Sequence record: NC_052662.1
Length of the DNA: 64,000 nucleotides
Source: Escherichia phage Mt1B1_P17
Reading direction: 5' to 3' (one strand)
Made by a program: the position numbers and the translations under genes. Below are positions 1 through 64,000 of the stretch, piece after piece. Numbering within the stretch: the first letter of the stretch is position 1; each line of letters opens with the position of its first letter. A model generated the notes under the pieces. It searched no databases. It was not told the origin of the DNA and saw nothing but the letters and a program-made list of their open reading frames with translations.

Positions 1-51
1 AACGCGAATTTTCGGGCCGTCAGGTCCACGCAGCGACAATTCCCAAATATC

Positions 52-255
52 ATGCGAATGAGAATAATTATCATTCGTATTCAATGACTTATGCAAGGCT
101 CATGCCAACGTAGCGACAAGGTGGGCCACTTGATTATAAATCACACAAACACTTATTTATCAATAGGTTGGCAACTTCATCATATGACGGAACAATGTCA
201 ACTAATCCCGCTCATGACAAGCAGACTATTATTCATATGAGAATGATTATTATTT
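52..255. repeat. two Fur-box-like imperfect palindromes (ATGCGAATGAGAATAATTATCATTCGT at 52..77; ATGAGAATGATTATTATTT at 237..255) in AT-rich non-coding DNA
   Basis: Read directly; near match to the 7-1-7 Fur-box pattern TGATAATnATTATCA; same motif family recurs at 13293..13407. Confidence 0.4.
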
Positions 256-564
256 AAACGTTTATTAACATAAAAACCAGAATAAATCAAGAATTTTCTG
301 ATTTTATTTACGTTTAAGAGAAGATGCTCAACATATCGCTACGCGATAGTATTCGCCCCCAAAAGTATTGACTTTTATTCTATTATGTGCACACTATGCA
401 ACCTGTCGCTATTCGCTCATGTTGCTACGTGCAATTATTCATCTTGCTAATGATTTCATATTGTAATTATTACAATGATTATTGTTATTGCGCTAATGTT
501 ATGATCTTGGTAATTACATATAATGCTAATAATAAGCCAGCGCAATAAGTGTAAGCGTCATTAC

Positions 565-583
565 GCTTGCAATTATTGCAAGC
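565..583. repeat. perfect palindrome GCTTGCAAT-T-ATTGCAAGC
   Basis: 9-bp arms read directly; adjacent second inverted repeat TAAGCGT/ACGCTTA at 552..568. Confidence 0.5.
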
Positions 584-1200
584 TACGCAGTAACAAGAAA
601 TAACCATCACCGATGGTTATGATTGTTGGGGTGTAGTTGGCTTATTATTAGCTCGCTATGTGTCCGGCATAGCGTGCTAATGATGATCCTGGGAATGATT
701 CGTTTTGTAATGATTTCATTCAGTCACTATTATGGCAATAGTTATTATTTTAATGGTTTCGTTTGTTATTGTTCGTTAGTTGGTTGTTTTGTCGTGTTAT
801 CGTTATCTTGCTTAGTATTCATCATGGTTTGATTGTTTCTTGTTATCAATCATCTTGCTATTATTCCTTTTATTATGATTAGTTTGCTTATTGTTTTAGG
901 TTGTTGGTTAGTTAGTTGTTGCGAACTGTTATCAACATTATAGTTATGCGCTTATATTGCATATATAATCATGTATAGATGATAATGGTTATCATTGCAC
1001 TAGAAAGGAGGTAAAAGGGTGTTTTTGATGGTTTGTTGTTGGTTGTTGATCGATTTTAACCGCTATAAATGGCTCTCTAACAGCCTGTTACCCTGGGAGG
1101 TATGGTTATTCGTTTAATGGTTGATTAGCTCGATACCGCGATTTATTCAATTTTGTTCTGTGTCGGTTTTTCATAGGCGAAAGCTATCAACATTGTTCGG

Positions 1201-1228
1201 GCAAAAAGAAAGGGCGCTTGGTGCGCCC
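1201..1228 (-). terminator. intrinsic terminator hairpin GGGCGC-TTGGT-GCGCCC (copy 1 of 3)
   Basis: Stem-loop with T-rich flanks just downstream of the stop of CDS 1245..1664; identical hairpin at 1776..1794 and 7207..7225. Confidence 0.5.
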
Positions 1229-1244
1229 CTTGTTTTGTTGTCAA

Positions 1245-1664
1245 TTATAACGCTTCATAGATTGAGTAGATCCGGTTTGCCAGGTCATTACGAAAGCGGA
1301 ATTTTTCATCACGTTTGATCATCAGATCCTTAAAACCGCATTCTTTCAGTGCTTCATTAACTTTATGGCGGCAAACGTTCATATTATCCTGCGCGTCACC
1401 AATAAACTTATTGCTGTGATGCATTGCTTTGATCTCTTCCTCTAATACCAGGGCAACTACACGGATCGGATCAAGCTGATATGCGGTAACATCCATGCGG
1501 CATTGTAAACGGCTTTTAACATCGTTTACCGGATATACTGCAACCTCTTCCCCGTCAACGTTCACGATAACCAATTTACCATCGATTTCGAAGCCTTTGG
1601 CGGCGCTACCGTGACAAAAAGCGTTATCGAAGGAGTAAGCTGGATTATTTGATTTAATGTTCAT
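1245..1664 (-). CDS. hypothetical early protein (139 aa)
   Basis: ORF with own TTGACA-N17-TATATT promoter upstream (about 1720..1750). Confidence 0.5.
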   Translation of the reverse strand: MNIKSNNPAYSFDNAFCHGSAAKGFEIDGKLVIVNVDGEEVAVYPVNDVKSRLQCRMDVTAYQLDPIRVVALVLEEEIKAMHHSNKFIGDAQDNMNVCRHKVNEALKECGFKDLMIKRDEKFRFRNDLANRIYSIYEAL

Positions 1665-1775
1665 GTTTTTATCCTTTGTTTCGTTTCGTTGTTTGCTGCC
1701 AGTGAGTTAAATATAATATAACGCCGATCCCCTGTCAATAGGGGATAGCGCATTATTTACATTTCTTTACGTTAA

Positions 1776-1794
1776 AGGGCGCTTGGTGCGCCCT
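1776..1794 (-). terminator. terminator hairpin copy 2 (AGGGCGCTTGGTGCGCCCT)
   Basis: Same hairpin as 1212..1228; lies between stop of 1804..2172 and the promoter of the next gene. Confidence 0.45.
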
Positions 1795-1803
1795 TGTATA
1801 ATC

Positions 1804-2172
1804 TTACTTTGTGCTGTTGTAAACGTTATCGCGTTCAACCATCACGGCAAGGCGGATCAGTTGATCAGTTGTATCGCGTAAACTGTCGGGCCATGTTTTA
1901 CTGTTCCAGTTATCCAGGTTTGACTGTATATAGGTTTCAATGGCTTGATCCATATTATCAAACAAGTTTTCCTCCAGGCTCTCGGCTGTTTCACACTGGA
2001 AAGCATTAGCGACACTATTAATCAATAAGCAAGCCAGTAAATCAGCATTACGCCAATTTTTACGGATAGTTTCATCTGTCAAATAACCAACGAGATTAAC
2101 CTTTGCGCCAGTGGTTGACGTTGCGATCACTTCTTGTGCTTTTTCAAGTGCTTTAATTACTGATTTGCTCAT
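1804..2172 (-). CDS. hypothetical early protein (122 aa)
   Basis: ORF; RBS AGAGGAAAAG; TTGCTT-N17-TATAGT promoter upstream. Confidence 0.5.
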   Translation of the reverse strand: MSKSVIKALEKAQEVIATSTTGAKVNLVGYLTDETIRKNWRNADLLACLLINSVANAFQCETAESLEENLFDNMDQAIETYIQSNLDNWNSKTWPDSLRDTTDQLIRLAVMVERDNVYNSTK

Positions 2173-2250
2173 CTTCTTTTCCTCTTTGTGGGCTTGCTGT
2201 ATTGCTCGCCCTACGCAATAACTATAAGTTAACAGGAGCTAGAAAGCAAG

Positions 2251-2484
2251 TTATTTTTTATAAAATTTTTCTGCTGTGATATTCTTCCCAGTAGGCTTAA
2301 CCACTTGCAAGATCTTATCATGTGCCGAACGTCCAAAAGAGTAAGATCCGTACACGGTAAACCAATAATCCCCGTTCGGTTGAACGGTTACGGCGGCGTA
2401 CGGTGTACCTCTTTCATTATCCCCGATAAAGTGAGAAACATTACCGTTAACATTTGGTTTAGTGCTTTTAATTTGTTCGATCAT
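2251..2484 (-). CDS. hypothetical early protein (77 aa)
   Basis: ORF; RBS AGGAG; promoter/hairpin cassette 2503..2562 upstream. Confidence 0.5.
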   Translation of the reverse strand: MIEQIKSTKPNVNGNVSHFIGDNERGTPYAAVTVQPNGDYWFTVYGSYSFGRSAHDKILQVVKPTGKNITAEKFYKK

Positions 2485-2502
2485 GATATGACTCCTAAAT
2501 CA

Positions 2503-2562
2503 GGCGGGAAACATTCCCGCCCTACGTGATAAATGATAATGTAAGCGTGATCCGGTGTCAAT
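2503..2562 (-). promoter_or_regulatory. early promoter cassette: TTGACA-N17-TATCAT, then TAGGGCGGG and 5' stem-loop GGCGGGAA-ACA-TTCCCGCC
   Basis: Read on minus strand; -35 at 2557..2562, -10 at 2533..2538, hairpin 2503..2521. Confidence 0.6.
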
Positions 2563-2867
2563 AGGTAGGATTGTAAAGATTTGATAGTTTATCTCTTTGA
2601 TGTTTTGTTGTTTGATAGATGTTAGCTATCAATATATAGCGGGGTCGTCCGGTGATTATCTTCCCCTGCTTCCAGGTGCCGCCCGTTCAATAAGTATAAC
2701 AAAAAACAGGACAAAAACAAGCCCTGTTTATTTATCTTAAAACCAGTTGCCAACCGTTTCCAATAGGTCACTGACTACCAGGACAACATTGATCAGCACA
2801 TGTTCAACCATGAAGGGGATAAGCGCCAGCGTTGCTACTACGATCCCCATTGTGATGATTACCTTTC

Positions 2868-3158
2868 TCATTGTTGGCGGTTTACGTAAGCTTTACCGTT
2901 TACGGTCATCGGTATGGCCTCAAGGTCTGGATCTTCCTTAAGGTCGCGTGCAAGCTCACCGCAGCGGATACCCTCGAATCCGTGGTATTCTGTCGTGCCG
3001 TCCTGGAAAGTTTTAGCGGCAAGGCATAGGCGATAATTAACGCCGATCCGGTTCACTGCGTTAATATCGGTTAACGTGATGGATTCTGGCAACTCTTTCG
3101 CCATTACAGGCGCGTTAATACCAACAACCAGGGCAACTACTGCGATCATCTTTTTCAT
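2868..3158 (-). CDS. secreted/periplasmic small protein (N-terminal signal peptide MKKMIAVVALVVGINAPVMA)
   Basis: ORF with hydrophobic signal-like N-terminus; 5' hairpin GGGGCGGTAACGCCCC and RBS upstream. Confidence 0.5.
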   Translation of the reverse strand: MKKMIAVVALVVGINAPVMAKELPESITLTDINAVNRIGVNYRLCLAAKTFQDGTTEYHGFEGIRCGELARDLKEDPDLEAIPMTVNGKAYVNRQQ

Positions 3159-3213
3159 GCTTTCTAGCCTCTTCCTATTGCGTTTAATGGGGCGTTACCG
3201 CCCCGCTTATGGT

Positions 3214-3450
3214 TTATTGATTGATGTTATAATGAAAATTATTTTCTTCAATAGCTTTTAAAATAAAAGCCGTGATCGCTTTCGTGTCTACTTGTTCGAA
3301 CGTATCGGAATAGCACCAATAATGATCATCCCCTACTTTCGGCGGGTAAACCTGGACAAGGAGATCGCCACCTGGTTGATCTATAAGCTCAACATGCAAG
3401 CCGGATGATTCAGCGGTTTTAACGGCGTTTAATACTGTTGCAATACTCAT
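3214..3450 (-). CDS. hypothetical early protein (78 aa)
   Basis: ORF; RBS; 5' hairpin GGGGCGGCAACGCCCC upstream. Confidence 0.45.
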   Translation of the reverse strand: MSIATVLNAVKTAESSGLHVELIDQPGGDLLVQVYPPKVGDDHYWCYSDTFEQVDTKAITAFILKAIEENNFHYNINQ

Positions 3451-3494
3451 AATCTTTCCCTTTCTGATGTGGGGCGTTGCCGCCCCTTTGTTGA

Positions 3495-3794
3495 TTAGAT
3501 CGCTGTTTCCAGTAGTTCGGCTAACGTCTTACCGCCTGATAGTTGGTCTAACGTTTGCTCTTCTGGCAAGAAATTAGCTGATATTAAACCGACTTGATTC
3601 CCTTTGTGCCAATTAGCTTGACGGATGATTCCATCCTTTAAGGATTTTACCGCCATTGTGCAACCGTCGCCAAATGATTCATTTTTATGATCCATCACTT
3701 CGTAAGCGCCCAGTTTGCTGCTGTTAGGCACCATTAACGCGAATACATCACCAACAACCAGTTTTTCTACGGTAACAATAGCGATAGTTTCCAT
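3495..3794 (-). CDS. hypothetical early protein (99 aa)
   Basis: ORF; RBS GAGGAAAG; cassette 3813..3869 upstream. Confidence 0.5.
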   Translation of the reverse strand: METIAIVTVEKLVVGDVFALMVPNSSKLGAYEVMDHKNESFGDGCTMAVKSLKDGIIRQANWHKGNQVGLISANFLPEEQTLDQLSGGKTLAELLETAI

Positions 3795-3812
3795 TTTACT
3801 TTCCTCATTATT

Positions 3813-3869
3813 GGCGGCACCATTGCCGCCCTACGTGGTAAATATTAGCACACTGGCGATCTGTGTCAA
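3813..3869 (-). promoter_or_regulatory. early promoter cassette: TTGACA-N16-TAATAT plus 5' stem-loop GGCGGCAATGGTGCCGCC
   Basis: -35 at 3864..3869, -10 at 3842..3847, hairpin 3813..3830 (minus-strand reading). Confidence 0.6.
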
Positions 3870-3875
3870 TACTTT

Positions 3876-4262
3876 TTATTCAATATAAATCAAATTATCT
3901 TCACCAATGTAAGCCGACACGTTCGGCATAAACTTAGCTGCATTGGTTAGGCGGTTCGCCGTGTTAGTGGTGTATATCTCAGGGCGATCCCAAAAGCCTA
4001 CGCCGTGACCGTTACGGGTAAAATGTAAATCATTCCCGATCTGGTTGGCTGTTGCGCCGTCGCTCATTGCCTCAGAGATAGCGGCAAGATTAGCATTAAT
4101 AAAGGCTGTTACATCCTGGGCGATCCGTTCGTCCGCGCTAGGAGAAAAATCATAATCGTCTAAGTTATCAATAAAATTACCTTCATGATCCCTTGCTGAT
4201 TCAGCAAAAATAAAGGCTTCTTTATAGCCGTTGATGATTTCAATAATGATTTCTGTTTTCAT
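3876..4262 (-). CDS. hypothetical early protein (128 aa)
   Basis: ORF; start overlaps stop of upstream gene. Confidence 0.5.
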   Translation of the reverse strand: MKTEIIIEIINGYKEAFIFAESARDHEGNFIDNLDDYDFSPSADERIAQDVTAFINANLAAISEAMSDGATANQIGNDLHFTRNGHGVGFWDRPEIYTTNTANRLTNAAKFMPNVSAYIGEDNLIYIE

Positions 4263-4483
4263 GCTGTACGCTCGACAATAATAATAGTTTGCGGGATCTC
4301 GTTTTCTACTACTAACAAGGCTTTTTTCTGTGTGATAGATATTTTAACACGTTGTAAAGTAGCGGTAAAATCTTTCATTTCATTATGCGCGGACTTCGTG
4401 CAATGCCAGATCTCAGGCTTACCAACTTGTAAGCCGCGTAAAAATTCCGTTTTGCCTGTTTTGTTCGTGATCATTTGTTTCAC
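4259..4483 (-). CDS. hypothetical early protein (74 aa)
   Basis: ORF in operon-like arrangement. Confidence 0.4.
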   Translation of the reverse strand: MKQMITNKTGKTEFLRGLQVGKPEIWHCTKSAHNEMKDFTATLQRVKISITQKKALLVVENEIPQTIIIVERTA

Positions 4484-4484
4484 C

Positions 4485-4589
4485 TTAACCGATACCGTGG
4501 GAAGATAGGATCATATTAGCCATAGTTGCAACTACTCCAACCGATAACGCTAGGCCAACCACTGCAACCGTGAAAATTTTCTCTAACAT
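4485..4589 (-). CDS. small hydrophobic (membrane) protein, about 35 aa
   Basis: Start moved to internal Met (MLEKIF...) downstream of the 5' hairpin; the track ORF 4485..4688 translates the hairpin. Confidence 0.35.
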   Translation of the reverse strand: MLEKIFTVAVVGLALSVGVVATMANMILSSHGIG

Positions 4590-4672
4590 GATTCTACCCT
4601 CATTAATGGGCGTTGCACCATTGCCCCGCCCTACGTAATACACTTTACTAGATAACAAATTATTGTCAAGCT

Positions 4673-4810
4673 TTATTTTACTTCCCAAACGGAAAATTCG
4701 CTGCCTGTTGGGATCATTTTTTTAATCTTGTTTGCTGCCGCTACCAGGTCAACGGCTTGTACTGTAATAATATAACCAATTGTCGAGGCTGTTGCGTTGA
4801 AAGTTTTCAT
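4673..4810 (-). CDS. small protein, about 45 aa (below track cut-off)
   Basis: ATG at 4810 with RBS AAAGGGCAA and 5' hairpin GGCGGGATTAATCCCGCC upstream. Confidence 0.4.
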   Translation of the reverse strand: MKTFNATASTIGYIITVQAVDLVAAANKIKKMIPTGSEFSVWEVK

Positions 4811-4854
4811 TATATTGCCCTTTAATACAGGCGGGATTAATCCCGCCTTGTTGA

Positions 4855-5025
4855 TTACTCTTCATTGTCGCCGTTATAGTATTCAATGCCGTTTTCATCG
4901 GTTACGGTGATGTTAACGCCACCGATAGCAACACGATCACGGGCAAACGTCATAGCTTCATTTAAATCTTCAGACCAAAAAATATTGTGACCTTTGCGCG
5001 ATACATAAAACATAGTCGGGATCAT
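4855..5025 (-). CDS. hypothetical early protein, about 56 aa
   Basis: Track ORF N-terminus (YHIGRRNGPP) is translated hairpin; start set to internal Met. Confidence 0.4.
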   Translation of the reverse strand: MIPTMFYVSRKGHNIFWSEDLNEAMTFARDRVAIGGVNITVTDENGIEYYNGDNEE

Positions 5026-5110
5026 GATTTGTTTCTCTTCTGTTATGAGCGGTGGACCATTCCGCCGCCCTATGTGGTAAACTTTACTACGTTGTTTGCG
5101 TGCTGTCAAA

Positions 5111-5395
5111 TTATTTTTTAATGTTTTGCCCTACAAAATTGATCACTTCCTTAAGCTGTCTCTCTGTCATGATCGTACCTGGTAACTCTTCTTTAATTTC
5201 TTCCGGTAAATAGATATTACCGCGCCAGGTTAACAAACAACCGTTTTGATCTTCGCAGATAGAATAAGAAAACATCCACTCGCAATCATTTTCAAGCTCC
5301 CAAAAACACAAAAAGTCTTCTTTCCCTAAGTTTTCAACGGTTAAACATAATCCGCGACGTGCTGCATAATTAGTTAGGCTTTTTGTAATTTTCAT
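5111..5395 (-). CDS. hypothetical early protein (94 aa)
   Basis: ORF; RBS; cassette 5418..5472 upstream. Confidence 0.5.
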   Translation of the reverse strand: MKITKSLTNYAARRGLCLTVENLGKEDFLCFWELENDCEWMFSYSICEDQNGCLLTWRGNIYLPEEIKEELPGTIMTERQLKEVINFVGQNIKK

Positions 5396-5417
5396 GATTT
5401 TTCTCTCTTCTTGTGAG

Positions 5418-5472
5418 CGGCACCATTGCCGCCCTACAAGATATATATTATCAGACTAGGCGGACTTGTCAA
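5418..5472 (-). promoter_or_regulatory. early promoter cassette: TTGACA-N16-TAATAT plus 5' stem-loop GCGGCAATGGTGCCGC
   Basis: -35 at 5467..5472, -10 at 5445..5450, hairpin 5418..5433. Confidence 0.6.
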
Positions 5473-5473
5473 A

Positions 5474-5584
5474 CTATTTTTTCTTTTTCTTTGCTTCCAA
5501 CCGTCTAAGGTTACGGCTTGACTTATTGCGCAAGGCGCTTAGATCGTCGTACCCTTTCCATGCTTGCATATCTTTCGGATTCAT
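5474..5584 (-). CDS. small basic protein, about 36 aa (MNPKDMQAWKG...KKKKK)
   Basis: Internal Met with strong RBS AAGGGGGAT; weak call. Confidence 0.3.
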   Translation of the reverse strand: MNPKDMQAWKGYDDLSALRNKSSRNLRRLEAKKKKK

Positions 5585-5594
5585 GTTATCCCCC

Positions 5595-5873
5595 TTAACG
5601 ATTATAAACATTATGGATGGCTTCAAAGGCAAGATGACCATAAGCCGCCAAATCGGGATTGATCCAAGCGTTATCCAACATCGTTTCAAGGACTGTGGAA
5701 TCATCGTATAAAGCATCATAGAAATCTGCACGGATGATCGTTTCAATGTCGTCCGGTGTTAGTTTGTCGTTCAACTTGCACACTGTTTCAACGTCAACAC
5801 CAATTTTCCAATTTTGTAAATTAGTGGTTAACATTGTTTTCATTTCTTCGGTTGTTAATTTAACGATGGTCAT
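5595..5873 (-). CDS. hypothetical early protein (92 aa)
   Basis: ORF; RBS AGAAGAGAG; TTGACA promoter and 5' hairpin GGGGCGACAAGCGCCCC upstream. Confidence 0.5.
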   Translation of the reverse strand: MTIVKLTTEEMKTMLTTNLQNWKIGVDVETVCKLNDKLTPDDIETIIRADFYDALYDDSTVLETMLDNAWINPDLAAYGHLAFEAIHNVYNR

Positions 5874-5953
5874 GATTTTTTCTCTCTTCTGTTAGGCGGG
5901 GCGCTTGTCGCCCCTATGTGATACATCTTATCAGGTTGATTCAGCTTGTCAAA

Positions 5954-6115
5954 CTATTTGTTAGCCGGATTATATGCCAGGACCGCGCCACTTGCTTTCA
6001 CGCTTTCCGCTTCATAGTTGCGCAGATCGTTTTCTGTAAGATTGAGCGCGATCACTTCCTCGATCTCAACGCCAGCGGCAAGGGCGATCTCTTTGATAAT
6101 ATCTGTTGTTTTCAT
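5954..6115 (-). CDS. hypothetical small protein, about 53 aa
   Basis: Internal Met (MKTTDIIKEI) with RBS AAGGTG. Confidence 0.4.
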   Translation of the reverse strand: MKTTDIIKEIALAAGVEIEEVIALNLTENDLRNYEAESVKASGAVLAYNPANK

Positions 6116-6127
6116 GGTGTGCACCTT

Positions 6128-6247
6128 ATAAGATGATTGATAAGATAGTGACAACGAAAGCGATTATACTGATGGCAAATGTCATCTTTTTACCTTCGGA
6201 TACTGCCGGATTCTCTACCGTGTATTCTACTGTGTACTTGCTCATCG
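6128..6247 (-). CDS. small membrane protein, about 39 aa (C-terminal hydrophobic helix)
   Basis: ATG at 6247 with RBS; TTGCAA-N18-TATTTA promoter and 5' hairpin upstream. Confidence 0.4.
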
Positions 6248-6343
6248 TGTAATCCTCTCGTTTGCTTTGGGAACTATTCCCGCCGCCCTATGAATTAAAT
6301 ATACACTATCTCAAAATGATTGCAAGCCTTTTTCTAAATTATT

Positions 6344-6628
6344 TTATGCAGTAAACAAACCATCATTTACAACGGCGGCGATGATCTCCCGTGCCATTGA
6401 TTCAGGGAAAGGGGCGCTATAGTCCTGGCTTGTCTCATCGGTATCGGTGATCCAATGATAAGCTAACGAGTAAAAGCCTTTACTAACTGTTTTCAGTGAG
6501 ATGATGATCACTCGGTCAAGCTTATTGGTGAATGTTGCCGTTAATGTGTTACCCTCCTGCGTCATGTTGGACAAGTAAGCGAGATCATTAATCAGGGAAA
6601 ACATTAGCACGGTGTTAGCTTTACTCAT
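6344..6628 (-). CDS. hypothetical early protein, about 94 aa
   Basis: Start moved to internal Met (MSKANTV) after the hairpin; RBS GAGGATG. Confidence 0.5.
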   Translation of the reverse strand: MSKANTVLMFSLINDLAYLSNMTQEGNTLTATFTNKLDRVIIISLKTVSKGFYSLAYHWITDTDETSQDYSAPFPESMAREIIAAVVNDGLFTA

Positions 6629-6699
6629 GATTGCATCCTCAAAGGGGCGCGGCACCATTGCCGCCCTACACGATAACTATAACACAATGTAAAACAGGA

Positions 6700-6906
6700 T
6701 CAACCTTTATTTTTCCACGGTGTCAGCTTGTTAATCATTGGTGATAAATAGCGTTTACCAACGTAAAACAGTACGCCAACTGATGCAACGGCGGCGACCT
6801 CATGCAAGGAGGAAGGACGCGCGGTGTCATAGTAGGTACCAATAATAGCAATAGCGGCTACTGCGGCAATGTCTGTAATAATTTTTTCTTGTTTTGTTGT
6901 GATCAT
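6700..6906 (-). CDS. small membrane protein (68 aa)
   Basis: Hydrophobic stretches; RBS; 5' hairpin GGCGGGGAATAGTTCCCCACC upstream. Confidence 0.45.
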   Translation of the reverse strand: MITTKQEKIITDIAAVAAIAIIGTYYDTARPSSLHEVAAVASVGVLFYVGKRYLSPMINKLTPWKNKG

Positions 6907-6991
6907 AATATTTACCTTTTTGTATGGTGGGGAACTATTCCCCGCCTGATGTAATACAGTTTAACAGGTCCGGTTATGGTGTCAACCACTT

Positions 6992-7177
6992 TTAAAGATA
7001 TTTTATGCTAATGACGTTTTCAGGTTTTACCTTGTTATGATGTGCATCAACATAGATCAAACCATCGTCAGAAAAGCCCAGGATCACACCCTGCGCGATA
7101 AAACCATACGCATCACGGTAACGCACGGCTATTTTTAATGTTGCGTTATAGGCTGTTTTAAGCTCGCTTAAAGTCAT
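6992..7177 (-). CDS. hypothetical early protein (61 aa)
   Basis: ORF; RBS GAGGATAAACA. Confidence 0.45.
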   Translation of the reverse strand: MTLSELKTAYNATLKIAVRYRDAYGFIAQGVILGFSDDGLIYVDAHHNKVKPENVISIKYL

Positions 7178-7206
7178 CTTTGTTTATCCTCTACATATAA
7201 AAAGAA

Positions 7207-7225
7207 AGGGCGCTTGGTGCGCCCT
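7207..7225 (-). terminator. terminator hairpin copy 3 (AGGGCGCTTGGTGCGCCCT)
   Basis: Identical to 1776..1794; T-tract on minus strand. Confidence 0.45.
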
Positions 7226-7233
7226 TGTTATGT

Positions 7234-7380
7234 TAATCCTCTAAATCCATCCAATTATATTTGTCACTCTTCCCGCGCTTTGTTTTATTGCGCTTGTCGC
7301 CTTTGCGGATCACTTCCTCGTTCCAGGCCTTGCGGATCTTGGAAGATTGAATTTTTTCTGCGCGATTAGATGTATTCATT
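7234..7380 (-). CDS. small basic protein, about 48 aa (K/R-rich)
   Basis: ATG at 7380; RBS GAGGAAAC; TTGACA-N17-TAAATT promoter and 5' hairpin upstream. Confidence 0.4.
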
Positions 7381-7458
7381 TTGTTTCCTCTTCATATGAG
7401 CGGCACCATTGCCGCTATATTGTTAATTTAAACTGTTTTGTAAAATTGTCAAGGTTTA

Positions 7459-7812
7459 TCATTCATAAGAGCAAGCAAGGATCACGCCTGCAATATAAAG
7501 CCAATAATTTTCCCTTTCTCGTTGGATTTTATCATCGCTGCTATTCTCTTTAATGTATCCCCAGGATGTTAACAAACGATCAATTTCCCAATATTCGAAA
7601 GCTATATTAATATCTGATGGCAAGCCTTGTAACCATGATGCAAGTGCTTTAACAATACTATAATTAAAACGTGATTGATTATCAGGGTACCAGTACTCGG
7701 AATTAAAACGGCGCATCAATTCCGCGATCTTCTCTTTTTCGGTTGTAATACCATAATCATTAAAATCGATAGCGGCAAGGATGTACTCTTTAATTGCATT
7801 TTGTGCTTTCAT
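7459..7812 (-). CDS. hypothetical early protein (117 aa)
   Basis: ORF; RBS; cassette 7831..7887 upstream. Confidence 0.5.
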   Translation of the reverse strand: MKAQNAIKEYILAAIDFNDYGITTEKEKIAELMRRFNSEYWYPDNQSRFNYSIVKALASWLQGLPSDINIAFEYWEIDRLLTSWGYIKENSSDDKIQRERENYWLYIAGVILACSYE

Positions 7813-7830
7813 GGTCTTTCTCTCTTTTTA

Positions 7831-7887
7831 GCGGGAACTATTCCCGCCCTACGTGTAACAGTTTACTGAAAATTAAATCCGTGTCAA
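7831..7887 (-). promoter_or_regulatory. early promoter cassette: TTGACA-N16-TAAACT plus 5' stem-loop GCGGGAATAGTTCCCGC
   Basis: -35 at 7882..7887, -10 at 7860..7865, hairpin 7831..7847. Confidence 0.6.
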
Positions 7888-7890
7888 GCT

Positions 7891-8112
7891 TTATTTTGTT
7901 ACTACCATTTGGTACCCTGTTTCAATGTTAGTAAATACTGTTATCCCGTCCTGGCGTTCACTCATTAGCATACAAGGCGCTAACATCCTTTCTACTGCCT
8001 TGCACTCATTGTAAACGGCGGTTATGTCTCCTGCGGCCTTGTCTTCTGTGGTGAATGTATCGTTTATGTAAACTTGACCAGCGACAACGGCGACAATAGC
8101 GAAAGTGATCAT
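7891..8112 (-). CDS. hypothetical protein (73 aa), hydrophobic N-terminus
   Basis: ORF with RBS. Confidence 0.4.
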   Translation of the reverse strand: MITFAIVAVVAGQVYINDTFTTEDKAAGDITAVYNECKAVERMLAPCMLMSERQDGITVFTNIETGYQMVVTK

Positions 8113-8185
8113 GATGTCTTTCTCTTTATGTGTTTCTATTAGTTGATATTACAGCAATTCGCAGATTAGTTTTTAGCAATTCGTG

Positions 8186-8404
8186 CTATTTACTCATAAC
8201 AGTATCGAAAACAAATTTTTCTTTGTTGTCAAAGCTCACGTATCCGATTCGACCACGCAAGCCGCAAGTAGTGCCGTATTCGTAACCGTCAAGACCTTTA
8301 ACCTTCCAATCCACGCCCATTAAAACCGCATTATATTTCTGACCAACTACAAACGCGCCACCAGTTGATTCAATGCAAACAACTTTAATTTTACGGATTG
8401 CCAT
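8186..8404 (-). CDS. hypothetical early protein (72 aa)
   Basis: ORF; 5' hairpin TATAGCGCC-TTACAAT-GGGCGCTATA upstream. Confidence 0.45.
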   Translation of the reverse strand: MAIRKIKVVCIESTGGAFVVGQKYNAVLMGVDWKVKGLDGYEYGTTCGLRGRIGYVSFDNKEKFVFDTVMSK

Positions 8405-8485
8405 TTTCTTTCTCTCTTTCTGGTGATTGGTTTCTCTTCTCTATAGCGCCCATTGTAAGGCGCTATAACGAAAAGTCAACGATTA

Positions 8486-8650
8486 TTTTTTAAGGCTTAA
8501 AGTACCTAACTTGTCAGCATGACGTAGACCAGGGAAGATCCATTTTCCTGATTCATCTTTTACAGGGGCTTTAAACGTAGCGCCCAGGTTGGCGGCGTTA
8601 ACTTTACGGGCAACGTTGCGAGCGGCTTCACGGGTAGCGAAAGTGATCAT
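8486..8650 (-). CDS. small protein, about 54 aa (below track cut-off)
   Basis: ATG at 8650; RBS GAAGAGGAAAAC; TTGCAA-N16-TAAACT promoter and 5' hairpin upstream. Confidence 0.4.
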
Positions 8651-8741
8651 GGTGTTTTCCTCTTCTCTTTGTTAGGCGGTGGACCATTCCGCCGCCTTGA
8701 TGTAATACAGTTTACTTTATTTTTGCAGTATTGCAAGCGTT

Positions 8742-8954
8742 TTATGAAATAATCGTCAAAGTAAAATTGTAATCACCTGATTGGTACAATACTTTATCAC
8801 CGAAAGTTCCAACACGTTTAACATTGCAATATATACCCATAACACTTTTTACATCTTTGATATTCTTCACGCCTGTAATATCTTTATTAAAATGATCGTG
8901 ATCAGAAAATAAAACTTGACTTGCATTTTTTAACAGTGTACGGATATTAGCCAT
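8742..8954 (-). CDS. hypothetical early protein (70 aa)
   Basis: ORF; TTGACA-N16-TAAACT promoter and 5' hairpin upstream. Confidence 0.45.
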   Translation of the reverse strand: MANIRTLLKNASQVLFSDHDHFNKDITGVKNIKDVKSVMGIYCNVKRVGTFGDKVLYQSGDYNFTLTIIS

Positions 8955-9044
8955 CGTGATAATCTCTCTTCTGTTGTGAGCGGCACTATTGCCGCCCTAC
9001 GTAATACAGTTTACTCTTTTTCTTTCCCGTGTCAACAATCTTTT

Positions 9045-9272
9045 TCAGATTAATTCATCCAGGCATAACAGGCGATCAACGTTGAGATCTGTTAGGCTGA
9101 TGGTTGGCACCTGGTAGGATTCGATGTACTCGACGCTTGCATATTCCCCAAAATTAGCAACAGCCCACTTATTCAAGATCTCACATACATCATTAATCTT
9201 TTTGTTTGTTACAACTGCTACAACCTGGGAATAGCCAACGGTGCCGGATACGCGAACAATATTGATAGCCAT
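9045..9272 (-). CDS. hypothetical early protein (75 aa)
   Basis: ORF; promoter/hairpin cassette upstream. Confidence 0.45.
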   Translation of the reverse strand: MAINIVRVSGTVGYSQVVAVVTNKKINDVCEILNKWAVANFGEYASVEYIESYQVPTISLTDLNVDRLLCLDELI

Positions 9273-9363
9273 AATCTTTAATCTCTCTGTTGTGAGCGGG
9301 AAACCATTTCCCGCCTTATGTGATACATCTTACACTAATTTTAAACGTTGTCAACTGTTTTTA

Positions 9364-9603
9364 TTACATTCCAACCATCGCGGCGCGGATCGCTGTAGTG
9401 CTATACTTGAAACCGTCTGGAGTTTTATCTTGTCCAGTTTGTTCCAGGAATAACATCATATCACGGGCAGCATCATTACGATTAGTATTAGCGGCGATAA
9501 ATTCTTTCGCCAACCGATATAATGATTCGTCATTATTAATCCAAAGGCTTACATTCCAGTGAGTTTTATTTTTGTGACCTAAGAACATTTTTGATTTAGC
9601 CAT
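9364..9603 (-). CDS. hypothetical early protein (79 aa)
   Basis: ORF; promoter/hairpin cassette upstream. Confidence 0.45.
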   Translation of the reverse strand: MAKSKMFLGHKNKTHWNVSLWINNDESLYRLAKEFIAANTNRNDAARDMMLFLEQTGQDKTPDGFKYSTTAIRAAMVGM

Positions 9604-9692
9604 GATATTAATCTCTTTTTCAGTGAGGCGGGAAGTATTCCCGCTCTCTATGTAATACAGTTTACTCTTTTTATTCGTGCTGTCAATGCTTT

Positions 9693-10058
9693 TTATAAAT
9701 CTTTTTTACGTTTAACATCACTCGCATGACTGTATACAGTGATCCCATTGTCACGGCAAAAACGGGAAAGATACGCGCCGCGTGAAAACTCTTTACCTTC
9801 CATATTAATAACCTTGCTAAATTCTTCCAGGGCGACGGTATCAAAATGATCACCATAGCCATATTGAAACGGAACGTTAACCACCTCGATCAGTTTACCG
9901 CCGATCTCAACGTCAACCATTAAAGAAAAATATGTGTTACCGTAGGACTGTTGAAACCAGCGACGGGCGCTAATGTGCACCGCTTCAATGCTGGATAATT
10001 CAATTTTAGCCGTGTTAGCCAGGGTAGCATAAGCGGAAACATTGATATTAATAGCCAT
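9693..10058 (-). CDS. hypothetical early protein (121 aa)
   Basis: ORF; TTGACA-N17-CATAAT promoter and 5' hairpin upstream. Confidence 0.5.
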   Translation of the reverse strand: MAININVSAYATLANTAKIELSSIEAVHISARRWFQQSYGNTYFSLMVDVEIGGKLIEVVNVPFQYGYGDHFDTVALEEFSKVINMEGKEFSRGAYLSRFCRDNGITVYSHASDVKRKKDL

Positions 10059-10155
10059 GATGATAATCTCTCTTTTTGGTTAGTGGGAAGTATTCCCGAT
10101 AAAAGTTATTATGCTTATACTATCACTCATTGTCAATAGTATAAGACTAAAACTT

Positions 10156-10335
10156 TTAACGATAATCGTTATAGGCTTTATTGACCTGGCGAATGTAACA
10201 TTCGAAAGCAAGATCAATGTATTCGTATTCACGCACATAATCACCATAGGTCACTACATACATTTTTAAAGTTTCCTCATAAGCCAGGAGGATCGAATCT
10301 AAACCTATAATCTCAGTTTTTGCAATGATAGCCAT
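10156..10335 (-). CDS. small protein, about 59 aa (below track cut-off)
   Basis: ATG at 10335; RBS; TTGACA-N16-TATAGT promoter and hairpin GGCGGCAATGGTGCCGCC upstream. Confidence 0.4.
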   Translation of the reverse strand: MAIIAKTEIIGLDSILLAYEETLKMYVVTYGDYVREYEYIDLAFECYIRQVNKAYNDYR

Positions 10336-10418
10336 GATGTTAACCTTTTATTGTTGGCGGCACCATTGCCGCCCTACGTGATAAACTATACCAGAAGTTT
10401 AAACAGTGTCAACCGTTT

Positions 10419-10781
10419 TTATTCGTAAATTTTACCGCTTTCGGCCCATACCATAACGCGGCGCATACTATCCCAAGTGTTTTGATCCAGGTTTAAGCCG
10501 TGCAACTCTTCGGTACTTCCCAGACCAGGTACCGCTTTGTTGTAAGTCGCATATAAGCGCCCTTGATACTCATACACCAGAGTAAGATCCGTTTGAATCA
10601 TCTTTTTAAGCATAGCATTAAGCATCATATTAGCGGCATGTTGATCACGTTTTAGCGGTAACATATCAATAAGGGCGCGATAAGCTGAAACATGGATATC
10701 AACCGTTTCACGTGGTAAATTTTTCATATCATCGCGGAAAGATACCAGATTAAACATGATAGTATTGATTTGCTTGCTCAT
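10419..10781 (-). CDS. hypothetical early protein (120 aa)
   Basis: ORF; cassette 10803..10863 upstream. Confidence 0.5.
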   Translation of the reverse strand: MSKQINTIMFNLVSFRDDMKNLPRETVDIHVSAYRALIDMLPLKRDQHAANMMLNAMLKKMIQTDLTLVYEYQGRLYATYNKAVPGLGSTEELHGLNLDQNTWDSMRRVMVWAESGKIYE

Positions 10782-10802
10782 TGTGTTACCCTTTTTTGTT
10801 TT

Positions 10803-10863
10803 GGCGGGGAAGTATTCCGCCGCCCTATGTGATACATCTTATCAGATTAAAAAACGTTGTCAA
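10803..10863 (-). promoter_or_regulatory. early promoter cassette: TTGACA-N16-TAAGAT plus 5' stem-loop
   Basis: -35 at 10858..10863, -10 at 10836..10841, hairpin 10803..10824. Confidence 0.6.
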
Positions 10864-10871
10864 GAATATTT

Positions 10872-10967
10872 TTAGAAAATAATAGCCGCTACTACAACCC
10901 AAAATGGAACGGCTAGAATGATAGCGTTAATCGTTCCAACCGTCAAGCTATTTTCTTTATTAATCAT
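10872..10967 (-). CDS. very small membrane protein, about 31 aa
   Basis: ATG at 10967; RBS AAGAGGCTT; TTGACA-N17-TAATAT promoter and hairpin upstream; hydrophobic C-terminal half. Confidence 0.35.
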   Translation of the reverse strand: MINKENSLTVGTINAIILAVPFWVVVAAIIF

Positions 10968-11049
10968 TGTAAGCCTCTTGCATAATTTCACTATGAGCGG
11001 CACCATTGCCGCCCTACGTGGTAAATATTATGCCAGTGGCGGCGATATG

Positions 11050-11616
11050 TCAAAGACTATTTTCAAAGTTTTCTAGTGCTATCCTTTTTTCTTCCTCTGT
11101 CGGCTGATAATCAGGAAAAGCATCAACACACAACAACGGCGGGATCTCTTCGTACTCTTCCTCTTCCGTTGTCTCCTCGTCTTCCTCCTGGGCTATGGCT
11201 GCAATTTTGGCTAATTTTCTTTCGGCTTGAATCAATTTACCATCAAGTACGTTTTTTGCCATGTTGTAAGCGGTCCAGGTGATGCGCTTACTTTCCAGAG
11301 CTTCATCAAGCGCCGCTATCTTGCTGGGGTATTCATCCAGGACACGAAAAGCCGGATCAACTTTGTACAAAGGATTATCTTTCGCGCCGTCGCTCGCATC
11401 TTCTGCACTGGATAAATCAGCGTTACCATTTGCCAGCCAGCCAGGGCGCACATAACGCGCTTTTACGTTGCCGTTACTACGTGCTAATCTGTTACCTATT
11501 TGCTCACCGCTATATCCCGTGGATTCATCGATAAGATGATCGGGAATGATGCGCGGATCATCTGCTTCATGTTTTACCCAAGACTGGATCACATATTCGC
11601 GGCCCATATTAACCAC
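11050..11616 (-). CDS. hypothetical acidic protein (188 aa; E/D-rich C-terminus)
   Basis: ORF; RBS AAAGGTGG; start overlaps stop of upstream gene. Confidence 0.5.
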   Translation of the reverse strand: MVNMGREYVIQSWVKHEADDPRIIPDHLIDESTGYSGEQIGNRLARSNGNVKARYVRPGWLANGNADLSSAEDASDGAKDNPLYKVDPAFRVLDEYPSKIAALDEALESKRITWTAYNMAKNVLDGKLIQAERKLAKIAAIAQEEDEETTEEEEYEEIPPLLCVDAFPDYQPTEEEKRIALENFENSL

Positions 11617-11866
11617 CTTTTTTCAACAATTGGCATACTTTAAAAAGACTTGCTGAATCCTTGCAAGGGTAGAAAGATGTACGATAGTCACGTACGCCAA
11701 CCTTGCGGATCTCGATGTTCTCGCATGTTGTTTGATCAAAGATATTTATTTCATCACGCCCCCTTATATAAACATAGTGGGGATGTATTAACGCATATTT
11801 TGCTAATCTGTAAAAAGCGTTATCTTTGAACGCGATCACGTGACCTTTTAATTTGATGTAAAACAT
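11609..11866 (-). CDS. hypothetical early protein (85 aa)
   Basis: ORF; RBS AAGGTGG; TTGACA-N16-TAATAT promoter and 5' hairpin upstream. Confidence 0.45.
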   Translation of the reverse strand: MFYIKLKGHVIAFKDNAFYRLAKYALIHPHYVYIRGRDEINIFDQTTCENIEIRKVGVRDYRTSFYPCKDSASLFKVCQLLKKGG

Positions 11867-11942
11867 TCTACCACCTTACAAATAGCGGGAACTATTCCCG
11901 CTTTATGTAACATATTAACAAATTATTCGTTAATGTCAAGCC

Positions 11943-12215
11943 TTAAAGCAAAAACGCTACATCTTGCGCTTTTAGTGTAGTATCAACCATTTTCGGGCTT
12001 TTATAATCAACAAAGCGCGCGGTTTTTTCAATAGCGAAACCGAGATAATCTTGCTTGTTGAAATTACATTCTTTCTTAAATGTTTCCCGTGCAATGGCAA
12101 TCGCTGCGTCCAGGGATAAACGCCCGTCAATATTGATATTAGCGAAAGATCCGCCACCGCTCATAGGTTTACCAGTGGTGCCAGCTACGATCATTGTTGC
12201 GCTATATGATGCCAT
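11943..12215 (-). CDS. hypothetical early protein, about 90 aa
   Basis: Track ORF N-terminus (YHIGRRNGPA) is translated hairpin; start set to internal Met MASYSAT. Confidence 0.45.
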   Translation of the reverse strand: MASYSATMIVAGTTGKPMSGGGSFANINIDGRLSLDAAIAIARETFKKECNFNKQDYLGFAIEKTARFVDYKSPKMVDTTLKAQDVAFLL

Positions 12216-12304
12216 GATGATAATCTCTCTGTTGTGAGCGGCTGGACCATTCCGCCGCCCTATGTGATACATCTTATCAGGTTGTTGTTTGTTGTCAATA
12301 CTTT

Positions 12305-12502
12305 TTATTCTATCCCTGCAATTTGATTAACGCGCTTGCATTTTGTAGCGTGCTGGTCTTCTGTAATGACTCCCATTTCTAACAGGGAATCAATGAAAGA
12401 TAAAACCGTTTCATGATCATCCTGGGGATGACTGAACTCAGTAAAACCGTTTACTATTACGTTGATTTGTCCAGCTTTCGCCACAATATGCAATGTTGCC
12501 AT
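12305..12502 (-). CDS. hypothetical early protein (65 aa)
   Basis: ORF; RBS; TTGACG-N17-TAGTAT promoter about 150 nt upstream. Confidence 0.4.
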   Translation of the reverse strand: MATLHIVAKAGQINVIVNGFTEFSHPQDDHETVLSFIDSLLEMGVITEDQHATKCKRVNQIAGIE

Positions 12503-12775
12503 GATCTTAACTCCAGGTGATGAATGATGTTTTTTGTTGGTGGACGGTGGATTATGGAGATCCTCACCTTTGCCCGTCCTGCATTGCGCCCTCCTGTTGT
12601 TTATTGTCGTTGTGCCGCGCCCCCCTCGACAAGATGAATACTACGCTACCAGGTGAGGAACGTCAACCACTTTTTCAATCTTTTTTATTTTCTTTTTGCT
12701 TGCTATGTATAAAGGAAAGGGCTATTATCTTTCTACCGCGCCAACCAGGGCGCACAACAAAGAAAGGGCGACACC

Positions 12776-13042
12776 ATGACAAATACTACATTACACCTTA
12801 TGCACTCATTGGGCTGGCAAGGCGGAACGGTGCACCAGGTAGCAAGCGCAACGGGCTTAAAGGTTGAAACAGTTCTCAACCTGGGCGATCATAAGGTGGA
12901 AGAGATAGATCATTTTGATACGTTCGCAAATGGTTATCTATGGGCTTGCAGTGGCGGCGGGGAAAGCAAGATACCACCAGGGGCGCGGGGCGATATGTAT
13001 TTTTGGTTAGGTGTCCTATCCTGGCAAGAAAACAAAAAATAA
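12776..13042 (+). CDS. hypothetical protein (88 aa), plus strand inside a minus-strand block
   Basis: ORF with weak RBS; GC-rich surroundings; uncertain. Confidence 0.3.
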   Translation: MTNTTLHLMHSLGWQGGTVHQVASATGLKVETVLNLGDHKVEEIDHFDTFANGYLWACSGGGESKIPPGARGDMYFWLGVLSWQENKK

Positions 13043-13044
13043 TC

Positions 13045-13073
13045 TTGACAAGCCCAGGGATCGGGCTTATACT
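13045..13073 (+). promoter_or_regulatory. near-consensus sigma70 promoter TTGACA-N17-TATACT with no downstream ORF
   Basis: -35 at 13045..13050, -10 at 13068..13073; followed by about 200 nt of GC-rich untranslated sequence. Confidence 0.5.
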
Positions 13074-13292
13074 GTTTTACATACAGAAGAGGAAGCGCCA
13101 CCCCACGGCGTAAAGGCGGGGCTAACATACCAGGGGGCACTGGTTGGAAGGTTGATCGCCGGTAGGCTGGGCGCTATATATTTGTAAAGAAATGTAAAGA
13201 TAAAATAATCACTTGCTTTCCTGGCTGGATCTGTTATTCTTATTACATGGCGAGGGGACACGGGAGCGCGAGACAAACACCGCCCCTGCGCG

Positions 13293-13407
13293 TCATTCTC
13301 TAAATGAGAATGATTATCATTTACTTTATTAAATAAGAATCAATCTCATTTATAAACTTAAATGCGAATCATTATCATTTGCATTTCCACATGAGAACTC
13401 TTCTCAT
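13293..13407. promoter_or_regulatory. cluster of four Fur-box-like imperfect palindromes
   Basis: ATGAGAATGATTATCATT (13304..13321), AGAATCAATCTCATT (13335..13350), ATGCGAATCATTATCATTTGCAT (13362..13384), ATGAGAA-CTC-TTCTCAT (13391..13407); read directly. Confidence 0.45.
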
Positions 13408-13427
13408 TCCCACCTGCATAAATTTTT

Positions 13428-13606
13428 GTAAACTTTAAATTTTGGTTTTGTACTTTCATTTTTGTAAAAGCAAAAAAACTTTAAATACTGTGGGCGCGCA
13501 AAATTTTTAAAATTTTCCTTGACTTTTGAGTTTTGTTTTGTATCTAACATTTTAAGATAATTTTCCTAAACTTTAAATTTTGGTTTTCAACTTTCACTTT
13601 TGTAAA
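13428..13606. repeat. two about 40-bp direct repeats (AAACTTTAAATTTTGGTTTTG/CAACTTTCA...TTTTGTAAA) in AT-rich intergenic DNA
   Basis: Copies at 13428..13468 and 13566..13606; extra AAACTTTAAAT-type and TTTGAGAT motifs nearby. Confidence 0.5.
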
Positions 13607-13857
13607 TTCTTAAAAAGTTTAAATAATTTGAGGAATTTTTGAGATAATAGGTAGTGGGAATTTGAGATAACCTTTAATCTTGTTGGTAAACCTTCAGGAA
13701 CCCACCTAGATCAAATCTTAGCAATGCAAACTGAAAAAGATAAGTGTTCGTATAGGACAAAATAATAGGCTCTCTACGGTGCTGTAGGAGCCTTATTTCT
13801 GTGCTACAAAGTGACGCCTTTGTTCTAAAAATGAAAAAAGTTAAAATATCACAAATA

Positions 13858-14391
13858 TCATCTTTGCGGTATTTTGTCTGGGAAAAGTATTTCTATCAGT
13901 TTGTTATGATATTTACCTAAAAGATTCTGTCCTTTCCAGGTGGCAGGGTTTAGCACCCCTGGTTCATACATCCCCATTCCAATTCCGTATACCTTATCGT
14001 AAGGACTTGCTTCAACAAATGTTTTGTATTGATATAGACGTAAATCGGCATACAAGTCTGGATTCTGTACATACTTCAAGCATAAACCTCGCATAACAAT
14101 ACGCTCACGATTCTCTTCCCATATTTTGTTATCGAAACCTGCTACTGCCCTACCCATACGTTTGTAATAAGCTTGTATCTTCTCATCTTCTCGTTTTAAG
14201 CTATGAGTCAGAATAGCTTGTGCGTTGTTGTGATCGTTAAAGAGCAAAGCTTTACGCCACATCATATATTGTTCTACACAGTTAAATGTTTCATTGTAAC
14301 CTGGTTCGGTTTCTGTAAAGGGTGCAATATACCAATTACTAAACACATCTTTATGTGAAAAGAAGAATACATATTCATCAGTTATTCTCAT
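13858..14391 (-). CDS. NADAR / YbiA-like (DUF1768-type) domain protein
   Basis: Motifs FFF...FSNWY, ...MMWRKALLFND, GRAVAGFD, LVEASPYD..YGIG match the NADAR family pattern from memory; not confirmed by search. Confidence 0.55.
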   Translation of the reverse strand: MRITDEYVFFFSHKDVFSNWYIAPFTETEPGYNETFNCVEQYMMWRKALLFNDHNNAQAILTHSLKREDEKIQAYYKRMGRAVAGFDNKIWEENRERIVMRGLCLKYVQNPDLYADLRLYQYKTFVEASPYDKVYGIGMGMYEPGVLNPATWKGQNLLGKYHNKLIEILFPDKIPQR

Positions 14392-14567
14392 TTTTTCATG
14401 CCTCCTAAGACTTCAGCTTGCCCGTCTTGAAAAGCTTTCATCAGAACTATCTTAAGATTGACTTCCAAACGTTCTTCATCCTCTCTATAACAATCCAACA
14501 CTGCTTTAAGTTCATCATAGTGGTTCAGAATAGGTTTAAAGATTTCATGATCTGCTAAACGTGCCAT
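14388..14567 (-). CDS. hypothetical protein, about 59 aa
   Basis: Internal Met with RBS AAAGGAG. Confidence 0.4.
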   Translation of the reverse strand: MARLADHEIFKPILNHYDELKAVLDCYREDEERLEVNLKIVLMKAFQDGQAEVLGGMKK

Positions 14568-14580
14568 AGTTTCTCCTTTG

Positions 14581-14946
14581 TTAGTCCATCCACCAGTAGC
14601 CATAAACTGCGTCTGCGTCGATGAGTTTGTGTTTGTTGTTCCGCATGTAGTCTAAGATAAGTAGACGTTTATTGTATCTGGAGAGATTATGACCCTCTTT
14701 TCCGCCATAGTCAAAATATTTTGCAAGATCTTTGCACTCAAACAAAATTAGTTCGGGAGTTTCTTCACACTGGTCTGTCTGGTACACTTGACGAATGATC
14801 ATGTATACATCATCGTCTTCCGCTAAATGCTCTACTGGTCCACATCCAGCAGGAACAAATTCATAGTCCCATCTGATCAGATGTTTCTCTACTGCTTCAA
14901 AGAAGTCCATTCTTTCGTTGCGCATAATTTGAACGTCAACTAACAT
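14581..14946 (-). CDS. hypothetical protein (121 aa)
   Basis: ORF; RBS CAGGAGGAAAC. Confidence 0.45.
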   Translation of the reverse strand: MLVDVQIMRNERMDFFEAVEKHLIRWDYEFVPAGCGPVEHLAEDDDVYMIIRQVYQTDQCEETPELILFECKDLAKYFDYGGKEGHNLSRYNKRLLILDYMRNNKHKLIDADAVYGYWWMD

Positions 14947-15947
14947 GTTTCCTCCTGTAATATTCCACCATAAAGTTTATAAATGTTTTGTATTGATGCC
15001 AGACAAGATAGCTCCACTGTTTCTGTGTAGCCGTCTGGCATAGCATATTTGCTCACTGCTTCTGTGTCTAACACCTTTTTGCAATACTTTTCTGAATTTT
15101 TGCACTGCTTCACAGTGGGGAACTGCCACACTTGAACTTGTCTCATAGTAAACACATTGCGGCTATTCTGTTCTTTGATACGGCGATCACTACTATTGGC
15201 AATACCAAACTTCAGTGCACAAAGAATACCATCTTCATCATAAATATGATTAATGTAACATTGTTGTTGGTTTTGGCCCCCGCACTGCGGACACCCACTC
15301 CCCTTATGTAGCAAACCATCTGCACGCCCTATCTGTTCCCCGTGCTCCTTACATCCATATTTAAACTTACCCATTGTTGAAGGTTTACCGATCCATCCTA
15401 CCCATATATATCCTCTCCTTTCTACTTCCTTTCTTGTTCTATAGGTGGTCTGATCCTCTGTGTATTTGTAACTTGTAGAACAGCGGCAAGGGAGACACCC
15501 ACGTTTAAGATGACTTCCGGTAGCATAGAATTTACCATCACACACCCCAGCTTCCACATATTCATCATGAGAGCAAACAGGACATTCAACCATCCATACT
15601 ATATCACACCCTTTACGTTCCCCTGTATTGGTGAAAATAGTGCCTTCCTTAAATTTACCTACCTTCATAAAATCTTGTATGTGTTGCTGGTCTGGAATAG
15701 TGATAGCTTTGCTTCTCTTTTTCGAACGTTCCCTGTAGGCGCACTTAGGACAACCTCGACCATCTTTAAAACTGTGAAACGTTGTAGTATTCCATTCATG
15801 ACCATGCTCACAACGATTGATCATCTTCGTATGCACACCTTTATCTTCTCCATACGTGCCGAGAATGGTAATCCCTTTAGCCTCAGCTATCGGCTTACAT
15901 TCTTCCATATATGTTTCAATACTCTTCTTTACTGACATATCTAACAA
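14940..15947 (-). CDS. Cys-rich (multiple CxxC zinc-ribbon-like) protein with C-terminal T5orf172-type domain
   Basis: C-terminal FGIANSSDRRIKEQN...PDGYTET motif shared with CDS 20722..21708; several CxxC pairs in N-terminal half. Confidence 0.5.
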   Translation of the reverse strand: MLDMSVKKSIETYMEECKPIAEAKGITILGTYGEDKGVHTKMINRCEHGHEWNTTTFHSFKDGRGCPKCAYRERSKKRSKAITIPDQQHIQDFMKVGKFKEGTIFTNTGERKGCDIVWMVECPVCSHDEYVEAGVCDGKFYATGSHLKRGCLPCRCSTSYKYTEDQTTYRTRKEVERRGYIWVGWIGKPSTMGKFKYGCKEHGEQIGRADGLLHKGSGCPQCGGQNQQQCYINHIYDEDGILCALKFGIANSSDRRIKEQNSRNVFTMRQVQVWQFPTVKQCKNSEKYCKKVLDTEAVSKYAMPDGYTETVELSCLASIQNIYKLYGGILQEETC

Positions 15948-15967
15948 TTCTCTTCCTATTAAACTGA

Positions 15968-15998
15968 AATCAATATAACAAAACCCGCCGAAGCGGGT
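15968..15998 (-). terminator. intrinsic terminator AAACCCGC-TTCG-GCGGGTTT plus T-tract
   Basis: Perfect 8-bp stem; minus-strand U-tract TTTTGTTATATT. Confidence 0.55.
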
Positions 15999-16016
15999 TT
16001 AGCTATTTGTGCTGTA

Positions 16017-17156
16017 TCAGAATACGCTACCCAGTGTGGTAGATCGCTGCGTTACAGGCTCCAGCACCACTCGCAGAGTGTTTCCTGGTGTAGTGCTCAT
16101 CACCAGGATCTTACCACCTTCAATCAGATCACAAGTTAGACCATCAGCAGTTGCACATAGATCAATATGTGGGTCGCCATCTTCGTCTAGGATAACATAA
16201 CTATTGGTTTCCATTGCTTCCACTTCATCATCTTTCAAGCTTTGTAGATAGATGTTCAAGGAACAAGCACCCGACAAAAACTTAGTAGGGGTAAAGTCGT
16301 GCCAGTTATTGATCCAATTCACCTTCAAGGTTTTGCCATTAGCTACAATAGAAGCCACATTCCATTTAGCATCATTGCCTAAAGAAATACCCATCATTTC
16401 AAGACATTCTTTAAAAGTCATTTTTGGATAGAAATTCAATTCTTCTACAATGCCTTGAATAACATCGAAAGACAACTCTGTGCTAACATCCCATAAACGT
16501 TGGAAGTTATCTACGTGTTTTTTATTTACCAAGTTCTTATCCAAGTAATCTAACATAGTTTCACTAGACAGTTTATCGTAATTGAAACTGTAGTAGATAC
16601 GACTAGGACGGTTTACAAAATATTCCGAGATATAGCCACTATTTTTAGTGAGGATGTAAAGTTTATTCCCACTTCCTGTTCCATCCAACAAGGTCAACAG
16701 TGCTTCCTGATCTTCTTTCTTAGCGTACACTTTATCAAATTCGTCAAATAAAACAACAGCACGATCTGTAATTTTACTCATAAATTCTAAGAAGCCAGCA
16801 TCTGTGTAAGGCTGTGTAACCAAAATGGTTGGAATACCTAAACCTTCTGTGGACATTAGAGACATGCTAATCAGTTTAGCTAACATCGTCTTACCACTGC
16901 CTTTTGTCCCTGTCAGTAACACCCCAGTATTTTTACCTTCTTTACTACGACGAGCAAATGTTTTAATAACATGTGCGGCGCGATCTTTAGTTTCCCCATA
17001 AAGAGTGTTCGGAAGAGAGAAACTTTCACCACGCACTAAAGAGTAGTTACCGTGCGGATCGCAGTTGACAACCCAAACTCCAGCAGGAAGTTTATTAGCT
17101 TCAACACCATATTCCTTATTTACAACAGCCACATCTCCAAAAATAGTGTATTTCAT
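16017..17156 (-). CDS. AAA-type P-loop ATPase
   Basis: Walker A GTKGSGKT and Walker B VVLFDEFDK. Confidence 0.6.
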   Translation of the reverse strand: MKYTIFGDVAVVNKEYGVEANKLPAGVWVVNCDPHGNYSLVRGESFSLPNTLYGETKDRAAHVIKTFARRSKEGKNTGVLLTGTKGSGKTMLAKLISMSLMSTEGLGIPTILVTQPYTDAGFLEFMSKITDRAVVLFDEFDKVYAKKEDQEALLTLLDGTGSGNKLYILTKNSGYISEYFVNRPSRIYYSFNYDKLSSETMLDYLDKNLVNKKHVDNFQRLWDVSTELSFDVIQGIVEELNFYPKMTFKECLEMMGISLGNDAKWNVASIVANGKTLKVNWINNWHDFTPTKFLSGACSLNIYLQSLKDDEVEAMETNSYVILDEDGDPHIDLCATADGLTCDLIEGGKILVMSTTPGNTLRVVLEPVTQRSTTLGSVF

Positions 17157-17512
17157 TAGAACGTTTCTCCTTTTAAAATAATTACTGTAAACTTTGCAGT
17201 TTTTTCACTCTTAATATTCTTGACTAATAAGTATTCTCCTCCAGGGGCATCTTTATATTGTTTAATAGCTACTATTTCATTTTTGCAAGTGGCTATAATC
17301 GAATAAAAAGGACGTTCCGTGTTATCTTCTTTTCCTGTATATGCCTCAACATCTTTACACTCTTCTAGAACACCATTTCCAGGTGTATAGTAAAACTTGT
17401 TGCCTGTGATCACAACATCTTTACCAATATCTGTTTTAACTGCTACAAATTTTTGAGCGTAAGTGGTGAAGCTTACGGTAGCCAGCAATGTGGCTAAGAT
17501 TAATTTTTTCAT
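17156..17512 (-). CDS. secreted protein with signal peptide (MKKLILATLLATVSFTTYAQ)
   Basis: Start set at internal Met with RBS AGGAGGG. Confidence 0.5.
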   Translation of the reverse strand: MKKLILATLLATVSFTTYAQKFVAVKTDIGKDVVITGNKFYYTPGNGVLEECKDVEAYTGKEDNTERPFYSIIATCKNEIVAIKQYKDAPGGEYLLVKNIKSEKTAKFTVIILKGETF

Positions 17513-17523
17513 AAACTTCCCTC

Positions 17524-17688
17524 CTATTCCCACAACATACAAATCGCAGCGACAAACATGTTAGCAACAGCCGCACCAAGAACTATAAACATCGCCAGTT
17601 CAGAACAATATTCACCAACCAGAGGGGATACTATTGCACAGAGTAGTCCCAATGTCAAACACAAGTTGATGATGAAGTTTAAAATCAT
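17524..17688 (-). CDS. small membrane protein, about 54 aa (below track cut-off)
   Basis: ATG at 17688 with RBS AAGGAGAG; hydrophobic throughout. Confidence 0.35.
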   Translation of the reverse strand: MILNFIINLCLTLGLLCAIVSPLVGEYCSELAMFIVLGAAVANMFVAAICMLWE

Positions 17689-17697
17689 ATTCTCTCC

Positions 17698-17862
17698 TTA
17701 CAACCAACCCTTTGCCTGGTAGCCTTTAGAAAATCCATCTTCCCATTCTTCGAATTCCTTTTTGTGTGTCATTGGACAGTATGGATTTACTTTATTAAAC
17801 ATACCAAACTTGAACCCTGCGGTATACCCTTTCTTAAAAGCTATTGATTCTAAAGAGATCAT
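17698..17862 (-). CDS. hypothetical small protein, about 54 aa
   Basis: Internal Met with RBS AGAGGAG. Confidence 0.4.
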   Translation of the reverse strand: MISLESIAFKKGYTAGFKFGMFNKVNPYCPMTHKKEFEEWEDGFSKGYQAKGWL

Positions 17863-17875
17863 ATTCTTTCTCCTC

Positions 17876-18127
17876 TTAGAACTCGACAATGATTTTGTCT
17901 AAGTGTTCTGCTTCAACTTGGGATAATGTTAACACCTGCACCAAACCTCTGTCAATGCCTAATTTGATCACTTGCAAATAATCACCGAAAAGATCAGAGA
18001 TTTCAATCTGGTGTTCAGTAACCACCACGACCTCGTTACCCTTGGTATACTCTCTCCAGATTCGTCCACACTTGTAAATGAAATCTTTCTGGTCTTCACT
18101 GATCATCTTAGGCTTAACGCTTAACAT
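17876..18127 (-). CDS. hypothetical protein (83 aa)
   Basis: ORF in operon; start overlaps upstream stop. Confidence 0.45.
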   Translation of the reverse strand: MLSVKPKMISEDQKDFIYKCGRIWREYTKGNEVVVVTEHQIEISDLFGDYLQVIKLGIDRGLVQVLTLSQVEAEHLDKIIVEF

Positions 18128-18465
18128 TACATACTCCCGTATTCTGGTTCAATATTATGTTTACGACAAATGGTATCCCAACGTTCATTACCAAAACTTC
18201 TTCCATGTAGAGCGTTAAATGCGAAATGCTCTGCCAACCACAATACTACATCATCAGGATCTGTGTCAAGAGGAATTCTAAACTCTCGATCATAACGCAT
18301 ACGCAGAATAAAATCCTTATCATCTTCAAGGAGATACATGTGACTTTTAGCCCGTGATGCCAAATCAAAGAAAGGAGGCTCATCTTTCCAAACGTGACGC
18401 TCAACTTCAACACCATGATCAACTACCAGAGTAGCGATTACCTCTCTCATTTCTTTACTAAACAT
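18127..18465 (-). CDS. hypothetical protein, about 112 aa
   Basis: Start at internal Met with RBS GGAGGT. Confidence 0.45.
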   Translation of the reverse strand: MFSKEMREVIATLVVDHGVEVERHVWKDEPPFFDLASRAKSHMYLLEDDKDFILRMRYDREFRIPLDTDPDDVVLWLAEHFAFNALHGRSFGNERWDTICRKHNIEPEYGSM

Positions 18466-18475
18466 ATTACCTCCA

Positions 18476-18652
18476 TTAACCAATTAGTTCAACCGATTTG
18501 CAAATGTAAATCCAAACTGGAGTGAGCATAAGAGCTATACCGAATACACAATTCCACTTAATTCCCATTTCCTCTATTAGAGACATGATTAAGCCAACAG
18601 CACTAATAATCAGATAGATCCCTAAGAAAGCCATTGTGAAGAATTCAGACAT
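18476..18652 (-). CDS. small membrane protein, about 58 aa
   Basis: Two hydrophobic segments; start at internal Met with RBS. Confidence 0.4.
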   Translation of the reverse strand: MSEFFTMAFLGIYLIISAVGLIMSLIEEMGIKWNCVFGIALMLTPVWIYICKSVELIG

Positions 18653-18654
18653 AT

Positions 18655-19011
18655 TTAGCTCCAAAGATTATCAAAATAACTAGCGAATAAAAGACGGCCC
18701 TCTAATCGTGCCTTCCTTTGATCTTCAGCATACACGATTTCTGGATTACCACTATCAATAAAAGCATTCTCCATCTTTTCTAAAATATTTAACCACTCTC
18801 TTCTACCTGTCTCCTCTTCTTCATCTGTATACGGCGCACTTCTATTTGGATACAAAACACGCATCAGTTTAGTGGGGATCATGACAAACGTGCTATTGTT
18901 TGCCTTCTCACGGAAGGCTTTAATTCCTGCATAGATTACCTTCCCCAAAGCTGCATCCAAATCCATCAGGTCACTTTCTTCTATTTGAATTTCATCGTGT
19001 ACAATTTTCAT
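18655..19011 (-). CDS. hypothetical protein (118 aa)
   Basis: ORF; RBS GGGAGAAGG. Confidence 0.45.
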   Translation of the reverse strand: MKIVHDEIQIEESDLMDLDAALGKVIYAGIKAFREKANNSTFVMIPTKLMRVLYPNRSAPYTDEEEETGRREWLNILEKMENAFIDSGNPEIVYAEDQRKARLEGRLLFASYFDNLWS

Positions 19012-19295
19012 CGTGCCTTCTCCCGATCTGCATCTAATTTCAACAAGAAAGCTGTATACTCTTCCGAACCTTGGTGTAAAAACATGCGATAAGAGCTTAC
19101 CAGTTTCTTGGTCGTTGTATAACGTTCCATTTCCCCAACAACACCTCCACCTAGTGTGTAGAGCACAATACCTTCAACTCCAACATGGGTTACTACTTCA
19201 ACCAAGTCTGTGTTATCCCAATGATAGTTAGGTGACACAATAAGATCGCCAACTGCCAGTTTAATGTTTGCTACTTCATTTTGTGAATAATACAT
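19008..19295 (-). CDS. hypothetical protein, about 95 aa
   Basis: Start at internal Met (MYYSQNEV) with RBS AGAGGAG. Confidence 0.4.
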   Translation of the reverse strand: MYYSQNEVANIKLAVGDLIVSPNYHWDNTDLVEVVTHVGVEGIVLYTLGGGVVGEMERYTTTKKLVSSYRMFLHQGSEEYTAFLLKLDADREKAR

Positions 19296-19332
19296 TTGGT
19301 TCTCCTCTCTTAATTGATGGAAGTAGTATACC

Positions 19333-19824
19333 TTACCACATAATCTCGCGCAACTCTTTTTCTTCTTTGAAATTACGTAAGTTTTCCAGTGCACGATTTA
19401 GGTCTTCTTCCGTCTCTGCTTTCTGGACTTTTTCCATCATTTTCGCAACAATATTTTTCTTAACTTGCAAATCTGGAACAGGCATACGTTTTTCCATTTC
19501 ATAAGCTTCTCGTTTATGACGTTCCTCCATCTCTGCTTTTTCTTTCACCCAATCCGCCTCGTCCATTGCACCTTTGCAGACACAAGTGTAACCTTTAATA
19601 GTATAATCACCATGTTCAATACCAGGTTGAAGAGCTAAAGCTTCATTACCACAATACGCGCACAACGGACGACCTGGCATTTTCAAAGTTTTGGTAGCCT
19701 TAGCGCCACATTGACTATCCCAGCTTGTTTTATAACTGGAACCGTTGTCTCCGTGAGAACGACCAACCAAGAAGTTACGGAAGAAACCCATAGCACGTTC
19801 GTCAATGTAATCAGGGTAAGCCAT
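19333..19824 (-). CDS. hypothetical Cys-containing protein (163 aa; CAYCGN...CVCKG)
   Basis: ORF; RBS AAGGAG. Confidence 0.45.
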   Translation of the reverse strand: MAYPDYIDERAMGFFRNFLVGRSHGDNGSSYKTSWDSQCGAKATKTLKMPGRPLCAYCGNEALALQPGIEHGDYTIKGYTCVCKGAMDEADWVKEKAEMEERHKREAYEMEKRMPVPDLQVKKNIVAKMMEKVQKAETEEDLNRALENLRNFKEEKELREIMW

Positions 19825-19836
19825 TATATTCTCCTT

Positions 19837-20130
19837 TCACATTAAGACACGTTTTGTGTCGATGGGTGCATTATCAAACATGTTAAGAACATTGTCAAGC
19901 AGTTTTACTAATTCATTTGTAATTTGTTCTTTTGAACGGGAGGAAGTGAGCACTTTGCTTTCACCAACGATATGCATAACTTTTATAGGGGCATCTAAAA
20001 TAATGTTGTGTTGACGATCCTCTTCAAAAGAAGCCAACCATTTCTCATTGTTACCGTGCAAGGCTACAATCACACCAAAACCGTTAATTGTTTCAGAAAT
20101 ATTCTTAGTTGCTAAAGTAATGTTCATCAT
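19837..20130 (-). CDS. hypothetical protein (97 aa), first gene of leftward operon
   Basis: ORF; RBS AGAGAGG; promoter immediately upstream. Confidence 0.45.
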   Translation of the reverse strand: MMNITLATKNISETINGFGVIVALHGNNEKWLASFEEDRQHNIILDAPIKVMHIVGESKVLTSSRSKEQITNELVKLLDNVLNMFDNAPIDTKRVLM

Positions 20131-20156
20131 CTACCTCTCTTGTTAATGTTCATACA

Positions 20157-20214
20157 TGATACCTGAAAATAATTTCAGATCAAGTGTTGACATGCTTTTT
20201 AGTCCTGTTAAGAT
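20157..20214. promoter_or_regulatory. back-to-back divergent sigma70-type promoters
   Basis: Leftward: -35 TTGATC (20178..20183) and -10 TATCAT (20157..20162); rightward: TTGACA (20187..20192)-N16-TAAGAT (20209..20214). Confidence 0.5.
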
Positions 20215-20244
20215 CAACTCATACAAAACGAGAGGAGAAAACAA

Positions 20245-20670
20245 ATGCAAAACATGACTTGGACCGAAGCTAAAGAAGCGATGCAGAATGGCAAACGTGT
20301 GAAGCACGAATACTTCTGTAGTGATGAGTGGTTTGAGATGCAATACGGTGTTATTCTGGATGAGCATGGCTACAATATGTCAAACTGGTTCCGAGGGGAA
20401 GCTTGGCAGGAACAGGGTTGGTTTGTAATTGAAAAAGAAGACAGTAAGGAAGAAGGCGTGTTGTCTAATGTAGAACGCGAGATGAGGGAAACAAAGATAC
20501 CTGCTTTGGATTTTGTATACCTGGAAGAACTTGTGGCAGCCTCTTTTGTAGCAGGGAATCTTTGGAAGACGCCTGTTAGCCGACTGGAGAATCAAAATAA
20601 CCCGTCTGCTCGTAATCACAAGCTTTATAAGGGCAAAAACCACAACAAACTAAAGAAAAGGAAGAAATAA
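20245..20670 (+). CDS. hypothetical protein (141 aa; basic C-terminal tail)
   Basis: ORF; RBS AGAGGAG. Confidence 0.5.
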   Translation: MQNMTWTEAKEAMQNGKRVKHEYFCSDEWFEMQYGVILDEHGYNMSNWFRGEAWQEQGWFVIEKEDSKEEGVLSNVEREMRETKIPALDFVYLEELVAASFVAGNLWKTPVSRLENQNNPSARNHKLYKGKNHNKLKKRKK

Positions 20671-20721
20671 TCCATCCTTGTATTAGTGCCATAGAGCGTG
20701 ATTACATCAAGGAGATTTTTA

Positions 20722-21708
20722 ATGATTAATGAAGAACAATTTGTAAAAGTTCCTATGTGGATTCTAAAAATAAGCCAAGTAAACGGGCATAAATTTACAG
20801 ATAGTGCTAAAAACCTTTACTGCTATTTGAGAGGGTTTGATCGTGCATTTCCCTCTTACGCTAAGATAGGCGATGTTTTTGGCATAACACCAAGAGCAGC
20901 AGAAGAAAGGGTTAAGAAATTGCTCGAAATGGGATTAATTATAAAAGATGCACGACCAGGAAGCTCTAACCTTTATCGAGTGCTTGATATTCCAAAAGGA
21001 GAATCATCACTACCTGATCCTTCTGAGAAAGAAGAAGCTATTGTTAAAGCTGTTCAGGAACAGCTTCCCCTTATGGAATGGAAGAACTTTAAAAAATGGT
21101 ACTCACCATCTGGTAATGAATACACCGCTACACTGCCAGCCGTTGAAATCTATAGCTATATAGCTGGATTCAATGAACAAGGGCAAGAATGTTACGCTAC
21201 TCAAAAAACATTAGCTAATATTGGAATGGTTAGTGATCGTCAGGTACGCAATATTATAAATATGTTTGTTGATATGGGAGTTCTTTCTGTAGAGGCACGC
21301 CACGGTCAAACATCACTCTATAAAACCTTACCCTTTACAGAGATGAATGTTAAAAAGCAAAAAAGAGTAAAAGAGATTCCGTACACTGAAAACCAACAAT
21401 CAGATTGGTGTTTTTATATACAAAAATTGGTTTCTCCCTTTTATACCTGCCTGAAAGCAGGGATTACGGTAAACATTGATCGTAGAATCAAAGAGCAAAG
21501 TAAAAACAGCATGTTTAAACATTATCTACTTGACAGTTTTAGTGGAGATTATGCTACTATTTTCTCTTTGGAGAAAGAAGTTAAAAAAGGTTTTAACCGC
21601 TCTTTATGCTTAAAAGAGTGGCTGCCAGATGGTTATACCGAAACATATAATCTAGAAGACTATGAAAGTATAAAAAATTTTGTTAGTGAGAAATTGATTA
21701 AGGAGTAA
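20722..21708 (+). CDS. putative DNA-binding protein: two winged-helix-like repeats plus C-terminal T5orf172-type domain
   Basis: Internal sequence repeat (GFDRAFPSYAKIGDVFGIT... and ECYATQKTLANIGMVSDRQVR...) and C-terminal GITVNIDRRIKEQ...PDGYTET shared with CDS 14940..15947. Confidence 0.5.
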   Translation: MINEEQFVKVPMWILKISQVNGHKFTDSAKNLYCYLRGFDRAFPSYAKIGDVFGITPRAAEERVKKLLEMGLIIKDARPGSSNLYRVLDIPKGESSLPDPSEKEEAIVKAVQEQLPLMEWKNFKKWYSPSGNEYTATLPAVEIYSYIAGFNEQGQECYATQKTLANIGMVSDRQVRNIINMFVDMGVLSVEARHGQTSLYKTLPFTEMNVKKQKRVKEIPYTENQQSDWCFYIQKLVSPFYTCLKAGITVNIDRRIKEQSKNSMFKHYLLDSFSGDYATIFSLEKEVKKGFNRSLCLKEWLPDGYTETYNLEDYESIKNFVSEKLIKE

Positions 21709-21710
21709 AC

Positions 21711-21860
21711 ATGATTATCTACAAAAACAAGTTCACTGGTTGTCTCCGTAAATTTATCGATAAGAAAGGGTATGTTTCTCTTGACAACGGGGTTACATGG
21801 ACAGAGAATGGCACTTCAGAACAACTGATCAAAGCTTTGCCTTACTACGAGGAGGTTTAA
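21711..21860 (+). CDS. small protein, 49 aa (below track cut-off)
   Basis: ATG 3 nt after upstream stop; RBS AAGGAG; ends just before next gene. Confidence 0.3.
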   Translation: MIIYKNKFTGCLRKFIDKKGYVSLDNGVTWTENGTSEQLIKALPYYEEV

Positions 21861-22184
21861 ATGTCAAACAGTTTGTTTAGCGTGTCAATTGCACCACGTG
21901 TCAACATCCGTTGTCAGTTTGTTACTTTACCTGGTGTAACGCATATCACATTAGAATACGATCCTCGCTCACGAGACAACCCAATCACAGGGAAAATTGA
22001 TTGTGCTTATGGAGACTTTGTTATGGATCACCAAACCCTCTTATGCTGTGTGCAACGCTTACAGGCAGGATCTTTATACATCTTTAAGAAAACAGTGTTC
22101 CAAGAGATTGCTCAAGCAGTTGAAAGCGGTATGGAGACTCTTAACGTTATGATTGAAGCAGCCAACCAGAAGGAGGTTTTATGA
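21861..22184 (+). CDS. hypothetical protein (107 aa)
   Basis: ORF; RBS GAGGAGG. Confidence 0.5.
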   Translation: MSNSLFSVSIAPRVNIRCQFVTLPGVTHITLEYDPRSRDNPITGKIDCAYGDFVMDHQTLLCCVQRLQAGSLYIFKKTVFQEIAQAVESGMETLNVMIEAANQKEVL

Positions 22185-22438
22185 CACTTTATCACGTAAC
22201 CACTGAAGGCGATACCGAAGGTCGTACTACGAAAGATTTAGGGTATGTTGAAGCAGATTCCCCTGAACACGCAATTAAGTATTTGCATTCCATCGGTAAA
22301 TATGCGACTTATGAATATACTATCTACAAGGTTGAAGTTAGCCCTATACAAGTGGCAACTCCTATGGCAGAGTTGAAACATCTTAAGGCAAAAGTAAGAC
22401 CTGGTATAGTGTCCGATTACAAAGGGGAAGTAAAGTGA
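22181..22438 (+). CDS. hypothetical protein (85 aa)
   Basis: ORF; RBS AAGGAGG; overlapping start/stop. Confidence 0.5.
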   Translation: MTLYHVTTEGDTEGRTTKDLGYVEADSPEHAIKYLHSIGKYATYEYTIYKVEVSPIQVATPMAELKHLKAKVRPGIVSDYKGEVK

Positions 22439-22647
22439 GTGGATGGATTAAAGTATCTGGTACCGAGGATGTTCCTATCGGAGAATGGCTCGTAATCATG
22501 GCAAACGGCAAGAAGGGATTCTGTGAAGTTAACAAAACACGCAATGGCACGATAGCTGTTATCAATGGTCATTTTTATTTTGACTTGGCACCTGTGATCG
22601 CATACCATGCACTACCAACATATGAAGAGGAGATTAACAATGGCTAA
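22435..22647 (+). CDS. hypothetical protein (70 aa), GTG start
   Basis: ORF; RBS; overlapping start/stop. Confidence 0.45.
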   Translation: MSGWIKVSGTEDVPIGEWLVIMANGKKGFCEVNKTRNGTIAVINGHFYFDLAPVIAYHALPTYEEEINNG

Positions 22648-22963
22648 CAAAGAACCACATGTATATACTGCACTGGTAAAGCACTTGAACAAAGAACGTA
22701 ACAGGATCATTGCAGATTATCGTAAATTTAAACGTAGTAGTCTAAATCGTAAATACATGCCACATGCAGCTTTTGACGCTACACGTGCAGTATTTCGTGC
22801 AAAGATTGCGGAAATGGATAATCTGCTTAAGCTTGCACGATTATCTATTCATGCATCCAAAGTAACAGGAGTCACTCACTTCTTTGACTTCGATACTAAA
22901 GCACTATATGCACCAGAGGCAGGTGAACAATTGATTTATCTACTTACCAAAAATAAGTGTTGA
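22640..22963 (+). CDS. hypothetical protein, about 107 aa
   Basis: Start set at MANKEP with upstream RBS. Confidence 0.45.
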   Translation: MANKEPHVYTALVKHLNKERNRIIADYRKFKRSSLNRKYMPHAAFDATRAVFRAKIAEMDNLLKLARLSIHASKVTGVTHFFDFDTKALYAPEAGEQLIYLLTKNKC

Positions 22964-23132
22964 CTTTTTTCAAAAAATATGCTACCCTAACCCCGAAGGG
23001 TCGAGCGATAGCGAGTATAGATTATGTAATAGATTAATCTCTATCGTTAGATGTTCGAAGAACAGAGATTTAAGTACTTGTTCTTATCGGTAGATGATCG
23101 TAAGATCAAGAACAATAATAGGAGAGTGTGTT

Positions 23133-23330
23133 ATGTTAGTCAGTGAAATACTACCTGACTCTAATGGTAATCAGATCACTGTTGATTGGTTTCCTGGTAC
23201 TGGTACACTAGATCTAACTGCTGAATGGTCTGGTGATATTTATGGAGAAGGTGTATTATCATTGTCTACAGAACAAATGATCATCCTTCGTGACTTCTTA
23301 ATTAGTTTAGATCTAGGAGAAAACAAATGA
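23133..23330 (+). CDS. hypothetical protein, about 65 aa
   Basis: Internal Met with RBS AGGAGAG. Confidence 0.4.
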   Translation: MLVSEILPDSNGNQITVDWFPGTGTLDLTAEWSGDIYGEGVLSLSTEQMIILRDFLISLDLGENK

Positions 23331-23596
23331 GTAAAACTTCTGTTGAGTTTATCGAGAAATCCCCTGTTCCAAAGTTATACCGTTTATCTGAAATTGAACC
23401 TATGTCTGTTTTCTACTACTACGATTCAGAAGTAAGTGAACAAGAACGGGACTACTACTTAGCTACAGATACAGGTGCAGTGTGCTTAACAGGTTCTCGT
23501 GCAGGAGAATACATTGTGACTAGTCGTTTTAATGAAGCAGATTACTGTTGGGCTAAGGTTGAAACTAAGATTGTCATCAACATCACTAATCATTAA
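23327..23596 (+). CDS. hypothetical protein (89 aa)
   Basis: ORF; RBS AGGAGAAAA. Confidence 0.45.
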   Translation: MSKTSVEFIEKSPVPKLYRLSEIEPMSVFYYYDSEVSEQERDYYLATDTGAVCLTGSRAGEYIVTSRFNEADYCWAKVETKIVINITNH

Positions 23597-23606
23597 GACT
23601 AATCTG

Positions 23607-23648
23607 ACAAAGAGTTACTTGACATGTGCAAAGCTCTTTGTGTAGAAT
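23607..23648 (+). promoter_or_regulatory. promoter TTGACA-N18-TAGAAT bracketed by inverted repeat ACAAAGAG/CTCTTTGT
   Basis: -35 at 23619..23624, -10 at 23643..23648; 8-bp inverted repeat arms at 23607..23614 and 23634..23641. Confidence 0.45.
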
Positions 23649-23678
23649 AAAGATTCACTTACTAAGGAGATTTTATAA

Positions 23679-23876
23679 ATGGCTACAAAGAAACAGAAAA
23701 TGAAATGTCTTACTCTTACTGAACTGGGTCAAGCTTCCAACTGCGTTACTGTTGGTAAGATTTATTCTACAGTTCTTGATAAAGACAACAACAGTTTTAC
23801 TTTCAAAGATGATAACGGAAACCCTCAAGTTGGAATCTACCCTTCCTGTGCTTTTGGTACTTGGGAAAAAGTGTAA
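23679..23876 (+). CDS. hypothetical protein (65 aa)
   Basis: ORF; RBS AAGGAG. Confidence 0.45.
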   Translation: MATKKQKMKCLTLTELGQASNCVTVGKIYSTVLDKDNNSFTFKDDNGNPQVGIYPSCAFGTWEKV

Positions 23877-23919
23877 CTAATTAGAGGGTATACTTGTAAA
23901 CAAGATTAAGGAGGCATTT

Positions 23920-24093
23920 ATGGGAGATAAACAAAGTAACATCCGTTACGCGCTTTATGGAAGAATGGGTGCAGATTGTGAATGGATGCTTCTGTCGCAA
24001 CGTATACCCTCTTACAAAGAGGCTCTTGAAAAAAGAGACTATTATAAACAAACATGGCGTTTTGTCATTTGTAAACACTATTTGGAGGCGTGA
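23920..24093 (+). CDS. small protein, 57 aa (below track cut-off)
   Basis: ATG with RBS AAGGAGG; stop overlaps next start. Confidence 0.3.
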   Translation: MGDKQSNIRYALYGRMGADCEWMLLSQRIPSYKEALEKRDYYKQTWRFVICKHYLEA

Positions 24094-24401
24094 TGAGTAC
24101 ATTATCATTAGCAGTTACGGTGCACCAGTATTACGAAGAAGCTGTAAAAGATTCAGAAAACCCATCTACATTGGTGTTTGAAGATCGGACTGGTCTTAAA
24201 TGGGTAGAATCTGGGGATGAACTCTACTTTTGGTATCCACAAGGTTGCACAAGTAATTCTAATTTGTATAGTTATGAACTGGAGTATCGTGCGCCTGTAG
24301 ACGAAGATGACAATTACATCATGTATTATGTTAATAATGGTTGCGGTGAAACGTTTAATGTAGTATTCTCTAAAGCCTTGAAGTCCGACGAGGAGATGTA
24401 A
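24093..24401 (+). CDS. hypothetical protein, tandem paralogue A
   Basis: Shares TLSLAV...Y...VKD...EDD.FIM..VN.G.GE...VVF with CDS 24401..24706. Confidence 0.45.
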   Translation: MSTLSLAVTVHQYYEEAVKDSENPSTLVFEDRTGLKWVESGDELYFWYPQGCTSNSNLYSYELEYRAPVDEDDNYIMYYVNNGCGETFNVVFSKALKSDEEM

Positions 24402-24706
24402 TGCGGCACAATACGACTTTAAGTTTGGCAGTTGCAGCCCACATGCTGTACAATGATTCTGTGAAGGATGAGTTGTCGCCTGTGAGTTTAGCTTTCTATC
24501 TGATAGACAGGGATTGGATGTTCTCTGGTGAGGATGAAATCTACTACGTAAATTCACGCGGTTTTATTGAAAGTTTTGAACTTGAACATCACGCACCAAC
24601 AGCAGAAGATGATCGTTTTATTATGTTCTGTGTAAATGATGGTTACGGAGAGGTGTATGACGTAGTATTCTTCAAAAACCGACAGAAGACTGAAGAGGAA
24701 TTCTAA
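24401..24706 (+). CDS. hypothetical protein, tandem paralogue B
   Basis: Paralogue of 24093..24401; overlapping start/stop. Confidence 0.45.
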   Translation: MRHNTTLSLAVAAHMLYNDSVKDELSPVSLAFYLIDRDWMFSGEDEIYYVNSRGFIESFELEHHAPTAEDDRFIMFCVNDGYGEVYDVVFFKNRQKTEEEF

Positions 24707-25070
24707 ATGAAAAGGCTACTTTGTATCCTGATGTTGATGATTGCCACCAATGCTACAGCCGCCCGTGATGGTTTCAAGATTGGGGGTGGAAGGTAGCCAA
24801 TTCTTCACTTGGTATGGTGGTGAAGCTGTCTACCAGGTGGATGATAAAAAGTATAACTGCAAGTTTGATCGTATAGATCGTGGAGTGGATAATTGGGGTG
24901 ACGCTTACAAAGCCACAGGTTTCTATTGCACAAAAGATTTATATATTACAGTCAAAGAACCACAAGACAATAGAAAGGTGTTGTTCATTGTGGTAAACCC
25001 TGCTAAATTTGAAGAACGTAAAGCTTACTATGCAGATATGTTCATTGAATACAAAAAGGAGGAAAAATGA
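24707..25070 (+). pseudogene. secreted protein gene split by a frameshift at a G5 run (24782..24786)
   Basis: Signal-peptide ORF 24707..24796 (MKRLLCILMLMIATNATA..., RBS GAAGAGGA) is joined to ORF 24741..25070 by removing one G of GGGGG. Confidence 0.4.
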
Positions 25071-25429
25071 GAGAAACAATCGTAGATGTTGTTATTAATG
25101 GTCAACGTTATGTGCCTGTTGTAGAGAAAGCTGAACCAGATGCTTTAGATGTTGTTTTTGAAGACGATGATCTTGGCACTGTTACTGTGCGTGAATATTT
25201 CAGACGACTGCTCTCTACACTTTGGGAAGAAGAAGATAGTTTCAGTGGAAAACGCCCTTTCGGTAACTCTTGCTGGCAGTTCGATTTGATTATTGGTTTG
25301 ATCGATGCTGGGTACCTGGAAGGTAAAGTTTATCGTGACGAAGATGGTGGTATAGAAGATACCGACTATGATCGGGAAGAAGCAGATAAACTCATCCAGG
25401 GTCTGATCGCACGTATGTGTTTAGGTTAA
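25067..25429 (+). CDS. hypothetical acidic protein (120 aa)
   Basis: ORF; RBS AAGGAGGAAAA. Confidence 0.5.
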   Translation: MRETIVDVVINGQRYVPVVEKAEPDALDVVFEDDDLGTVTVREYFRRLLSTLWEEEDSFSGKRPFGNSCWQFDLIIGLIDAGYLEGKVYRDEDGGIEDTDYDREEADKLIQGLIARMCLG

Positions 25430-25430
25430 T

Positions 25431-25799
25431 ATGAAGGTATTAAACTTTTACCATTTAGGCAAAACAATCCCAGAAGGTGCTGTTTATATTGGTAGAGCAA
25501 TGCCACACATGGAATTAAAAGCCTCTAAGTTTGCAAACCCTTTTAAGTTAAAAGATGATGAACCACGAGGATCAACTATACAAAGGTATAAAGAGTGGTT
25601 GTGGGAGCAAATTCGTTGTGGTAAGATCACTCTTGAAGATTTATTAGAGTTAGAAGGGAAAGATTTAGTTTGCTTCTGCTCCCCTCAACCTTGTCATGGA
25701 GATGTATTGGTAGCAGCCGTGACTTGGGCTAGAAAAGAGTGGGACAAAAGGCATCCTACTTATGTAGACAATTATTGGATTTGGGAGGAGAATTTTTGA
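25431..25799 (+). CDS. conserved-looking hypothetical protein (122 aa; YIGR...NPF...CFCSPQPCHGDVL motif)
   Basis: Motif pattern typical of a widespread phage protein family of unknown function; from memory only. Confidence 0.45.
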   Translation: MKVLNFYHLGKTIPEGAVYIGRAMPHMELKASKFANPFKLKDDEPRGSTIQRYKEWLWEQIRCGKITLEDLLELEGKDLVCFCSPQPCHGDVLVAAVTWARKEWDKRHPTYVDNYWIWEENF

Positions 25800-26155
25800 A
25801 AAATATTATTGATGTAGATGTGTTTGGTATCACAGCACTACAAGACAAACAAGCAACATTATACTACCATAAAAAAGAGGATAAGGCTTACATCTACATC
25901 TACCTAGGAGCAGAAAAATTTGGTGTTGGAGATATGGCTCTAAATGTAGAAGGGGATCTTCCTTTAGAACAAAAGTTGAAAGTTTTTCGTTTCACAAGAG
26001 ATGTTAAACTAGACGGCGTTATCGCAATCCTACAAGAAGACCATTATTATATGGTAACTTTCGTTACTCCTGCTTTCTCTGGTCTTAATGGAGAAGAAGC
26101 TCTTAACGATGTTATTATCTTAAAGATTGGTAATGCTTTAAACGATGTAAACTAA
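25796..26155 (+). CDS. hypothetical protein, about 119 aa (TTG start)
   Basis: RBS GGAGGAG before TTG; ORF continues to 26155. Confidence 0.4.
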   Translation: MKNIIDVDVFGITALQDKQATLYYHKKEDKAYIYIYLGAEKFGVGDMALNVEGDLPLEQKLKVFRFTRDVKLDGVIAILQEDHYYMVTFVTPAFSGLNGEEALNDVIILKIGNALNDVN

Positions 26156-26169
26156 AGGAGGGAGTGTGT

Positions 26170-26679
26170 ATGTTCTTTGATGCAAATTCTCTTTTTGTAT
26201 CTACAGCAGGGCAGTCTGCTGTTAATGCAGAATTTGAGGAAAGAGAAGAATGGATTGATAATCACAACTATGATCCAAGTAATCTAAACTGGTGCAGTTT
26301 GGATGTTGGTAATCTTAGTAGAGATAATGCACTTAGAGCATACTACTCTGTATATACTGTTGACAATCTTTATCAATACTACGTGTTTCGTAGTCTTATT
26401 GTTAATCTTAATTTAGCTGGACGTTTAAAGAACAATAAGGCATTCACATTGGGACATTATATTCCCTTCCGTAAAGGTGGTGTGCATTTTCCATGTAATT
26501 GGATCATTCAAACACGAAAAGAAAACAGTTTAGCAGGAGACACCATGCCAAGATTTAAAGATAAGTGGACATGGGAAAAACAAATGGGGTACATTAATGC
26601 ACATTTGCCACCTAATCTAAAAGAACCTTATGCCAGCAGAGCTAAGGAAATGATGAGGATTGTCAAGAGTTTTTATTAA
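26170..26679 (+). CDS. hypothetical protein, possible HNH-like nuclease (GHYIPFRKGG...N)
   Basis: Partial HNH-like His/Asn motif; RBS AAGGAGGG; weak assignment. Confidence 0.35.
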   Translation: MFFDANSLFVSTAGQSAVNAEFEEREEWIDNHNYDPSNLNWCSLDVGNLSRDNALRAYYSVYTVDNLYQYYVFRSLIVNLNLAGRLKNNKAFTLGHYIPFRKGGVHFPCNWIIQTRKENSLAGDTMPRFKDKWTWEKQMGYINAHLPPNLKEPYASRAKEMMRIVKSFY

Positions 26680-26693
26680 GAGAGGAGAAATAC

Positions 26694-28286
26694 GTGTCTA
26701 CACAATTGAGTTTTACACCTACCGAGGAACAATACGCTATTGAAAGCGGGTATAAAGAAAATCGTTTCGTTACAATTCAAGCTAAATCTGGATCAGGTAA
26801 AACGTCAACACTGTATATGTTGGCTAATGGCACAAATGATAGTATTCTATATTTGGCGTTTAACAAAAGTATGGCAGAGGAAGCTCGACGTAAAATGCCG
26901 CCTAACGTTATGTGCCGAACGCTACATTCAATCTGTTACCAGCGTCTTCCACAAAACCTTCGACACAAATTGTCTCGTCCAGAAGGTCAATATGTTAACG
27001 TAGCTGGAACTGGTAGTGAGATTGCCAAAAAATTCAAGATTCAGAATTTGATTGATAAGAATGGTAAAGTGCTACTGACTCGTGCAATGATCGGGTTAAT
27101 GGTAAAACAAACTTTAGCTAAATATGAGTTTTCTGACGATGAACATATCGGACATAAACATTTTCCTAAAGTGCACATGTCAGATCTAAAACGTAAAAAC
27201 ATCAACGAACAAAAACTTATTAACGAAGTTGTTAAATATGCGAAGCAACTTTGGCGTGAGCGTATTGATCCTAAATCAGAAACCATTATGACTCATGACA
27301 CCTATGTGAAACTCTTTGAATTGAGCAAAGAAGATTTAGGATACGATATTATTTTTGGAGATGAATTCCAGGATGTTAACCCTGCATTCCTGTCTATCCT
27401 TCGTAATGCTAAATCGGCTAAACGTATTGTTGTTGTGGGTGATGAATTTCAGAGTATTTATCAGTTCCGTGGAAGCCAGAACATGATGAAGCAAACGGCT
27501 ACATATGGGGTTGAGTTGCCTCTGACAGCTTGTTTTCGCTTTGGTCCTAAAGTTGCGGACATTGCTAATGCGATCCTTTCTGATCGTTCACCTCTGAAGC
27601 ATCCGCTGGTAGGCAAAGGTTATGATACTGTCACTGGAAGTTTTCATTCTGATGTGGTAGATTATAGTAAACCTTACACCATTATTTTCCGTAAGAATTT
27701 GACTCTGTTGCTCGAAGCTATGGACCGAATCGCTAACGGAGAAGAGATTATTATTAACGTAGATACCAAAGATTTCATTTCTATGGTTGATAGTGTTAAT
27801 GCTTTACGTAGAGGCGATTTGGACAAAGTTAAGCATGAGACAGTTCTCCCTTACACTTCTTGGGAAGAATTTGTAGAGTGTGCAGAATCAGATCCTGATG
27901 CAAAACGACTTTTAAACATTGTTGTTTCTGGTAAAGCTAACAATATTGCATACACTTTACGTATGCACCGTAACTCTCCAACAGCTAAAGTTACTTTAAC
28001 TACAGCCCACAAATCAAAAGGTTTGGAATGGGATCAGGTTATTGTTGCAAATGACTTTCCTTCTAATTATGATAAGAAGGGTGAGTGGGTAGGTCTTGAA
28101 GAATCAGAACGAAACCTTCTGTATGTTGCACATACACGTTGTATTAAATGTCTACAATGGAACCGGACTGTTCAAGAGATTCTAGACATGCATCGTTTAG
28201 GTAAGAGCACGGCTCCTGTATCCGAAGAAGATAAGCTTATAGCTGCCCTTGCTCGTAAGATTAATCAAATCAGAGAGGATCGTTAA
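26694..28286 (+). CDS. UvrD/PcrA-like superfamily 1 DNA helicase
   Basis: Walker A AKSGSGKTS, motif II GDEFQDVNP, UvrD-like C-terminal TTAHKSKGLEWD; GTG start with RBS AGAGGAG. Confidence 0.7.
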   Translation: MSTQLSFTPTEEQYAIESGYKENRFVTIQAKSGSGKTSTLYMLANGTNDSILYLAFNKSMAEEARRKMPPNVMCRTLHSICYQRLPQNLRHKLSRPEGQYVNVAGTGSEIAKKFKIQNLIDKNGKVLLTRAMIGLMVKQTLAKYEFSDDEHIGHKHFPKVHMSDLKRKNINEQKLINEVVKYAKQLWRERIDPKSETIMTHDTYVKLFELSKEDLGYDIIFGDEFQDVNPAFLSILRNAKSAKRIVVVGDEFQSIYQFRGSQNMMKQTATYGVELPLTACFRFGPKVADIANAILSDRSPLKHPLVGKGYDTVTGSFHSDVVDYSKPYTIIFRKNLTLLLEAMDRIANGEEIIINVDTKDFISMVDSVNALRRGDLDKVKHETVLPYTSWEEFVECAESDPDAKRLLNIVVSGKANNIAYTLRMHRNSPTAKVTLTTAHKSKGLEWDQVIVANDFPSNYDKKGEWVGLEESERNLLYVAHTRCIKCLQWNRTVQEILDMHRLGKSTAPVSEEDKLIAALARKINQIREDR

Positions 28287-28538
28287 ATGGCGGGGTATCA
28301 CATAACAGACATTAAGAAACAACCTTATGGCAGCATAGAAAAGATTAAAGAGGAAGTAGAAGAACTTTTTGATGCTGTTGAACAGGATTGCAAAATAATG
28401 CAACTTGTTGAATTATCAGATATTATAGGTGCTGTTGAGGGAGTTTTAGAACAACAGTTCCCAGATATGACTTTACAAGATTTAATCATTATGTCCAGCA
28501 TTACTAAACGCGCTTTCCGCACAGGAGGGAGATCATGA
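28287..28538 (+). CDS. small acidic helical protein, possible MazG-like NTP pyrophosphatase
   Basis: EEVEELFDAVEQD...ELSDIIGAVEG pattern resembles MazG/HisE-type metal-binding helices; tentative. Confidence 0.35.
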   Translation: MAGYHITDIKKQPYGSIEKIKEEVEELFDAVEQDCKIMQLVELSDIIGAVEGVLEQQFPDMTLQDLIIMSSITKRAFRTGGRS

Positions 28539-29089
28539 ACGTAGCTGTTATTGCTCAAGCTATTGATTACTATGGGCGATTTGCGGAGATGTTGGAAGTC
28601 CCTTATCTTGTAGATGCGGATATCCTTGCATATACATTACCAGAAGGTAAAGAGGATCGCCCCTTGGGGCATCCTAATGGTAAGTTCTACGTAGCCAGTG
28701 CAGAGCAGTCTTTCCTCCAGATGGAGAAAGACGGGTTTGAATTTTCAACAGATCATCCTTATATGGCTCTAACACCTTGCTACCGAACAGAAGAAGAGTT
28801 AGATGATGTTCATTTTAACATTTTCTTGAAGTTGGAAATTATTGAGTTTTATCCAGGAGCATCCATCAAAGAATATGCCGAAACTATGCGCTATTTCTTT
28901 TGGACGTATTACAAAGTTCAAACTCAAATCATAGAGACAGATATTGGTCTTGACGTGGAAGATATGTATGGGTTAGAATTAGGTTCGTTTGGGATGAGAA
29001 CTTCTCCACAAGGTCATCCGTATTTATACGCCACTGGTATCGCAGAGCCTAGGGCATCTATTGCAATAAAACGAGGAGGGTTATTATGA
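28535..29089 (+). CDS. hypothetical protein (184 aa)
   Basis: ORF; RBS GGAGGGAG; overlapping start/stop. Confidence 0.5.
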   Translation: MNVAVIAQAIDYYGRFAEMLEVPYLVDADILAYTLPEGKEDRPLGHPNGKFYVASAEQSFLQMEKDGFEFSTDHPYMALTPCYRTEEELDDVHFNIFLKLEIIEFYPGASIKEYAETMRYFFWTYYKVQTQIIETDIGLDVEDMYGLELGSFGMRTSPQGHPYLYATGIAEPRASIAIKRGGLL

Positions 29090-30432
29090 ATGTATATACA
29101 CATAAGCAAGATTTGGTAACAGCGGCAAACAATCGGGGCTTGTTCGATAGGCTTTGCAAAGCTATTGAAATTGCATATGGTTGGACTAAAGAGACAGATC
29201 CTAAACTTACAGGACAATATGCTCTTTTACACGGTTGCACAAATTTTCCATACATCTGTCACACAGTCGGGACCAATGAATTTTCTGGAGAGCCGACAGT
29301 AGGAGATAATGAGCTACGTTTTACAGGAGATGCAATGCTAGATTTAATTCTTAAGAAAGCTAAAATGCTAAAAATTGAAGATGTTTACACAGACACTAGT
29401 AACCTTTCTGAAGAAGAAATTGGAGAAATGATTACTACTTTCAATAATACAACAGGGAAGAGTTTTTGGACTAAAAGCGATGCTTCCCGTCTTAAACGAG
29501 TAGACCCTGCTATTCCAGAAGACGGTAAGAAGTATCGAAAAGTTATCTTTTACGATAAAATGGCAGGTCTGGATGCTCTACATCTTGAGTGTGGAAGCCT
29601 TGTGCCTCCGGCTGTCAGAGAACATGAATTTGCAGTTGAGGTTGAAGCGCAGGAGTTTAAAGATATGTTTTATACTAAGCATGTAAGAAAAGTGGAAGAT
29701 GTGGAACAACAAAAAGAGACTTTTGAACCAGAAGACACAGAGCCTACCTATATTCCTAATACAGGTATTCAACCTTGTGAAGACTTTGTTCAAGTCCGTT
29801 ACAAAAATGGTGTTTTAGAAGTATGTAAAGCCAACCACTTCGAATGGGAGAAATACGATAGTGAATGGCAGATTGAAGAATATTTTGTTCTCCCAAGAAC
29901 AGCAAAATACCAAGCACACATCGGAGGTAGACGCCCTTGTGATGGTCCTGTTAATGTTCTTTTTCGAAATGGGGACCAAGGAAAAGGTTTGGCAGAGACA
30001 TTTTATTGGAGCCACTCTGGAGATGGATCAGATATTGTAGGTTATATTAAACTTAACCCATCTCCACGTTACCGCAAACGTCGTCAGAAGCCGCCAGTAG
30101 GTAAGAAGAGTGTCGTTCGTGTCCTCTACACTACACAACAGACCTACACATTTAAAAATGTGGTAGACGTGCAAGTAACCGAGGAGCGAGTTTATATCCA
30201 ATATGACCGTGAAGTTACAGAGGGTATCAAAGAATCGGTTACTACCGAAATTGAAAATAAGCTTGTTATGGCAATCATTGTGGAAGAAAGTAAAGTAGAG
30301 AACGGTAAAGCCTACACTGTTCGTGATAGCTTCTTGCGTAATATTGATGGAACTTGGGATTATAATGGACACGATGGGACCGCTGTAAAGAACGGTAAGA
30401 TCATGGGAAGACAATTCCTCTCCAAACGATAA
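29086..30432 (+). CDS. hypothetical protein (448 aa)
   Basis: ORF; RBS GAGGAGGG; followed by terminator. Confidence 0.5.
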   Translation: MNVYTHKQDLVTAANNRGLFDRLCKAIEIAYGWTKETDPKLTGQYALLHGCTNFPYICHTVGTNEFSGEPTVGDNELRFTGDAMLDLILKKAKMLKIEDVYTDTSNLSEEEIGEMITTFNNTTGKSFWTKSDASRLKRVDPAIPEDGKKYRKVIFYDKMAGLDALHLECGSLVPPAVREHEFAVEVEAQEFKDMFYTKHVRKVEDVEQQKETFEPEDTEPTYIPNTGIQPCEDFVQVRYKNGVLEVCKANHFEWEKYDSEWQIEEYFVLPRTAKYQAHIGGRRPCDGPVNVLFRNGDQGKGLAETFYWSHSGDGSDIVGYIKLNPSPRYRKRRQKPPVGKKSVVRVLYTTQQTYTFKNVVDVQVTEERVYIQYDREVTEGIKESVTTEIENKLVMAIIVEESKVENGKAYTVRDSFLRNIDGTWDYNGHDGTAVKNGKIMGRQFLSKR

Positions 30433-30437
30433 AACTT

Positions 30438-30461
30438 AAAGGCGCACTTTGCGCCTTTTTT
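30438..30461 (+). terminator. intrinsic terminator AAAGGCGC-ACTTT-GCGCCTTT plus T6
   Basis: Perfect stem followed by TTTTTT. Confidence 0.6.
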
Positions 30462-30532
30462 GATTTTCCTCAAAGCTTTTTTCGGTTGGAAGAGGTAGAA
30501 TAATAGTTCTACTCACAAAATAAGGATTAATA

Positions 30533-32347
30533 ATGAAAGATTTGTACCAAGATGTTTTTTCTTTTTTAGATCGCACTTCAGAAACATACACTAGAGAGAA
30601 TGCAAACAAACCTTCCCACCTCGTTAACACGCATAGGGATCTCTTGGCGGGGATTTTAAGCAAACATATGGCAATGACACAGATACTGCCAAAAAACTTG
30701 TCAGAGTGGCATACAGAAGGTTTTGGACATATTCACGACTTGGATTATCTACTCTCTCCTCTTACAAACTGTTGTCTTGTTAATTATCAAGATATGTTAG
30801 AGAATGGTTTTAAGATCGGAGCCGCACAGATAGAAAAACCAAAATCTATTGGGGTAGCTACCACAGTGCTAACTCAAATTATCCAAGCTGTTGCCTCCAG
30901 TCAGTATGGAGGTCAGACGTGTGCGCACATTGATAAAGGTCTTAGTCCTTATGTTGAAGCTAGTTTCCTTAAAAACATGGAGATAACCAAACGTCGCTAC
31001 GGTTGTTATGCAAGGAAAGAAGCCCTAGAAATGACCGAACAAGATGTATACGATGCTATGCAAACTCTCTTGTATCAGGTTAATACTTTAATGAGTGTTA
31101 ATGGACAATCTCCTTTTATTACAATCAGTATGGGTCTGGATACCTCTGTTTTTGGCAGAATGATTACAGCTAACTATCTTAAAGTGCATAGTAACGGTCT
31201 AGGCAAAGATCATGTAACGCCTGTATTCCCTAAAGTTATTTTCTTTTTACAAGAAGGTGTTAACATGAAACCTAGTGATCCTAACTATGACCTTAAGCAA
31301 CAAGCTTTGGCATGTTGTGCTGATCGTATTTATCCAGATTTTATTTCTGTTCCTTTGAACAAAGAAGTTACGGGATCAGCAGATGGTACTGTTACGAGTA
31401 TGGGTTGTCGTTCCTTTTTGTCGTACTATGCCACCGAACAAGGAGAAAAATACGATGGACGATTCAACCTTGGAGTAGTTTCTATCAACTTACCTCTGAT
31501 CGCTGCGGAAGCGAGAAGTAAAGGAGAATCTTTCACCGATCTTCTTAATAAACATATGGAGATAGCCTACGATGCTCACATGCTACGTGTAAACCGTATC
31601 AGACATACCAAAGCATCTGAAAACCCTATTCTTTTCATGGAAGGGGCTTTAGCGCGTTTAAATGCCAATGATGAAATTGGTGTTTTGTTTGAAGGTGGTT
31701 ATGCTTCTATTAGTATTGGTTATGTAGGTCTTGCCGAAGCTTTGGAAATCCTTTATCCAGAAGAAAAAGATAAAAAGGAATTTGGTAAAAGCATTCTGCA
31801 ACATATGAAAGATGTGTGTGCTGTGTTTAAAGAACGATCTAAGCTGGCGTTTAGTCTCTATGGAACTCCAGCAGAATCTTTGTGCTATAAGTTTGCAACA
31901 GCTTTAAATGAAAAATACCCAGGTTTGGTAGAAAGAGACTATCTTACTAACTCTTTTCATCAACCTGTATGGTTGGTAACAAATCCTTTTGAAAAATGGG
32001 ATTATGAAGCAGGTTTTGCACAGATTAGTAATGGTGGTAACATAAGTTATGTCGAAACACCAAACTTAAAGAATAACTTAGAAGCTTTGGAGACTTTAGT
32101 AGACTACGCTTATGAACATATTCACTATTTTGGTATTAATCAGCCCGTGGATCAATGCTTTAAGTGTGGTTTTCATGGAGAATTTAAGGCAACGGCTAAA
32201 GGGTTTGAGTGTCCTGATTGTGGCAACCATGAAGAAGAAACTATTTCTGTAGTTAGACGTGTATCAGGGTATCTTTCTGCCCCTAATTCACGGCCTTACA
32301 ACAAAGGTAAAATGCAGGAAGTTTTGCAAAGGGAGAAACATCTTTGA
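30533..32347 (+). CDS. nrdD: anaerobic ribonucleoside-triphosphate reductase (class III RNR)
   Basis: C-terminal zinc ribbon CFKCG...CPDCG followed by glycyl-radical motif RRVSGYL; size about 600 aa. Confidence 0.85.
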   Translation: MKDLYQDVFSFLDRTSETYTRENANKPSHLVNTHRDLLAGILSKHMAMTQILPKNLSEWHTEGFGHIHDLDYLLSPLTNCCLVNYQDMLENGFKIGAAQIEKPKSIGVATTVLTQIIQAVASSQYGGQTCAHIDKGLSPYVEASFLKNMEITKRRYGCYARKEALEMTEQDVYDAMQTLLYQVNTLMSVNGQSPFITISMGLDTSVFGRMITANYLKVHSNGLGKDHVTPVFPKVIFFLQEGVNMKPSDPNYDLKQQALACCADRIYPDFISVPLNKEVTGSADGTVTSMGCRSFLSYYATEQGEKYDGRFNLGVVSINLPLIAAEARSKGESFTDLLNKHMEIAYDAHMLRVNRIRHTKASENPILFMEGALARLNANDEIGVLFEGGYASISIGYVGLAEALEILYPEEKDKKEFGKSILQHMKDVCAVFKERSKLAFSLYGTPAESLCYKFATALNEKYPGLVERDYLTNSFHQPVWLVTNPFEKWDYEAGFAQISNGGNISYVETPNLKNNLEALETLVDYAYEHIHYFGINQPVDQCFKCGFHGEFKATAKGFECPDCGNHEEETISVVRRVSGYLSAPNSRPYNKGKMQEVLQREKHL

Positions 32348-32814
32348 ATTTTGCAGGATATGAACCTGTAGATCTTATTAATGGTGAGGGAGTTAGGTGC
32401 TCCCTCTGGGTTAGTGGTTGTAGCCACGGTTGTCGTGGCTGTTTTAACCAAAAAGCCTGGTCTTATTCTTATGGGAAACCGTTCACTCACGAAAATGTAG
32501 AGCAAGTTTTAAAAGATTTGTCAAGACCGTTTGTAAAAGGTTTAACAATTTTAGGAGGAGAGCCATTAGATCCGCAGAATATTTACAATGTTAAAAACCT
32601 TATAGAAAAGGTTAGAGACGTTTATGGGTCAAGCAAAGATATAATGGTGTATACAGGATATACTTTTGAGGAAGTGCCTTTGTATATTAAAAATCTTGTT
32701 GACATTATTGTAGACGGAAAGTATGAAATAAACAATCCAACTACAAAACCTTTCAGAGGGTCAGATAATCAAAGATTATGGACCAAAACGGCAAGTGGTT
32801 GGCAATCAGATTAA
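32344..32814 (+). CDS. nrdG: anaerobic RNR activating enzyme (radical SAM)
   Basis: CSHGCRGC radical-SAM cluster motif near N-terminus; 156 aa; TTG start overlapping nrdD stop. Confidence 0.8.
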   Translation: MNFAGYEPVDLINGEGVRCSLWVSGCSHGCRGCFNQKAWSYSYGKPFTHENVEQVLKDLSRPFVKGLTILGGEPLDPQNIYNVKNLIEKVRDVYGSSKDIMVYTGYTFEEVPLYIKNLVDIIVDGKYEINNPTTKPFRGSDNQRLWTKTASGWQSD

Positions 32815-32827
32815 CTTAGGAGGTTTT

Positions 32828-33019
32828 ATGGTTACATATTTTGCTGTAGGAGATAGAGTAGGGACGGCAGGAGAACTTTTGAAGAACAGTGATCGGGACG
32901 TTAAGGACATTCTTGCAACCCTTGTGGATATTTTACAAAGAAAAGAGTTGCTTTCTGATCGAGATGTTGCTAAATTACTTGATATCGGAGGAGATGAACT
33001 TCAAAGACTTCCATTTTAA
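32828..33019 (+). CDS. hypothetical small protein, about 63 aa
   Basis: Internal Met with RBS AGGAGG. Confidence 0.4.
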   Translation: MVTYFAVGDRVGTAGELLKNSDRDVKDILATLVDILQRKELLSDRDVAKLLDIGGDELQRLPF

Positions 33020-33034
33020 GTGAGGAGATAAGTA

Positions 33035-33640
33035 ATGCAACATAGTGTAGTAGTCAACATGCCGAATAGTGGGGATAAATCTTTTGGTGTCCCTGCTAAA
33101 AAAGTGTGGAAAGCCCATTTTCATCTTACTTTATCTAACGTTAGTTCTGAAGAGTTGATGAAAGCAGCTAAGATTATTGGTGCCAAATGCACAACAATTG
33201 ATTTACATCGGGATACAAAGTCTCAACGTGATCGTATGTTAACAAAGTATCAAAGCGATCTCGACACTACTTTAATGTTGCAGTGTGTAGAAAAACTTGA
33301 GAATGCAGGTTTCAATGTTGTTCGTTACAAACTGGAACGAATGTTTAAACATGTTGCCTGTGTTCTTTTCATGGATCTAAGTAAAGAAAATTACGGAGAA
33401 GTTCACATTAAGACTTCAGCAAGTGATCCCGAAGTAGAAACAAACTTCTTCCGTATTTCTTCTAATGCTGAAGAAATTGATTACCGATTTTATAATGCTC
33501 GCTTATATTCCGCAGAAGATAAGTTGCGTTTCAATGAAGCGTATGATATGCTCTTGAACAGTGGGATACAGATAAAAGGCTACCACATAGAACAAGTGGT
33601 AGTGGACAGTAATCTTAACTTAGACGCATGGTGGGCTTAA
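33035..33640 (+). CDS. hypothetical protein (201 aa)
   Basis: ORF; RBS GAGGAG. Confidence 0.5.
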   Translation: MQHSVVVNMPNSGDKSFGVPAKKVWKAHFHLTLSNVSSEELMKAAKIIGAKCTTIDLHRDTKSQRDRMLTKYQSDLDTTLMLQCVEKLENAGFNVVRYKLERMFKHVACVLFMDLSKENYGEVHIKTSASDPEVETNFFRISSNAEEIDYRFYNARLYSAEDKLRFNEAYDMLLNSGIQIKGYHIEQVVVDSNLNLDAWWA

Positions 33641-33641
33641 T

Positions 33642-34298
33642 ATGACTATTAAACATATCTCTTTTGATGTATGGAACACACTGATCACAGCAAACTCCAA
33701 TTACGCAGACATGCGAGCCTGGACTATCGCAAAATATGGAGATATTACGGAAGTGGAAGCAAGAGCAGCTTATAAAAAGATCAAAAAGGAACTGGATAAT
33801 GCAGCACTTCAAGGCAAAGCCGAGTGTGCAGCATACGCCTGGGAAAGACTTGGTTCTGAACTTGGGATAACGCCTTGGAAGTCTGCAAAGCTTCGTTTCG
33901 AGTGTGAACAGTGGTTCCTTAAGTTTCCACCACACGTAGCCGTGGATCTGCCGATGTACTTGCTGTATCTTTCAGGGCGTTATGATTTGAGTATTAAGAG
34001 CAATACCAACTTCATATCAGGGGATATCCTGCGTCGTGCTTGTAAGTTTGATAGTTGGAATTGTTTTGAGTTCACCCATTTCTCGGATGAAGCTTTACTT
34101 TGTAAACCAGATCCGCGATTCTTTGCTCGCACGCTCACGTATTCTCCGATCCCTCTGTTAGGGCACGAAGTGTTGCACGTAGGCGATAGTGAAGAATATG
34201 ATGGAAAATGTGTTGACTTAGGATTTAACTTCTGTCATATTAAGAACCCTAACGACTTACTAGAGAAACTTAAAAGAGGAGAAATTGTAAATGCGTAA
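33642..34298 (+). CDS. HAD-superfamily hydrolase/phosphatase-like protein
   Basis: HAD motifs I FDVWNTL, II IKSNTN, III KPDPRFF, IV VGDSEEYD in correct order. Confidence 0.55.
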   Translation: MTIKHISFDVWNTLITANSNYADMRAWTIAKYGDITEVEARAAYKKIKKELDNAALQGKAECAAYAWERLGSELGITPWKSAKLRFECEQWFLKFPPHVAVDLPMYLLYLSGRYDLSIKSNTNFISGDILRRACKFDSWNCFEFTHFSDEALLCKPDPRFFARTLTYSPIPLLGHEVLHVGDSEEYDGKCVDLGFNFCHIKNPNDLLEKLKRGEIVNA

Positions 34299-35118
34299 TC
34301 AAACTCAAATTTTTGCAAATAAATTTGATGACCTGGAAACTGCTACTTTTGATATCCAAGATTATTCAAAATTAAAATTTGGTAGTAACCAAGCTGCGCG
34401 TCGTATGGGTAAAGAATTAGCACTTCAGTTTTTTGCTCAAGTGGCAATGAAACATATTGGGGAACAATTTGTTATCATTCCTTCTCCTTATAACCATGTG
34501 CATAATGCTGCAACAATGATGACAGATCATTTTATTAATTATTTTAATATGTTGCAATCACAATATGATCAAGGTCGTTCAGCAGAACTGGACATTATTC
34601 ATCGTAAAGTTAGCTATATCAACGATTATGGTTTCTTGGATAAAGCTAGTCGTAAGAAACTTATTGATGGGGATACATTCTACTGCAACAAAGAATTCTG
34701 GGGTGATAAGAAGCTTGTATTCATTGATGATGTAAATATCACTGGAACGCATGAAGACAAACTGATTGAGATCCTTGATGAAAATCAAGTTAAAAATGAT
34801 GTTTACTTCTTGTATTTTGCAAAATACGAAGGTAATCAAGCAGATACCGAAGCTAAACTGAATTTTAACTACATTAATACACCAGAAGCGTTTGTTAAAA
34901 TGATTAATGAAGAACGTGATGCACAGTGTCTTGTTCGTCCTATTAAGTATCTTATGGGCCAAAATCATGAAGACTTCAAAATCATTCTTAGCCAATTGCC
35001 ACATTACTATGTAGAGCAACTTTTCTTTGGATGTTTGGGAGAAGGTTACAACCGAATTTCAAAGTATGCTGAAAACTTTGAATTCTTGGATCGTTACACA
35101 AAACAACACATTCTGTAA
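34291..35118 (+). CDS. phosphoribosyltransferase (type I PRTase) domain protein
   Basis: PRPP-binding motif KLVFIDDVNITGTHED. Confidence 0.5.
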   Translation: MRNQTQIFANKFDDLETATFDIQDYSKLKFGSNQAARRMGKELALQFFAQVAMKHIGEQFVIIPSPYNHVHNAATMMTDHFINYFNMLQSQYDQGRSAELDIIHRKVSYINDYGFLDKASRKKLIDGDTFYCNKEFWGDKKLVFIDDVNITGTHEDKLIEILDENQVKNDVYFLYFAKYEGNQADTEAKLNFNYINTPEAFVKMINEERDAQCLVRPIKYLMGQNHEDFKIILSQLPHYYVEQLFFGCLGEGYNRISKYAENFEFLDRYTKQHIL

Positions 35119-35132
35119 TAAGGAGCTAAAAA

Positions 35133-35606
35133 ATGCTTAAAATGAAAAGAGGTAATCTTATTGATGCCGCTAAAGCAGGTGAAGTAACTGTTATTGCTCA
35201 TTGTTGCAACTGTATGTGTAATATGGGGGCAGGTATTGCCCCACAAATCAAACAAGCATTTCCTTACGCATATGCAGCAGACTTAGACACAATGGCTGGT
35301 GATCAAAGTAAACTAGGTTGTTTTAGTTTAGGGGTGCCAGACGAACAATCAGACCCTTTGGTATATAATCTATACGGGCAATACCGTTACGGATACAATG
35401 CTAAAGGTCGTCAGTTGGACTATGATGCACTTTACGATGCACTAATAGCTATGGCTAACGATTTGCTTCTCCGTGACCAAAAATGTAAGATCGGCTTACC
35501 TATGATTGGCGCTGGATATGCTGGAGGTAATTGGGCTATCATCCAAGTGATGATTGAAGAAACTTTAGTAAAAACAGGTCACGATGTGACTATTTATAAA
35601 CTTTAA
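35133..35606 (+). CDS. macro domain (ADP-ribose-binding/hydrolase-like) protein
   Basis: N-terminal VIAHCCN...GAGIA and C-terminal GLPMIGAGYAGG resemble macro-domain glycine-rich motifs. Confidence 0.55.
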   Translation: MLKMKRGNLIDAAKAGEVTVIAHCCNCMCNMGAGIAPQIKQAFPYAYAADLDTMAGDQSKLGCFSLGVPDEQSDPLVYNLYGQYRYGYNAKGRQLDYDALYDALIAMANDLLLRDQKCKIGLPMIGAGYAGGNWAIIQVMIEETLVKTGHDVTIYKL

Positions 35607-35618
35607 GAGGAGATTAGT

Positions 35619-35840
35619 ATGGGTGTTTTTGCAGGTATTGTTGCAGTGGTAAGCTTTTTTGTTATTGCTTTTATGCTTAGTTTGATTCCAGCTTGGTTAC
35701 TGTTGCTGGCTTACAACTATGTTGCTGAAGTTATGGGTCATGCAGATATCACTGTCCCAGTAACCTTCTGGACCGTGGTTTGTGTTTCGTTTATTCTGGC
35801 TGTATTACGAGGAATCTTTTCCTCTCATTCAACAAAATAA
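35619..35840 (+). CDS. small membrane protein (two hydrophobic helices)
   Basis: ORF; RBS AGAGGAG. Confidence 0.45.
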   Translation: MGVFAGIVAVVSFFVIAFMLSLIPAWLLLLAYNYVAEVMGHADITVPVTFWTVVCVSFILAVLRGIFSSHSTK

Positions 35841-35843
35841 GTG

Positions 35844-35902
35844 TTGACATAGTTCTTAAAAAGAGTAAGATATATCACATGAAGCGGGGAATAGTTCCCC
35901 GC
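35844..35902 (+). promoter_or_regulatory. early-type promoter cassette on plus strand: TTGACA-N16-TAAGAT plus 5' stem-loop GCGGGGAATAGTTCCCCGC
   Basis: -35 at 35844..35849, -10 at 35866..35871, hairpin 35884..35902; same architecture as the minus-strand early cassettes. Confidence 0.6.
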
Positions 35903-35919
35903 AAAGAGAGGAGAAAAGA

Positions 35920-36894
35920 ATGCAACTTGGTTTCCCAATTATTGATGTAGTTGTTTTAGTTGGTATTTTAGCATTGTCTATTGGTATTGATTTCTTTGGT
36001 CACAAAGAAAATAAAGAAATTTCATTCAAATCCGCAGTTGGTTGGTCGATCTTTTGGATTGGTGTATCATTAGCTTATTATGGTTTTGTATACTTCCAAC
36101 ATGGTGCCGATTTTGCTAACTTGTTTTTAAGTGGATATGTGTTGGAAAAATCTTTGTCGGTAGATAACTTAGTAGTATTTGTAGCAGTATTCGCAAGTTT
36201 TGGTATTAAAAGCACACACTTGCAGCACAAGATTCTACTTTGGGGTATTGCAGGTGCGATTGTCTTCCGAGGTGTGTTTGTAGCAGTAGGCACTTACTTG
36301 TTAAGTTTGGGCTGGTATGTTAATATCTTCTTCGGTGCGGTCATCCTTTTCTGTGCAGCTAAAATGGTATTTGCTGGAGATAATGACGCAGAAGTTGATT
36401 ACTCTAAACACTGGGCTACCCGTATTGTTCGTAAACTGTTCCCTGTATCTAATAAAATGGATGGGGAGAAGTTCTTCACAATCGAAAATGGTGTTCGTGT
36501 AGCAACTCCAGCTTTGGTTTGCGTATTCGTGATGGAAATGGTTGATGTAATCTTTGCAGTAGATTCTGTTCCGGCAGTGATCGCAGTAACACAAGAACCT
36601 CTGCTTGTATTCTCTTCGATGTTATGTGCAATCTTAGGTCTACGTGCTCTGTTCTTTGTTCTTAGTGTTGCACTGAAGTATCTGGTTCACTTGGAGAAAG
36701 CAGTTATTGTGGTTCTGGTGTTTGTAGGTGTTAAACTGATGTATCACCCGTTTGCAGAAACGTTACATGAAAAAATGAGCTTCCTGCCAGCGCACATTGA
36801 TCCAACTATTAGTATGTATATTGTCCTGGGCACATTAGCTCTTGGTGTTATTGCAAGCTTTATCTTCCCTGAAAAAGAAGAAGCTACTGTTTAA
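35920..36894 (+). CDS. terC: TerC-family integral membrane protein
   Basis: Multiple hydrophobic helices and the TerC-type motif LEKSLSVDNLVVF. Confidence 0.6.
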   Translation: MQLGFPIIDVVVLVGILALSIGIDFFGHKENKEISFKSAVGWSIFWIGVSLAYYGFVYFQHGADFANLFLSGYVLEKSLSVDNLVVFVAVFASFGIKSTHLQHKILLWGIAGAIVFRGVFVAVGTYLLSLGWYVNIFFGAVILFCAAKMVFAGDNDAEVDYSKHWATRIVRKLFPVSNKMDGEKFFTIENGVRVATPALVCVFVMEMVDVIFAVDSVPAVIAVTQEPLLVFSSMLCAILGLRALFFVLSVALKYLVHLEKAVIVVLVFVGVKLMYHPFAETLHEKMSFLPAHIDPTISMYIVLGTLALGVIASFIFPEKEEATV

Positions 36895-36900
36895 TAAATG

Positions 36901-36925
36901 AGCCTCCTTCGGGAGGCTATTTTAT
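36901..36925 (+). terminator. intrinsic terminator AGCCTCC-TTCG-GGAGGCT plus T-rich tail
   Basis: Perfect 7-bp stem followed by ATTTTAT. Confidence 0.55.
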
Positions 36926-36936
36926 AGGAGAGACTT

Positions 36937-37287
36937 ATGAGTAATTTTGATGAAATTCAAGAACTTGTTTGGGATTTATCTGGTGATGTGGATTACATTT
37001 CAGATTATCTTTCAAAAGTTTACCCTGGGGTAAGCGTTATGATTGTGACCAAAGATCCAATTAATTTGCCTCCTAATGTTGTAGCTTGTTGTGGAAGTGG
37101 TTCAGGAGAAGTAGAGCCTGTATCTCGTTGGGAATTAACTAAAGCTGTTTCAAAACGAAGCGGTGAAGTTTTGAATATTGATATTGAGCAAATATGGACT
37201 TCTCCAGCAGCCAAATGGAATGATCCAAATGGTTGGGATTTGTTCTTCTGGGATAATGAGACTGATGATGAGGTGTTTTTAAAATGA
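36937..37287 (+). CDS. hypothetical acidic protein (116 aa)
   Basis: ORF; RBS AGGAGAG. Confidence 0.5.
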   Translation: MSNFDEIQELVWDLSGDVDYISDYLSKVYPGVSVMIVTKDPINLPPNVVACCGSGSGEVEPVSRWELTKAVSKRSGEVLNIDIEQIWTSPAAKWNDPNGWDLFFWDNETDDEVFLK

Positions 37288-37529
37288 AATACTTGTTGGT
37301 TGTGTTTGAAAATATCTGTTTTGCAATAGGGTTGTTTGTTGTAATTTTTGTATTGACAAGCGTAATCAACGGCAGTAAAGTGAGTTTATACCGAGATGGA
37401 GAGCAACTTTATTGCTTCTCTGGAGATTTCAAACACAGATGTATTAATAGCCAAAACGAGGAAAGCAAATATGAAAAAACTAGCCCTGATTTTAATTGGT
37501 TGTATCTTTTTAACAGCTTGCGAGGATGA
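37284..37529 (+). CDS. possible small membrane protein (81 aa; N-terminal hydrophobic helix)
   Basis: ATGA overlap with upstream stop; 3' end overlaps the lipoprotein gene by 59 nt, so uncertain. Confidence 0.3.
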   Translation: MKYLLVVFENICFAIGLFVVIFVLTSVINGSKVSLYRDGEQLYCFSGDFKHRCINSQNEESKYEKTSPDFNWLYLFNSLRG

Positions 37530-37908
37530 AACAAATCCTGCACAATACCAACAACCTCCTCAACAATACGCTCAACAAGGATCTGACGGAGATACAACTA
37601 TTATCAACAATGGTGGCGGTTCTAGTAGTAGCGGTGTTGGTGAGTTTGCTACAGGTATGTTGTTAGGGCATATGATGAGTGGCGGTAGTAATCGTAGCAG
37701 TGGGGATTATAACGATAACAGAACGATTATTAATAAGCATTATAATACACCTAAACCGAAAACTAATTTTTATGGTAAGCCTAAACAAGAGATAAAAACT
37801 TATGAAAAGCCGAGACAAACTTTTAAAACAAATAGTAGCTATACAACTCGTAAATCTTACAATAGCCCTTTAAGTAAAAAGAGTTCATCTCGTAGCAAGC
37901 GACGTTAA
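37471..37908 (+). CDS. lipoprotein (lipobox LTAC), Q/G/S/N-rich low-complexity body
   Basis: MKKLALILIGCIFLTAC signal and lipobox; RBS AGGAAAG; track ORF starts further upstream at 37396. Confidence 0.5.
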   Translation: MKKLALILIGCIFLTACEDETNPAQYQQPPQQYAQQGSDGDTTIINNGGGSSSSGVGEFATGMLLGHMMSGGSNRSSGDYNDNRTIINKHYNTPKPKTNFYGKPKQEIKTYEKPRQTFKTNSSYTTRKSYNSPLSKKSSSRSKRR

Positions 37909-37922
37909 TAAGGAGAAAAACA

Positions 37923-38516
37923 ATGACAATTTCTATTCGTACTTCCATTACAGGTGTTAAAAGTTTGCCTAATGCTTTGCAAATCACACGTGCTTTGAGG
38001 GATACGTTCTCTGCTGTGGATGAGCATAAGATGCTCGATAATCTCTCAAATTGGCCCTATTTCCATTATTTTAAAAATGAAGACGACGAGTTTATAGACG
38101 CTGTTTCTTACGGTTATGATTTCGGTAAGGAGGTTTCCCCTGAAGAATTTGTAGCTACGGTGTTCCCAAACGGTTTGCCTACTCGCAGTAAACGTAAAAA
38201 AGGACCAAAAAACAAGAAACGTGCTACTAATAAAGCTACCATTTTCTTTACTGATGGCACACAATATACGATTAAAGATTTTGAAGAGGTATCTTATACA
38301 GCAGGTGGGAGTCTTTCTTTCTACACCATCAAAAAACAAAACTATACGTTCAGCCATGTTTCTAACATGATTGAAATGTTAGTAGAAGATATTGAAAGCG
38401 TGGCTGTGTTAGGTATGCATAAAAGCTTTTTAATTACAAATATTTCAGATTTCAGTGCAAGTTTATCTGGCCCTGATTTTGAAGCCACGACCACGCATTT
38501 CGCTTTTAAGGTGTAA
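37923..38516 (+). CDS. hypothetical protein (197 aa)
   Basis: ORF; RBS AAGGAGAAAAA. Confidence 0.5.
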   Translation: MTISIRTSITGVKSLPNALQITRALRDTFSAVDEHKMLDNLSNWPYFHYFKNEDDEFIDAVSYGYDFGKEVSPEEFVATVFPNGLPTRSKRKKGPKNKKRATNKATIFFTDGTQYTIKDFEEVSYTAGGSLSFYTIKKQNYTFSHVSNMIEMLVEDIESVAVLGMHKSFLITNISDFSASLSGPDFEATTTHFAFKV

Positions 38517-38519
38517 GTT

Positions 38520-39110
38520 ATGCATACCGAGAGAGACTTGCAACTCTTGTGGTGGGAAGTGATGCAGGAAATAAAAGAAGATTTTCCTGTTTACTACAAC
38601 ATGTTACGTGAAGCAGGATATAAAGCTTGTGTTAGAAACAAAGTGAATAACTCTTTCGGTTGGTGCAACTACCGAGATAAAATTGTTGTTGTAAATTGGC
38701 ACTTGCATAAGAACTCCACAAGAGATATGATCGTGGATACAATGAAGCACGAAATTGCTCATGCTATTGATGGTTGTATGGGTAAGTTTAGTAGACACGG
38801 TGCTCATTGGCAAAAACTGGCAGCAGAGTTAGGGGCTAATCCTAAAGCCACTTCCAAAGAGCCGTTGAACCACGAATATAAATATGTTCTTGTTCTGGTA
38901 GATAGGTTTGCGACAAGATGTGTTAGAGGTTATAATCGTAAACCTAATCGCATGTACCCAGGTAAGCAACCTAATATGTGGTTGAAATCAGATAAAGAAG
39001 GGACCGAAGGAAAATTATGGTTGTATAAATGGGACGATTGGGTTAAAGTAGCTAAAGAGTACGGTGTTTCACCATATATAAGAGATGCAGAAGAGGAGAA
39101 TGAAGAATGA
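38520..39110 (+). CDS. putative zinc metallopeptidase (HExxH; SprT-like)
   Basis: MKHEIAHAIDG motif with downstream His. Confidence 0.45.
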   Translation: MHTERDLQLLWWEVMQEIKEDFPVYYNMLREAGYKACVRNKVNNSFGWCNYRDKIVVVNWHLHKNSTRDMIVDTMKHEIAHAIDGCMGKFSRHGAHWQKLAAELGANPKATSKEPLNHEYKYVLVLVDRFATRCVRGYNRKPNRMYPGKQPNMWLKSDKEGTEGKLWLYKWDDWVKVAKEYGVSPYIRDAEEENEE

Positions 39111-40219
39111 CAAGTCCATTTTTAAAAGCAGCTACTGGCGGTCAGAAGAAGCCTGAAATGAGCGTATTTGCTGCAACAACAGATGCAAGTAAATCTGTAT
39201 TCGCTCCAAGCGTGTTAGATGCCAGTCCTGTTTATGCACCAGCGGCACCGCAAGAAGTTCCAGTTTTGCCTTCTATGACCCGACAAGAGATCGAAGAGAT
39301 TGGGGCAGAGGCAGGAACAACCTTGCGTTCCTTGAATGCCGAGGTGTTAAAACATCAACGTAGTAATCAAGGCGATCAGATGAGTGAACGACTCACAGCT
39401 TTGATTAAACAGGCAAAACAACTTGATCCAAACTCTATTAAACAAAGCAAAGGTATTACTAAACTCATTAAAAAAGTTATGGGTATGAAAGAAGACCTGT
39501 TCGGGGAGTTTGATAATGTTAATAACCGTATTGAAGAGTTGGTAAAGAACCTTCAAATGGATATTCGCAAAGAAGAAGATTCCTTGGTATATCTTGAAAA
39601 GCTACATCAAGCTATTGGACAATATGCTGCAAGTTTGAACCGAGATATGCAGCTTCTAACAGCAACCTATGAAAAAGAAGAACAAGCTTTGGCTGCTCTT
39701 CCAGAAGATGCAGTAGAACAGCGACAAGTGATCCGAGATACTTTGGATCTCTTGGAGATTCGTATTGCAGATTTAAAAGCATTGCGCCTACTGTGTGTCC
39801 AAATGGGACCGCGTGTACAAGGTATGCAAAAAGTTTCTGCAAGCTTAATGCGATCTGCGCGTAACATAGTAAATAATGTTATTCCTGCTTACTCTGCTAA
39901 CTTCTCAATGTATATCGAGAGCTTACGTCAAATGAAAGCAGCAGAGACGCAGAATAACGTTCTTGATGAATTTAACCTGGCAATTAAACTGGGTAGCGAT
40001 CTTGCCACACAGAATCAGATCGAAGCAGCAGCACTGGCTAACCGTCAAGTGTTGGATATTGAAACTCTGCGTCACGATCAGGAAAACTTGGTTAAGATGT
40101 TGGAAGAAACTAACCGCATCAATACGGAAGCCCGTGCTGCTCGTGTTGATTATATTAATGAAGTTCAATCTCTGGAAGACGGGATGGTAGCTGCTGTGAA
40201 ACGAGGGCTTGGTAAATGA
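39107..40219 (+). CDS. long alpha-helical/coiled-coil protein; possibly TelA-like (unverified)
   Basis: 370 aa, helical heptad-like composition; TelA suggested only by size and Ter-gene context. Confidence 0.4.
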   Translation: MTSPFLKAATGGQKKPEMSVFAATTDASKSVFAPSVLDASPVYAPAAPQEVPVLPSMTRQEIEEIGAEAGTTLRSLNAEVLKHQRSNQGDQMSERLTALIKQAKQLDPNSIKQSKGITKLIKKVMGMKEDLFGEFDNVNNRIEELVKNLQMDIRKEEDSLVYLEKLHQAIGQYAASLNRDMQLLTATYEKEEQALAALPEDAVEQRQVIRDTLDLLEIRIADLKALRLLCVQMGPRVQGMQKVSASLMRSARNIVNNVIPAYSANFSMYIESLRQMKAAETQNNVLDEFNLAIKLGSDLATQNQIEAAALANRQVLDIETLRHDQENLVKMLEETNRINTEARAARVDYINEVQSLEDGMVAAVKRGLGK

Positions 40220-40416
40220 GAATCCGTATCTATATAATTGATGAGGACATTGGTGTCCGTTATGATGACGAAAAACGATTCGCGCCGATGGGAGGTATAT
40301 ATCCCCCAAGTGTTCTAGCAGTTTGTCGTGATTGTTATATTTATGAAGGTTGTCGTAACTTCCGTAAATTCGAACTCCTTGCAGATATTGACTTCAATGA
40401 GGAGGAGGAGGAGTAA
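40216..40416 (+). CDS. hypothetical small protein (66 aa)
   Basis: ATGA overlap with upstream gene. Confidence 0.4.
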   Translation: MRIRIYIIDEDIGVRYDDEKRFAPMGGIYPPSVLAVCRDCYIYEGCRNFRKFELLADIDFNEEEEE

Positions 40417-40590
40417 TGAAAATACTACGAGTGAATATTGAAACTGCTTGGTGTGGATGCAATGAGGTTGTGGATATCGAAATTGAAGATGATATGTCTC
40501 AAGAGGATATAGAAGATCTTGCACACGAAACCTTTCAGGATTATTGTAATTACGGGTTCCATATTTTAGAGGAGGAAGAAGATGTATAAT
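40417..40590 (+). CDS. small acidic protein, 57 aa (below track cut-off)
   Basis: ATG directly after upstream stop; RBS GGAGGAGG. Confidence 0.3.
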
Positions 40591-40980
40591 CCAACAGGTA
40601 TTCTTTTAAAACTTACAGTAACAGACCCTACTCTTTTCACTAAGTTAGCAAGTGGTGAAGTTTATGAAGTAATGAAAGATGGTGACGGTTGGTGTTATCT
40701 TTGTGGCTACTTCCTCTGTGATGCAGAAGAGTTAGAGTCCATTGTAACTAAAGGTTTTTATGAAGAACCAGGGTTCCGTGTGGAAACTACGCAGAAACCT
40801 GATACCATTACGCTGACTCGACAGGAACTGATCACAATCATTGAAGATGCTTTTATTGATGGCTGGAATACACAAGATAATGACTGGGGTGGACCCGAAG
40901 CTTTTCTGGAACATCATAAAGCTTATGGAGAATTTTGTGAAACCACTGTAGCTCTTGATAATCTGAAGGAGGGTTTGTAA
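40582..40980 (+). CDS. hypothetical protein (132 aa)
   Basis: ORF; RBS GAGGAGGAAG. Confidence 0.45.
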   Translation: MYNPTGILLKLTVTDPTLFTKLASGEVYEVMKDGDGWCYLCGYFLCDAEELESIVTKGFYEEPGFRVETTQKPDTITLTRQELITIIEDAFIDGWNTQDNDWGGPEAFLEHHKAYGEFCETTVALDNLKEGL

Positions 40981-41543
40981 TGGGTTGTTTTAGCTTTTTG
41001 TGCAAAGAATCGGGCAAAGCTGCCCTTTCTACTTCTTTCGACGGATCACCTTGCTACCTCTTTCTTTTGAAGGACGGTGTTGTTATTGAAGAGATGTATG
41101 GCAACTATGATAGTTATGGTTGTGTTTTCTCTGGAAAGGAGGATGAAAATGGTGTTCGTGAACGATTTGAATGGGCTATGGATTGGAGTAAGGTTTGTGA
41201 TTTGATGCATTCCTCAAATCCAAGGGACGGTATCGCTATGGTGCTGGAAGAGTACTTTACAGGTGAAATCCCTACAGAACAATCTGACGGAGATCCTAAC
41301 CAAGGTTGGGGTGATGGTGAAGAAGATCCAGATTGTTTTTTCAGCACAGAAAAGAATAAGTTTAAACGTGTTGACAACCCTTATCACAAAGTGCATAATA
41401 CTCTCATTGAAACAAAAGATGACAAGATGGAAATTGAAGAAGATGATCCTCTTGTAACACTTCCTATAAGTGAGTTACAAAAGATCACTAAGGAAGCTTA
41501 CGATTTGGGCTTCAAAATTGGTAGAGGAGGTATGCGTGTTTAG
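40980..41543 (+). CDS. hypothetical acidic protein (187 aa)
   Basis: ORF; RBS GGAGGG. Confidence 0.45.
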   Translation: MGCFSFLCKESGKAALSTSFDGSPCYLFLLKDGVVIEEMYGNYDSYGCVFSGKEDENGVRERFEWAMDWSKVCDLMHSSNPRDGIAMVLEEYFTGEIPTEQSDGDPNQGWGDGEEDPDCFFSTEKNKFKRVDNPYHKVHNTLIETKDDKMEIEEDDPLVTLPISELQKITKEAYDLGFKIGRGGMRV

Positions 41544-41814
41544 ATTCAATATTCAAGAAGAAAAAAGTCAGGATTTACCTATTGCTTTCGAAGATCTTGA
41601 CGTAGGGGCCACATTCATGTATTATGATGCCTATGAAGACGCAGGGTTGGATACCTACCGTAACTTGGTGTTCATTAAAAATTCCACAAACAGTGCGATT
41701 TGTATTAATGGATCACTAGCACAACGAGGCTATACTCATTGCATCCCACCAGATACAAATATGGTGGAAGTAGATTTAGAAGTTACCAATATTACACTTA
41801 AGAAGGAGAAATAA
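41536..41814 (+). CDS. small partner protein, paralogue 1 (GTG start)
   Basis: VFRFNIQEE...EDLDVGATFMYYDAYEDAGLD aligns with CDS 42836..43105; RBS GAGGAGG. Confidence 0.4.
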   Translation: MFRFNIQEEKSQDLPIAFEDLDVGATFMYYDAYEDAGLDTYRNLVFIKNSTNSAICINGSLAQRGYTHCIPPDTNMVEVDLEVTNITLKKEK

Positions 41815-41815
41815 T

Positions 41816-42610
41816 ATGTCCGAGAAAATCAGCCTGAAAAAACGTCAAGAAAACCTTGCTTTCTCTCTGAAAAAGAATAAGAACCTGAATGAAGGTAAGA
41901 TTGTTCTTCGTGTAGCATGTGCTCTAGATATTTCTGGTAGTATGCATGGTCTATATTCTAGTGGGGTAGTGAGTGATTTTGTAGGTAAACTGCTTCCTTT
42001 TGGTATGCTGTTCGACGATAATCAACAAATTGATATGTGGGCCTTCAATACGAGTTCCCAAGAGCTTACTCCAGCAACAGCAGACGTTTACGATGACTAT
42101 GTTGGTAAATGTATGCGTAATGTTCGTATCGGAGGTGGAACAAATTACGCCCCTGTAATGGCAGATATCTACGATGAGTATTTTGGCACTGTTACCAAAT
42201 ATATTACCACTAAACAAGTGGTACAAGAGGAGGCTCCAAAGAAAGGCTTCTTTAATCGTCTGCTTGGTAAAACTGAAACAGTGTCTGTAGAGCGTGAAAA
42301 AGTTGTAGCTGTATCTGAACCAGGTGCTGACGTTACCCCTGGTGTTGTATTCTTCCAGACGGATGGTGAGAATGGTGATCCTAGTGCTGTTCGTCGTCTT
42401 ATTGAAGAGAATAAGAATAAACCTATTTATTGGTTCATGGTTGGCGTTGGTAATGAGAAGTTTGGGTTCCTGAAAGAACTGGCAAATGCTTATGATAATG
42501 TTGGTTTTATTGGCATTAAAGATTTAGACTTGACAGATTCAGAGCTTTATGACAAACTCTTATCTGAAGAGTTCGGAGAGTGGGTTGTTAAAGTAGGTGC
42601 TAAAAAATGA
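41816..42610 (+). CDS. vWA-domain protein (TerY-like) with TerD-like N-terminal leader
   Basis: MIDAS motif ALDISGSM; N-terminal SEKISLKK repeats the TerD N-terminus of CDS 43121..43723. Confidence 0.55.
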   Translation: MSEKISLKKRQENLAFSLKKNKNLNEGKIVLRVACALDISGSMHGLYSSGVVSDFVGKLLPFGMLFDDNQQIDMWAFNTSSQELTPATADVYDDYVGKCMRNVRIGGGTNYAPVMADIYDEYFGTVTKYITTKQVVQEEAPKKGFFNRLLGKTETVSVEREKVVAVSEPGADVTPGVVFFQTDGENGDPSAVRRLIEENKNKPIYWFMVGVGNEKFGFLKELANAYDNVGFIGIKDLDLTDSELYDKLLSEEFGEWVVKVGAKK

Positions 42611-42855
42611 TCGACGAGCTTGCCTCTCAAGTCATAGAAAATTATTGGCGCGAGAGAGAAGCTTTCATTATGCGCAGTCTCAAAGAGTATTTCATTGGGA
42701 CTGTGCGAATGGAAGATATTGTAAGTAGAGTGGAGATTCATGTATGGCCCGATTATGAAGAATGGGTTGACAAAGAAAATGAAAATGCTATAATTCTTCG
42801 TATATACAAACCGGAGATAACATTAGGAGGAAGAAGTGTTAAACTTCGAAATTGA
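42607..42855 (+). CDS. hypothetical protein (82 aa)
   Basis: ORF with overlapping start/stop. Confidence 0.4.
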   Translation: MIDELASQVIENYWREREAFIMRSLKEYFIGTVRMEDIVSRVEIHVWPDYEEWVDKENENAIILRIYKPEITLGGRSVKLRN

Positions 42856-43105
42856 TGAGCAAAAAGTAAATAAACGATGCCTTACCATTAAAGATTTGGA
42901 TGTAGGAGATACTTTCGTCTATGAAAATGCATTTGACGAAAATGGTTTAGACCTTAGTGAAATCATTGTTTATTTAAAAGTAGATGATGGGGAAAATGAT
43001 TATTCTGCTGTAGAACTAAACCATCATGCACAATTAGTATCAATCCAAAACACATCTAAGCTTTTGGAAGTAGAATTGACTGTAACTGGTATTACACTTA
43101 AATAA
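42836..43105 (+). CDS. small partner protein, paralogue 2 (GTG start)
   Basis: VLNFEIDEQ...KDLDVGDTFVYENAFDENGLD; paralogue of 41536..41814. Confidence 0.4.
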   Translation: MLNFEIDEQKVNKRCLTIKDLDVGDTFVYENAFDENGLDLSEIIVYLKVDDGENDYSAVELNHHAQLVSIQNTSKLLEVELTVTGITLK

Positions 43106-43120
43106 TAGAGGAGACAAAAG

Positions 43121-43723
43121 ATGACTGATAAAATTTCCCTGAAAAAAGGCTCTAGCGAAAAAATTTCCCTGAAGAAAGTTGCTCCGGCTCTGAAAGAACT
43201 GCGCCTGGAATTCTCTTGGAAATCTGATTCTAAACTGGATCTGGATGTAAGTGCACTGGTTTGTCGTCACAATGCCGCTGGTAATCCTGAAATGCTGTCT
43301 GCACGTCATCTGGTTTGCTATGCTAACAAGTTTGATCCTGAACGTTCTACCTTCGCTGGTGACGATGTTCGTGATGGAACTGGCAGCATGGAGCAGATTG
43401 ATATTACTCTGGCTAAAATCTCTCCTGATGCACAAGAGATTGCCTTTGTTCTGACCATTGATGATGATACAGGTCTGAAACGTTTTGGTCATGCTTCTGA
43501 AGGTATGCTTAAAATCTTCGACTCCGAGCGCAATGTGGAAATTCTGGATTTTGACTTCCTGGCTCCTGAAGTAGCTGGCAACACAATCTGCCACGTGGCT
43601 TCCTTGGTTCGTGAAGATGGGGAATGGAAGCTGAAAGCATATGGTGTAGGTAAAGCTGGTCTGGATATTTGTGATGTGGTGATGGCCTTCGGTGGTAAAA
43701 AAGAATGGTATGAATGTCCATAA
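43121..43723 (+). CDS. terD: TerD-family protein
   Basis: N-terminal KISLKKGSSEKISLKK repeat, LDLDVSAL, acidic D-rich loops and GEWKLKAYG, matching the TerD pattern from memory. Confidence 0.75.
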   Translation: MTDKISLKKGSSEKISLKKVAPALKELRLEFSWKSDSKLDLDVSALVCRHNAAGNPEMLSARHLVCYANKFDPERSTFAGDDVRDGTGSMEQIDITLAKISPDAQEIAFVLTIDDDTGLKRFGHASEGMLKIFDSERNVEILDFDFLAPEVAGNTICHVASLVREDGEWKLKAYGVGKAGLDICDVVMAFGGKKEWYECP

Positions 43724-43741
43724 TAATTAACAAATGATTTT

Positions 43742-43766
43742 GAGGGGGAGAAATCCCCCTCTTGCA
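43742..43766 (+). terminator. terminator hairpin GAGGGGG-AGAAAT-CCCCCTC
   Basis: Perfect 7-bp GC stem after the terD stop; weak T-tract. Confidence 0.5.
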
Positions 43767-43822
43767 ATAAAGCCTCTATCGTGTTATACTAGAAATTCGT
43801 TAACTTAAAAAGGAGGCAAAAT

Positions 43823-44344
43823 TTGCTGATAAAAAACTTTGTAACAGTTGCGTTACTATCCTTAACTGCTTTTACATTTACACCTGTTGTGGCGAAAGCC
43901 GAAGCTGCAAACGTAAAAACCGCTAAAGTAGTTCACAAATGTACAAAGCAATATAATGATAAAATTCTATTAGCTTGTGCAATTTACGCAGAAGGTCGTG
44001 GTCTGGGTAAAAAAGGAATGAATGCCGTTGGGAATGTGGTAATCAACAGAAGAAATGATACCTACTTCCCTAACACAGTCAGAGGAGTCTTGTTCCAGAA
44101 AGGACAATTCTCATATGCGAAAACTTTTAACGTAACAGAGAAAGATAAGTGGCAGGAAGCAAAAGCAATAGCGGAGCGTTTACTTTATTTAGAGAAACAT
44201 TTTCCTGAATTGCGGTCTGTTTTAGATGTTACTAAAGGTGCTCTATACTTCAAGAAACGGAATATAAGGACACACTGGGAACGTGATATGCGTCTTGTTT
44301 ATCGAGATAAAGTGCATGGTTTCTATCTACCAAAGGGGAGTTAA
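43823..44344 (+). CDS. secreted cell-wall hydrolase, SleB-like domain
   Basis: Signal peptide; motifs AIYAEGRG, GMNAVGNVVINR, FPNTVRGVLFQKGQFS; TTG start with RBS AAGGAGG. Confidence 0.55.
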   Translation: MLIKNFVTVALLSLTAFTFTPVVAKAEAANVKTAKVVHKCTKQYNDKILLACAIYAEGRGLGKKGMNAVGNVVINRRNDTYFPNTVRGVLFQKGQFSYAKTFNVTEKDKWQEAKAIAERLLYLEKHFPELRSVLDVTKGALYFKKRNIRTHWERDMRLVYRDKVHGFYLPKGS

Positions 44345-44345
44345 A

Positions 44346-44630
44346 ATGCAAGAAGATAATACTGTTGTTGTAGCAAGTTACCTGGTTGTCGGTCTTACCG
44401 AAGAAGACGTATACTACACCCGTAAGCATTTGGAAGCATACGCTACTTTGTTTATGGAAGATGAAAAGGATGTAGATAAATATAGCATTGATATGATCAA
44501 CGACAGTATTTATCCTTGTATGGTTCTTAAAGTAGATGCTGTGTTGTGGGAGCGTTTTGCAAGGACTCATGATGCTGTAGAATGCTCCGCAGTAATGTCT
44601 CAAAACAACATTTTAGGGGAGATTCATTGA
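44346..44630 (+). CDS. hypothetical protein, about 94 aa
   Basis: Internal Met MQEDNT with RBS GGGGAG. Confidence 0.45.
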   Translation: MQEDNTVVVASYLVVGLTEEDVYYTRKHLEAYATLFMEDEKDVDKYSIDMINDSIYPCMVLKVDAVLWERFARTHDAVECSAVMSQNNILGEIH

Positions 44631-44860
44631 TGGGAGAAGTCATTGAAGTCAATTTTCGCACTAAACAGAAAGTGCAAAAATATGTCGTTATTAAAAACAT
44701 TTGCGTTGTCTGCTTCAATACAGTAATATACGACTCACGACGCGGAGAAAACGAAAATGAACCTTACATTGAAATTTCTAAGAACAAAGGTCAATGTATT
44801 TGTAAGAACTGTGCAGTAGCTATTAAGGAGGTTGTAAATGAAAACGCTTGGGACCAATGA
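44630..44860 (+). CDS. small Cys-pair protein (CVVCFN...CKNC), possible zinc ribbon
   Basis: Internal Met MGEVIEV; start shares one base with upstream stop. Confidence 0.4.
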   Translation: MGEVIEVNFRTKQKVQKYVVIKNICVVCFNTVIYDSRRGENENEPYIEISKNKGQCICKNCAVAIKEVVNENAWDQ

Positions 44861-45029
44861 AACTGGCGAAATCTCTCTTCAAGAAGTGACAAACGACAAG
44901 CTGATTAAACTACGGGATGTAGCTCGTGACCATCTCCAAGAATCTTTTAAAGAATATATGGAAGCACGAGATCGTGTGATCCAGATTCAACAAGAAATGA
45001 TTAAACGTGGGATTGTAGCTGACAGTTAA
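44838..45029 (+). CDS. hypothetical small protein (63 aa)
   Basis: ORF; RBS AAGGAGG. Confidence 0.4.
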   Translation: MKTLGTNETGEISLQEVTNDKLIKLRDVARDHLQESFKEYMEARDRVIQIQQEMIKRGIVADS

Positions 45030-45045
45030 TATAACGGAGGGGAGA

Positions 45046-45609
45046 ATGATTTATTATATTACTCCCTATCTGACAGGAAATATCGGCAAGGCTATCAATA
45101 AAGCCATTGCCGTTCTTCCAGATGATAGTTGGGTGTGTTTAAGAGATACCGATACAATGTTCCTCCTACCTGATCAACCATCTATGCTTGAAGAGCTTGT
45201 TATGTCAAACCCGCCTTTTGATGTAATAGGTGCAACTTGTAACAGGTTAGGCAGTGGTTATCAGCTTTTCTCTAACCAAATTAACGATGATCCAGATATT
45301 CTAAACCATATAGAATATGCTAAGATTGCAAGAGAATATCATAAAGTGAGTGTTGAAGAAGTTCCTTTCGGAACACCTCTGGCAGGTTTCTTCTTGCTTT
45401 TTAGAAAATCATTGTGGAATGAAATTCCTTTCGAAGAAAAATCTATCCAATTCGACTTAATTTTCTCTCGCACTTTACATGAAAAAGGAAAGAGGTTAGG
45501 ATTGATGCGGGGAATGTATCTGTTTCACATTTACAGATTAGGTCAAATAAATCCTCAACGGTCTATACATCATTTATTACACTGTCATGATCACAGTAAA
45601 ACTATTTAG
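45046..45609 (+). CDS. possible GT-A-like glycosyltransferase
   Basis: LPDDSWVCLRDTDTMF resembles a DxD nucleotide-sugar motif; tentative. Confidence 0.35.
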   Translation: MIYYITPYLTGNIGKAINKAIAVLPDDSWVCLRDTDTMFLLPDQPSMLEELVMSNPPFDVIGATCNRLGSGYQLFSNQINDDPDILNHIEYAKIAREYHKVSVEEVPFGTPLAGFFLLFRKSLWNEIPFEEKSIQFDLIFSRTLHEKGKRLGLMRGMYLFHIYRLGQINPQRSIHHLLHCHDHSKTI

Positions 45610-45617
45610 GAGAGAAA

Positions 45618-46301
45618 ATGGAAAATATTAAAATTGGAGTGGGTGTTATCACTGTAGGTGTCCGTCCACTTAAAGACTACCTTGTAACAGATCCACGTGC
45701 AGATTTTCGAGTATTCAACGATCCAGATCGTAAAGGTGTAGCTTATGCCAGGAATGAACTTATGCACCAGTTTTATGAAGAAGGTTATGATTATTGGTTT
45801 ATTTTTGACGACGATTGCTACCCAGTCATGGAGGGATGGGAAACATACTTTGTAGATCAAGCTGTCTCTGGAGGATGGGATTTCTTTGGTATGCCGGAGT
45901 ATTTCAAAGATAAAGTTGTTGGAAGCAAAGGAGAAGTTATTCTCTGGGAACTTGCAATGTGTCAATTTGCAATGTATTCTCGTGCCGTTGTTGAGAAGAT
46001 GGGTTATTTCCGTCCTTACACTCACGGCTATGGTTTTGAAGATGCTGAATGGGGACACCGTTTGCAAGCTGCTGGTTTGAATCATGGTATTCAGGCAACA
46101 CCTTGTCCACTTCGTATCATGGCTTATATCCACCCAGACGATGTTTTTGGAAACAACCCTATGCCTTTTGCTAATCTGACAAAAGAAGAGAAAGAAGCTG
46201 CTATCGGGATTAACTGGGAAGAATATAAAGCATCTTTAGAGGATATTAAAAATGGGAAAATCCGAATTTCCTATGAGGAGGCACTGGCACATGTCAAATA
46301 A
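45618..46301 (+). CDS. GT-A-fold glycosyltransferase-like protein
   Basis: DYWFIFDDDCYP (DxD) and GYGFEDAEWGHRL motifs. Confidence 0.45.
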   Translation: MENIKIGVGVITVGVRPLKDYLVTDPRADFRVFNDPDRKGVAYARNELMHQFYEEGYDYWFIFDDDCYPVMEGWETYFVDQAVSGGWDFFGMPEYFKDKVVGSKGEVILWELAMCQFAMYSRAVVEKMGYFRPYTHGYGFEDAEWGHRLQAAGLNHGIQATPCPLRIMAYIHPDDVFGNNPMPFANLTKEEKEAAIGINWEEYKASLEDIKNGKIRISYEEALAHVK

Positions 46302-47238
46302 AAAATGGTCTAAACTAAAAATTGATGCAAAACCTCATAGCGGTTGTGACTATCATCGTATTGTTATGCCATTTAACAACAATAATTTTCAACCTAAGAA
46401 AGATATTGTTGTGTTTAACCGTATCCACTCTAAAGGTGCAGAATACGTTTTATCTTTGAAACGTCAAGGTGTTAAGGTTGTTGTAGATTTAGATGATTTT
46501 TACCAACTTAATCCAGAGCATTATTTAGCAAGTCTATACGAGTCAAACACTCATGCTATTGTAGCTATGGTTAAGCTTGCTGATGTGGTTATTGTGACTA
46601 CAGAATATTTGGCATATAAGATCCGTCACTTAAATAGAAATGTCGTTGTGATCCGAAATGCACTTCCTTTTGATAGCGGACAATTCACTTTGTCAAATGA
46701 TCGTTCATCCGGTACCCCTGTTGTATGGGCTGGCGGTGCTAGTCACGAACCAGATTTACGACTAGTCTCTAATACTTTCGATGATGAACTTCTTACTATT
46801 GCGGGATATGAAGCATCACAAAGCATCACGGGACAAGAGTGGATTAAGATTCGCAGAAATTTACCAAATGCCAAATATAAAGCTGCTGTAAAAGATTTAG
46901 ATAATTACATGAGTGTTTACGAAAGTCATGCTATTGCTATAGCTCCTTTGGTAGACAATGATTTTAATAATTGTAAAAGTAATCTCAAAATCCTGGAAGC
47001 TGGAGCAAAAGGTATTCCGATTGTTTGTTCTAAGGTATTACCTTATTTTAACCCTGTAGATGCTCGCGCTGTTGCTTACGCAGAGAATAAAGCAGAATGG
47101 CATTACGAAATTGTTAAGCTTCTTCGCAATCCAAACTATCGGGAAGATCGTGGCTTGTTCTTGGCTGAACATGTTCGAACACATTATAATCTGGCAGATG
47201 CAAACGAGTTGCGACGCCAGGTTATTGAAAGTTTGTAG
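46291..47238 (+). CDS. GT-B-fold glycosyltransferase-like protein, paralogue 1
   Basis: C-terminal NCKSNLKILEAGAKGIPIVCS resembles the GT-B donor-binding helix; paralogue of 47246..48190. Confidence 0.5.
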   Translation: MSNKKWSKLKIDAKPHSGCDYHRIVMPFNNNNFQPKKDIVVFNRIHSKGAEYVLSLKRQGVKVVVDLDDFYQLNPEHYLASLYESNTHAIVAMVKLADVVIVTTEYLAYKIRHLNRNVVVIRNALPFDSGQFTLSNDRSSGTPVVWAGGASHEPDLRLVSNTFDDELLTIAGYEASQSITGQEWIKIRRNLPNAKYKAAVKDLDNYMSVYESHAIAIAPLVDNDFNNCKSNLKILEAGAKGIPIVCSKVLPYFNPVDARAVAYAENKAEWHYEIVKLLRNPNYREDRGLFLAEHVRTHYNLADANELRRQVIESL

Positions 47239-47245
47239 GTGAAGT

Positions 47246-48190
47246 ATGGGACAAATAATTCTTGACAATCGTAACGGAATCAATTATAGTGTCTGCGATT
47301 TCCATAGGGTAGTGCTGCCTTACTCAAGGCAGTTCTCTTCACAACCTAAATACAACGTTTTCGTTTTTAACGGAGTGCCAACAAAAGGTAAAGAGGGCTT
47401 TTTAGCCCTTAAAAACCTAGGCTTTAAAATGGTTATGGATTTGGATGACTCTTTAGTTATTCCAAAAGGACACATGTTAGAAGGTATTTTTGAATCAGGT
47501 ATTCGTGAACATTTAAAATGGTTTTTAGAGCACAGTGATCTTGTTACAACTACGACACCTGCCTTGCAAGTTGAACTTTCACAATACAATGATAATGTGC
47601 ACATAATCCCTAATGGACTTCCTTATGATGAAGGTCAATTTGTGTTGACCCGTGATCGCTACTCCAAAACTCCATTAGTCTGGGCTGGAAGTGAAACACA
47701 TAAACAAGATTTGGCTATCTTGCCCGATTTTGGTAAAGATCTTACAATATGTGGTTTTCGTAGGGATTCTGAAGTTTTAAGTAGTCGTGAATGGTCTGTA
47801 ATCAGAGAAAATGTAGCACCAACTTGTGTTTATGAAGGTGTAAGACCATATGCCAACTACATGGAATCTTACGATGGTCATCAAATCAGTCTTGCGCCAT
47901 TGATTGATAACGTGTTTAATAATGCAAAAAGCAATCTTAAAATTCTTGAGGCAGGTGCTAAGGGTTTACCTTTGATCTGTTCTCCTCGTGAGAATTATCA
48001 TACACAAGAGTTTAAAGATTTGTTATTCTTTGCTGAAACACCTTCCGAGTGGAAAGATATTACGGAATACTTATTAAGTGCTCCCGATGTTTGCATGGAG
48101 AAAGGATTAGCATTAGCTAAGTATGTCAGGACTCATTATCACATTGATGTGTTGAATGAGCGTCGTAGACTTTTATTTGAGGAGCTATAA
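47246..48190 (+). CDS. GT-B-fold glycosyltransferase-like protein, paralogue 2
   Basis: NAKSNLKILEAGAKGLPLICS; collinear similarity with 46291..47238. Confidence 0.5.
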   Translation: MGQIILDNRNGINYSVCDFHRVVLPYSRQFSSQPKYNVFVFNGVPTKGKEGFLALKNLGFKMVMDLDDSLVIPKGHMLEGIFESGIREHLKWFLEHSDLVTTTTPALQVELSQYNDNVHIIPNGLPYDEGQFVLTRDRYSKTPLVWAGSETHKQDLAILPDFGKDLTICGFRRDSEVLSSREWSVIRENVAPTCVYEGVRPYANYMESYDGHQISLAPLIDNVFNNAKSNLKILEAGAKGLPLICSPRENYHTQEFKDLLFFAETPSEWKDITEYLLSAPDVCMEKGLALAKYVRTHYHIDVLNERRRLLFEEL

Positions 48191-48468
48191 TGATTAACAC
48201 TTTTGATTTTGAATACACCACTCGTAACGGGAAAGCCTTAGTTGTGGAGGTGGATTACTATTATGAAGAGCCTAACCCGCTTTCTCGTGAAAGTGATTGG
48301 GATTACCACGGAGGGCTTTTAATTGACGGTATTCGTTTTTATGAAGGCTCTACAGAAGTTTTTGAAAAAGATTTAAATGTAACTGTAGCAGAAATTGCTT
48401 TCCAATTTAGAAAGCATATGGAAGAACTAGAAGCAGAATATATGATGGAGACTAACGAACCATTTTAA
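48190..48468 (+). CDS. hypothetical acidic protein (92 aa)
   Basis: ORF; overlapping start/stop. Confidence 0.45.
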   Translation: MINTFDFEYTTRNGKALVVEVDYYYEEPNPLSRESDWDYHGGLLIDGIRFYEGSTEVFEKDLNVTVAEIAFQFRKHMEELEAEYMMETNEPF

Positions 48469-48480
48469 CAGGAGAACAAA

Positions 48481-50259
48481 GTGTCGCACATTATAACTAA
48501 ATATGGATTTGATGTTGATCTTAGCAAGGAAGGGCATACAGGTTGTCCGCGCTGCATGAAAAATGGCAAGGATCGCTCTCGTAATAACCTGATGGTTTAT
48601 GGATTAGATTCTAATGGAGAGCATAAAGGTGCTAAGTGCTTTGCGTGTGAATACACTATTCCTAGCGTAGAATGGTTACGAGAAAATGGTGAAGTTTTAG
48701 AAGAAGAGGAGGAGATTGTGGGTTCGGAATTTAATAAACAGATTCATCGTAAAATTGTTCAAGAAACATCAACCAACCCACGTGGTTATCGAGGCATTAA
48801 AGAAAAAGTTTCATCTTTCTATGGTGTTCGTTATGAATACCGTCAGGAAGGGGATCAGATGGTAGTAGAAAGTTGTTTATATCCGACTACTATCGGTAAA
48901 GAATTGGTTGGTTTTAAGCGTCGTATTCATCCTAAAGATTTCAGTAAACCTATTGGTCAAGTAGGTAAAGATGTAGATCTTTTTGGACAAATTCGTTTTG
49001 CAGACCGTTCTCATACTGTGGTAATTACAGGTGGTGAACACGATGCTCTGGCAGCTTATCAAATGCTATCTGAAAACTTGGACAACAAGTATGAACTTCC
49101 AGCAGTAGTTAGTGGCACAACTGGTGAAACCAGTATGTATAAACAAGTTCAGGCACAATATCCTTTCTTTGAAAAATTTAAGAAGATTATTGTTTGCATG
49201 GATAATGATAAAGCAGGTAATGAGGCATTTGAAAATATTGTTAAGGTGCTGCCTCGTAACAAAGTCTACCGTATGCAGATGGATCTTAAGGATGCCAATC
49301 AGTATCTGGAAGAAGGTCGTGCAAAAGATTTCGTAAAAGCTTTTTGGAGTGCTCGTCTATACACCCCAGCAGGTGTTTATGCTTCTAATGTCTTGTATGA
49401 AGCTGCATTAGAATGCTTGGAATCCAAGATGATTACCTTGCCTCCTTTTATGCGTGTAGCTGCAAACATGCTGGGTGGTGGTTTAGTAGAGGAAGAGATT
49501 ACAGTCATCCTGGCAAAGACCAGTATCGGTAAAACTTTGATGGTGAACGAGATCACCAAACATATTATTGTTGCGCACCCAGAACATACCCTAGGTATCC
49601 TGTCCTTGGAAGCAACTTATAAGAAATATTCTCGTAACCTGTTGTCCTCGTTCCTGCATATTCCTCTACACAGGAAAACACCGGAAGAGAAATTTCAAAT
49701 CTTGGAAGAGAATAAAGAAAAAATCCTAGATTTTTACGAAAGAGAAGATGGATCACCACGTTTTTATGTATGTGATGATCGTGGAGCAGATGTGGAGTCT
49801 ATCAAAGAAAAAGTTTTGGAGATGATCATCTATTTTGGAGTAACAATTCTTGTTATCGACCCTTATTCTGATTTGCTTTCTGGTATGGATGTTCAAGCCC
49901 AAGAAGAGTTAGCAACATGGTTGAAGCGCATTATGAAAGAGTATGCTATAACTATTATCGTCATCTCACACGTTAAGAAATCGGCTAATGGTGGCAATGA
50001 ACACTTAACAGAGGACGATGCAATGGGTAGTAGTTTCTTGGCTAAAGGTGCTGGTATTACCTTGGCTTTGGAACGAGATAAAGCCGCTGAAGACCCTGTA
50101 GAACGCAATACGACTCATTGCTTTATCCTAAAAAACCGTGAGTTCTCGGAAACTGGTCCGGCAGGGCAGTTTTACTATGACATTAGAACTGCAACTCTGC
50201 ATGACAAAGAGCAGTATTTCAACAATCCTGCTAATTTGCCTACGGATAGCAACTATTAA
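48481..50259 (+). CDS. bifunctional DNA primase-helicase (T7 gp4-like)
   Basis: N-terminal zinc ribbon CPRC...CFAC, TOPRIM-like acidic motifs (GGEHD, CMDNDKAG), P-loop AKTSIGKT; GTG start. Confidence 0.8.
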   Translation: MSHIITKYGFDVDLSKEGHTGCPRCMKNGKDRSRNNLMVYGLDSNGEHKGAKCFACEYTIPSVEWLRENGEVLEEEEEIVGSEFNKQIHRKIVQETSTNPRGYRGIKEKVSSFYGVRYEYRQEGDQMVVESCLYPTTIGKELVGFKRRIHPKDFSKPIGQVGKDVDLFGQIRFADRSHTVVITGGEHDALAAYQMLSENLDNKYELPAVVSGTTGETSMYKQVQAQYPFFEKFKKIIVCMDNDKAGNEAFENIVKVLPRNKVYRMQMDLKDANQYLEEGRAKDFVKAFWSARLYTPAGVYASNVLYEAALECLESKMITLPPFMRVAANMLGGGLVEEEITVILAKTSIGKTLMVNEITKHIIVAHPEHTLGILSLEATYKKYSRNLLSSFLHIPLHRKTPEEKFQILEENKEKILDFYEREDGSPRFYVCDDRGADVESIKEKVLEMIIYFGVTILVIDPYSDLLSGMDVQAQEELATWLKRIMKEYAITIIVISHVKKSANGGNEHLTEDDAMGSSFLAKGAGITLALERDKAAEDPVERNTTHCFILKNREFSETGPAGQFYYDIRTATLHDKEQYFNNPANLPTDSNY

Positions 50260-50277
50260 GGGCTTCGGCCCTTTTAT
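50260..50277 (+). terminator. intrinsic terminator GGGC-TTCG-GCCC plus TTTTATT
   Basis: Hairpin immediately after primase-helicase stop. Confidence 0.6.
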
Positions 50278-50289
50278 TAAAAATACCTG

Positions 50290-50318
50290 TTGACAACTTT
50301 ACGGCAGAGACTTATACT
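50290..50318 (+). promoter_or_regulatory. consensus sigma70 promoter TTGACA-N17-TATACT
   Basis: -35 at 50290..50295, -10 at 50313..50318; drives CDS 50352..50783. Confidence 0.6.
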
Positions 50319-50351
50319 TGTCTCATCAACCAAACAAGAGGAGAAGTAAAA

Positions 50352-50783
50352 ATGCGTATGACAATCGATCTGAATGCAAAAGTTAAAGCTGCTGGTGCTC
50401 TGGGTGCTGGTGTTATTAAACACAAACAAGCGTTGGCATTTGCCATCCCACATATGATTGTTGAGGATCATCCTGAAGAGTTTGCTGTAAAAGTTGTTGA
50501 GAACAATGTTTCTGTTATTGAACATATCCCAACTGGACGTTCTTACCGTGTTGTTTCTTCTAAAGGTTTCCGTTTCGATGTAAGCCCTTCTTTCACAAAA
50601 GGTGCTGGTCGTAGTAAAGTGGGTATTCTTTCTTACAAATATTATATCGATAAAGTTGCAGATGGTGTTGCATTCTGTCGTGTAAGTGAAGGTAAAGTAG
50701 ATATCATCTTTAAAAATACTAAAAACATGGTTATTTCTGATGATGGTAAAGTTGACCTCACTATTGAGTTCGCTAACAACTAA
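50352..50783 (+). CDS. hypothetical protein (143 aa) behind a strong promoter
   Basis: ORF; RBS GAGGAGAAG. Confidence 0.5.
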   Translation: MRMTIDLNAKVKAAGALGAGVIKHKQALAFAIPHMIVEDHPEEFAVKVVENNVSVIEHIPTGRSYRVVSSKGFRFDVSPSFTKGAGRSKVGILSYKYYIDKVADGVAFCRVSEGKVDIIFKNTKNMVISDDGKVDLTIEFANN

Positions 50784-50792
50784 GGAGGACTA

Positions 50793-51587
50793 TTGAGCAA
50801 GTTGAACACACTTGATCAATATTACACTAACCCCGCTTATGCGGGGTTCTTATGTGATAAGATCAAAGAAATTTTTGGAGAGGAAGCTAACTACGTAGAA
50901 CCATCTGCGGGAGAAGGAGCTTTCTCTTCTTGTTTTAAAAACATAACTTCTTTTGATATTGACCCTAAGTTTGAAGATTGTATTGAGGCAGATTTTTTAG
51001 CTCAATCTGTTGAGTCTGTTGGTAGTGTAACTGCTTTTGTCGGTAATCCTCCATTTGGAAAAAATGCTAGTCTTGCCATTAAATTCTTTAACCATTGTGC
51101 TGAAATGCTGGATAACGAAGGTGGTATTTGTTTTATCTTGCCTCGCACATTTCAAAAAATCTTTTTTGCACACAAGCTAAATCCCCATATGCATCTTCTT
51201 TACGAAGAAGAATGTCCAAAAGGATCTTTTATTCTTCATGGAGAACCTTGGGATGTTCCTTGTGTATTCCAGGTATGGATTAAACGCAACGAGAAGCGTT
51301 CTCCCGTTGTTTTAGGAGAGAATCGACTATTCGTATTAGGTAACAGTAAAGACTACGATATAGCCGTTAGGAGAGCGGGAGCAAGTGCAGGTAAAGTGTT
51401 ATCAGAAGAAGATTCTTTATCTGAAGCATCTACCTATTTTTTAAAAGCCTTGACTTCTGATCTTAAAACGCGTATCATTGAGGCTTACCCGTTACTTAAA
51501 GCTGAAGCTAGTAAAACTGCGGGAGTAAGAAGTTTAAGTTTAAAAGAACTTCAGTGGGTTCTGGAGAACATTAGAAAGGAGGAATAG
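50793..51587 (+). CDS. DNA methyltransferase (N6-adenine/N4-cytosine type)
   Basis: SAM-binding motif EPSAGEGAF and catalytic motif GNPPFG; TTG start with RBS AAGGAGGA. Confidence 0.6.
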   Translation: MSKLNTLDQYYTNPAYAGFLCDKIKEIFGEEANYVEPSAGEGAFSSCFKNITSFDIDPKFEDCIEADFLAQSVESVGSVTAFVGNPPFGKNASLAIKFFNHCAEMLDNEGGICFILPRTFQKIFFAHKLNPHMHLLYEEECPKGSFILHGEPWDVPCVFQVWIKRNEKRSPVVLGENRLFVLGNSKDYDIAVRRAGASAGKVLSEEDSLSEASTYFLKALTSDLKTRIIEAYPLLKAEASKTAGVRSLSLKELQWVLENIRKEE

Positions 51588-54184
51588 TGAGTAAGTTTAC
51601 ATGGGATATTGAAGCAAACGGATTGTTGAATAATGACACTATTGATTATTTAGCTAGTCCTTATCGTCTCAAAGACACATTTCAAATGCACTGTATTGTC
51701 TTAGAGAACCATGAAACAGGAGAAATAGTAGCTTTCCACGATGGCCCTAAATACATCTTTGATGGGCGTCCTTATGAAGAGTCAGATGGTAAATACACAT
51801 ATGTTCTTAAAGAGTATGTGGCGCAAGATTACACACATTTTCAACTAAAAGATTTCCCAGATTTTATTAATCATGAAGGTTATTTTAAAGACAAGCCTGA
51901 ATATCTGGTTGAAATGGCTGTGGCTCACAACGGTATCAACTACGACTGGTTGGCTACAAAACTGTTTTATGGATTAGATTACAGTGTTAAATATAATACG
52001 TGGGGCAAAAATAAGGTAAAACTTATTGACTCCTTGATTTTGAGTAAAGTGTTAAACCCAGATCGAAAGATTGAGGGCAAATCAGGACATAGCTTGGCAG
52101 CACTTTCTCGAAAAGCAGGTGGTGATGTAAAAATAGATTTCCGTAAAGAGATTCCAGAAGAAGATCGATTTAAGACTTTTGCTGCGGATATGCTTTATTA
52201 CTGTATCTATGACAACAAAGCCAATACGAGCGTATATAATTACCTTATGGAAGAATGGGGTGATTATGATAAATGGGAAGGTCCATTTGAACTTGAACAA
52301 CGTGTAGCAGACATTATTACACGCCAGGAACACCGTGGGTTTGCTTTTAACATGAAACAAGCAGAAGAGAACCTTGCTTTTTTGGATGCAGAAATGGAGC
52401 GTCTTCGTTTACTCGTTGAGCCTATTTTGCCACCTAAACCAGCAACAAAAGGTTATCTTAAGGCTTTTATTCCACCTAAGTTGCAAATTAAAAAGAACTT
52501 AGAGCCAACTAACCATATGATCAATTTTGCTAAGAAACATGATGGTCATTTGGAAGAGAGGGATGGCGATTGGTGGTTAGTTATGTTGGGGAAAGAGTGG
52601 AAACTGCCAGTTGCAGCAGATGAGCCTCTATGTGATCCTAACATTCCTGCAACATTGAACGATACAACCCATATTAAAAACTGGCTTGTAGGATTAGGTT
52701 GGGTACCGTCTGAATATAAAGATAAAGACTTGACTCTTAAATCTGGCACCAAGATTAAAAAGAGCGAGGAAGAACTTCAGAAAGGTATTCGAGCTTACGT
52801 TGAGCAAACCCTATCTTCTAATTTTTGTCAGGATCGTTGTGATCATCTGGAGTGCACACCGGAAACCCTGGAAAGGAAGATTCAAGAGCGTATAGCAAAA
52901 GGTAAAGGTCGCGGTCTTAAAGTATTGACTAACCCGTGTTTTACCAAAGGTCAGGAAAAAGAAATTTGTCCTAACCTGCAAGCTTTGGGTGAGAAGTTTC
53001 CTTATGCTACACAGATTGTAGAATACTTAACGTATAAGCATCGTAGGAACTCTATTTTAGGTGGCGGTGCTGATTGGGAAGAAGATGAAGAAGATCAAGA
53101 ATACGATAAAGGTTTCTTAGCCGCAGTAAGGGCGGATGGGCGTATTCCTACCCCAGCCGCTACATGTGATGCTGCAACCTCTCGTATGAAGCATAGATCT
53201 GTAGCTAATATTCCTCGTGTCACATCTTTGTTTGGATGGGAGATGCGTAACTTGTTTGGTGTAGAGGTTCCTAAATACTTCCAGATCGGCTACGATTTCG
53301 ACTCTTTGGAAGCAAAAATTGAATCACACTACTGTTGGCGGTACGAGCCGGAGCCACACGAATATTGTAACGCTCTGTTGTTAGAGAAACCTAATGATGT
53401 TCACACAATGATGGCAAAACGTATCACTGAAACTATTGGACGTAAATTTGAACGTAGTCCTGCTAAATCTGTTAAGTATGGTATTACCTATGGTGCACAA
53501 GCCGACAAGGTTGCTAAAACAATTGGTAGCGATAAGTTTACAGGTCAATTGGTGTTTGATGCTTTCTGGGAAGCTGCATTCCCATTGGCGCGTCTTAAAG
53601 AACGTTTAAACGATTTCTGGGTTAAGACTGGTAAACAATATGTTTTGGGTATTGACGGTCGTAAGGTTCCTACTCGTTCTGCTCACGCGATTCTTAACTC
53701 TCTATTCCAAAGCGGCGGGGTTATCTGTGCTAAACGTGCAATGGTTATTTATGACGACATGATCGAAGAAGAAGGGCTAAGTGTTGACTTCTTTAAAGAT
53801 GACTGGAAGAATAAAGACTTCGTGCAACAAATGATCGCATATCACGATGAAGCCCAGCTTGAAGTTTCTCGTAACCTTGTAGAATTTAAATGGTTTTCAC
53901 CTGAATCATTAGGTTGGAAGAAAGTAGACGATCCTGAAGAACAAAAGAAAATTGATAAAGAATGCCTTGCTAAAGTTGAAGAATGGAAGCATAATAAGGA
54001 AAAAGAGACGGGACAAATTTGGGCTAACATTCATGAATCTCCCAAAGGTGGATGGTTTACAGCCTATAGTCGGGCAGGTGAACTCGCTGCTTTAGCTGTT
54101 ACTAAGGCTGGAGAATTTTACAATCTTAATGTTCAGCTTACTGCCGGATATGATGTGGGTAACTCCTGGGCATCCTGTCATTGA
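51587..54184 (+). CDS. family A DNA polymerase, T7 gp5-like, with 3'-5' exonuclease domain
   Basis: Exo I motif WDIEANGLL, DGRKVPTRSAHAILNSLFQSGG and C-terminal ...WASCH recalling T7 DNA polymerase; GTG start. Confidence 0.85.
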   Translation: MSKFTWDIEANGLLNNDTIDYLASPYRLKDTFQMHCIVLENHETGEIVAFHDGPKYIFDGRPYEESDGKYTYVLKEYVAQDYTHFQLKDFPDFINHEGYFKDKPEYLVEMAVAHNGINYDWLATKLFYGLDYSVKYNTWGKNKVKLIDSLILSKVLNPDRKIEGKSGHSLAALSRKAGGDVKIDFRKEIPEEDRFKTFAADMLYYCIYDNKANTSVYNYLMEEWGDYDKWEGPFELEQRVADIITRQEHRGFAFNMKQAEENLAFLDAEMERLRLLVEPILPPKPATKGYLKAFIPPKLQIKKNLEPTNHMINFAKKHDGHLEERDGDWWLVMLGKEWKLPVAADEPLCDPNIPATLNDTTHIKNWLVGLGWVPSEYKDKDLTLKSGTKIKKSEEELQKGIRAYVEQTLSSNFCQDRCDHLECTPETLERKIQERIAKGKGRGLKVLTNPCFTKGQEKEICPNLQALGEKFPYATQIVEYLTYKHRRNSILGGGADWEEDEEDQEYDKGFLAAVRADGRIPTPAATCDAATSRMKHRSVANIPRVTSLFGWEMRNLFGVEVPKYFQIGYDFDSLEAKIESHYCWRYEPEPHEYCNALLLEKPNDVHTMMAKRITETIGRKFERSPAKSVKYGITYGAQADKVAKTIGSDKFTGQLVFDAFWEAAFPLARLKERLNDFWVKTGKQYVLGIDGRKVPTRSAHAILNSLFQSGGVICAKRAMVIYDDMIEEEGLSVDFFKDDWKNKDFVQQMIAYHDEAQLEVSRNLVEFKWFSPESLGWKKVDDPEEQKKIDKECLAKVEEWKHNKEKETGQIWANIHESPKGGWFTAYSRAGELAALAVTKAGEFYNLNVQLTAGYDVGNSWASCH

Positions 54185-54202
54185 TCTAACGTATTGTTTT
54201 AT

Positions 54203-54223
54203 AAGGGGCTTCTGCCCCTTTAT
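54203..54223 (+). terminator. intrinsic terminator AGGGGC-TTCT-GCCCCT
   Basis: Hairpin directly after DNA polymerase stop. Confidence 0.55.
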
Positions 54224-54233
54224 AGGAGAAGAT

Positions 54234-54425
54234 ATGAGTTACGATTTAGATTATTTTGGTATGCCTTACCTACCAGATGAATTTGAAGGCGAAGAAGAAC
54301 GTGAATGGGACGATGGGGATATCCGTTGTTGGTCTTGTGGTAAAGATATGTCTTATGAACAACATATGCACAATGATGGTTTCTGCATACATTGTTATAA
54401 TGAAATTGATTTGGAGGAAGATTAA
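54234..54425 (+). CDS. small acidic Cys-containing protein, about 63 aa
   Basis: Internal Met with RBS AGGAGAAG. Confidence 0.4.
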   Translation: MSYDLDYFGMPYLPDEFEGEEEREWDDGDIRCWSCGKDMSYEQHMHNDGFCIHCYNEIDLEED

Positions 54426-54602
54426 TGGGAAATGGTATCATGATTTGCTATAAAATTGTGCGTATTGTCGGAGACGAAGTTACCACTCGGTATTTTATGA
54501 TAGAGTCTCAAGCCGATGAGGTTTATAATGACTGGCTTGAAAAAGGTGGATACGATTTTGTATCTAAAGAAACTTTCCGTTTAGAAGTATAAGGAGAAAA
54601 CA

Positions 54603-54821
54603 ATGCGTAAATTAGTGAGCTTTAATGTTTCAATTCTTGTTGATGAACAAAATGAAGATGTTATTAAAGGTCTTGCAAATAAGATTGCAGGTGGAATGAC
54701 GGAAGCTGAAGTGTGGGAAGAATGTGCTCGACTTTATGAGGAAGGTGTTATTGAGGTCTTGGGGGATGAGATTAATATGGACGATGTTGTAAAAGTAACT
54801 GTGGAGCGTATCAATGACTAA
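54603..54821 (+). CDS. hypothetical acidic protein (72 aa)
   Basis: ORF; RBS AAGGAGAAAA. Confidence 0.4.
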   Translation: MRKLVSFNVSILVDEQNEDVIKGLANKIAGGMTEAEVWEECARLYEEGVIEVLGDEINMDDVVKVTVERIND

Positions 54822-55407
54822 ATCAAAACAAATCAATATTGCCAAAGAAATTCTTACCGTATTAAAGATCGCTGATCCTAATTCTGTCTTGGCTGGCGGT
54901 GCTGTTCGTGATTGGCGTATTCTTGATATTGCTGGACGTGATCTGGATTTCTATACATCCCTTCCTGCACATCGGACTGAAGAACAAATACAAGGATTAA
55001 TTGCATCTGCTTTAATGGGAACCAATATTCGTAAACTAGGAAACAAAGAGGCTTCTGACAATTATGAAGGTGTTACTGGTCTTAAACACGTTTTTGAGTT
55101 TGAACGTGATGGTCAGCTTTGCAACCTTATGATTATGGAACCAAGCGTAATGACAACCTTTCTAAATGAGTTCGATCTGTCCATCTGCCAGGCTGCATTT
55201 GATGGGAAGGACTGTTATTATTCTAAAGATTTTGAAACAACCTTGGAAACAGGGATCTGCTTCTTGCACAAAGATGTTAGAGAAGATGCCAAACATGTTA
55301 TTAAAATTGCTACACGTTTTCCATATCTTCGTTTTGTGAAAGAGGTTAAGGTTCCACGTCCACCTCAAGTAGATACCAGATTGGAAGAAGATGATATTCC
55401 TTGGTAA
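54814..55407 (+). CDS. minimal nucleotidyltransferase (Pol-beta superfamily; CCA-adding/poly(A)-polymerase-like head)
   Basis: GGAVRD followed by DLD motif (LAGGAVRDWRILDIAGRDLDFYT). Confidence 0.45.
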   Translation: MTKSKQINIAKEILTVLKIADPNSVLAGGAVRDWRILDIAGRDLDFYTSLPAHRTEEQIQGLIASALMGTNIRKLGNKEASDNYEGVTGLKHVFEFERDGQLCNLMIMEPSVMTTFLNEFDLSICQAAFDGKDCYYSKDFETTLETGICFLHKDVREDAKHVIKIATRFPYLRFVKEVKVPRPPQVDTRLEEDDIPW

Positions 55408-55452
55408 TTAAAGCTTGACAATATTAAACATTTTATGATAGGATAGCATTCA

Positions 55453-55845
55453 ATGACTGAACGTTCTAAGATAGCTGTTGAAACTGTTTATGGAAACTAT
55501 ACCAGTTTGACACTAGTTGAGAAAAATGTTGTAGGTCTTGACAACTCTTTTTATTTTCAAATTTTGGTTATTCAAGGTGGAAACAAGAAGCTAACTGCTC
55601 GTGTTGAAACCTCTGAAATAATTGAAACCACTGTTACAAACAAAGAATTCATTTCACTGCAAGATACAATCCGAAACGTTATAGACGAAGAAGGCAAAGC
55701 TGCCACAATTAAACTCGGAGGTTTCCCAGTGCAAATAGTTCATTTTCCTAATGGTGAAATTGGAGTTGGAATAGGTAAAGGTAAATACCTGTTAGAGCAA
55801 GATGATATGGAAAGACTCCGCTCTTTCTGTGCAAAATTAATGTAA
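55453..55845 (+). CDS. hypothetical protein (130 aa)
   Basis: ORF with RBS. Confidence 0.45.
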   Translation: MTERSKIAVETVYGNYTSLTLVEKNVVGLDNSFYFQILVIQGGNKKLTARVETSEIIETTVTNKEFISLQDTIRNVIDEEGKAATIKLGGFPVQIVHFPNGEIGVGIGKGKYLLEQDDMERLRSFCAKLM

Positions 55846-55861
55846 TGTAGAGGAGATAATA

Positions 55862-56794
55862 ATGTCCGTAATTAATACTGAAACTGATCGTAAAGGCAAA
55901 ACCGTAACTTATGCAACTGGTATCGTAGACTACGTTAAACTGGATAAATTCGCTGAACCTAAAACTTTTCATTGGGAAGGAAAAACGATTGTTTCAACTC
56001 ACCGAGCTTCTCTTGTTCTGAAAGAGAAAGGTGCTAAACCAGATGAGAAAGGTGTTTGGATTTCTCTTGGTGACATTGAACTGAAAGAAGGTTATGAAAA
56101 CCTGCAAGTCAAAGAAGGTGATAATTGGATCACTATTGAAAAAGGTGTAGAAGTAAGTATTGATATTGATCGCGTTGATAATAAAGGCGGTAAAACTTAC
56201 TACAATACTAAAAAATCTCGTATTACAGTATTGTCTACCGATGGTGTTCAGAAGTCTAACAAATCTTCTGGCAATAAAGGTTCCAACGATGCTGCTCCTA
56301 AGCAGTCCTATAAAAAACGTGATACCGTAGGCCTGGAAACTGGTCACGCAGTAAATGGTGCACTGGAACTGATTCGTAATGGTGTTAAAGGCGATGCTTT
56401 CGATATCGCTGGGGTTGTTCAATCTGCAACTGTCACACTGAAATCGGAAATTGCTGAATCTCGTGGCGTTGATATTAATGATTATGATCTTGGGGCGTCT
56501 GTTGGTCACGCTATCCTCAATGCTTGTAAAGACCATACCATTAAGACTGTATCTGTAGAAGATTTGATTGACTCTGCTCGTAAAGTTCTAGCTTTGTCTG
56601 ATAAAGTTGCTGCTGCCATTCGTGGTTCCGTAGAACAACCTAAGAAAGAAGAGAAGAAAGAAGTTAAAAAGCCTGAACCACAACCAGAACCAACTCCAAG
56701 TAATCAAGAAGAACCTCCAATGGACTTCGATGATGATATTCCATTTGCCCCTATTGGACTGCAATATGGTCGAAACTTCCTGCATTGCTTCTAA
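55862..56794 (+). CDS. single-stranded DNA-binding protein with E. coli SSB-like acidic tail motif
   Basis: Gly/Ser-rich linker then ...EEPPMDFDDDIPF, followed by 15 further codons before the stop. Confidence 0.5.
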   Translation: MSVINTETDRKGKTVTYATGIVDYVKLDKFAEPKTFHWEGKTIVSTHRASLVLKEKGAKPDEKGVWISLGDIELKEGYENLQVKEGDNWITIEKGVEVSIDIDRVDNKGGKTYYNTKKSRITVLSTDGVQKSNKSSGNKGSNDAAPKQSYKKRDTVGLETGHAVNGALELIRNGVKGDAFDIAGVVQSATVTLKSEIAESRGVDINDYDLGASVGHAILNACKDHTIKTVSVEDLIDSARKVLALSDKVAAAIRGSVEQPKKEEKKEVKKPEPQPEPTPSNQEEPPMDFDDDIPFAPIGLQYGRNFLHCF

Positions 56795-57260
56795 GGTTTG
56801 TTTCAAGTGCGGGGTGTTAAAGCCCCTCACTGAATTTTACAAACATAAAGCTATGGCTGACGGTCACGTCAATAAATGCAAAGAATGTAATAAGAAAGAT
56901 GTTAAACAGAATCGTAAAGATAAATCTGAATATTACAAAGAGTATGATAAAAACAGAGATCAGACCCCAGAGCGCAAAGCTTTAAAAGAGGCTTACGCAA
57001 AAGGGAAAGGTAAAGATAAGGCTAATGAAGCTAAGAAACGTTACATCGAAAAGAATCCGAAAAAACGTTCTGCTCATATAGCTGTAGGTAACGCACTACG
57101 AGATGGAAAGTTAATAAAACAACCTTGCCAAGTGTGTGGGTCTGTTGATGTTCATGCTCATCATTGTGATTATGATAAACCGTTAGATGTTCTATGGCTG
57201 TGTCCTCTGCACCATGAAGCTTGGCATCAAGAACATGGGGAAGGGTTGAACGCTGAATAA
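56766..57260 (+). CDS. HNH homing-endonuclease-like protein
   Basis: N-terminal Cys cluster CFKCG...CKEC and C-terminal HNH motif VHAHHCDYDKPLDVLWLCPLHH; start uncertain (56730 or 56766), overlaps the SSB 3' end. Confidence 0.6.
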   Translation: MVETSCIASKVCFKCGVLKPLTEFYKHKAMADGHVNKCKECNKKDVKQNRKDKSEYYKEYDKNRDQTPERKALKEAYAKGKGKDKANEAKKRYIEKNPKKRSAHIAVGNALRDGKLIKQPCQVCGSVDVHAHHCDYDKPLDVLWLCPLHHEAWHQEHGEGLNAE

Positions 57261-57265
57261 AAGAA

Positions 57266-57290
57266 AGGAGCCAAATGGCTCCTTTTCTTA
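57266..57290. terminator. bidirectional terminator AGGAGCC-AAAT-GGCTCCT between convergent genes
   Basis: Perfect 7-bp stem with T-rich runs on both strands. Confidence 0.6.
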
Positions 57291-59960
57291 TTTATAACCC
57301 GAAGGAATATTGTTATAATCAGAAAGTTTTGTGCAATACCTGAATAGGTAACTATTAGCTACTCCACCTAATGTATTTGTTAATGTTGTTCCTGTTCCTG
57401 TAAGATTTGTGCATCCACTAAAGAAAGAAGATAATGCTCCACGTTTACCACAAACAGTTAACCCTGGGTTGTCATTAAAGATTTTATTAAAATCTGTAAG
57501 TGCTAAACAACCTTGGAATGTAGCTGTTAAAGAGGTCACTTTCGTTGGAATATTATCAAACATTCCTGCTGGAACTTCTGCAAGAGAGGTGCAATCTTTA
57601 AAGGTGTAAGAATATCTTGTAACTTTTGATAGATTCTTAAATAAATCTGAAGGAATAGATGTTAAAGATGTACAACCTTCAAACGTGCTTGACATTGTTG
57701 TCATTGAAGGAAATAAAGTATCACTGAATAATCCTTCAGGGATAGCTGTCAAACTTGTGCAGCCAGAGAAGATACCACTTATAGATGTTCCGGTGTAAGA
57801 TGTGTTACTAAAACAATCAGAAGTTATTCGTCTTAAGTTAGCACAACCTTTTAAGAATTGTGAGGCTGGACTTGTAGAATAACCAATTCTGTTGCCGCCC
57901 CATAATTCTAAAAGATCTGGATTTGCTTCCATAGACACATCAACACTATTCACTACTGAAGCACTTGCAAATTCAATAGCCAGTCTATATTCTCCTGCTG
58001 GATAACTATCCACTGTAGAGAAAGCTTTATTTCTAAATATTACTTTATTTGAAGGTATTACAACGTCATCCACCTTAACTACAAAGTTAGCTGGTGTGAC
58101 AGTACCCGATAAAATTGGGAACGTAATTGCCCCATCTGCCGAGTGGTTGAAATATCCGTTTAGAACCGTTAAACTACTACTCGGAGATGGAGCTAACTCC
58201 TTTCCCGCAACAGCATTCACCGTTAAATAAGAACTATCGGAAGCGGTAACAACACCTTGATACGTAGCTGTGCAACCAATCCTACAACCACCATCACCAA
58301 CACCAGTTATTACACCAGTTGTAGGATCTACTGTAGCAACACTAGGATCTGTAGTTGTATATTCAACAACCATGCCAGGTAAGCTTGCTGCCCCTGTTGG
58401 CGTTATTTCTGCTACCATTGTTTGTGTTGTTCCTACATCCATCGCAGATAAGCTAGGAGTGTAAACGCTCAATGTTGAAGCATATCCTCCAGAGGTATCT
58501 GATAAAGTTGTTCCTTCAGCGTTTAAGGCTGTCATACCTGCATCAAAACCACCTTCTGCATGGAAAGTCATTAAACCAGTAGATGATATTGTCATGTTTG
58601 CAGGGGCAGAAGAAGTGTATTTAATATTGAAAAGTTTACCTCCTTCTGGGCTAACAGAATGTGTCAACTGTTTAGTTCCACCTACAATACAAATTCCTAA
58701 AGAATCTGTAGTTAAGCCAGTTGCCAGAATATCACCCGTAATCACGGAGCTTGCTATTGGTGTGAATTTATTATAGTTTAGACCACTATTGAACAGATAA
58801 GAGGCTTTCCCATCTTTCCAAATACCGGAATAATACATATCTCCATTATAAACGAAAAAGGTTCCTTGATAACCTAATTGGTTAGTAATATCCATATTCA
58901 GCGTATGAACGCTTGTGAGCTTGTTTATATCCCAGGAACCCACTCCTTCAGGTTTAACTGGTTTTCCCACTTGGAGTGGATCTCCGCTCGCAGAATCATA
59001 CCCCAAACCTAAGTTTGCAGTATAGTTCTTACCAATAGCCCACAAGGAATTATTGATCCCAACGAAAAAAGAGTGGCGGCTTGGTGGAAATTTCCATGTT
59101 GAGAAACCTGCTGCAAAGGTATCCAGTTTAGTGTAGGTTGTTTCTGTATTAGACCTGACATATAAGTAGTTTACCGTGCCCGTACCACCGGAGGTATCTC
59201 CTACAACTATTGTCTGGGAAACTGTATTGATGTAATCTTTGACATACACTGTTTCAGTAGTGGATATCGTGGCATTGACAAAAGCGGTTGTTGTGTTATT
59301 ATTACCTGCTAAACCTTTACTGGCTCCACAAACACGCAAGGTTCCCACATTGTTGACATAAGAGCATTGGTTGTAACCTGCATCAAAAGCAATTGCTGCA
59401 CTTGTTATCTGACGAGGAGTAGAAACCTCGTTAGTAGTACTTGCACCTAAACTACCTACTGTGTTTTGACCTGATCCATAAAGAACACCACTATTCATTA
59501 ACCAGAGAGTGTTGTTATATCCTCCCTTAACCTCTTTAAGATTGGCTAAAGAGATAGTCCCTGTTATTACAGATGGAAAGCTGGTCCAAGTAGTTACACA
59601 TGCGTCCGTACCACCTGCTGCTATAGATCCTACCAATCCTGCTGTCAATCCTGAATATTGCCATCCCCCACTGTTAGTTTTAATAACAAAACAACGATCT
59701 GCGGTAAACACATCCGCTACTACAGTAGAAGCTAAGTGGAAATTATTGAATCGTGCACTACGAGTTCCATCTGCAATCTCACCAAAAAGGTTTGCGCCTT
59801 GAGTAAACAATCTACCATCATTAAGCAAAATTGCTAAACTGCTGTTAGAATTACCAGCATTATCTGGGTAATCTAAAGTGATTACTTTTTTAACAATACC
59901 TGCTGGCAGAGGAACGACACCAGTGCTGGTCATAATAGTAAATATTGGAATTGGAAACAT
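57288..59960 (-). CDS. tail fibre / receptor-binding protein with C-terminal leucine-rich-repeat-like (BspA-type) module
   Basis: 890 aa, G/T/S/N-rich; C-terminal repeats of F.GCTSLT.IP..LF about every 25 aa; RBS GGAGGG. Confidence 0.55.
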   Translation of the reverse strand: MFPIPIFTIMTSTGVVPLPAGIVKKVITLDYPDNAGNSNSSLAILLNDGRLFTQGANLFGEIADGTRSARFNNFHLASTVVADVFTADRCFVIKTNSGGWQYSGLTAGLVGSIAAGGTDACVTTWTSFPSVITGTISLANLKEVKGGYNNTLWLMNSGVLYGSGQNTVGSLGASTTNEVSTPRQITSAAIAFDAGYNQCSYVNNVGTLRVCGASKGLAGNNNTTTAFVNATISTTETVYVKDYINTVSQTIVVGDTSGGTGTVNYLYVRSNTETTYTKLDTFAAGFSTWKFPPSRHSFFVGINNSLWAIGKNYTANLGLGYDSASGDPLQVGKPVKPEGVGSWDINKLTSVHTLNMDITNQLGYQGTFFVYNGDMYYSGIWKDGKASYLFNSGLNYNKFTPIASSVITGDILATGLTTDSLGICIVGGTKQLTHSVSPEGGKLFNIKYTSSAPANMTISSTGLMTFHAEGGFDAGMTALNAEGTTLSDTSGGYASTLSVYTPSLSAMDVGTTQTMVAEITPTGAASLPGMVVEYTTTDPSVATVDPTTGVITGVGDGGCRIGCTATYQGVVTASDSSYLTVNAVAGKELAPSPSSSLTVLNGYFNHSADGAITFPILSGTVTPANFVVKVDDVVIPSNKVIFRNKAFSTVDSYPAGEYRLAIEFASASVVNSVDVSMEANPDLLELWGGNRIGYSTSPASQFLKGCANLRRITSDCFSNTSYTGTSISGIFSGCTSLTAIPEGLFSDTLFPSMTTMSSTFEGCTSLTSIPSDLFKNLSKVTRYSYTFKDCTSLAEVPAGMFDNIPTKVTSLTATFQGCLALTDFNKIFNDNPGLTVCGKRGALSSFFSGCTNLTGTGTTLTNTLGGVANSYLFRYCTKLSDYNNIPSGYK

Positions 59961-59970
59961 TTAAACCCTC

Positions 59971-59998
59971 CATAAAAAGAAAGCCCCTTTCGGGGCTT
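59971..59998 (-). terminator. intrinsic terminator AAGCCCC-GAAA-GGGGCTT plus T-tract
   Basis: Hairpin downstream of collagen-like fibre gene stop on the minus strand. Confidence 0.6.
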
Positions 59999-60001
59999 CT
60001 G

Positions 60002-62026
60002 TTATCGTGTTACAACAACCATGTCCACGATATCACCCACACCAGGATACGTTAATTGCAAAATTGTTACTGCGTTAGCAGTAGTTGCTATTTCTGTATC
60101 ATTTAGTGCTCCATAAGACGCATCTAGTGTAACCGTGTGTCCCGTTGTATCTTGAATCAAATAAATCATTGCTGAAAACGCTTTAGGTTTTGTAGAGCCA
60201 GTGACACCAGGCCATGCTCCAACTGTCAGAGCGTCAGTTACTGTAACAACATACATATTGGAAGTTCCAGAAGGAGTCCAAGATGCTCCAGAGTTGGCAG
60301 TAGTTGTTTCAAGTTCCATGAAACCTGCTGTAACTTTAGTTGGTGTTATAGCTTCCGTAGGATCTGATCCTGATATTTCGATCCAGTTTCCATCAGAACG
60401 ACCATACGTCAAGCCGTCTTGAGGGGCTTCTGGTATACTAGGAAGAGTTCCTATAAGCGTCCACGTAGAAGAATCTGTTTTCTTAAACACTGCTCCAGTG
60501 GTAGTATTGAAGGCGTAATCATTGATAACACCGTCTCCTGCGACTGGATTAGTTGTTGCTACAAACCACTGTGCGCCGTCCTTACCGTTGGTCCCATCAG
60601 TACCGTTGGTTCCGTTTGTTCCAGGATCACCCTTATCTCCTTTATCCCCTTTTTCACCTTTGTCGCCTTTAATACTTCCCATGTCAACAAAAGATGCGGA
60701 ATTGGTGTCTTGATCGTAGGTATAGATGTAAAGATTACTAGTGTCTTCAGTTAAGTAAGCATCACCATAGTTATTGTAAACAGGGAGAGCTTCACTGTTC
60801 GGAACATGACCTTTAGCTGTAATTGATGTTCCTCCAAGACTGCCAACATTCATCCATTCCGTAGCATCTTGGACCCAAACATACAAATCATTATTAATTT
60901 TATATGCATCACCTACTTCTCCAGTCGGAGGAAGTTCAGCTTCGCTGTTCAGAACCCCGATAATCTCTAAGCCTGATCCTGTTGCACCAACTGGTCCTTG
61001 TGGACCTAATTCACCTTGTGGACCTTGCTCTCCTTGATCACCCTTGTCTCCTTTTGGACCTTTAAGCGAGGCAATGAAATCTACTTCTGTCCCTTCATTA
61101 CCAGCATCCAGCCAACTTTGATATGCAGATTTCCCTTCATCTCCATCTGTTCCATCTAGACCGTCTTTACCTGCCTCACCTTGTGGACCTTGAGGACCAA
61201 CAATATTACCCATGTTGACCCAAGCTGTCCCATTGGAGACATAAAGATTACCATTGATAGAATAAGCTTGGCTTACGTTTTCAGAGTTAGGTTGTGGTAA
61301 GTTACTTGTAGAAGGCAAATCCCCACGATAATCAAAACCGTTGGCGTTAACACCAGGTGCTCCCTGTGGCCCTGTAGGACCAACATCGCCTTTATCACCT
61401 TTTATAGAGGTAAGAAAATCATAAACAGATCCTGTATTACCATCTGCCAACCATACCTCGTAAGCTGATTTACCTTCTGGCCCAAGAGAAGAAATAAGTT
61501 TCCAAACAGAACCATCCCAAGCGTAGATTACATCACCTACGATATAACCATCCCCTGCAACGTTACCTGTAGATGGTAGTTCACTAGTGCTTGCTAATGA
61601 TCCTTTAATATTAAGTTGAGCACCAGTGTCCCCTTTCAAAGAAGCAAGCCATTGTGCTTCTGTTCCAACAAAACCATTATCAAGTGCGATCTGATAAGCC
61701 GATTTACCAGCTTCAGGTATTGTTTCCGACAGATCATCAATCTGTTGCTGCATTGCCGTAAACTTGGCATTGATAATTGCTATATCATCGGCGGTCCCAA
61801 CACTTTGCCATGCAAGGGAAGAAATACCACCTGTGGTGGCTGGCGTAGAGTTTGCTGGAACTACTTTAGGAAAAGTTCCTTTCCATTGGTAATAATTCCC
61901 TTCTGCTGCTAACAGCAAAACTTCACGGGAATTACGTAATGTAAAACCTGCCTCAAAGCTGCGACGTTTTCGATAAGTAGCTTCTACCAGATCGGCTATC
62001 GCACTATTAGGTCTTGTTAAATTCAT
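60002..62026 (-). CDS. collagen-like tail fibre protein
   Basis: Multiple Gly-X-Y tracts (GPQGPQGEAGKDGLDGTDG, KGPKGDKGDQGEQGPQGELGPQGPVG, KGDKGEKGDKGDKGDPG); RBS AGGAGAG. Confidence 0.6.
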   Translation of the reverse strand: MNLTRPNSAIADLVEATYRKRRSFEAGFTLRNSREVLLLAAEGNYYQWKGTFPKVVPANSTPATTGGISSLAWQSVGTADDIAIINAKFTAMQQQIDDLSETIPEAGKSAYQIALDNGFVGTEAQWLASLKGDTGAQLNIKGSLASTSELPSTGNVAGDGYIVGDVIYAWDGSVWKLISSLGPEGKSAYEVWLADGNTGSVYDFLTSIKGDKGDVGPTGPQGAPGVNANGFDYRGDLPSTSNLPQPNSENVSQAYSINGNLYVSNGTAWVNMGNIVGPQGPQGEAGKDGLDGTDGDEGKSAYQSWLDAGNEGTEVDFIASLKGPKGDKGDQGEQGPQGELGPQGPVGATGSGLEIIGVLNSEAELPPTGEVGDAYKINNDLYVWVQDATEWMNVGSLGGTSITAKGHVPNSEALPVYNNYGDAYLTEDTSNLYIYTYDQDTNSASFVDMGSIKGDKGEKGDKGDKGDPGTNGTNGTDGTNGKDGAQWFVATTNPVAGDGVINDYAFNTTTGAVFKKTDSSTWTLIGTLPSIPEAPQDGLTYGRSDGNWIEISGSDPTEAITPTKVTAGFMELETTTANSGASWTPSGTSNMYVVTVTDALTVGAWPGVTGSTKPKAFSAMIYLIQDTTGHTVTLDASYGALNDTEIATTANAVTILQLTYPGVGDIVDMVVVTR

Positions 62027-62054
62027 TTATCTCTCCTATCATTAGACCATTCTA

Positions 62055-62082
62055 TTGGAAGAAGAGGGGGAAATCCCCCTCT
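62055..62082 (-). terminator. terminator hairpin AGAGGGGG-AAAT-CCCCCTCT
   Basis: Perfect 8-bp stem downstream of tailspike gene stop. Confidence 0.55.
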
Positions 62083-62088
62083 ATTCCA

Positions 62089-64000
62089 TTAGGTTGTTGG
62101 CACATCTACTACTGGCGTTGGGCGAATAACCGCAGTATTACCTACAGAAACATTACTGGAATCATTAGGTATGGTTTTAATTCTAACTCCAGCACTTGTA
62201 GGCGTTACAATTGGATCTGCAATGTCTATTTTAACTGGGTTAGTCCACGTATCATTATCTTGATAAGGTGCACGAGTAATAACTGTGTCCAAATCTGCTC
62301 CACCTACGCCAGCACCAGGAATACGGATACGTGTCCCTGCTGACAGAGGGTAATGATACAACCAAGAAGCATTTGTTGCTGTCCCGTTAGGAGTCAAGTT
62401 CTGTGTCAGGAAGGTATCTCCTGCCTGTGTAGCTCGAATACCGAAAGCTGGGATATCTGGAATATATGCCCCACTTGTTGTTACAAGGAAGAACGTATTA
62501 TCCGCCTTGACTATCATATCACCTTTGTCAAACTCTTTCCCTGTTGGGAAATGCATTCCATCAATGTTTCGACTAGGATTAGGCTCTAAGTAATAAACTT
62601 TGCCAGTTGTTCCTACAATAGCTCCAATACCACCTGCGATATTGGTATACATATTAGCTTCAACATTACAGTTGACACGATGAATATCCGAGTAACGGCA
62701 ACGGCTCCACTGTGGACGACCAGTAACCATCGTCTTGCCATCTGGGTAACAGTTTACGTTAACCATTTCAAGAACAGATTTTTCTCTACGGAAGAATCCA
62801 TCATAAAATGTCCCTGGACCAGATTCAGGTTGACCAACACAATCGAAGATATTACAGGTGATGTTAGACATTGAAAGCCAAGAAGCTATACCGAACAACT
62901 GCAATGCAGCGCAACGAATATTTTCAAAGCTAACTCTGTTTTCATAACCTGGCCCAGCGGAAACTCCTGCAAAAACACGCCCAGTTTTGGTGTGAATATT
63001 ACGAACAGAATAGTTAAAGCATGGGTTTGAAGGTCTACCCTGTGCCGGAACTACCGGATTACCCTCTTCGTCCAGAACTGCGTTAGTTCCCCACTCCAAA
63101 TAAATCATACGGATATTACTTGCAAGTGTGCTACCGTCTGTTTTAGGCTCTCCGTAAACACCGTCAATCGTAAAATCTTTACTTCCATACATTACAACTG
63201 CGCCAGTTGCCAAACCTGTCCCAACAGATACGGTTTGATCTGGATCGCCATGAATGTTTTCGATAGAGATATTACGACCAACTTCTACGTGGACAATCTG
63301 ACGACAACGTTTTGCAAAAACGTTACGAATTGTAATATTCTTGCAATATTGATCATCAGGGATTCCGTAACCATATGGTCCTTTACCAGCTACACCGATA
63401 CCGATACCCCAGTTGGACAGAGGAATAGGAGCGTTAGTCCCATCGATATTAGACAGGTAAATATTCTCAATCACACAACCATCGTCATAATGTTTATTGA
63501 TGACGTTCAGTTCTATTGCATCACCTTGCATGTCCATGAAGGTAAGGTTACGGAAGACACCACGTGTTACTGGTTCCCCTGTTCCTTGTTGAAGGATGCC
63601 ATACAACCCGTTTTTAAAAGTACAGTTATCAATTTCAAAAGTACCTGATATTGGGTTGCCTTGGAATACCAAGCTACCAACTTGACCTGGGCGAGGAGCA
63701 CCGTCCCACAAACAATCGAACATGCGCACAGCACCACCCCAATACATAACACGAGAGTTACGGAAAGTTGTGCCTTCTACTGTAGCATTCTGCACACGAT
63801 AGTCGCGTTGACCACGGAACACACCACCACGCAAAGTGATATCTTGAATATCAAAAGAGCTTGTCGTGAAAGTCATATCGCAACCGTAAGCATCGAGAAT
63901 CTTACTTTTCGAAGCTTTTGCTGCTAACAGTGCCGCCTGGAAAGCTGCTTCTGGTGTGGTATAGGTAGTTTTATTGTTAGCAAATTCTGACAAGTAGACA
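62089..64000 (-). CDS. tailspike-like protein with right-handed beta-helix (pectate-lyase-like) features; 5' end beyond window
   Basis: Reading frame is open to the window edge; repeated N..G/IxNxx motifs typical of beta-helix depolymerases. Confidence 0.5.
   Translation of the reverse strand, partial: VYLSEFANNKTTYTTPEAAFQAALLAAKASKSKILDAYGCDMTFTTSSFDIQDITLRGGVFRGQRDYRVQNATVEGTTFRNSRVMYWGGAVRMFDCLWDGAPRPGQVGSLVFQGNPISGTFEIDNCTFKNGLYGILQQGTGEPVTRGVFRNLTFMDMQGDAIELNVINKHYDDGCVIENIYLSNIDGTNAPIPLSNWGIGIGVAGKGPYGYGIPDDQYCKNITIRNVFAKRCRQIVHVEVGRNISIENIHGDPDQTVSVGTGLATGAVVMYGSKDFTIDGVYGEPKTDGSTLASNIRMIYLEWGTNAVLDEEGNPVVPAQGRPSNPCFNYSVRNIHTKTGRVFAGVSAGPGYENRVSFENIRCAALQLFGIASWLSMSNITCNIFDCVGQPESGPGTFYDGFFRREKSVLEMVNVNCYPDGKTMVTGRPQWSRCRYSDIHRVNCNVEANMYTNIAGGIGAIVGTTGKVYYLEPNPSRNIDGMHFPTGKEFDKGDMIVKADNTFFLVTTSGAYIPDIPAFGIRATQAGDTFLTQNLTPNGTATNASWLYHYPLSAGTRIRIPGAGVGGADLDTVITRAPYQDNDTWTNPVKIDIADPIVTPTSAGVRIKTIPNDSSNVSVGNTAVIRPTPVVDVPTT

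Follow-up and report, generated by a model that had tools for sequence, protein, structure and literature searches.

Identity and extent of the locus

In silico analysis of a 64,000 nucleotide stretch of the genome of Escherichia phage Mt1B1_P17 (hereafter the window), coupled with profile searches and comparison with related phages, indicates that the region described here is almost certainly a Ter system encoded by a lytic Phapecoctavirus of the phAPEC8 group of E. coli phages. Its likeliest function would be a remodelling of the host envelope or ion balance that excludes rival phages, to which we assign a probability of roughly 0.4, this single value referring to the mechanistic part of the explanation. 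The phage-borne Ter complex proposed in an initial annotation of the sequence (TerC, TelA, vWA-TerF-like and TerD) was borne out, as each family call was backed by a profile search. The gene set is real yet previously annotated: the window is 99.7% identical to deposited phages whose GenBank records already name Ter genes, and phage-borne Ter systems are an already described type in such records and in papers, so that the cluster is not the new one it had been taken for. The boundaries first assigned to it (35844-43766) were moreover too narrow upstream, where the HAD and PRTase_3 genes, which lie inside the Ter blocks of distant phages, had been missed along with the neighbouring Macro gene. 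The features of the locus are as follows.

33642..34298, + strand: HAD-superfamily hydrolase (REG-2-like IA); Pfam Hydrolase E 4e-4, below cut-off; NCBIfam DREG-2 2.4e-8
34291..35118, + strand: PRTase_3 (ComF-like phosphoribosyltransferase); Pfam PF15610 E 2.2e-41
35133..35606, + strand: Macro-domain protein (Poa1p/DarG-macro-like); Pfam Macro E 1.3e-4, 22.3 bits (cut-off 22)
35619..35840, + strand: small membrane protein, 73 aa, hydrophobic; PHROG match phrog_16065
35844..35871, + strand: sigma-70-like promoter TTGACA-16-TAAGAT (consensus match); ASO2A carries a promoter annotation here
35884..35902, + strand: hairpin in the TerC 5' UTR, 8 bp stem; -14.6 kcal/mol, z -3.9
35920..36894, + strand: TerC/Alx-family integral membrane protein; Pfam PF03741 E 9.9e-39
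36901..36918, + strand: terminator-like hairpin AGCCTCC-TTCG-GGAGGCT with ATTTTAT; terminator annotated in ASO2A
36937..37287, + strand: 116-aa protein, phrog_27498; no family match
37284..37529, + strand: 81-aa protein with N-terminal transmembrane segment; phi92 gp181 homologue, 49% identity
37471..37908, + strand: lipoprotein, 145 aa, lipobox LTAC; start as annotated in SKA64
37923..38516, + strand: 197-aa protein; partial relationship to phi92 gp179
38520..39110, + strand: SprT-like HExxH metalloprotease-fold protein; Pfam SprT-like 4.2e-9, above cut-off
39107..40219, + strand: TelA-family protein; Pfam 3.2e-33, profile positions 13-327 of 332
40216..41543, + strand: four tightly packed genes of 66, 57, 132 and 187 aa; products of the last two conserved in phi92
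41536..41814, + strand: SH3-like beta-barrel small protein (copy A); phrog_11278; start codon GTG; vWA is the next gene
41816..42610, + strand: vWA-TerF-like protein; Pfam 1.6e-37, complete MIDAS motif, ISLKK...SLKK
42607..42855, + strand: 82-aa protein, phrog_22387; homologue in L015
42836..43105, + strand: SH3-like beta-barrel small protein (copy B); phrog_11278; start codon GTG; TerD is the next gene
43121..43723, + strand: TerD-domain protein; Pfam 3.2e-28, PDB 2KXT 1.5e-15
43742..43761, + strand: GC-rich hairpin GAGGGGGA-GAAA-TCCCCCTC after TerD; terminator annotated in ASO2A

The module is kept across the subfamily Stephanstirmvirinae, with synteny to phi92 from HAD through TerD, while its gene order is shuffled in unrelated phage lineages. 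Comparison with phi92 points to purifying selection on every gene tested, dN/dS being 0.06-0.26 in the eight genes for which it was computable (HAD, TerC, TelA, the 187-aa gene, small copy A, vWA, TerD and the flanking endolysin); dS for PRTase_3 was not estimable. Profile searches detected none of TerB, TerZ, TerA and TerE in the block.

TelA, vWA and TerD proteins and their small partners

The long coiled-coil protein at 39107..40219, initially considered possibly TelA-like, was confirmed as a TelA family member, with 79% identity to phi92 gp178 and 22-27% identity to TelA of distant phage Ter blocks. Among the four genes downstream of it the 57-aa product gave a weak match to DUF7167 (7.5e-5, under cut-off). 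The predicted MIDAS of the vWA protein was likewise upheld, as residues D38, S40, S42, T109 and D183 are invariant in phage homologues, and the TerD assignment is reinforced by an end-to-end alignment with the solved Klebsiella TerD (2KXT). The calcium-binding loop reads GDDVRDGTGSMEQ in the phage protein as compared to GDNRTGEGDGDDE in 2KXT and is degenerate, with most of the acidic residues gone, a condition common to phi92 and not found in the TerDs of metagenomic phage contigs.

The small genes preceding vWA and TerD are paralogous, as had been suggested (BLASTP 34% identity, E 2e-14), and belong to a phage-restricted SH3-like beta-barrel family that invariably lies beside vWA or TerD; relatives carry one such gene only, either before vWA or between vWA and TerD. 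The accompanying proposal that a two-gene unit was duplicated was rejected, as vWA and TerD are unrelated folds and only the small gene is doubled. The KISLKK leader cited for that duplication is indeed present in both vWA and TerD, but by sequence comparison it is a family-wide trait rather than a duplication trace: the N-terminal ISLKK...SLKK hairpin motif occurs without variation in every vWA-TerF-like protein sampled and is the normal N-terminus of TerD in the 2KXT alignment.

The TerC cassette and transcription of the block

TerC scored 319 bits against the NCBIfam model TIGR03718 (TerC/Alx family metal homeostasis membrane protein; cut-off 246) and shares 48% identity with TerC of the plasmid ter operon. 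At 95% amino acid identity to its phi92 counterpart, and with a dS of 0.47 as against at least 1.0 in neighbouring genes, it has diverged from phi92 much less than its neighbours did, and no gene of the block is under tighter constraint (dN/dS 0.06). The promoter cassette initially placed at 35844..35902 was recovered as a promoter-like consensus match with a stable hairpin downstream; phi92 has TTGACT-16-TATAGT at the corresponding place, and pairing of the hairpin is preserved in that phage through two compensatory double changes. A known riboswitch was rejected for this hairpin, which has no Rfam match. Directly 3' of TerC the hairpin at 36901..36918, with its T run, is kept in phi92 and lies where a segment with 88% DNA identity to that phage ends. 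TerC appears to be a cassette in its own right, with promoter and 5' hairpin on one side and terminator on the other.

This terminator-like hairpin contradicts the earlier view of one rightward unit, and the Ter block is probably not a single transcription unit. Promoter-like sites conserved in position in two genera precede TerC, the lipoprotein gene, small copy A-vWA and TerD, these being consensus matches whose number is close to the count in shuffled sequence; a perfect sigma-70 consensus also occurs at 42767-42794, within the 82-aa gene. As for the terminator said to close the unit at 43742, the hairpin stood, whereas its terminating role was less clear, with a weak T tract and no call in a terminator scan; beyond the hairpin comes a promoter-like site belonging to a SleB-like endolysin gene.

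The properties of TerC also provide the strongest alternative to phage exclusion, an unlikely one in our estimate, namely that the block is an auxiliary module for metal homeostasis in which TerC serves as an exporter of Mn2+/Zn2+ (or Ca2+) or as a metalation factor, regulated by TerD, vWA and TelA, such that metal levels in the cytoplasm or periplasm are tuned for phage enzymes or exported phage proteins. Among TerC homologues both Mn export and metalation of secreted enzymes are documented (PMC10550928), and deletion of terC in Klebsiella reduced resistance to phage, Zn and Mn (PMC12054061); the metal homeostasis model passed, the constraint between genera and the possession of its own promoter and terminator agree with such a role. 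However, this alternative would not account for the conserved association with PRTase_3/HAD, TelA and vWA, the calcium loop of TerD is degenerate, Rfam searches gave no riboswitch or metal-sensing leader, and no dependent phage metalloenzyme was identified.

Upstream nucleotide-related genes

By gene neighbourhood, the Ter system appears to reach upstream to take in HAD-PRTase_3. The two genes adjoin at all loci examined, and counterparts of the pair (33642-35118; 47-49% identity for PRTase_3) occur inside Ter blocks of three differently arranged types of distant phage contig, with orders such as TelA-vWA-x-x-TerC-x-HAD-PRTase_3-TerD (L004 and L009) and TerC-x-x-TerD-x-vWA-HAD-PRTase_3 (L006). 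Of 50,697 phage records, 155 contain PRTase_3 and 218 contain vWA-TerF, and the host groups represented in the two sets are largely shared. The PRPP loop of PRTase_3 is intact (DDVNITGTH, with DDVxITGTH invariant among homologues). In HAD, residues D9, W11, N12, T13, S120, K155, D182 and D187 are invariant in phage and Rhizobium homologues; motif I is the variant DxWNT, and as Trp replaces the usual second Asp, phosphatase chemistry is not assured. The Macro protein, a possible accessory to this nucleotide module, has homologues in phi92 (gp185) and phiPsa374 (42% identity, approximately 2.6 kb from TelA), and in ME3 a Macro ('Appr-1-p processing') gene adjoins the Ter block; the 73-aa membrane protein has a phi92 homologue (60% identical) at the equivalent position.

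Since the HAD-PRTase_3 pair is found without Ter genes on Rhizobium plasmids, and distant from the vWA gene in CcrColossus and Rhizobium phages, it may act independently. It is accordingly conceivable, albeit improbable, that HAD, PRTase_3 and Macro form a separate module for nucleotide or ADP-ribose counter-defence or salvage that merely adjoins Ter, for example one that reverses host ADP-ribosylation or processes NAD-derived signals. The resemblance of Macro to the DarG macro domain (PADLOC 5.6e-10; NCBIfam DarG N-terminal region 1e-8, well under the model cut-off) and the TerC promoter dividing the two gene groups would fit this proposal, against which stand the embedding of the pair among Ter genes in three orders in distant phages, the presence of vWA-TerF in almost all PRTase_3 phage host groups, and the published model assigning both enzymes to the Ter system (PMC7824862).

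Genes between TerC and TelA

The 116-aa protein has no homologue in the phi92 block. The true start of the lipoprotein gene is 37471, giving the signal peptide MKKLALILIGCIFLTA ahead of C; this, with the lipobox, which recurs as LVGC in the phi92 homologue gp180, substantiates the earlier call, and the protein contains a conserved Gly-rich hydrophobic core, GVGEFATGMLLGHM. The HExxH metallopeptidase-like protein was matched to the SprT-like family; as no counterpart is present in phi92 and the other Ter blocks examined, the gene is not a core part but a lineage-specific one.

The 81-aa transmembrane protein gene (37284-37529) overlaps that of the lipoprotein (37471-37908), an arrangement recalling spanins, and the SleB-like endolysin gene lies directly after TerD here and in L014, and one gene further on in phi92. 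A lysis module, in which the overlapping pair are spanin-like partners and the membrane proteins set lysis timing with the endolysin, is nonetheless very improbable: approximately 6 kb separate the pair from the endolysin, the transmembrane protein is short with no long periplasmic domain indicated by its sequence, and the lipoprotein, with its long, low-complexity mature form and Gly-rich core, is unlike typical o-spanins. TerC, TelA, vWA and TerD are moreover robust members of families for which we know of no role in lysis.

Equally remote is a host-benefit 'moron' giving carrier or pseudolysogenic cells tellurite or xenobiotic resistance rather than serving lytic growth, an additional possibility proposed for jumbo phages (PMC7824862) with which the self-contained TerC cassette would be compatible, as these are virulent myophages with no lysogeny genes noticed in the region examined, the whole multi-gene set is under purifying selection in a lytic genome, and the ter set is incomplete, wanting TerB, TerZ, TerA and TerE.

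Proposed role during infection

The initial suggestion that the cluster alters membrane or stress physiology, or excludes rival phages, corresponds to a published hypothesis (PMC7824862). In that model PRTase and HAD synthesize a signal sensed by TerB and TerD, TerC provides the membrane response, TelA and vWA form sub-membrane structures, and the suggested targets of phage-borne copies are superinfecting phages. A literature search yielded no experiments on any phage Ter gene, and one group states that the function of Ter genes during infection is unknown (PMC9796965). Exclusion is favoured by family membership, by selection and synteny with respect to phi92, by linkage of HAD-PRTase_3 and Macro to Ter, by the overlap in host groups between PRTase_3 and vWA-TerF, by the promoter-like sites conserved in two genera, and by published work, including the lowered phage resistance of the Klebsiella terC deletion (PMC12054061) and Mn export by TerC proteins (PMC10550928). 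Counting against it are the absence of TerB, the proposed small-molecule sensor, the loss of most calcium-loop acidic residues from the sole TerD, the Trp in HAD motif I together with the occurrence of HAD-PRTase_3 apart from Ter, and the near-shuffled number of promoter-like sites.

Were exclusion the function, host RNA polymerase would use the sigma-70-like promoters to express the Ter genes, TerC forming a separate promoter-to-terminator cassette. PRTase and HAD would use PRPP to build a small nucleoside-like compound, the processing of which Macro may assist. TerD, with its degenerate calcium loop, and vWA would be soluble proteins whose binding depends on a ligand or metal and which dock beneath the membrane alongside TelA and TerC, perhaps aided by the two SH3-like small proteins. 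Such a complex would modify both the envelope and the passage of ions through the inner membrane, and an infected cell so equipped may resist pore-formers and injection of competitor DNA (superinfection exclusion) and would remain energised up to lysis.

Identification of a Ter gene complex in a coliphage lineage

The proposal of the initial annotation that the block 35844-43766 holds a phage-borne Ter gene complex was borne out by profile searches, the family assignments made by eye all proving correct and the observation lying far beyond chance. The gene read as encoding a TerC-family membrane protein exceeds the cut-offs of both PF03741 (E 9.9e-39; 133 bits against 27.8) and the curated NCBIfam TerC/Alx model TIGR03718 (319 bits against 246), and its product contains the paired acidic motifs LEKSLSVDN and EMVDVIFAVDSVPA. 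The long coiled-coil protein thought to be possibly TelA-like is a TelA, matched over nearly its full length by PF05816 (E 3.2e-33; 115.7 bits against 30). The protein described as a vWA protein with a MIDAS motif was matched by PF10138 (E 1.6e-37; 130 bits against 29.4), and its full MIDAS set (D38, S40, S42, T109 and D183, as DxSxS, T, D) is invariant in eight phage vWA homologues, while the presumed TerD was assigned by PF02342 (E 3.2e-28; 98.9 bits against 25.3) and by alignment along its whole length with the solved TerD structures of Klebsiella (2KXT) and Streptomyces (3IBZ). No sequence relatives of TelA, TerC or the vWA protein were found in the PDB, and no PADLOC Ter model matches the window's Ter proteins. 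The genes and sites concerned are as follows.

Features of the Ter region and its flanks
33035-33640, +, gene for a 201-aa protein
33642-34298, HAD hydrolase
34291-35118, PRTase_3
35133-35606, +, Macro protein
35844-35871, promoter-like site before terC
35920-36894, +, TerC
36901-36918, hairpin and T run
37471-37908, +, lipoprotein
38520-39110, +, SprT-like HExxH protein
39107-40219, +, TelA
41536-41814, +, small protein A
41816-42610, +, vWA-TerF-like protein
42767-42794, +, consensus promoter-like site
42836-43105, +, small protein B
43121-43723, +, TerD
43823-44344, +, SleB-like cell-wall hydrolase (endolysin), directly after the Ter block, TTG start

The calcium loop of the window's TerD is partly degenerate, reading GDDVRDGTGSMEQ as against GDNRTGEGDGDDE in Klebsiella TerD; relative to the canonical GDN(R/L)TGxGDGDDE, T, S and M stand at three normally acidic positions, while the N-terminal DxDxS element is retained. 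The same replacements occur in TerD of phi92, a relative from the genus Justusliebigvirus, whereas the canonical loop is intact in the TerD proteins of two distant phage-like metagenomic contigs (L006 and L009). This loop is a mark of metal-binding TerD paralogues and not of the TerD family itself. As neither TerB nor a second TerD was matched among the ORFs scanned between 33035 and 43723 (the 81-aa transmembrane gene left out), the predicted Ter set is an abbreviated one.

DNA comparison established that the block is 99.7% identical to the corresponding DNA of Escherichia phages ESCO37 and REC and 95.6% identical to that of phAPEC8, the type phage of the genus Phapecoctavirus (subfamily Stephanstirmvirinae); Phapecoctavirus records overall show 95-99.7% identity, and in 60 phage records at least 80% of the block is covered by a single match. 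Several matching records carry the labels "integral membrane protein TerC", "TelA-like / toxic anion resistance protein" and "TerD family protein", together with a vWA-TerF-like note, "SprT-like domain-containing protein" and, upstream, "REG-2-like HAD hydrolase", "phosphoribosyltransferase family protein" and "Macro ... phosphatase", and the phi92 record is annotated similarly. Among the Stephanstirmvirinae phages with such Ter blocks are, besides phAPEC8 and phi92, ESCO13 and SKA64. As the Ter cluster is thus already present in databases, and also in the literature, the complex is of a known kind. Some of the Ter-bearing relatives were isolated on E. coli K-12 MG1655; tuntematon and anhysbys are examples of relatives that infect K-12. 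Five records named 'Campylobacter phage' (host C. jejuni; MG065650.1, MG065656.1, MG065639.1 and MG065645.1 among them) are essentially Phapecoctavirus/Justusliebigvirus coliphage genomes, with 98.9% protein identity in the small paralogue, and it is probable that their host label is wrong or that the phages are contaminants.

Extent of the system

The Ter system extends further upstream than position 35844, where the initial annotation had set its boundary, since the HAD and PRTase_3 genes at 33642-35118 belong with it. The PRTase_3 protein (E 2.2e-41) has an intact PRPP loop, and in the HAD family the usual second catalytic Asp of motif I is replaced by an invariant Trp. Linked PRTase and HAD genes, the proposed 'nucleoside-like metabolite' genes by which a Ter system is recognized, lie directly upstream. 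Homologues of PRTase_3 with 47-49% identity, accompanied by their HAD partner, occur within the Ter blocks of phage-like metagenomic contigs, and the embedding of the pair in three different arrangements is strong evidence, at the level of gene neighbourhood, for a functional link to the Ter genes. Across a collection of 50,697 phage records PRTase_3 was detected in 155 and vWA-TerF in 218, in largely the same host groups. The pair also stands alone on Rhizobium plasmids with flanking transposase fragments, and it appears to be a mobile two-gene cassette. Overlapping HAD-PRTase_3 genes (37-40% identity), in whose vicinity no Ter genes are annotated, were located at 8370-9840 of L018 and 8346-9819 of L019 (Rhizobium and Sinorhizobium plasmids), the transposase-like flanks being those of the Sinorhizobium plasmid, the sole plasmid in which the gaps were inspected. 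A separate observation concerns RNA-repair-type genes (RNA ligase, a TROVE/Ro60-like protein with a vWA domain, a CYTH protein and a PNKP-like kinase/phosphatase), which lie beside the metagenomic Ter blocks at 1-3200 of L004, 1-5100 of L009 and 10862-12268 of L006.

The Macro gene is a likely but unproven accessory of the system: homologues lie beside or near Ter genes in phi92, phiPsa374 (gp024, 42% identity) and ME3, where the gene abuts the Ter block. Its product is similar to the DarG antitoxin's macro domain (PADLOC, 5.6e-10) and could be an ADP-ribose-removing counter-defence enzyme. The SprT-like, 116-aa, 82-aa and 201-aa genes show no conservation with the Ter system. The product read as an HExxH metallopeptidase-like protein does belong to the SprT-like family (E 4.2e-9); its gene was rejected as a core part because it is absent from phi92 and from every other Ter block examined. 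The 201-aa gene was likewise rejected, as it has no counterpart in phi92 and is also present in Rheinheimera phages. Its product is matched near full length by two PADLOC 'AbiEi' models (E 4.7e-13 and 4.4e-12) and has two H-x-T/S motifs (HFHLT and HIKTS) recalling 2H phosphoesterases, and no match to it was found in Pfam, NCBIfam or the PDB; besides Phapecoctavirus, some Klebsiella phages carry the gene, as do 110 Rheinheimera phage records, and it is not found at that position in phi92.

A separate TerC cassette

The description of the region as one rightward unit calls for revision. Between 36937 and 43723 genes overlap or are separated by at most 15 nt; terC is set apart by its own promoter-like site and terminator-like hairpin. 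The terC leader downstream of the promoter-like site is about 45 nt long with a single stable hairpin, the pairing of which is kept in phi92 through two compensatory double substitutions, and a second hairpin, followed by a T run, begins 7 nt past the terC stop codon; it too is kept in phi92, and the record of the relative ASO2A labels a terminator there. Given these conserved elements, terC looks like a self-contained cassette. From promoter to terminator (35856-36918, corresponding to 6081-7148 of the phi92 sequence, L002) it forms a single segment of 88% DNA identity to phi92 between flanks of 69-79%, TerC itself being 95% identical in protein sequence as compared to 49-81% for its neighbours, with a synonymous divergence (dS) of 0.47 against 1.0-2.0 for neighbours where estimable. 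The low dS and high protein identity suggest either that the cassette passed between the two genera more recently or that it is unusually constrained. No Rfam family matched anywhere in the window, the yybP-ykoY riboswitch leader being absent before terC, and no E. coli chromosomal source for the cassette was found.

Further sigma-70-like sites, placed alike in the two genera, precede the lipoprotein gene, small A-vWA and terD, all of them being consensus matches whose total count is close to that in shuffled sequence; in the window the predicted promoters stand at 37353, 41371 and 42767. The site before small A-vWA is an identical TTGACA-17-CATAAT in the window and phi92. The one at 42767-42794, a 12/12 match to the consensus (TTGACA-16-TATAAT, with an extended -10 TG), falls within the 82-aa gene, with 42 nt between it and the small B-terD pair; in phi92 a promoter-like site lies in the interval between vWA and terD.

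The small SH3-like family

Small A and small B, which had been taken for paralogues, are indeed so related (34% identity, E 2e-14, both in phrog_11278). It is the small gene alone that was duplicated: the claim that a two-gene unit had been copied was not supported and was rejected, since the vWA protein is of another family than TerD and the KISLKK leader that they share, read as a trace of the duplication, is part of an ISLKK...SLKK motif found family-wide in both. This motif is the normal TerD N-terminus (VSLSKG..VSLSK in 2KXT), and its residues L7, K9 and K20 are invariant in all vWA-TerF-like phage proteins sampled, even at 34-38% identity. The small gene is present twice in Phapecoctavirus and in the phiWec179/188 phages and once in Justusliebigvirus. 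When 1.84 billion representative proteins were searched exhaustively with a profile, only 18 short homologues emerged, 15 of them full-length (87-93 aa); matches to giant Ig-repeat, DUF11 and ankyrin proteins were judged spurious sums over multiple repeats. The SH3-like family was seen only in the window's phage lineage and in related phage-like metagenomic contigs, and every homologue with readable context adjoins a vWA or TerD gene. Structure prediction for small A was unusable with a seven-sequence alignment (pLDDT 47) and worked once distant homologues were added.

Gene orders around the small genes
vWA-small-TerD: contigs L012, L013 and L014
as in the window: contig L015
small-vWA-TerD: phi92

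Lipoprotein and endolysin genes

The lipoprotein noted within the block is real, with its start at 37471 and a signal peptide, MKKLALILIGCIFLTA|C, that includes a lipobox. phi92 gp180 also has a lipobox, and the two proteins have in common a Gly-rich hydrophobic core, a conserved SSGVGEFATGMLLGHM between low-complexity Q/N/S-rich regions (phi92: L002 7358-7948); the C-terminus is very basic. As residue +2 is Glu in the window and Asp in phi92, membrane sorting of the two may differ. Two-component spanins consist of an i-spanin, with a transmembrane segment and a long periplasmic coiled coil, and a short o-spanin lipoprotein, encoded in a cluster with holin and endolysin. At 37284-37908 a transmembrane gene overlaps the lipoprotein gene, the products being 81 aa and 145 aa, the latter with low-complexity sequence; about 6 kb separate the pair from the endolysin gene, and no gene for a holin adjoins it. 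The endolysin gene has its own promoter-like site (TTGCAA-17-TATACT with TG), and in L014, too, a SleB-type hydrolase gene comes after terD, while phi92 has one a gene beyond that position.

Comparison with known Ter systems and possible function

Gene-order comparison showed that the arrangement from HAD/PRTase to TerD is kept in phi92, which differs in having one small SH3-like gene and in lacking the SprT-like, 116-aa, 82-aa and upstream 201-aa genes. Among described phage Ter systems, that of Acinetobacter phage ME3 was called 'relatively complete' and those of Caulobacter jumbo phages 'abbreviated' (Iyer et al. 2021; PMC7824862), and terC/terD/terF/telA clusters were reported in phiKp34 and phiPsa374, their role in the phage not being established (PMC9796965 among the sources). 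The core of TerC, TerD, TerF-type vWA and TelA is common to all of these and the window, although its vWA, TerD and TelA proteins are only 22-26% identical to theirs and the SH3-like partner is peculiar to the window's lineage and related contigs. ME3 resembles the window in that its Ter core is accompanied by 'signal synthesis' genes (PRTase and HAD) and bordered by a Macro gene; its HAD gene is flanked by two larger PRTases, whereas the window has a single ComF-like PRTase_3. Unlike the Caulobacter phages, the window's phage, with a genome of about 150 kb, is not a jumbo phage. The bacterial terZABCDEF/telA loci of IncHI2 R478-type plasmids and of Klebsiella and EHEC islands, which confer resistance to tellurite, colicins and phages (cited in PMC9796965 and PMC12054061), involve the same protein families; the window lacks TerB, TerZ, TerA and TerE, has a single TerD-domain gene, and has a standalone vWA domain where bacterial TerF has a fused one. 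Its TerC is 48% identical to plasmid TerC, and its Ter genes belong to a virulent phage and were not recently acquired from E. coli.

Every gene with a computable dN/dS is under purifying selection (0.06-0.26), which argues for use of the Ter gene set by the phage. In the model of Iyer et al. (2021; PMC7824862), PRTase and HAD synthesize a signal, TerB and TerD sense it, TerC mediates the membrane response, and TelA with TerF-vWA forms sub-membrane structures, phage Ter being proposed to serve competition with superinfecting phages. Ter systems occur widely and have been associated with virulence and with resistance to phages, colicins, metals and tellurite (PMC7824862, PMC12054061), and TerD genes of gut jumbo phages are highly transcribed. 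The mechanism best supported is that envelope and ion remodelling would exclude rival phages and pore-formers, to which we assign a probability of roughly 0.4. The main rival is a role in metal homeostasis centred on TerC: TerC proteins export Mn and metalate exoenzymes (PMC10550928), and the window's TerC passes the TerC/Alx model that also covers E. coli Alx and B. subtilis MeeF/MeeY, members of the TerC family that act in Mn export and metalation. In bacteria, deletion of terC lowers resistance to phage as well as to Zn and Mn (PMC12054061). Unlike the yybP-ykoY-controlled TerC/Alx genes, however, the window's terC has a short hairpin and is linked to TelA, vWA and TerD genes. No experiments on any phage Ter gene were found in the literature.

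An extension of rival exclusion that we regard as improbable is that the small proteins are dedicated adaptors on the ISLKK...SLKK hairpins. Small A would recognize the N-terminal beta-hairpin of the vWA protein and small B that of TerD, each encoded by the next gene downstream, and together they would join vWA and TerD with TelA and TerC in a complex under the membrane whose gating would depend on a nucleoside-like compound made by HAD-PRTase_3, possibly with Macro. If true, this would make the cluster a compact, genetically tractable Ter machine in a lytic phage infecting K-12, excluding rivals, and would offer a first route to the mechanism of Ter systems.

The cluster adds no new kind of system, and what is new is modest: corrected boundaries, a separate and slowly diverging TerC cassette, a degenerate TerD loop and an SH3-like family linked to vWA and TerD. 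Lytic coliphages with so compact a Ter set (TerC, TelA, vWA, one TerD, HAD-PRTase_3 and Macro) would be easy material for deletion and expression work, with the revised boundaries, the distinct TerC cassette and the SH3-like family that goes with vWA and TerD as a guide to joint deletions.

Follow-up and report, generated by a model that had tools for sequence, protein, structure and literature searches.

Four consecutive genes at positions 45046-48190 of the window, i.e., the stretch of 64,000 nt of Escherichia phage Mt1B1_P17 (NC_052662.1) analyzed here, encode glycosyltransferases (GTs). All four lie tightly packed on the + strand, and they are confirmed as two unrelated GT-A-type enzymes and two paralogous GT-B-type enzymes. 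Two of them, ORF2 (GT-A) and ORF3 (GT-B), constitute a conserved, mobile two-gene core that is also present in unrelated temperate and uncultivated phages; this portable module is a new result relative to existing annotation. A virion protein or a host polysaccharide is now more likely as the acceptor class than DNA.

The window phage is a Phapecoctavirus, a phAPEC8-like myophage. This widespread family of therapeutic-candidate coliphages carries four transferases and a partial or complete rhamnose pathway, but its DNA behaves as if unmodified. The GT identity of the genes itself adds little, and the question of interest is the acceptor. To our knowledge, no virion glycosylation system has been described in phages of Gram-negative bacteria; a virion protein target would make this the first, and would matter for how therapeutic phages are recognised by the immune system and how stable they are. 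Were the host envelope the target instead, the cluster would represent receptor masking by a lytic phage.

Organization of the cluster and its orthologues

The cluster and the genes downstream of it are arranged as follows.

ORF1: 45046..45609, + strand; 187 aa, minimal GT-A fold glycosyltransferase
ORF2: 45618..46301, + strand; 227 aa, GT2-like GT-A glycosyltransferase, member of the portable core module
ORF3: 46291..47238 (longest ORF from 46252), + strand; 315 aa (328 aa in the long form), GT-B (GT4-like), member of the portable core module
ORF4: 47246..48190, + strand; 314 aa, second GT-B (GT4-like), lineage-specific duplicate of ORF3
Small acidic ORF: 48190..48468, + strand; 92 aa, pI 4.2, phrog_4240 (function unknown)
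Primase-helicase: 48481-50259, downstream of the GT cluster; Toprim and DnaB_C
N6-adenine MTase-like protein: 50793-51587, downstream of the GT cluster; NPPF motif
DNA polymerase: 51587-54184, downstream of the GT cluster

ORF1 and ORF2 are separated by 8 nt, ORF2 and ORF3 overlap by 11 nt (with the start at 46291), ORF3 and ORF4 lie 7 nt apart, and the ORF4 stop overlaps the start of the small acidic ORF (ATGA at 48190). An earlier note on this DNA described four consecutive GT-like genes directly upstream of the primase-helicase, a DNA methyltransferase and the DNA polymerase, and two of the GTs as paralogous GT-B proteins; the ORF coordinates, the domains and motif listed above and the following matches bear this out. 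Each protein matches a PHROG glycosyltransferase family (ORF1, E = 1e-111; ORF2, phrog_2456, E = 1e-78; ORF3, phrog_7162, E = 6e-149; ORF4, E = 5e-145), and these values, along with the 41% identity of ORF3 and ORF4 (E = 3e-77), place the GT assignment far beyond chance. Searches of ORF1-ORF4 against NCBIfam gave no matches, and sequence searches against PDB chains gave nothing useful. All four lack transmembrane segments and strongly hydrophobic stretches (maximum Kyte-Doolittle 19-residue mean of 0.8-1.65).

A Ter-type set adjoins the cluster directly upstream on the same strand, comprising HAD-like, ComF-like PRTase, Macro, TerC, SprT-like, TelA, vWA-TerF and TerD genes. Since no terminator-like site lies between the cluster and this set or the flanking replication genes, the GT genes are probably co-transcribed with the replication genes in Mt1B1_P17. 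Whether the small acidic ORF is part of the GT module is uncertain; its conservation 3′ of the cluster is confined to Stephanstirmvirinae-type loci, it is absent from other module contexts, and its orthologues in relatives are annotated as hypothetical. It bears no relation to the 140-aa protein trailing the GT-B gene in other phages, and an equation of the two was rejected, as was a minus-strand ORF at 45606-46133 (175 aa), which is a shadow ORF.

Annotated orthologues exist in phAPEC8 (NC_020079), tuntematon (gp113-116, NC_052660), phi92 (gene 163) and the BASEL phage Bas60 PaulScherrer (genes 0048-0051). The Stephanstirmvirinae orthologues comprise the same four genes in conserved order upstream of the primase-helicase, and nothing substantive differs. 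For 69 records the alignment spans at least 80% of the cluster region, with a nucleotide identity of 95-100% in 63 of these, and ORF4 shares ~76% protein identity with its phi92-like orthologues. ESCO37 and REC are 100% identical to the window across the GT cluster; the first 25 kb of the window are only ~96% identical to any deposited genome, and neither ESCO37 nor REC matches there. RefSeq labels all four genes glycosyltransferase, the BASEL label for the GT-B pair is ‘putative disaccharide synthase’, and rhamnosylated DNA has been proposed for this group of phages in two papers, without data. Both the GT identity and the idea of DNA rhamnosylation are therefore already in print; no functional study of the four genes was found in the literature.

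The GT-A proteins ORF1 and ORF2

Both ORF1 and ORF2 adopt a single Rossmann-like α/β/α GT-A fold with a family-conserved acidic motif of the DxD type, which would serve metal and nucleotide-sugar binding. The motif RDTDTMF stands at residue 33 of ORF1, where D34-x-D36 is near-invariant in the family alignment (D34 and D36 each at least 90% conserved) and H161, Y163 and R164 are invariant. In ORF2, FIFDDDCYP is located at residue 61, and D64-D65-D66 and E141-D142 are invariant in the family alignment. These two motifs, and the shared GT-B motif described below, had been quoted in the earlier note and are all present.

No sequence relationship was detected between ORF1 and ORF2, and ORF1 has no GT match in Pfam. 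The Pfam matches of ORF2 are all sub-threshold, namely TAGT (19.5 bits, cut-off 27.5), GT2 (13.3 bits, cut-off 23.3) and Glyco_transf_7C; the GT-A membership of both proteins is thus based on fold and transitive homology, not on the Pfam GT2 gathering threshold. A profile search with ORF2 recovered 1513 relatives. Among 72 remote relatives, Pfam GT2 was found in 38 (best 2e-17), Glyco_transf_7C in 35 and a weak TAGT match in only 10. Although 16 of the 17 ORF2 family members have weak TAGT matches, the threshold is never reached and the remote relatives are GT2/Glyco_transf_7C proteins, and ORF2 was therefore rejected as a TAGT member. Among the structural neighbours of ORF1 are polysaccharide synthases as well as RmlT, a rhamnosyltransferase of wall teichoic acid.

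The GT-B proteins ORF3 and ORF4

ORF3 and ORF4 are each built from two Rossmann domains, the C-terminal one of which contains the nucleotide-sugar site. The motif KSNLKILEAGAKG is common to both, with ORF4 reading NAKSN and ORF3 NCKSN. ORF4 matches Pfam Glyco_trans_1_2 at 25.2 bits against a cut-off of 25, the matches of ORF3 to Glyco_trans_1_4 and 1_2 are sub-threshold (22.6 and 20.7 bits), and many orthologues carry a precomputed PF13524 match. The start of ORF3 is most likely 46291 rather than 46252, since the RefSeq start and the PHROG alignment, from residue 19 of the long ORF, begin there. Of the two paralogues, ORF3 is the more similar to the copies in other phages, being 40-50% identical to those in prophages, and ORF4 is a lineage-specific duplicate of it.

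The closest structural neighbours of ORF4 include WlaC, PglA, PimA, TarM, WaaG and WbnH, which act on lipid-linked or polymer acceptors; many others use small-molecule acceptors, such as BshA, sucrose-phosphate synthases, trehalose synthases and a tetrahydrobiopterin GT. The GT-B fold cannot decide the acceptor, because the top structural neighbours of ORF4 are also those of proven DNA arabinosyltransferases.

A portable module in other phages

The earlier note had taken the adjacency to replication genes as a pointer to DNA; however, this adjacency is not conserved, and the module copies in prophages and uncultivated phages adjoin lysis, terminase and portal genes instead. A Serratia prophage carries ORF1-, ORF2- and ORF3-like genes (41, 36 and 50% identity, respectively) between its lysis cassette and HNH-TerS-TerL. 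In lambdoid contigs, the ORF2+ORF3 pair is flanked by the Q antiterminator region and by the lysozyme gene and adjoins a HicAB toxin-antitoxin pair; TerL and portal flank it in one contig, and in Pseudomonas and Chitinophagaceae prophages it stands directly upstream of the terminase. Most copies sit within the late packaging or lysis region.

At least 555 related contigs are present in IMG/VR. The commonest identified neighbours in 83 analyzed loci with the GT-B gene are GT2 (42), terminase (34), hexapeptide acyltransferase (28) and ParB_N (25). Related modules often add sugar O-methyltransferase- and acetyltransferase-like genes, their tailoring partners including Methyltransf_23 and extra GT2/GT4 genes, and some contain a PLOD-type (protein-hydroxylysine) GT fused to a Methyltransf_24/rhamnosyl-O-methyltransferase-like domain. 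No module context that was examined contained a flippase, a polymerase or a partner of the Gtr type.

Predicted donor sugar

RmlA-D genes are absent from the 64-kb window; in relatives, rml genes are located ~70 kb from the GT cluster. Tuntematon contains rmlB-A-C-D, all four genes are likewise present in phAPEC8 and REC, and RmlA was found in Phapecoctavirus and phi92-like phages. Approximately two-thirds of the Phapecoctavirus records encode RmlB and RmlA besides RmlC and RmlD, and about one-third are without rmlA/B. ESCO37 and Klebsiella phage FKP3 have RmlC/D only, and the GT cluster of FKP3 is also reduced. E. coli produces dTDP-4-keto-6-deoxyglucose, the substrate of RmlC, for enterobacterial common antigen (ECA); RmlC/D alone would suffice because the host already supplies this intermediate. 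The phage RmlC and RmlD, in some cases with RmlA/B, probably provide dTDP-rhamnose for the GTs, and it is because relatives encode RmlC/RmlD that dTDP-L-rhamnose is proposed as one GT donor.

Nature of the acceptor

We propose that the four soluble, nucleotide-sugar-dependent GTs probably act successively to produce a short oligosaccharide, one sugar of which would be donated by dTDP-L-rhamnose. The acceptor would be a macromolecule made late in infection rather than DNA, and the preferred candidate is at least one virion structural protein. That the four enzymes assemble a rhamnose-containing glycan on a virion protein is our best guess, given with low confidence; it draws on the late-region position of the portable module, its glycan-tailoring partners and the rml genes of relatives. 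However, a terminase-adjacent position is also typical of DNA-modifying enzymes, and ParB-like neighbours have been reported for DNA-glycosylation clusters, both of which count against a virion protein, as do the place of the cluster in the replication block of Mt1B1_P17 and the third or so of Phapecoctavirus records without rmlA/B. The literature yielded no report of virion protein glycosylation in phi92- or phAPEC8-like phages. In tuntematon, neither the capsid and decoration proteins nor the tube and sheath proteins carry Ser/Thr-rich extensions of the mycobacteriophage type; the Ser plus Thr fraction of its head, tube and sheath proteins reaches at most 0.35 per 20-residue window, and they have no C-terminal extensions. 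Such acceptor tails are not obligatory for protein glycosylation.

Glycans of the host envelope are a close rival, although we regard envelope remodelling as unlikely in itself. The GTs would add sugars, including rhamnose, at the inner membrane to a lipid-linked intermediate, the LPS core, ECA or an O-antigen or capsule precursor, and would thereby mask or reduce the glycans that serve the phage itself as receptors, resulting in superinfection exclusion, fewer progeny lost on cell debris or, for the prophage versions, serotype conversion. The rml pathway is characteristic of the synthesis of surface polysaccharides, and RmlC/D would drain the ECA precursor dTDP-4-keto-6-deoxyglucose. The lipid-linked and polymer-acceptor enzymes among the structural neighbours of ORF4, the polysaccharide synthases and RmlT among those of ORF1, and the location of the lambdoid pair in an accessory-gene region beside HicAB point in the same direction. 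TarP, encoded by a prophage of S. aureus, shows that a soluble GT-A from a phage can modify a polymer of the cell wall, and BASEL proposes ECA recognition and LPS core use by these phages. However, ORF1-ORF4 lack membrane-spanning or strongly hydrophobic segments, the contexts examined lack the flippase, polymerase or Gtr-type partner, the late region in which most copies sit is not normally expressed in a lysogen, and a strictly lytic cycle would leave little time for surface remodelling. Considerably less probable than a virion protein is an acceptor that is a metabolite, e.g., the predicted nucleoside-like product of the adjacent Ter/PRTase/HAD set, or a host protein targeted during takeover; we consider such small-molecule or host-protein targets very unlikely. 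The full Ter-type set does adjoin the cluster in the same orientation, uninterrupted by any terminator-like site, many structural neighbours of ORF4 act on small molecules, and a Pseudomonas defence island lists a glycosyltransferase beside a ComF-like PRTase; yet the ORF2+ORF3 module occurs in many phages without nearby Ter or PRTase genes, and four transferases with a sugar pathway would fit an oligosaccharide carried by a macromolecule better than a single glycoside. The GT-B enzyme EarP rhamnosylates protein arginine and is thus a precedent for the use of dTDP-rhamnose on proteins.

DNA glycosylation by the four GTs is poorly supported, and hypermodification in which rhamnose or other sugars are placed on a modified base, genome-wide or at sparse sites, appears decidedly unlikely. 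Its basis is the T4 arrangement, in which b-gt and gene 42 are placed between replication genes, the weak TAGT matches of the ORF2 family, the R...DDD...ED pattern of ORF2, which is the pattern described for DNA GT-A enzymes, and the two published proposals. The earlier note saw no hydroxymethylase-like gene, which holds for the window, and suggested a search for one resembling thymidylate synthase; tblastn with T4 gp42 detected no ThyA-family gene in the window or the complete tuntematon genome, and phmmer on 84 related loci detected none either, nor a gp56-like dCTPase. No oxygenase is listed among the tuntematon product names or the ~20 commonest neighbour families of related modules. A ThyX-like gene, in which THR replaces RHR and whose Pfam match is only weak, was dismissed as specific evidence for a hidden base-hydroxylating enzyme, as >1000 phage genomes carry it, among them lineages that the GT-B search did not recover. 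The relatives' genes annotated as ‘Dcm’ and as a second ‘DNA methyltransferase’ were likewise rejected as such, the former having no Pfam methyltransferase match and the latter being an XkdF-type protease. Furthermore, the remote relatives of ORF2 are GT2 proteins, BLASTP against T4 a-gt and b-gt gave E > 0.3, and ORF1, ORF2 and ORF4 are acidic (pI 4.9-6.3). In BASEL phenotyping, the phi92-like phages with the orthologous cluster (Bas60-62) were ‘exceptionally susceptible’ to RM systems, and ARMADA II restricts phi92-like Bas61/62 100- to 100,000-fold, most likely, according to its authors, by recognising unmodified DNA. The absence of a ThyA enzyme, the GT2 relatives and the RM sensitivity leave the earlier proposal of anti-restriction glycosylation of modified DNA bases unsupported. 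Site-specific post-replicative glycosylation would confer no broad restriction resistance and is compatible with RM sensitivity; a sparse or site-specific, rhamnose-containing modification of Stephanstirmvirinae DNA by these GTs, with the base activated without a ThyA-type hydroxylase or recognisable TET enzyme, is nevertheless highly improbable. If true, it would be a new kind of DNA glycosylation, and the lack of broad resistance would be why it has escaped notice. No nucleoside analysis for this phage group was found in the literature.

Comparison with known systems

The DNA glycosylation systems, i.e., the T4 alpha- and beta-glucosyltransferases (GT72/GT63), the 5-hydroxycytosine arabinosylation of RB69 and DLP3, and the TET-associated glycosyltransferases (TAGT), are likewise phage-encoded and employ multiple GT-B and/or GT-A enzymes, sometimes with their own nucleotide-sugar pathway, and the T4 GTs are located near replication genes. 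However, the window GTs show no GT63, GT72 or Pfam TAGT sequence membership, and they are accompanied by no ThyA-homologue hydroxylase or hydroxymethylase, no gp56-like dCTPase and, in the annotation, no TET. Moreover, RB69 and DLP3 DNA resists cleavage, whereas the phi92-like relatives are restriction-sensitive. Compared with the prophage glycan modifiers TarP and GtrABC, Mt1B1_P17 is strictly lytic and the module copies are mostly in late operons; unlike GtrABC O-antigen glucosylation, neither the cluster nor the module contexts include the membrane-embedded GtrA, GtrB and Gtr(type) proteins.

Virion glycosylation is established for the capsid and tail of mycobacteriophages and for chloroviruses, the capsid glycans of which are rhamnose-containing, O-methylated and made by viral GTs such as A064R. 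The likeness to the present cluster lies in virus-encoded soluble sets of GT-A and GT-B enzymes. In contrast to these systems, the Mt1B1_P17 cluster is located in the replication block rather than the structural block. With chloroviruses the resemblance extends further, since the O-methylated rhamnose there has a counterpart in the rhamnosyl-O-methyltransferase-like domain, PLOD-type GT and acetyltransferases found next to structural genes in related modules.

Organization of the Glycosyltransferase Cluster

The four ORFs at 45046-48190 share one orientation and are tightly packed.

45046-45609, + strand, ORF1, GT-A-like, 187 aa
45618-46301, + strand, ORF2, GT-A-like, 227 aa
46291-47238, + strand, ORF3, GT-B-like, 315 aa (longest ORF from 46252)
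47246-48190, + strand, ORF4, GT-B-like paralogue of ORF3, 314 aa

The start of ORF3 at 46291 is favored by the RefSeq relatives and the PHROG alignment, and the stop codon of ORF4 overlaps the start of an acidic 92-aa ORF. All four proteins match PHROG glycosyltransferase families (E = 1e-78 to 6e-149) and are classed by homology as glycosyltransferases (GTs), in agreement with the earlier note, whose quoted motifs are all found in the proteins; the observation is correct, yet already known, since RefSeq annotates all four genes as glycosyltransferase. ORF2 carries the invariant residues DDD (64-66) and ED (141-142), with sub-threshold Pfam matches to TET-associated glycosyltransferases (TAGT), GT2, and Glyco_transf_7C. 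ORF1, ORF2, and ORF4 are acidic, ORF3 is mildly basic, and no transmembrane segment was found in any of the four.

Located 3' of the cluster are, in order, a primase-helicase (Toprim and DnaB_C), an unknown ORF, an N6-adenine methyltransferase-like gene with NPPF, and the DNA polymerase; Pfam, PHROG, and the RefSeq relatives thus uphold the replisome neighborhood noticed from the sequence. No terminator-like site was found on the + strand between the cluster and its neighbors, and the closest good intergenic promoter-like sites lie at ~43.77 kb and ~50.29 kb; the cluster is therefore likely to be transcribed together with the genes on either side. The methyltransferase-like protein (50793-51587, + strand), whose NPPF motif is of the N6-adenine type, gives a weak Pfam Eco57I match (15.6 bits), and the phi92-like phage Bas60 is without a gene at this position. 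Further downstream, an ORF at 55862-56794 (+ strand), hypothetical in the relatives' annotation, ends in an acidic ...DFDDDIPF tail after a Lys/Glu/Pro-rich linker, as single-stranded DNA-binding proteins typically do.

A complete Ter-type gene set (33642-43723, + strand) is located immediately 5' of the cluster, with a SleB-type hydrolase between the two.

33642-34298, + strand, HAD-like, weak match
34291-35118, + strand, ComF-like PRTase PF15610, E 2e-41
35133-35606, + strand, Macro, weak match
35920-36894, + strand, TerC
38520-39110, + strand, SprT-like
39107-40219, + strand, TelA
41816-42610, + strand, vWA-TerF-like
43121-43723, + strand, TerD
43823-44344, + strand, SleB-type cell wall hydrolase, PF07486, E 2e-17

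Ter-type neighborhoods are predicted to make a nucleoside-like metabolite. The hydrolase has an N-terminal signal-peptide-like hydrophobic segment, and relatives encode a separate lysozyme elsewhere.

The GT region is 100% identical to that of Escherichia phages vB_EcoM_ESCO37 and REC and 95-100% identical across 63 Phapecoctavirus records (phAPEC8-like, Stephanstirmvirinae). The best match of the first 25 kb to any deposited genome is only ~96%, which marks the window, as far as its sequence tells, as a new mosaic isolate within a well-sampled genus. Phi92-like phages (Justusliebigvirus, including BASEL Bas60) have the four-gene cluster as well, likewise 5' of the primase-helicase, at ~76% protein identity.

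A Portable Module Tied to Late Genes

Adjacency to the replisome is peculiar to Stephanstirmvirinae and is not a property of the module. In a Serratia prophage, genes resembling ORF1 (41% identity), ORF2 (36%), and ORF3 (50%) retain this order between holin/endolysin/spanin genes on one side and HNH-TerS-TerL on the other. Lambdoid metagenome contigs carry an ORF2-like and ORF3-like pair between the Q-antiterminator region (HicAB adjoining) and a lysozyme gene, another contig places the pair between TerL and portal, and in Pseudomonas and Chitinophagaceae prophages it is immediately 5' of the terminase. By pattern scan, relatives of the GT-B protein are encoded on at least 555 IMG/VR contigs. 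Among 84 fetched loci, 83 of which have the GT-B gene, the neighbors seen most often are an unknown 140-aa protein (45 loci), a GT2 enzyme (42), large terminase (34), a hexapeptide acyltransferase (28), and a ParB_N protein (25); HNH and VRR-NUC nucleases are also common, and further partners are a Methyltransf_23 protein and additional GT2 and GT4 genes.

Since the prophage GT-B copies are nearer ORF3 than ORF4, ORF2 and ORF3 are regarded as the ancestral core, with ORF4 as a lineage-specific duplicate; ORF1, whose relative in a Cellulophaga phage is fused to another domain, is an add-on. Four metagenome GT-B homologues (P0062, P0063, P0064, and P0070) align with ORF3 in the N-terminal half and ORF4 in the C-terminal half, which could reflect tandem-paralogue recombination or an assembly artefact. 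In uncultivated phages and a Chitinophagaceae prophage (L036, L103, L105), a 433-aa fusion of a PLOD-type GT (procollagen lysyl hydroxylase family) with a Methyltransf_24/rhamnosyl-O-methyltransferase-like domain adjoins the GT-B homologue, directly 5' of the terminase.

Putative Sugar Donor

No rml genes (dTDP-L-rhamnose pathway) were found within the window; in relatives they lie ~70 kb from the GT cluster, beside nrdAB. The order rmlB-A-C-D is present in tuntematon (NC_052660, a complete related genome), phAPEC8, and REC, and rmlC and rmlD stand alone in ESCO37 (32824-34226) and Klebsiella phage FKP3 (118185-119593), whose GT cluster is reduced; some Stephanstirmvirinae have thus lost rmlB and rmlA. 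This retention, together with rmlB-rmlA DNA in only 48 records versus the GT cluster in 63 Phapecoctavirus-level records, suggests that the phage-specific need is for the last two steps to dTDP-rhamnose. As E. coli itself makes dTDP-4-keto-6-deoxyglucose by RffH/RffG for enterobacterial common antigen (ECA), RmlC/D would be enough for dTDP-L-rhamnose, the putative donor of the GTs.

The present analysis adds negative membership tests against DNA glycosyltransferase systems, the widespread portable GT-A/GT-B core tied to late genes, and the retention of RmlC/D alone from the rml pathway in the two reduced genomes examined (ESCO37 and FKP3).

Proposed Function and Acceptor

Taken together, four soluble transferases, a dedicated deoxyhexose supply, and the O-methyl- and acyltransferases of sister modules resemble a pathway that would equip a macromolecule with a short, tailored glycan. 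The module recurs near genes for lysis, packaging, and the head, a pattern that suggests late action alongside virion assembly. Virion glycans are known in mycobacteriophages and chloroviruses, and by this analogy virion proteins are tentatively favored as the acceptor, against which count the lack of any glycoprotein reported for these phages in the literature searched and of Ser/Thr-rich acceptor tails in the structural proteins of a relative. Remodeling of host envelope glycans, a close rival though rather unlikely, is supported by the structural neighbors of ORF4 that have lipid-linked acceptors, by BASEL, which reports or proposes glycan receptors for these phages, and by a possible drain on ECA precursor. 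A small-molecule or host-protein acceptor, to which the adjoining Ter/PRTase/HAD gene set is a lead, seems quite improbable.

Two RefSeq DNA methyltransferase labels in tuntematon look wrong or unsupported: the Pfam match of gp161 (L003:22004-22483, minus strand) is to the XkdF-type phage protease (PF14550), and none was obtained for gp211 (L004:13892-14575), annotated "Dcm". Relatives also carry a somewhat divergent ThyX-like gene, annotated in tuntematon (115302-116300; L003:43703-44701) as FAD-dependent thymidylate synthase (332 aa), with THR for RHR in the ThyX signature, a Pfam Thy1 score of just 33 bits, and an adjoining NT5C-like nucleotidase; this protein type is found in >1000 phage genomes, some of them from lineages that the GT-B search did not return, and does not count as specific evidence for a base-hydroxylating enzyme.

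Virion proteins are preferred over phage DNA, the target envisaged in the earlier note as an anti-restriction measure; rhamnose on DNA was proposed without data by Olsen et al. (2020), repeated in a further paper, and questioned on phenotypic grounds in the BASEL work. A DNA acceptor is now judged unlikely. BLASTP with the window GT proteins gave no similarity to T4 a-gt or b-gt. A profile search of the ORF2 family gave 1513 relatives; since the 72 remote ones match mainly GT2 (bona fide in 38) and Glyco_transf_7C (35), with weak TAGT matches only (10), TAGT was rejected for ORF2, which is GT2-like. The absence of a visible hydroxymethylase holds for the window and extends to the complete tuntematon genome, where tblastn with T4 dCMP hydroxymethylase found no ThyA-family gene and the accompanying search no gp56-like dCTPase; a ThyA homologue occurs in 0/84 fetched loci, and no oxygenase is among the tuntematon product names. 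In the BASEL work (Maffei et al.), the phi92-like phages Bas60-62, whose group has the orthologous cluster, were exceptionally susceptible to restriction-modification systems. In a 2026 study, ARMADA II, which according to its authors most likely recognizes unmodified DNA and is inactive on hypermodified Straboviridae, restricts Stephanstirmvirinae Bas61/62 100- to 100,000-fold. By comparison, the DNA of RB69 and DLP3 is highly cleavage-resistant, unlike that of the restriction-sensitive Stephanstirmvirinae relatives; both phages have a ThyA-type 5-hydroxycytosine synthase and a dCTPase along with a sugar pathway and two or three GTs.

Follow-up and report, generated by a model that had tools for sequence, protein, structure and literature searches.

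Introduction

Gad2 is an anti-Gabija protein described from Bacillus phage SPbetaL7 and a Brevibacillus laterosporus prophage (Yirmiya et al., bioRxiv 10.1101/2023.05.01.538930). Knockout of Gad2 makes SPbetaL7 sensitive to Gabija, a Gad2 homologue cancels Gabija defence, and expression of the SPbetaL7 protein is toxic in B. subtilis (bioRxiv 10.1101/2023.05.01.538930). Phage DNA ends are where Gabija acts, and how Gad2 works is still open (PMC12904381). The better understood class II CCA-adding enzymes have a head domain with strand order 3-4-5-2-1-6-7, in which extra strands are added to the sheet after β5 (PMC11646218). The DxD motif of this head supplies the catalytic carboxylates, and a further motif, EDxxR, is indispensable for class II enzymes (PMC11784652). 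Phages encode CCA-adding enzymes of their own for tRNA repair (PMC7824862), and our literature search for a characterised phage enzyme of the CCA type that consists of the head only found none.

Here we describe an open reading frame (ORF) of 197 codons from a Phapecoctavirus (a phAPEC8-like E. coli myovirus), analysed within a 64-kb window, by which we mean the whole stretch of phage DNA studied. The protein is a stripped-down relative of the CCA-adding enzymes. There is little doubt that it is a stand-alone head of the Pol-β/class II type, and that its family is homologous to the N-terminal nucleotidyltransferase domain of Gad2, with a more remote homology to CCA-adding enzyme and poly(A) polymerase heads.

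A conserved head-only nucleotidyltransferase in the phage replication block

The ORF and its GGAVRD…DLD motif, both claimed in the original prediction for this DNA, are real, and their positions are collected with those of the neighbouring features in Table 1. Translated in six frames, the window contains the pattern GG.[VIP]RD.{7,12}D.D a single time, and none of 200 shuffles contains it. The ORF matches PHROG 10174, annotated as a nucleotidyltransferase, with E = 6.5e-63, and phrog_1614 with E = 5e-11. It is a conserved gene, as proteins at least 95% identical to its product are encoded in 63 phage records. Dozens of phage genomes carry the GenBank label "putative tRNA nucleotidyl transferase / poly(A) polymerase" for it. 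The original prediction missed this existing annotation, as well as Gad2 as the closest characterised relative and the likeness of the C-terminus to the tip of single-stranded DNA-binding protein (SSB).

Table 1 Features of the nucleotidyltransferase (NTase) gene and its surroundings in the 64-kb window
Feature	Coordinates	Strand	Remarks
Family A DNA polymerase, upstream	51587..54184	+	profile matches
72-aa acidic ORF (pI 4.2)	54603..54821	+	stop overlaps NTase start by 8 nt
GGAG ribosome-binding site	54803..54806	+	7 nt 5' of ATG, read from sequence
Nucleotidyltransferase ORF	54814..55407	+	197 aa, stop codon within coordinates, ATG start; PHROG 10174, AF2 model
Motif A, residues 26-48 (LAGGAVRDWRILDIAGRDLDFYT)	54889..54957	+	family conservation
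β4-β5 hairpin, residues 95-104	55096..55125	+	model, family conservation, strand topology
FDLSICQAAF strand, residues 120-129	55171..55200	+	counterpart of Gad2 FDFTVCMG
C-terminal helix motif K-x4-[FY]-P, residues 161-172 (HVIKIATRFPYL)	55294..55329	+	family conservation
C-terminal tip LEEDDIPW-COOH	55384..55404	+	resembles bacterial SSB tip DDDIPF
SSB-like ORF, downstream	55862..56794	+	PPMDFDDDIPF at residues 285-295 (nt 56714-56746), then 15 more residues

The protein belongs to a very large family of stand-alone proteins of about 190 aa, which comprises roughly 3,800 clusters at 50% identity and comes mostly from phages and phage-like contigs. Of the 150 family representatives listed from these clusters, nearly all are 170-220 aa long, and members extended at the N- or C-terminus carry no Pfam domains that hint at a function. 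As had been predicted, the window protein, at 197 aa, is far shorter than its class II matches, which have 370-450 aa, and it contains no neck, body or tail (tRNA-binding) domain. When its single sequence is searched with phmmer against PDB sequences, only chance matches are returned, and Pfam and NCBIfam scans give matches to CCA enzymes that are all sub-threshold. For the class II head family PF01743, whose cut-off is 23 bits, the score is 13.9 (E = 0.07), with a match that spans only positions 3-41 of the 126 in the profile. Within the family, 36 of the 150 members match PF01743 at E ≤ 0.01 (best E 3.9e-5), and no other Pfam family recurs.

As the original prediction had noted, the gene is flanked by small acidic ORFs within the replication block: the upstream ORFs have pI values of 4.05, 4.50 and 4.22, and that of the 130-aa ORF downstream is 5.46. 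The overlap between the stop of the 72-aa ORF and the NTase start suggests translational coupling. The NTase gene follows the DNA polymerase gene in the window, in phage phi92 and in two further loci. In another locus the family member gene stands 3' of a 5'-3' exonuclease gene, and in three more it is found amid genes for ribonucleotide reductase, thymidine kinase, NT5C, glutaredoxin and ThyX. The usual neighbours of family members are DNA polymerase or nucleotide-metabolism genes, and in the phage contexts examined they are not RNA ligase/Pnkp or tRNA genes; our search of the 64-kb window for tRNA genes found none. We also considered the downstream 130-aa gene as a conserved partner and rejected it, as the two genes co-occur only within one Stephanstirmvirinae-like lineage, which indicates synteny rather than a demonstrated partnership.

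Fold and active site

The AF2 model of the protein has a pLDDT of 88.7 and shows the head-domain fold of class II enzymes (PF01743 head), and its top structural matches are enzymes that extend polynucleotides. The original prediction had proposed an HMM or structure search to place the protein, and this search recovers a class II-like head fold, but with PF01743 below threshold and with the family closer to Gad2 than to Cca. Motif A aligns with the catalytic residues of known enzymes, as anticipated: GGAVRD occupies residues 28-33 and DLD residues 43-45, D43 and D45 lie opposite D40 and D42 of 1MIV, and the spacer within the motif exceeds that of E. coli Cca by one residue. Across 150 diverse family members, whose mean column identity is 15%, there is no variation at G28, G29, W34, D43 or D45 and almost none at R32 and D33. 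This pattern suggests that the NTP-Mg site is under purifying selection, which argues for catalysis.

Outside motif A, the class II signature is largely missing. The segment that corresponds to motif B (RRD, ribose recognition), a correspondence set by eye and via the Gad2 alignment, reads N-E-F-D-LSICQ, with a family consensus of xxF-x-x-S-I-C and no conserved arginine pair; the FDLSICQAAF strand is like the "DFTINA" portion of motif B in class II enzymes, with neither of the RRD arginines. No conserved [ED]DxxR corresponding to motif D (EDxxR, the nucleotide template in a helical neck domain) is present in the family conservation table, and the EDAKH at residues 157-161 of the window protein falls at positions that vary across the family. 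In the β4-β5 hairpin, position 104 (N in the window protein) holds Q or N in 96% of family members and an invariant Q in Gad2, and position 95 (E in the window protein) is D or E in only 65% of the family. The canonical third carboxylate on the strand beside DxD therefore appears to be absent, the site having been assigned by strand topology in the model. As no conserved carboxylate is found where the third catalytic acid is expected, catalysis is not assured. The C-terminal helix motif is also well conserved, with K164 in 97%, F169 in 90% and P170 in 79% of the family.

The family is related to the anti-Gabija protein Gad2

In profile comparisons, the closest characterised relative of the phage protein is Gad2, rather than a tRNA-repair enzyme. 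Using hhalign, the family alignment matches the verified B. laterosporus Gad2 with a probability of 90.8% (E = 1.2e-6), a set of 9 Gad2 homologues with 96.8% (E = 2.8e-10), and a set of 40 Gad2 homologues with 96.4% (E = 1.2e-9, over 114 columns); against E. coli Cca, the family reaches 21.8% across 24 columns only. At E ≤ 0.01, an HMM of the Gad2 N-terminal domain detects 111 of 200 family members and not one of the 279 window ORFs that served as decoys. The Pfam family PF26128, which is named "Gad2" and is carried by all 120 of the 120 best homologues of bona fide Gad2, has precomputed matches on relatives of the window protein, including an unmarked match on a relative that is 37% identical to it and only a "faint" one on a relative that is 60% identical. 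By itself, the window protein is not significant against Gad2 (3.9 bits and E of about 1 with the N-domain HMM; a probability of 3% with hhalign), and it has no Pfam matches on record, so its link to Gad2 is transitive, via the family.

The invariant residues of Gad2 are G31, G32, D45, D47, Y49, Q89 and D107, and the equivalents in the window protein are G28, G29, D43, D45, Y47, N104 and D121, with S36 of Gad2 left unmatched. The alignments between the family and Gad2 stop at about Gad2 residue 148. A sequence search for an experimental structure of either Gad2 or a member of the short family found none. One family member of 400 aa with an N-terminal extension was examined as a candidate for Gad2 itself and was rejected: tblastn returned no Bacillus phage, and only its C-terminal NTase part matches other phages, whereas the NTase domain of Gad2 is N-terminal.

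A C-terminal tip that resembles that of SSB

The C-terminal tip of E. coli SSB reads ...PPMDFDDDIPF, and phage replication proteins such as T7 gp2.5 likewise have acidic tails with an aromatic end. Judged from its residues, the ...EEDDIPW end of the NTase in this clade appears to mimic the DDDIPF of the neighbouring SSB-like gene, with docking as its putative function. The ending ...DDIPW-COOH is kept in 9 of 11 close homologues, and ends of the form acidic-[ILV]P[FW] also occur in five divergent family members. As a clade-specific feature, the tip is missing from the phi92 homologue and from most of the family. Within the 64-kb window, the tip motif is found only in the NTase ORF and the SSB-like ORF. 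In phage anhysbys, the SSB-like protein has PPMDFDDDIPF as its exact C-terminal end. The 15-residue extension that follows DDDIPF in the window was considered as an artefact of an HNH cassette insertion, an explanation we rejected since the extension is identical in phi92, which has no HNH gene there.

Proposed role and alternative explanations

From the fold, motif A, the family, the Gad2 homology, the gene context and the tip sequence, we infer, as the best reading, a replication-module nucleotidyltransferase with a Gad2-like role in counter-defence. This reading is tentative, with a probability of about 0.4, and each of its functional elements (catalysis, substrate, tip binding and anti-defence activity) is put forward conditionally. 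The NTase would be produced together with the replication genes, and its GG loop and D43/D45 would bind NTP-Mg2+ and transfer a nucleotidyl group. It could not add CCA to tRNA as class II enzymes do, since it lacks RRD, the EDxxR template and the domains that hold tRNA. It may instead act where phage DNA is being replicated, with exposed 3' ends of DNA or RNA, or else a protein bound at that DNA, as its substrate, and the ...EEDDIPW tip would recruit it by docking in pockets that normally take the SSB tip DDDIPF. The outcome would be a Gad2-like protection in which phage DNA is shielded from host nucleases that monitor DNA ends, with Gabija the prime candidate. Counting against this reading, numerous early and middle genes with unrelated functions are located in the replication modules of phages as well.

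The original prediction was correct in recognising a Pol-β/class II-type head, but the function that it favoured, repair of tRNA 3' ends, is not borne out by the gene context, in which the neighbours of the family are genes for DNA polymerase, exonuclease and ribonucleotide reductase and not tRNA or RNA-repair genes such as RNA ligase or Pnkp. For such repair, or for RNA tailing, the head would have to add C or A residues, perhaps with RNA binding supplied by a partner protein. The retained motif-B-like strand FDLSICQA and the existence of phage-encoded CCA-adding enzymes (PMC7824862) speak for this. We nevertheless regard it as very unlikely, given the missing RRD, EDxxR template, neck, body and tail domains, the sub-threshold PF01743 score, the lack of tRNA genes in the window and a family much nearer to Gad2 than to Cca. 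An alternative that dispenses with RNA, close to the nucleotide signal that the original prediction also suggested, is a nucleotidyltransferase acting on small molecules. It would make or consume a nucleotide derivative, such as a dinucleotide or a modified NTP, that would either serve as a decoy or inhibitor of nucleotide-sensing defence nucleases or feed nucleotide metabolism. Charge does not discriminate between nucleic acids and other substrates here, since the E. coli Cca head is equally acidic (pI 5.5). The best structural matches extend polynucleotides and an SSB-tip mimic is hard to account for in a soluble metabolic enzyme, which makes this alternative unlikely.

In another alternative, the tip would guide the modification of a protein. 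DDIPW would dock on host proteins that bind the C-terminus of SSB, such as exonuclease I, RecQ and PriA, or on a helicase or nuclease of a defence system, and the target would be disabled through AMPylation or other NMPylation by the head. Minimal Pol-β nucleotidyltransferases that modify proteins are known, the MNT of HEPN-MNT being one, but we know of no case of protein modification by a class II-type head. The tip sequence is conserved among close homologues, but most of the family is without it, and we consider the proposal quite unlikely, even though the toxicity of SPbetaL7 Gad2 in B. subtilis would fit a target among host components (bioRxiv 10.1101/2023.05.01.538930). Least probable is that the protein is not an enzyme at all, and that a degenerate head serves as a structural or regulatory replisome accessory or just carries the SSB-like tip, in competition with host SSB for the proteins that SSB binds. 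The loss of motifs B and D and the residues found at positions 95 and 104, which offer no conserved third carboxylate, agree with this. Against it stands the conservation of G28, G29, D43, D45 and, nearly, R32 and D33 in so divergent a family, and the DxD residues are the catalytic carboxylates in the class II literature (PMC11784652).

Returning to the replication-module nucleotidyltransferase with a Gad2-like role, its broadest form would be that the short Gad2-like NTases constitute a widespread enzymatic module of phage replisomes for anti-defence or DNA protection. In the clade of the window protein, the tip mimic would deliver the head to SSB-organised proteins or DNA ends, and nucleotidylation of a 3' end or of a host or defence protein that interacts with SSB would blind systems that survey DNA ends, such as Gabija. 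We think it improbable that the proposal holds in this general form. What already follows is that the label "tRNA nucleotidyl transferase / poly(A) polymerase" is probably misleading, since only the NTP-binding core is kept, and that a family of about 3,800 clusters is related to an anti-defence protein of still open mechanism. Being small and soluble, a version of E. coli phage origin with a putative docking peptide would provide a convenient system for finding the targets of Gad2-type enzymes. Should the replisome anti-defence reading be true, it would give the first tractable handle on the mechanism of Gad2 and an example of a CCA-adding-enzyme head repurposed for immune evasion; should the protein be a mere replication accessory or inactive, the result would be an ordinary refinement of annotation.

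Comparison with known systems

Among nucleotidyltransferases, the window protein shares with class II enzymes motif A (GGxVRD-x(8-9)-DxD), the head fold and the extra strands after β5. It differs from them in having none of RRD, EDxxR and the neck/body/tail domains, in its length, and in a gene context of DNA replication rather than RNA repair. A bacterial protein of similar size, NP_344798.1 of Streptococcus pneumoniae (PDB 2LA3), is a stand-alone "CCA-adding enzyme head domain" of 191 aa, and no sequence similarity is detected between it and the phage family profile. MenT/AbiEii and the MNT of HEPN-MNT are structurally much farther from the window protein than class II heads are, and have the motif set GSx...DxD in contrast to GGxxRDW in the family of the window protein. 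PADLOC models, including those for MNT, MenT/AbiEii and CD-NTase types, give no match to the window protein.

At its C-terminus, the NTase resembles bacterial SSB in that a run of acidic residues leads into I-P-aromatic at the free end. The final residue is W in the NTase and F in SSB, and the tip sits on an enzyme domain in the former and on an OB-fold binder of single-stranded DNA in the latter.

The likeness to Gad2 is closest in the core of the domain, where both have AGG...DxD-[FIV]-Y, a Gln or Asn on β5 beside DxD, and the FDxxxC strand. Gad2 and the short family alike are encoded by phages or prophages and are without an assigned biochemical activity. They differ at the GG loop, which reads GG-x-ITSLF in Gad2 and GGA[PV]RDW in the short family (VRDW in the window protein), and at the tip, as DDIPW is present in none of the Gad2 proteins examined. 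Gad2 is also about 400 aa long, with a C-terminal half of about 230 aa that the window protein does not have, and this half may be the part that is important for acting on Gabija.

The NTase has a class II head fold and lacks the tRNA-specific motifs

On its own, the nucleotidyltransferase (NTase) sequence scores 13.9 bits against Pfam PF01743, under the 23-bit threshold, and finds no match among PDB sequences. Profile alignment lines up its N-terminal helix and motif A with those of 1MIV, placing D43 and D45 (within residues 26–48 of the translated ORF, LAGGAVRDWRILDIAGRDLDFYT) on 1MIV D40 and D42, and a 150-sequence family profile gives an outcome that agrees. Of 150 family members, 36 match PF01743 at E ≤ 0.01, and it is the single Pfam family to recur among them. 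AlphaFold2 gives a confident model (pLDDT 88.7, pTM 0.81), and its top Foldseek matches in the PDB are all class II tRNA nucleotidyltransferases (E = 3.5e-5, TM 0.52–0.56, ~190 columns). The original prediction would have been refuted by a motif that fails to align with catalytic residues, or by another predicted fold; given the D43/D45 alignment and the top Foldseek matches, neither is the case. In both motif and fold, the protein is a true class II-type head.

The NTP–Mg2+ motif is intact and strongly constrained: across 150 diverse family members with a mean column identity of 15%, G28, G29, W34, D43 and D45 are invariant, and Q6, A10, D21, A27, A30, R32, D33, Y84, K164 and F169 are kept in at least 90%. 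The motifs and domains specific to tRNA enzymes are lost. No arginine pair is kept at the place of motif B (RRD), where the window protein reads NEFD-LSICQ and the family consensus is F-x-x-S-I-C, and EDxxR (motif D), an indispensable nucleotide template in class II enzymes (PMC11784652), is absent from the family conservation. Nearly all of the 150 representatives among the matches listed are 170–220 residues long. From the class II sheet order 3-4-5-2-1-6-7 (PMC11646218), the strand adjoining the DxD strand is β5 (model residues 101–108); 96% of the family have Gln or Asn at its inward-facing position 104, and just 65% have Asp or Glu at the partner position 95 on β4, so the canonical third carboxylate, at a site assigned by strand topology and not by superposition, is not conserved. 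Together, the lost RRD and EDxxR, the short length and the non-conserved carboxylate make CCA or A addition in the class II manner unlikely, as judged from sequence and model. The tRNA 3'-end repair that had been suggested for this protein fares badly on the same grounds; in addition, the window has no tRNA genes, and none of the family members inspected adjoins an RNA ligase/Pnkp module.

The gene lies in a replication block

The region shares 97–99% DNA identity with Phapecoctavirus genomes such as ZCKP1 (97.5%), nieznany and anhysbys, which are phAPEC8-like E. coli myoviruses of the Stephanstirmvirinae. The protein is encoded at 95–100% identity in 63 phage records, labeled either 'putative tRNA nucleotidyl transferase / poly(A) polymerase' (carried over from phAPEC8) or 'nucleotidyltransferase', and matches PHROG 10174 (E = 6.5e-63). 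The gene was thus already catalogued and its superfamily known, so the original prediction arrived, by sequence alone, at an annotation that already existed. Records named for Campylobacter, Acinetobacter and Klebsiella phages (MG065650.1, OP562383.1, MH252123.1, OR584014.1) carry proteins 97–100% identical; such foreign-genus names on near-identical records point to wrongly named hosts, to contamination or to an exceptionally wide host range. One Pseudomonas phage record holds a protein that is 60% identical.

The conserved gene looks expressed, with a GGAG ribosome-binding site 7 nt 5' of its ATG and an 8-nt overlap with the stop of a preceding 72-aa ORF. The predicted GGAVRD-plus-DxD ORF is indeed present, and the pattern GG.[VIP]RD.{7,12}D.D has a single match in the window's six-frame translation and none across 200 shuffles. 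Its placement among small acidic ORFs of a replication block also stands (pI 4.05–4.5 upstream, 5.46 downstream), with a family A DNA polymerase on one side and an SSB-like gene on the other. One of the three acidic upstream ORFs, tiny and very acidic (pI 4.05; annotated form 63 aa), is kept as PHROG 25582 and looks like a zinc ribbon by its two CxxC pairs (CWSCG...CIHCY).

Coordinates of features in the window and in phage contigs
Feature	Coordinates	Strand	Basis
Family A DNA polymerase	51587–54184		profile matches
Tiny acidic ORF	54129–54425 (annotated form 54234–54425)
NTase ORF, 197 residues	54814..55407	+	direct translation
SSB-like gene, window	55862–56794		profile matches
PPMDFDDDIPF tip of SSB-like ORF	56714–56746
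HNH / endonuclease VII-type gene	~56747–57254 indel, ~500 bp (ORF 56730–57260)		PHROG 2340, E = 1e-48
Tail protein, 890 aa	57288–59960	−	precomputed WD40_RLD and Big_2 matches
SSB-like gene, contig L011	3363–4250
SSB-like gene, contig L007	6026–6973
ICP1 ORF223, contig L002	3956–4375

The NTase comes after the DNA polymerase in the window, nieznany, phi92 and two contigs (L013, L018), with a primase-helicase further upstream. A Zobellviridae vibriophage homologue overlaps a 5'-3' exonuclease gene, and other phages carry theirs among ribonucleotide reductase, glutaredoxin, ThyX, thymidine kinase, NT5C or dNMP kinase genes, a context of replication and nucleotide metabolism. The downstream 130-aa gene is syntenic with the NTase only within the Stephanstirmvirinae-like lineage. 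The window, nieznany and ZCKP1 carry the HNH indel and anhysbys lacks it; it coincides with coverage gaps in many other Phapecoctavirus records, and the gene behaves like a mobile homing-endonuclease cassette inserted beside the SSB-like gene. In nieznany a second HNH gene separates the polymerase from the small ORFs; the window does not have it. The opposite-strand tail protein, directly past the replication block, marks an abrupt module boundary just after the SSB-like and HNH genes.

The C-terminus resembles the SSB tip

The NTase ends in ...LEEDDIPW, an ending kept in nine of 11 close homologues that closely resembles the bacterial SSB tip, ...PPMDFDDDIPF in E. coli. Within the 64-kb window the motif occurs only here and in the SSB-like ORF, which contains exactly PPMDFDDDIPF. 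Beyond this clade, five divergent family members have acidic-[ILV]P[FW] ends and a few more have other acidic, aromatic-ended tails; most members, the phi92 homologue included, lack the tip. The window clade carries an SSB-tip mimic, a putative docking peptide that would fit the SSB-tip pockets on replication/repair proteins of the host or the phage.

The SSB-like protein extends 15 residues beyond the tip (APIGLQYGRNFLHCF) in the window, nieznany and phi92, where the tip is hence not at the free C-terminus, while the anhysbys protein, in the record inspected, stops right at DDDIPF, its true C-terminus. The two are allelic forms.

A large family related to Gad2

An exhaustive HMM search returned 3,795 clusters (50% identity) at E ≤ 1e-3 and 1,484 at E ≤ 1e-10. 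Among viral structure models, a fold search recovers this same small fold from many phages (e.g. LKD16, phiAS7, Cd1, PP2, Ninurta and ICP1 ORF223), usually labeled 'Poly A polymerase head domain' or 'nucleotidyltransferase'. Four relatives have N-terminal extensions of 100–210 residues (P0102, 400 aa; P0084, 316 aa; P0077, 284 aa; P0195, 310 aa), which match no Pfam family and have no equivalent among the collected phages. Vibrio phage ICP1 ORF223 is a truncated homologue (~139 aa) that covers residues 4–127 only, without the C-terminal third bearing the K164/FP motif; it sits among small unknown ORFs, where a DNA ligase gene precedes it by ~2 kb and NAD-salvage genes (PRPP synthetase, nicotinate phosphoribosyltransferase) follow.

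Several relatives have precomputed matches to PF26128, named 'Gad2' in contig annotation. Since all 120 best homologues of the published Gad2 sequences (Supplementary Table 10, Yirmiya et al., bioRxiv 10.1101/2023.05.01.538930) carry PF26128, this Pfam family is Gabija anti-defence 2. Using hhalign, the family profile aligns with the experimentally verified B. laterosporus Gad2 at a probability of 90.8% (E = 1.2e-6), with nine Gad2 homologues at 96.8% (E = 2.8e-10) and with 40 at 96.4% (E = 1.2e-9, 114 columns), versus 21.8% across 24 columns for the E. coli CCA-adding enzyme. The alignment spans AGG, DxD and the β5 Gln (invariant Q89 of Gad2) and ends at the FDxxxC strand. Of 200 family members, a Gad2 N-domain HMM detects 61 at E ≤ 1e-3 and 111 at E ≤ 0.01; the 279 window ORFs that served as decoys gave no match. 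Taken singly, the window NTase falls short of significance against Gad2, with 3.9 bits for this HMM and 3% for hhalign, and has no Pfam match on record; PF26128 matches P0009 (60% identical to it) only 'faintly' and P0016 (37% identical) fully. At the family level, these alignments show homology to the Gad2 nucleotidyltransferase domain and make Gad2 the nearest characterised relative. Sequence searches detected no solved structure for Gad2 or the family.

Proposed function

The identity of the protein, a head-domain NTase of Pol-beta or class II type in a short Gad2-related family, is very probable. As to function, knockout of gad2 renders SPbetaL7 fully Gabija-sensitive, a B. laterosporus Gad2 homologue abolishes Gabija defence, SPbetaL7 Gad2 is toxic to B. 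subtilis, and its AlphaFold prediction contains a nucleotidyltransferase domain (bioRxiv 10.1101/2023.05.01.538930). A February 2026 review has Gabija acting at phage DNA ends once RecBCD is antagonised, and describes the Gad2 mechanism as yet to be elucidated (PMC12904381). We hypothesize, with a probability of about 0.4, that the NTase would catalyse nucleotidyl transfer at replicating phage DNA, with either a 3' end or a DNA-bound protein as substrate, that its tip would recruit it there, and that the phage would be shielded from DNA-end-sensing defence, as with Gad2. Three homologues of Gad1, the other anti-Gabija protein, from RF39-bacteria gut phages contain an internal, SSB-tip-like DDD[IV]PFEHKE (Supplementary Table 9, bioRxiv 10.1101/2023.05.01.538930); such peptides in two unrelated anti-Gabija-type families may be coincidence, or may reflect an SSB-tip pocket in Gabija or its trigger.

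Rival roles are each less likely. Making or consuming a small nucleotide compound is unlikely. Slightly less likely is tip-guided protein nucleotidylylation, which overlaps the reading of short Gad2-like NTases as SSB-tip-delivered anti-defence enzymes and would involve a tip absent from most of the family. Repair or tailing of tRNA or other RNA 3' ends has the class II fold on its side and the lost motifs against it, and is improbable; the tRNA/poly(A) label in common use has poor support. A non-catalytic protein, with the third carboxylate not conserved and the two aspartates invariant, is the most improbable of these.

To the existing annotation, the analysis adds the doubt over that label, the Gad2 kinship, the head-only RDW variant and the SSB-tip mimic of the window clade. 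The NTase could make the Gad2-type enzyme mechanism experimentally accessible in an E. coli phage. It represents a known kind of protein in divergent form. Gad2 has a C-terminal half of ~230 residues that the window NTase lacks, and because Gad2 reads GGxITSLF whereas the family has the class II-like GGA[PV]RDW, this short, head-only family with its class II RDW motif stands between class II heads and Gad2 in sequence.
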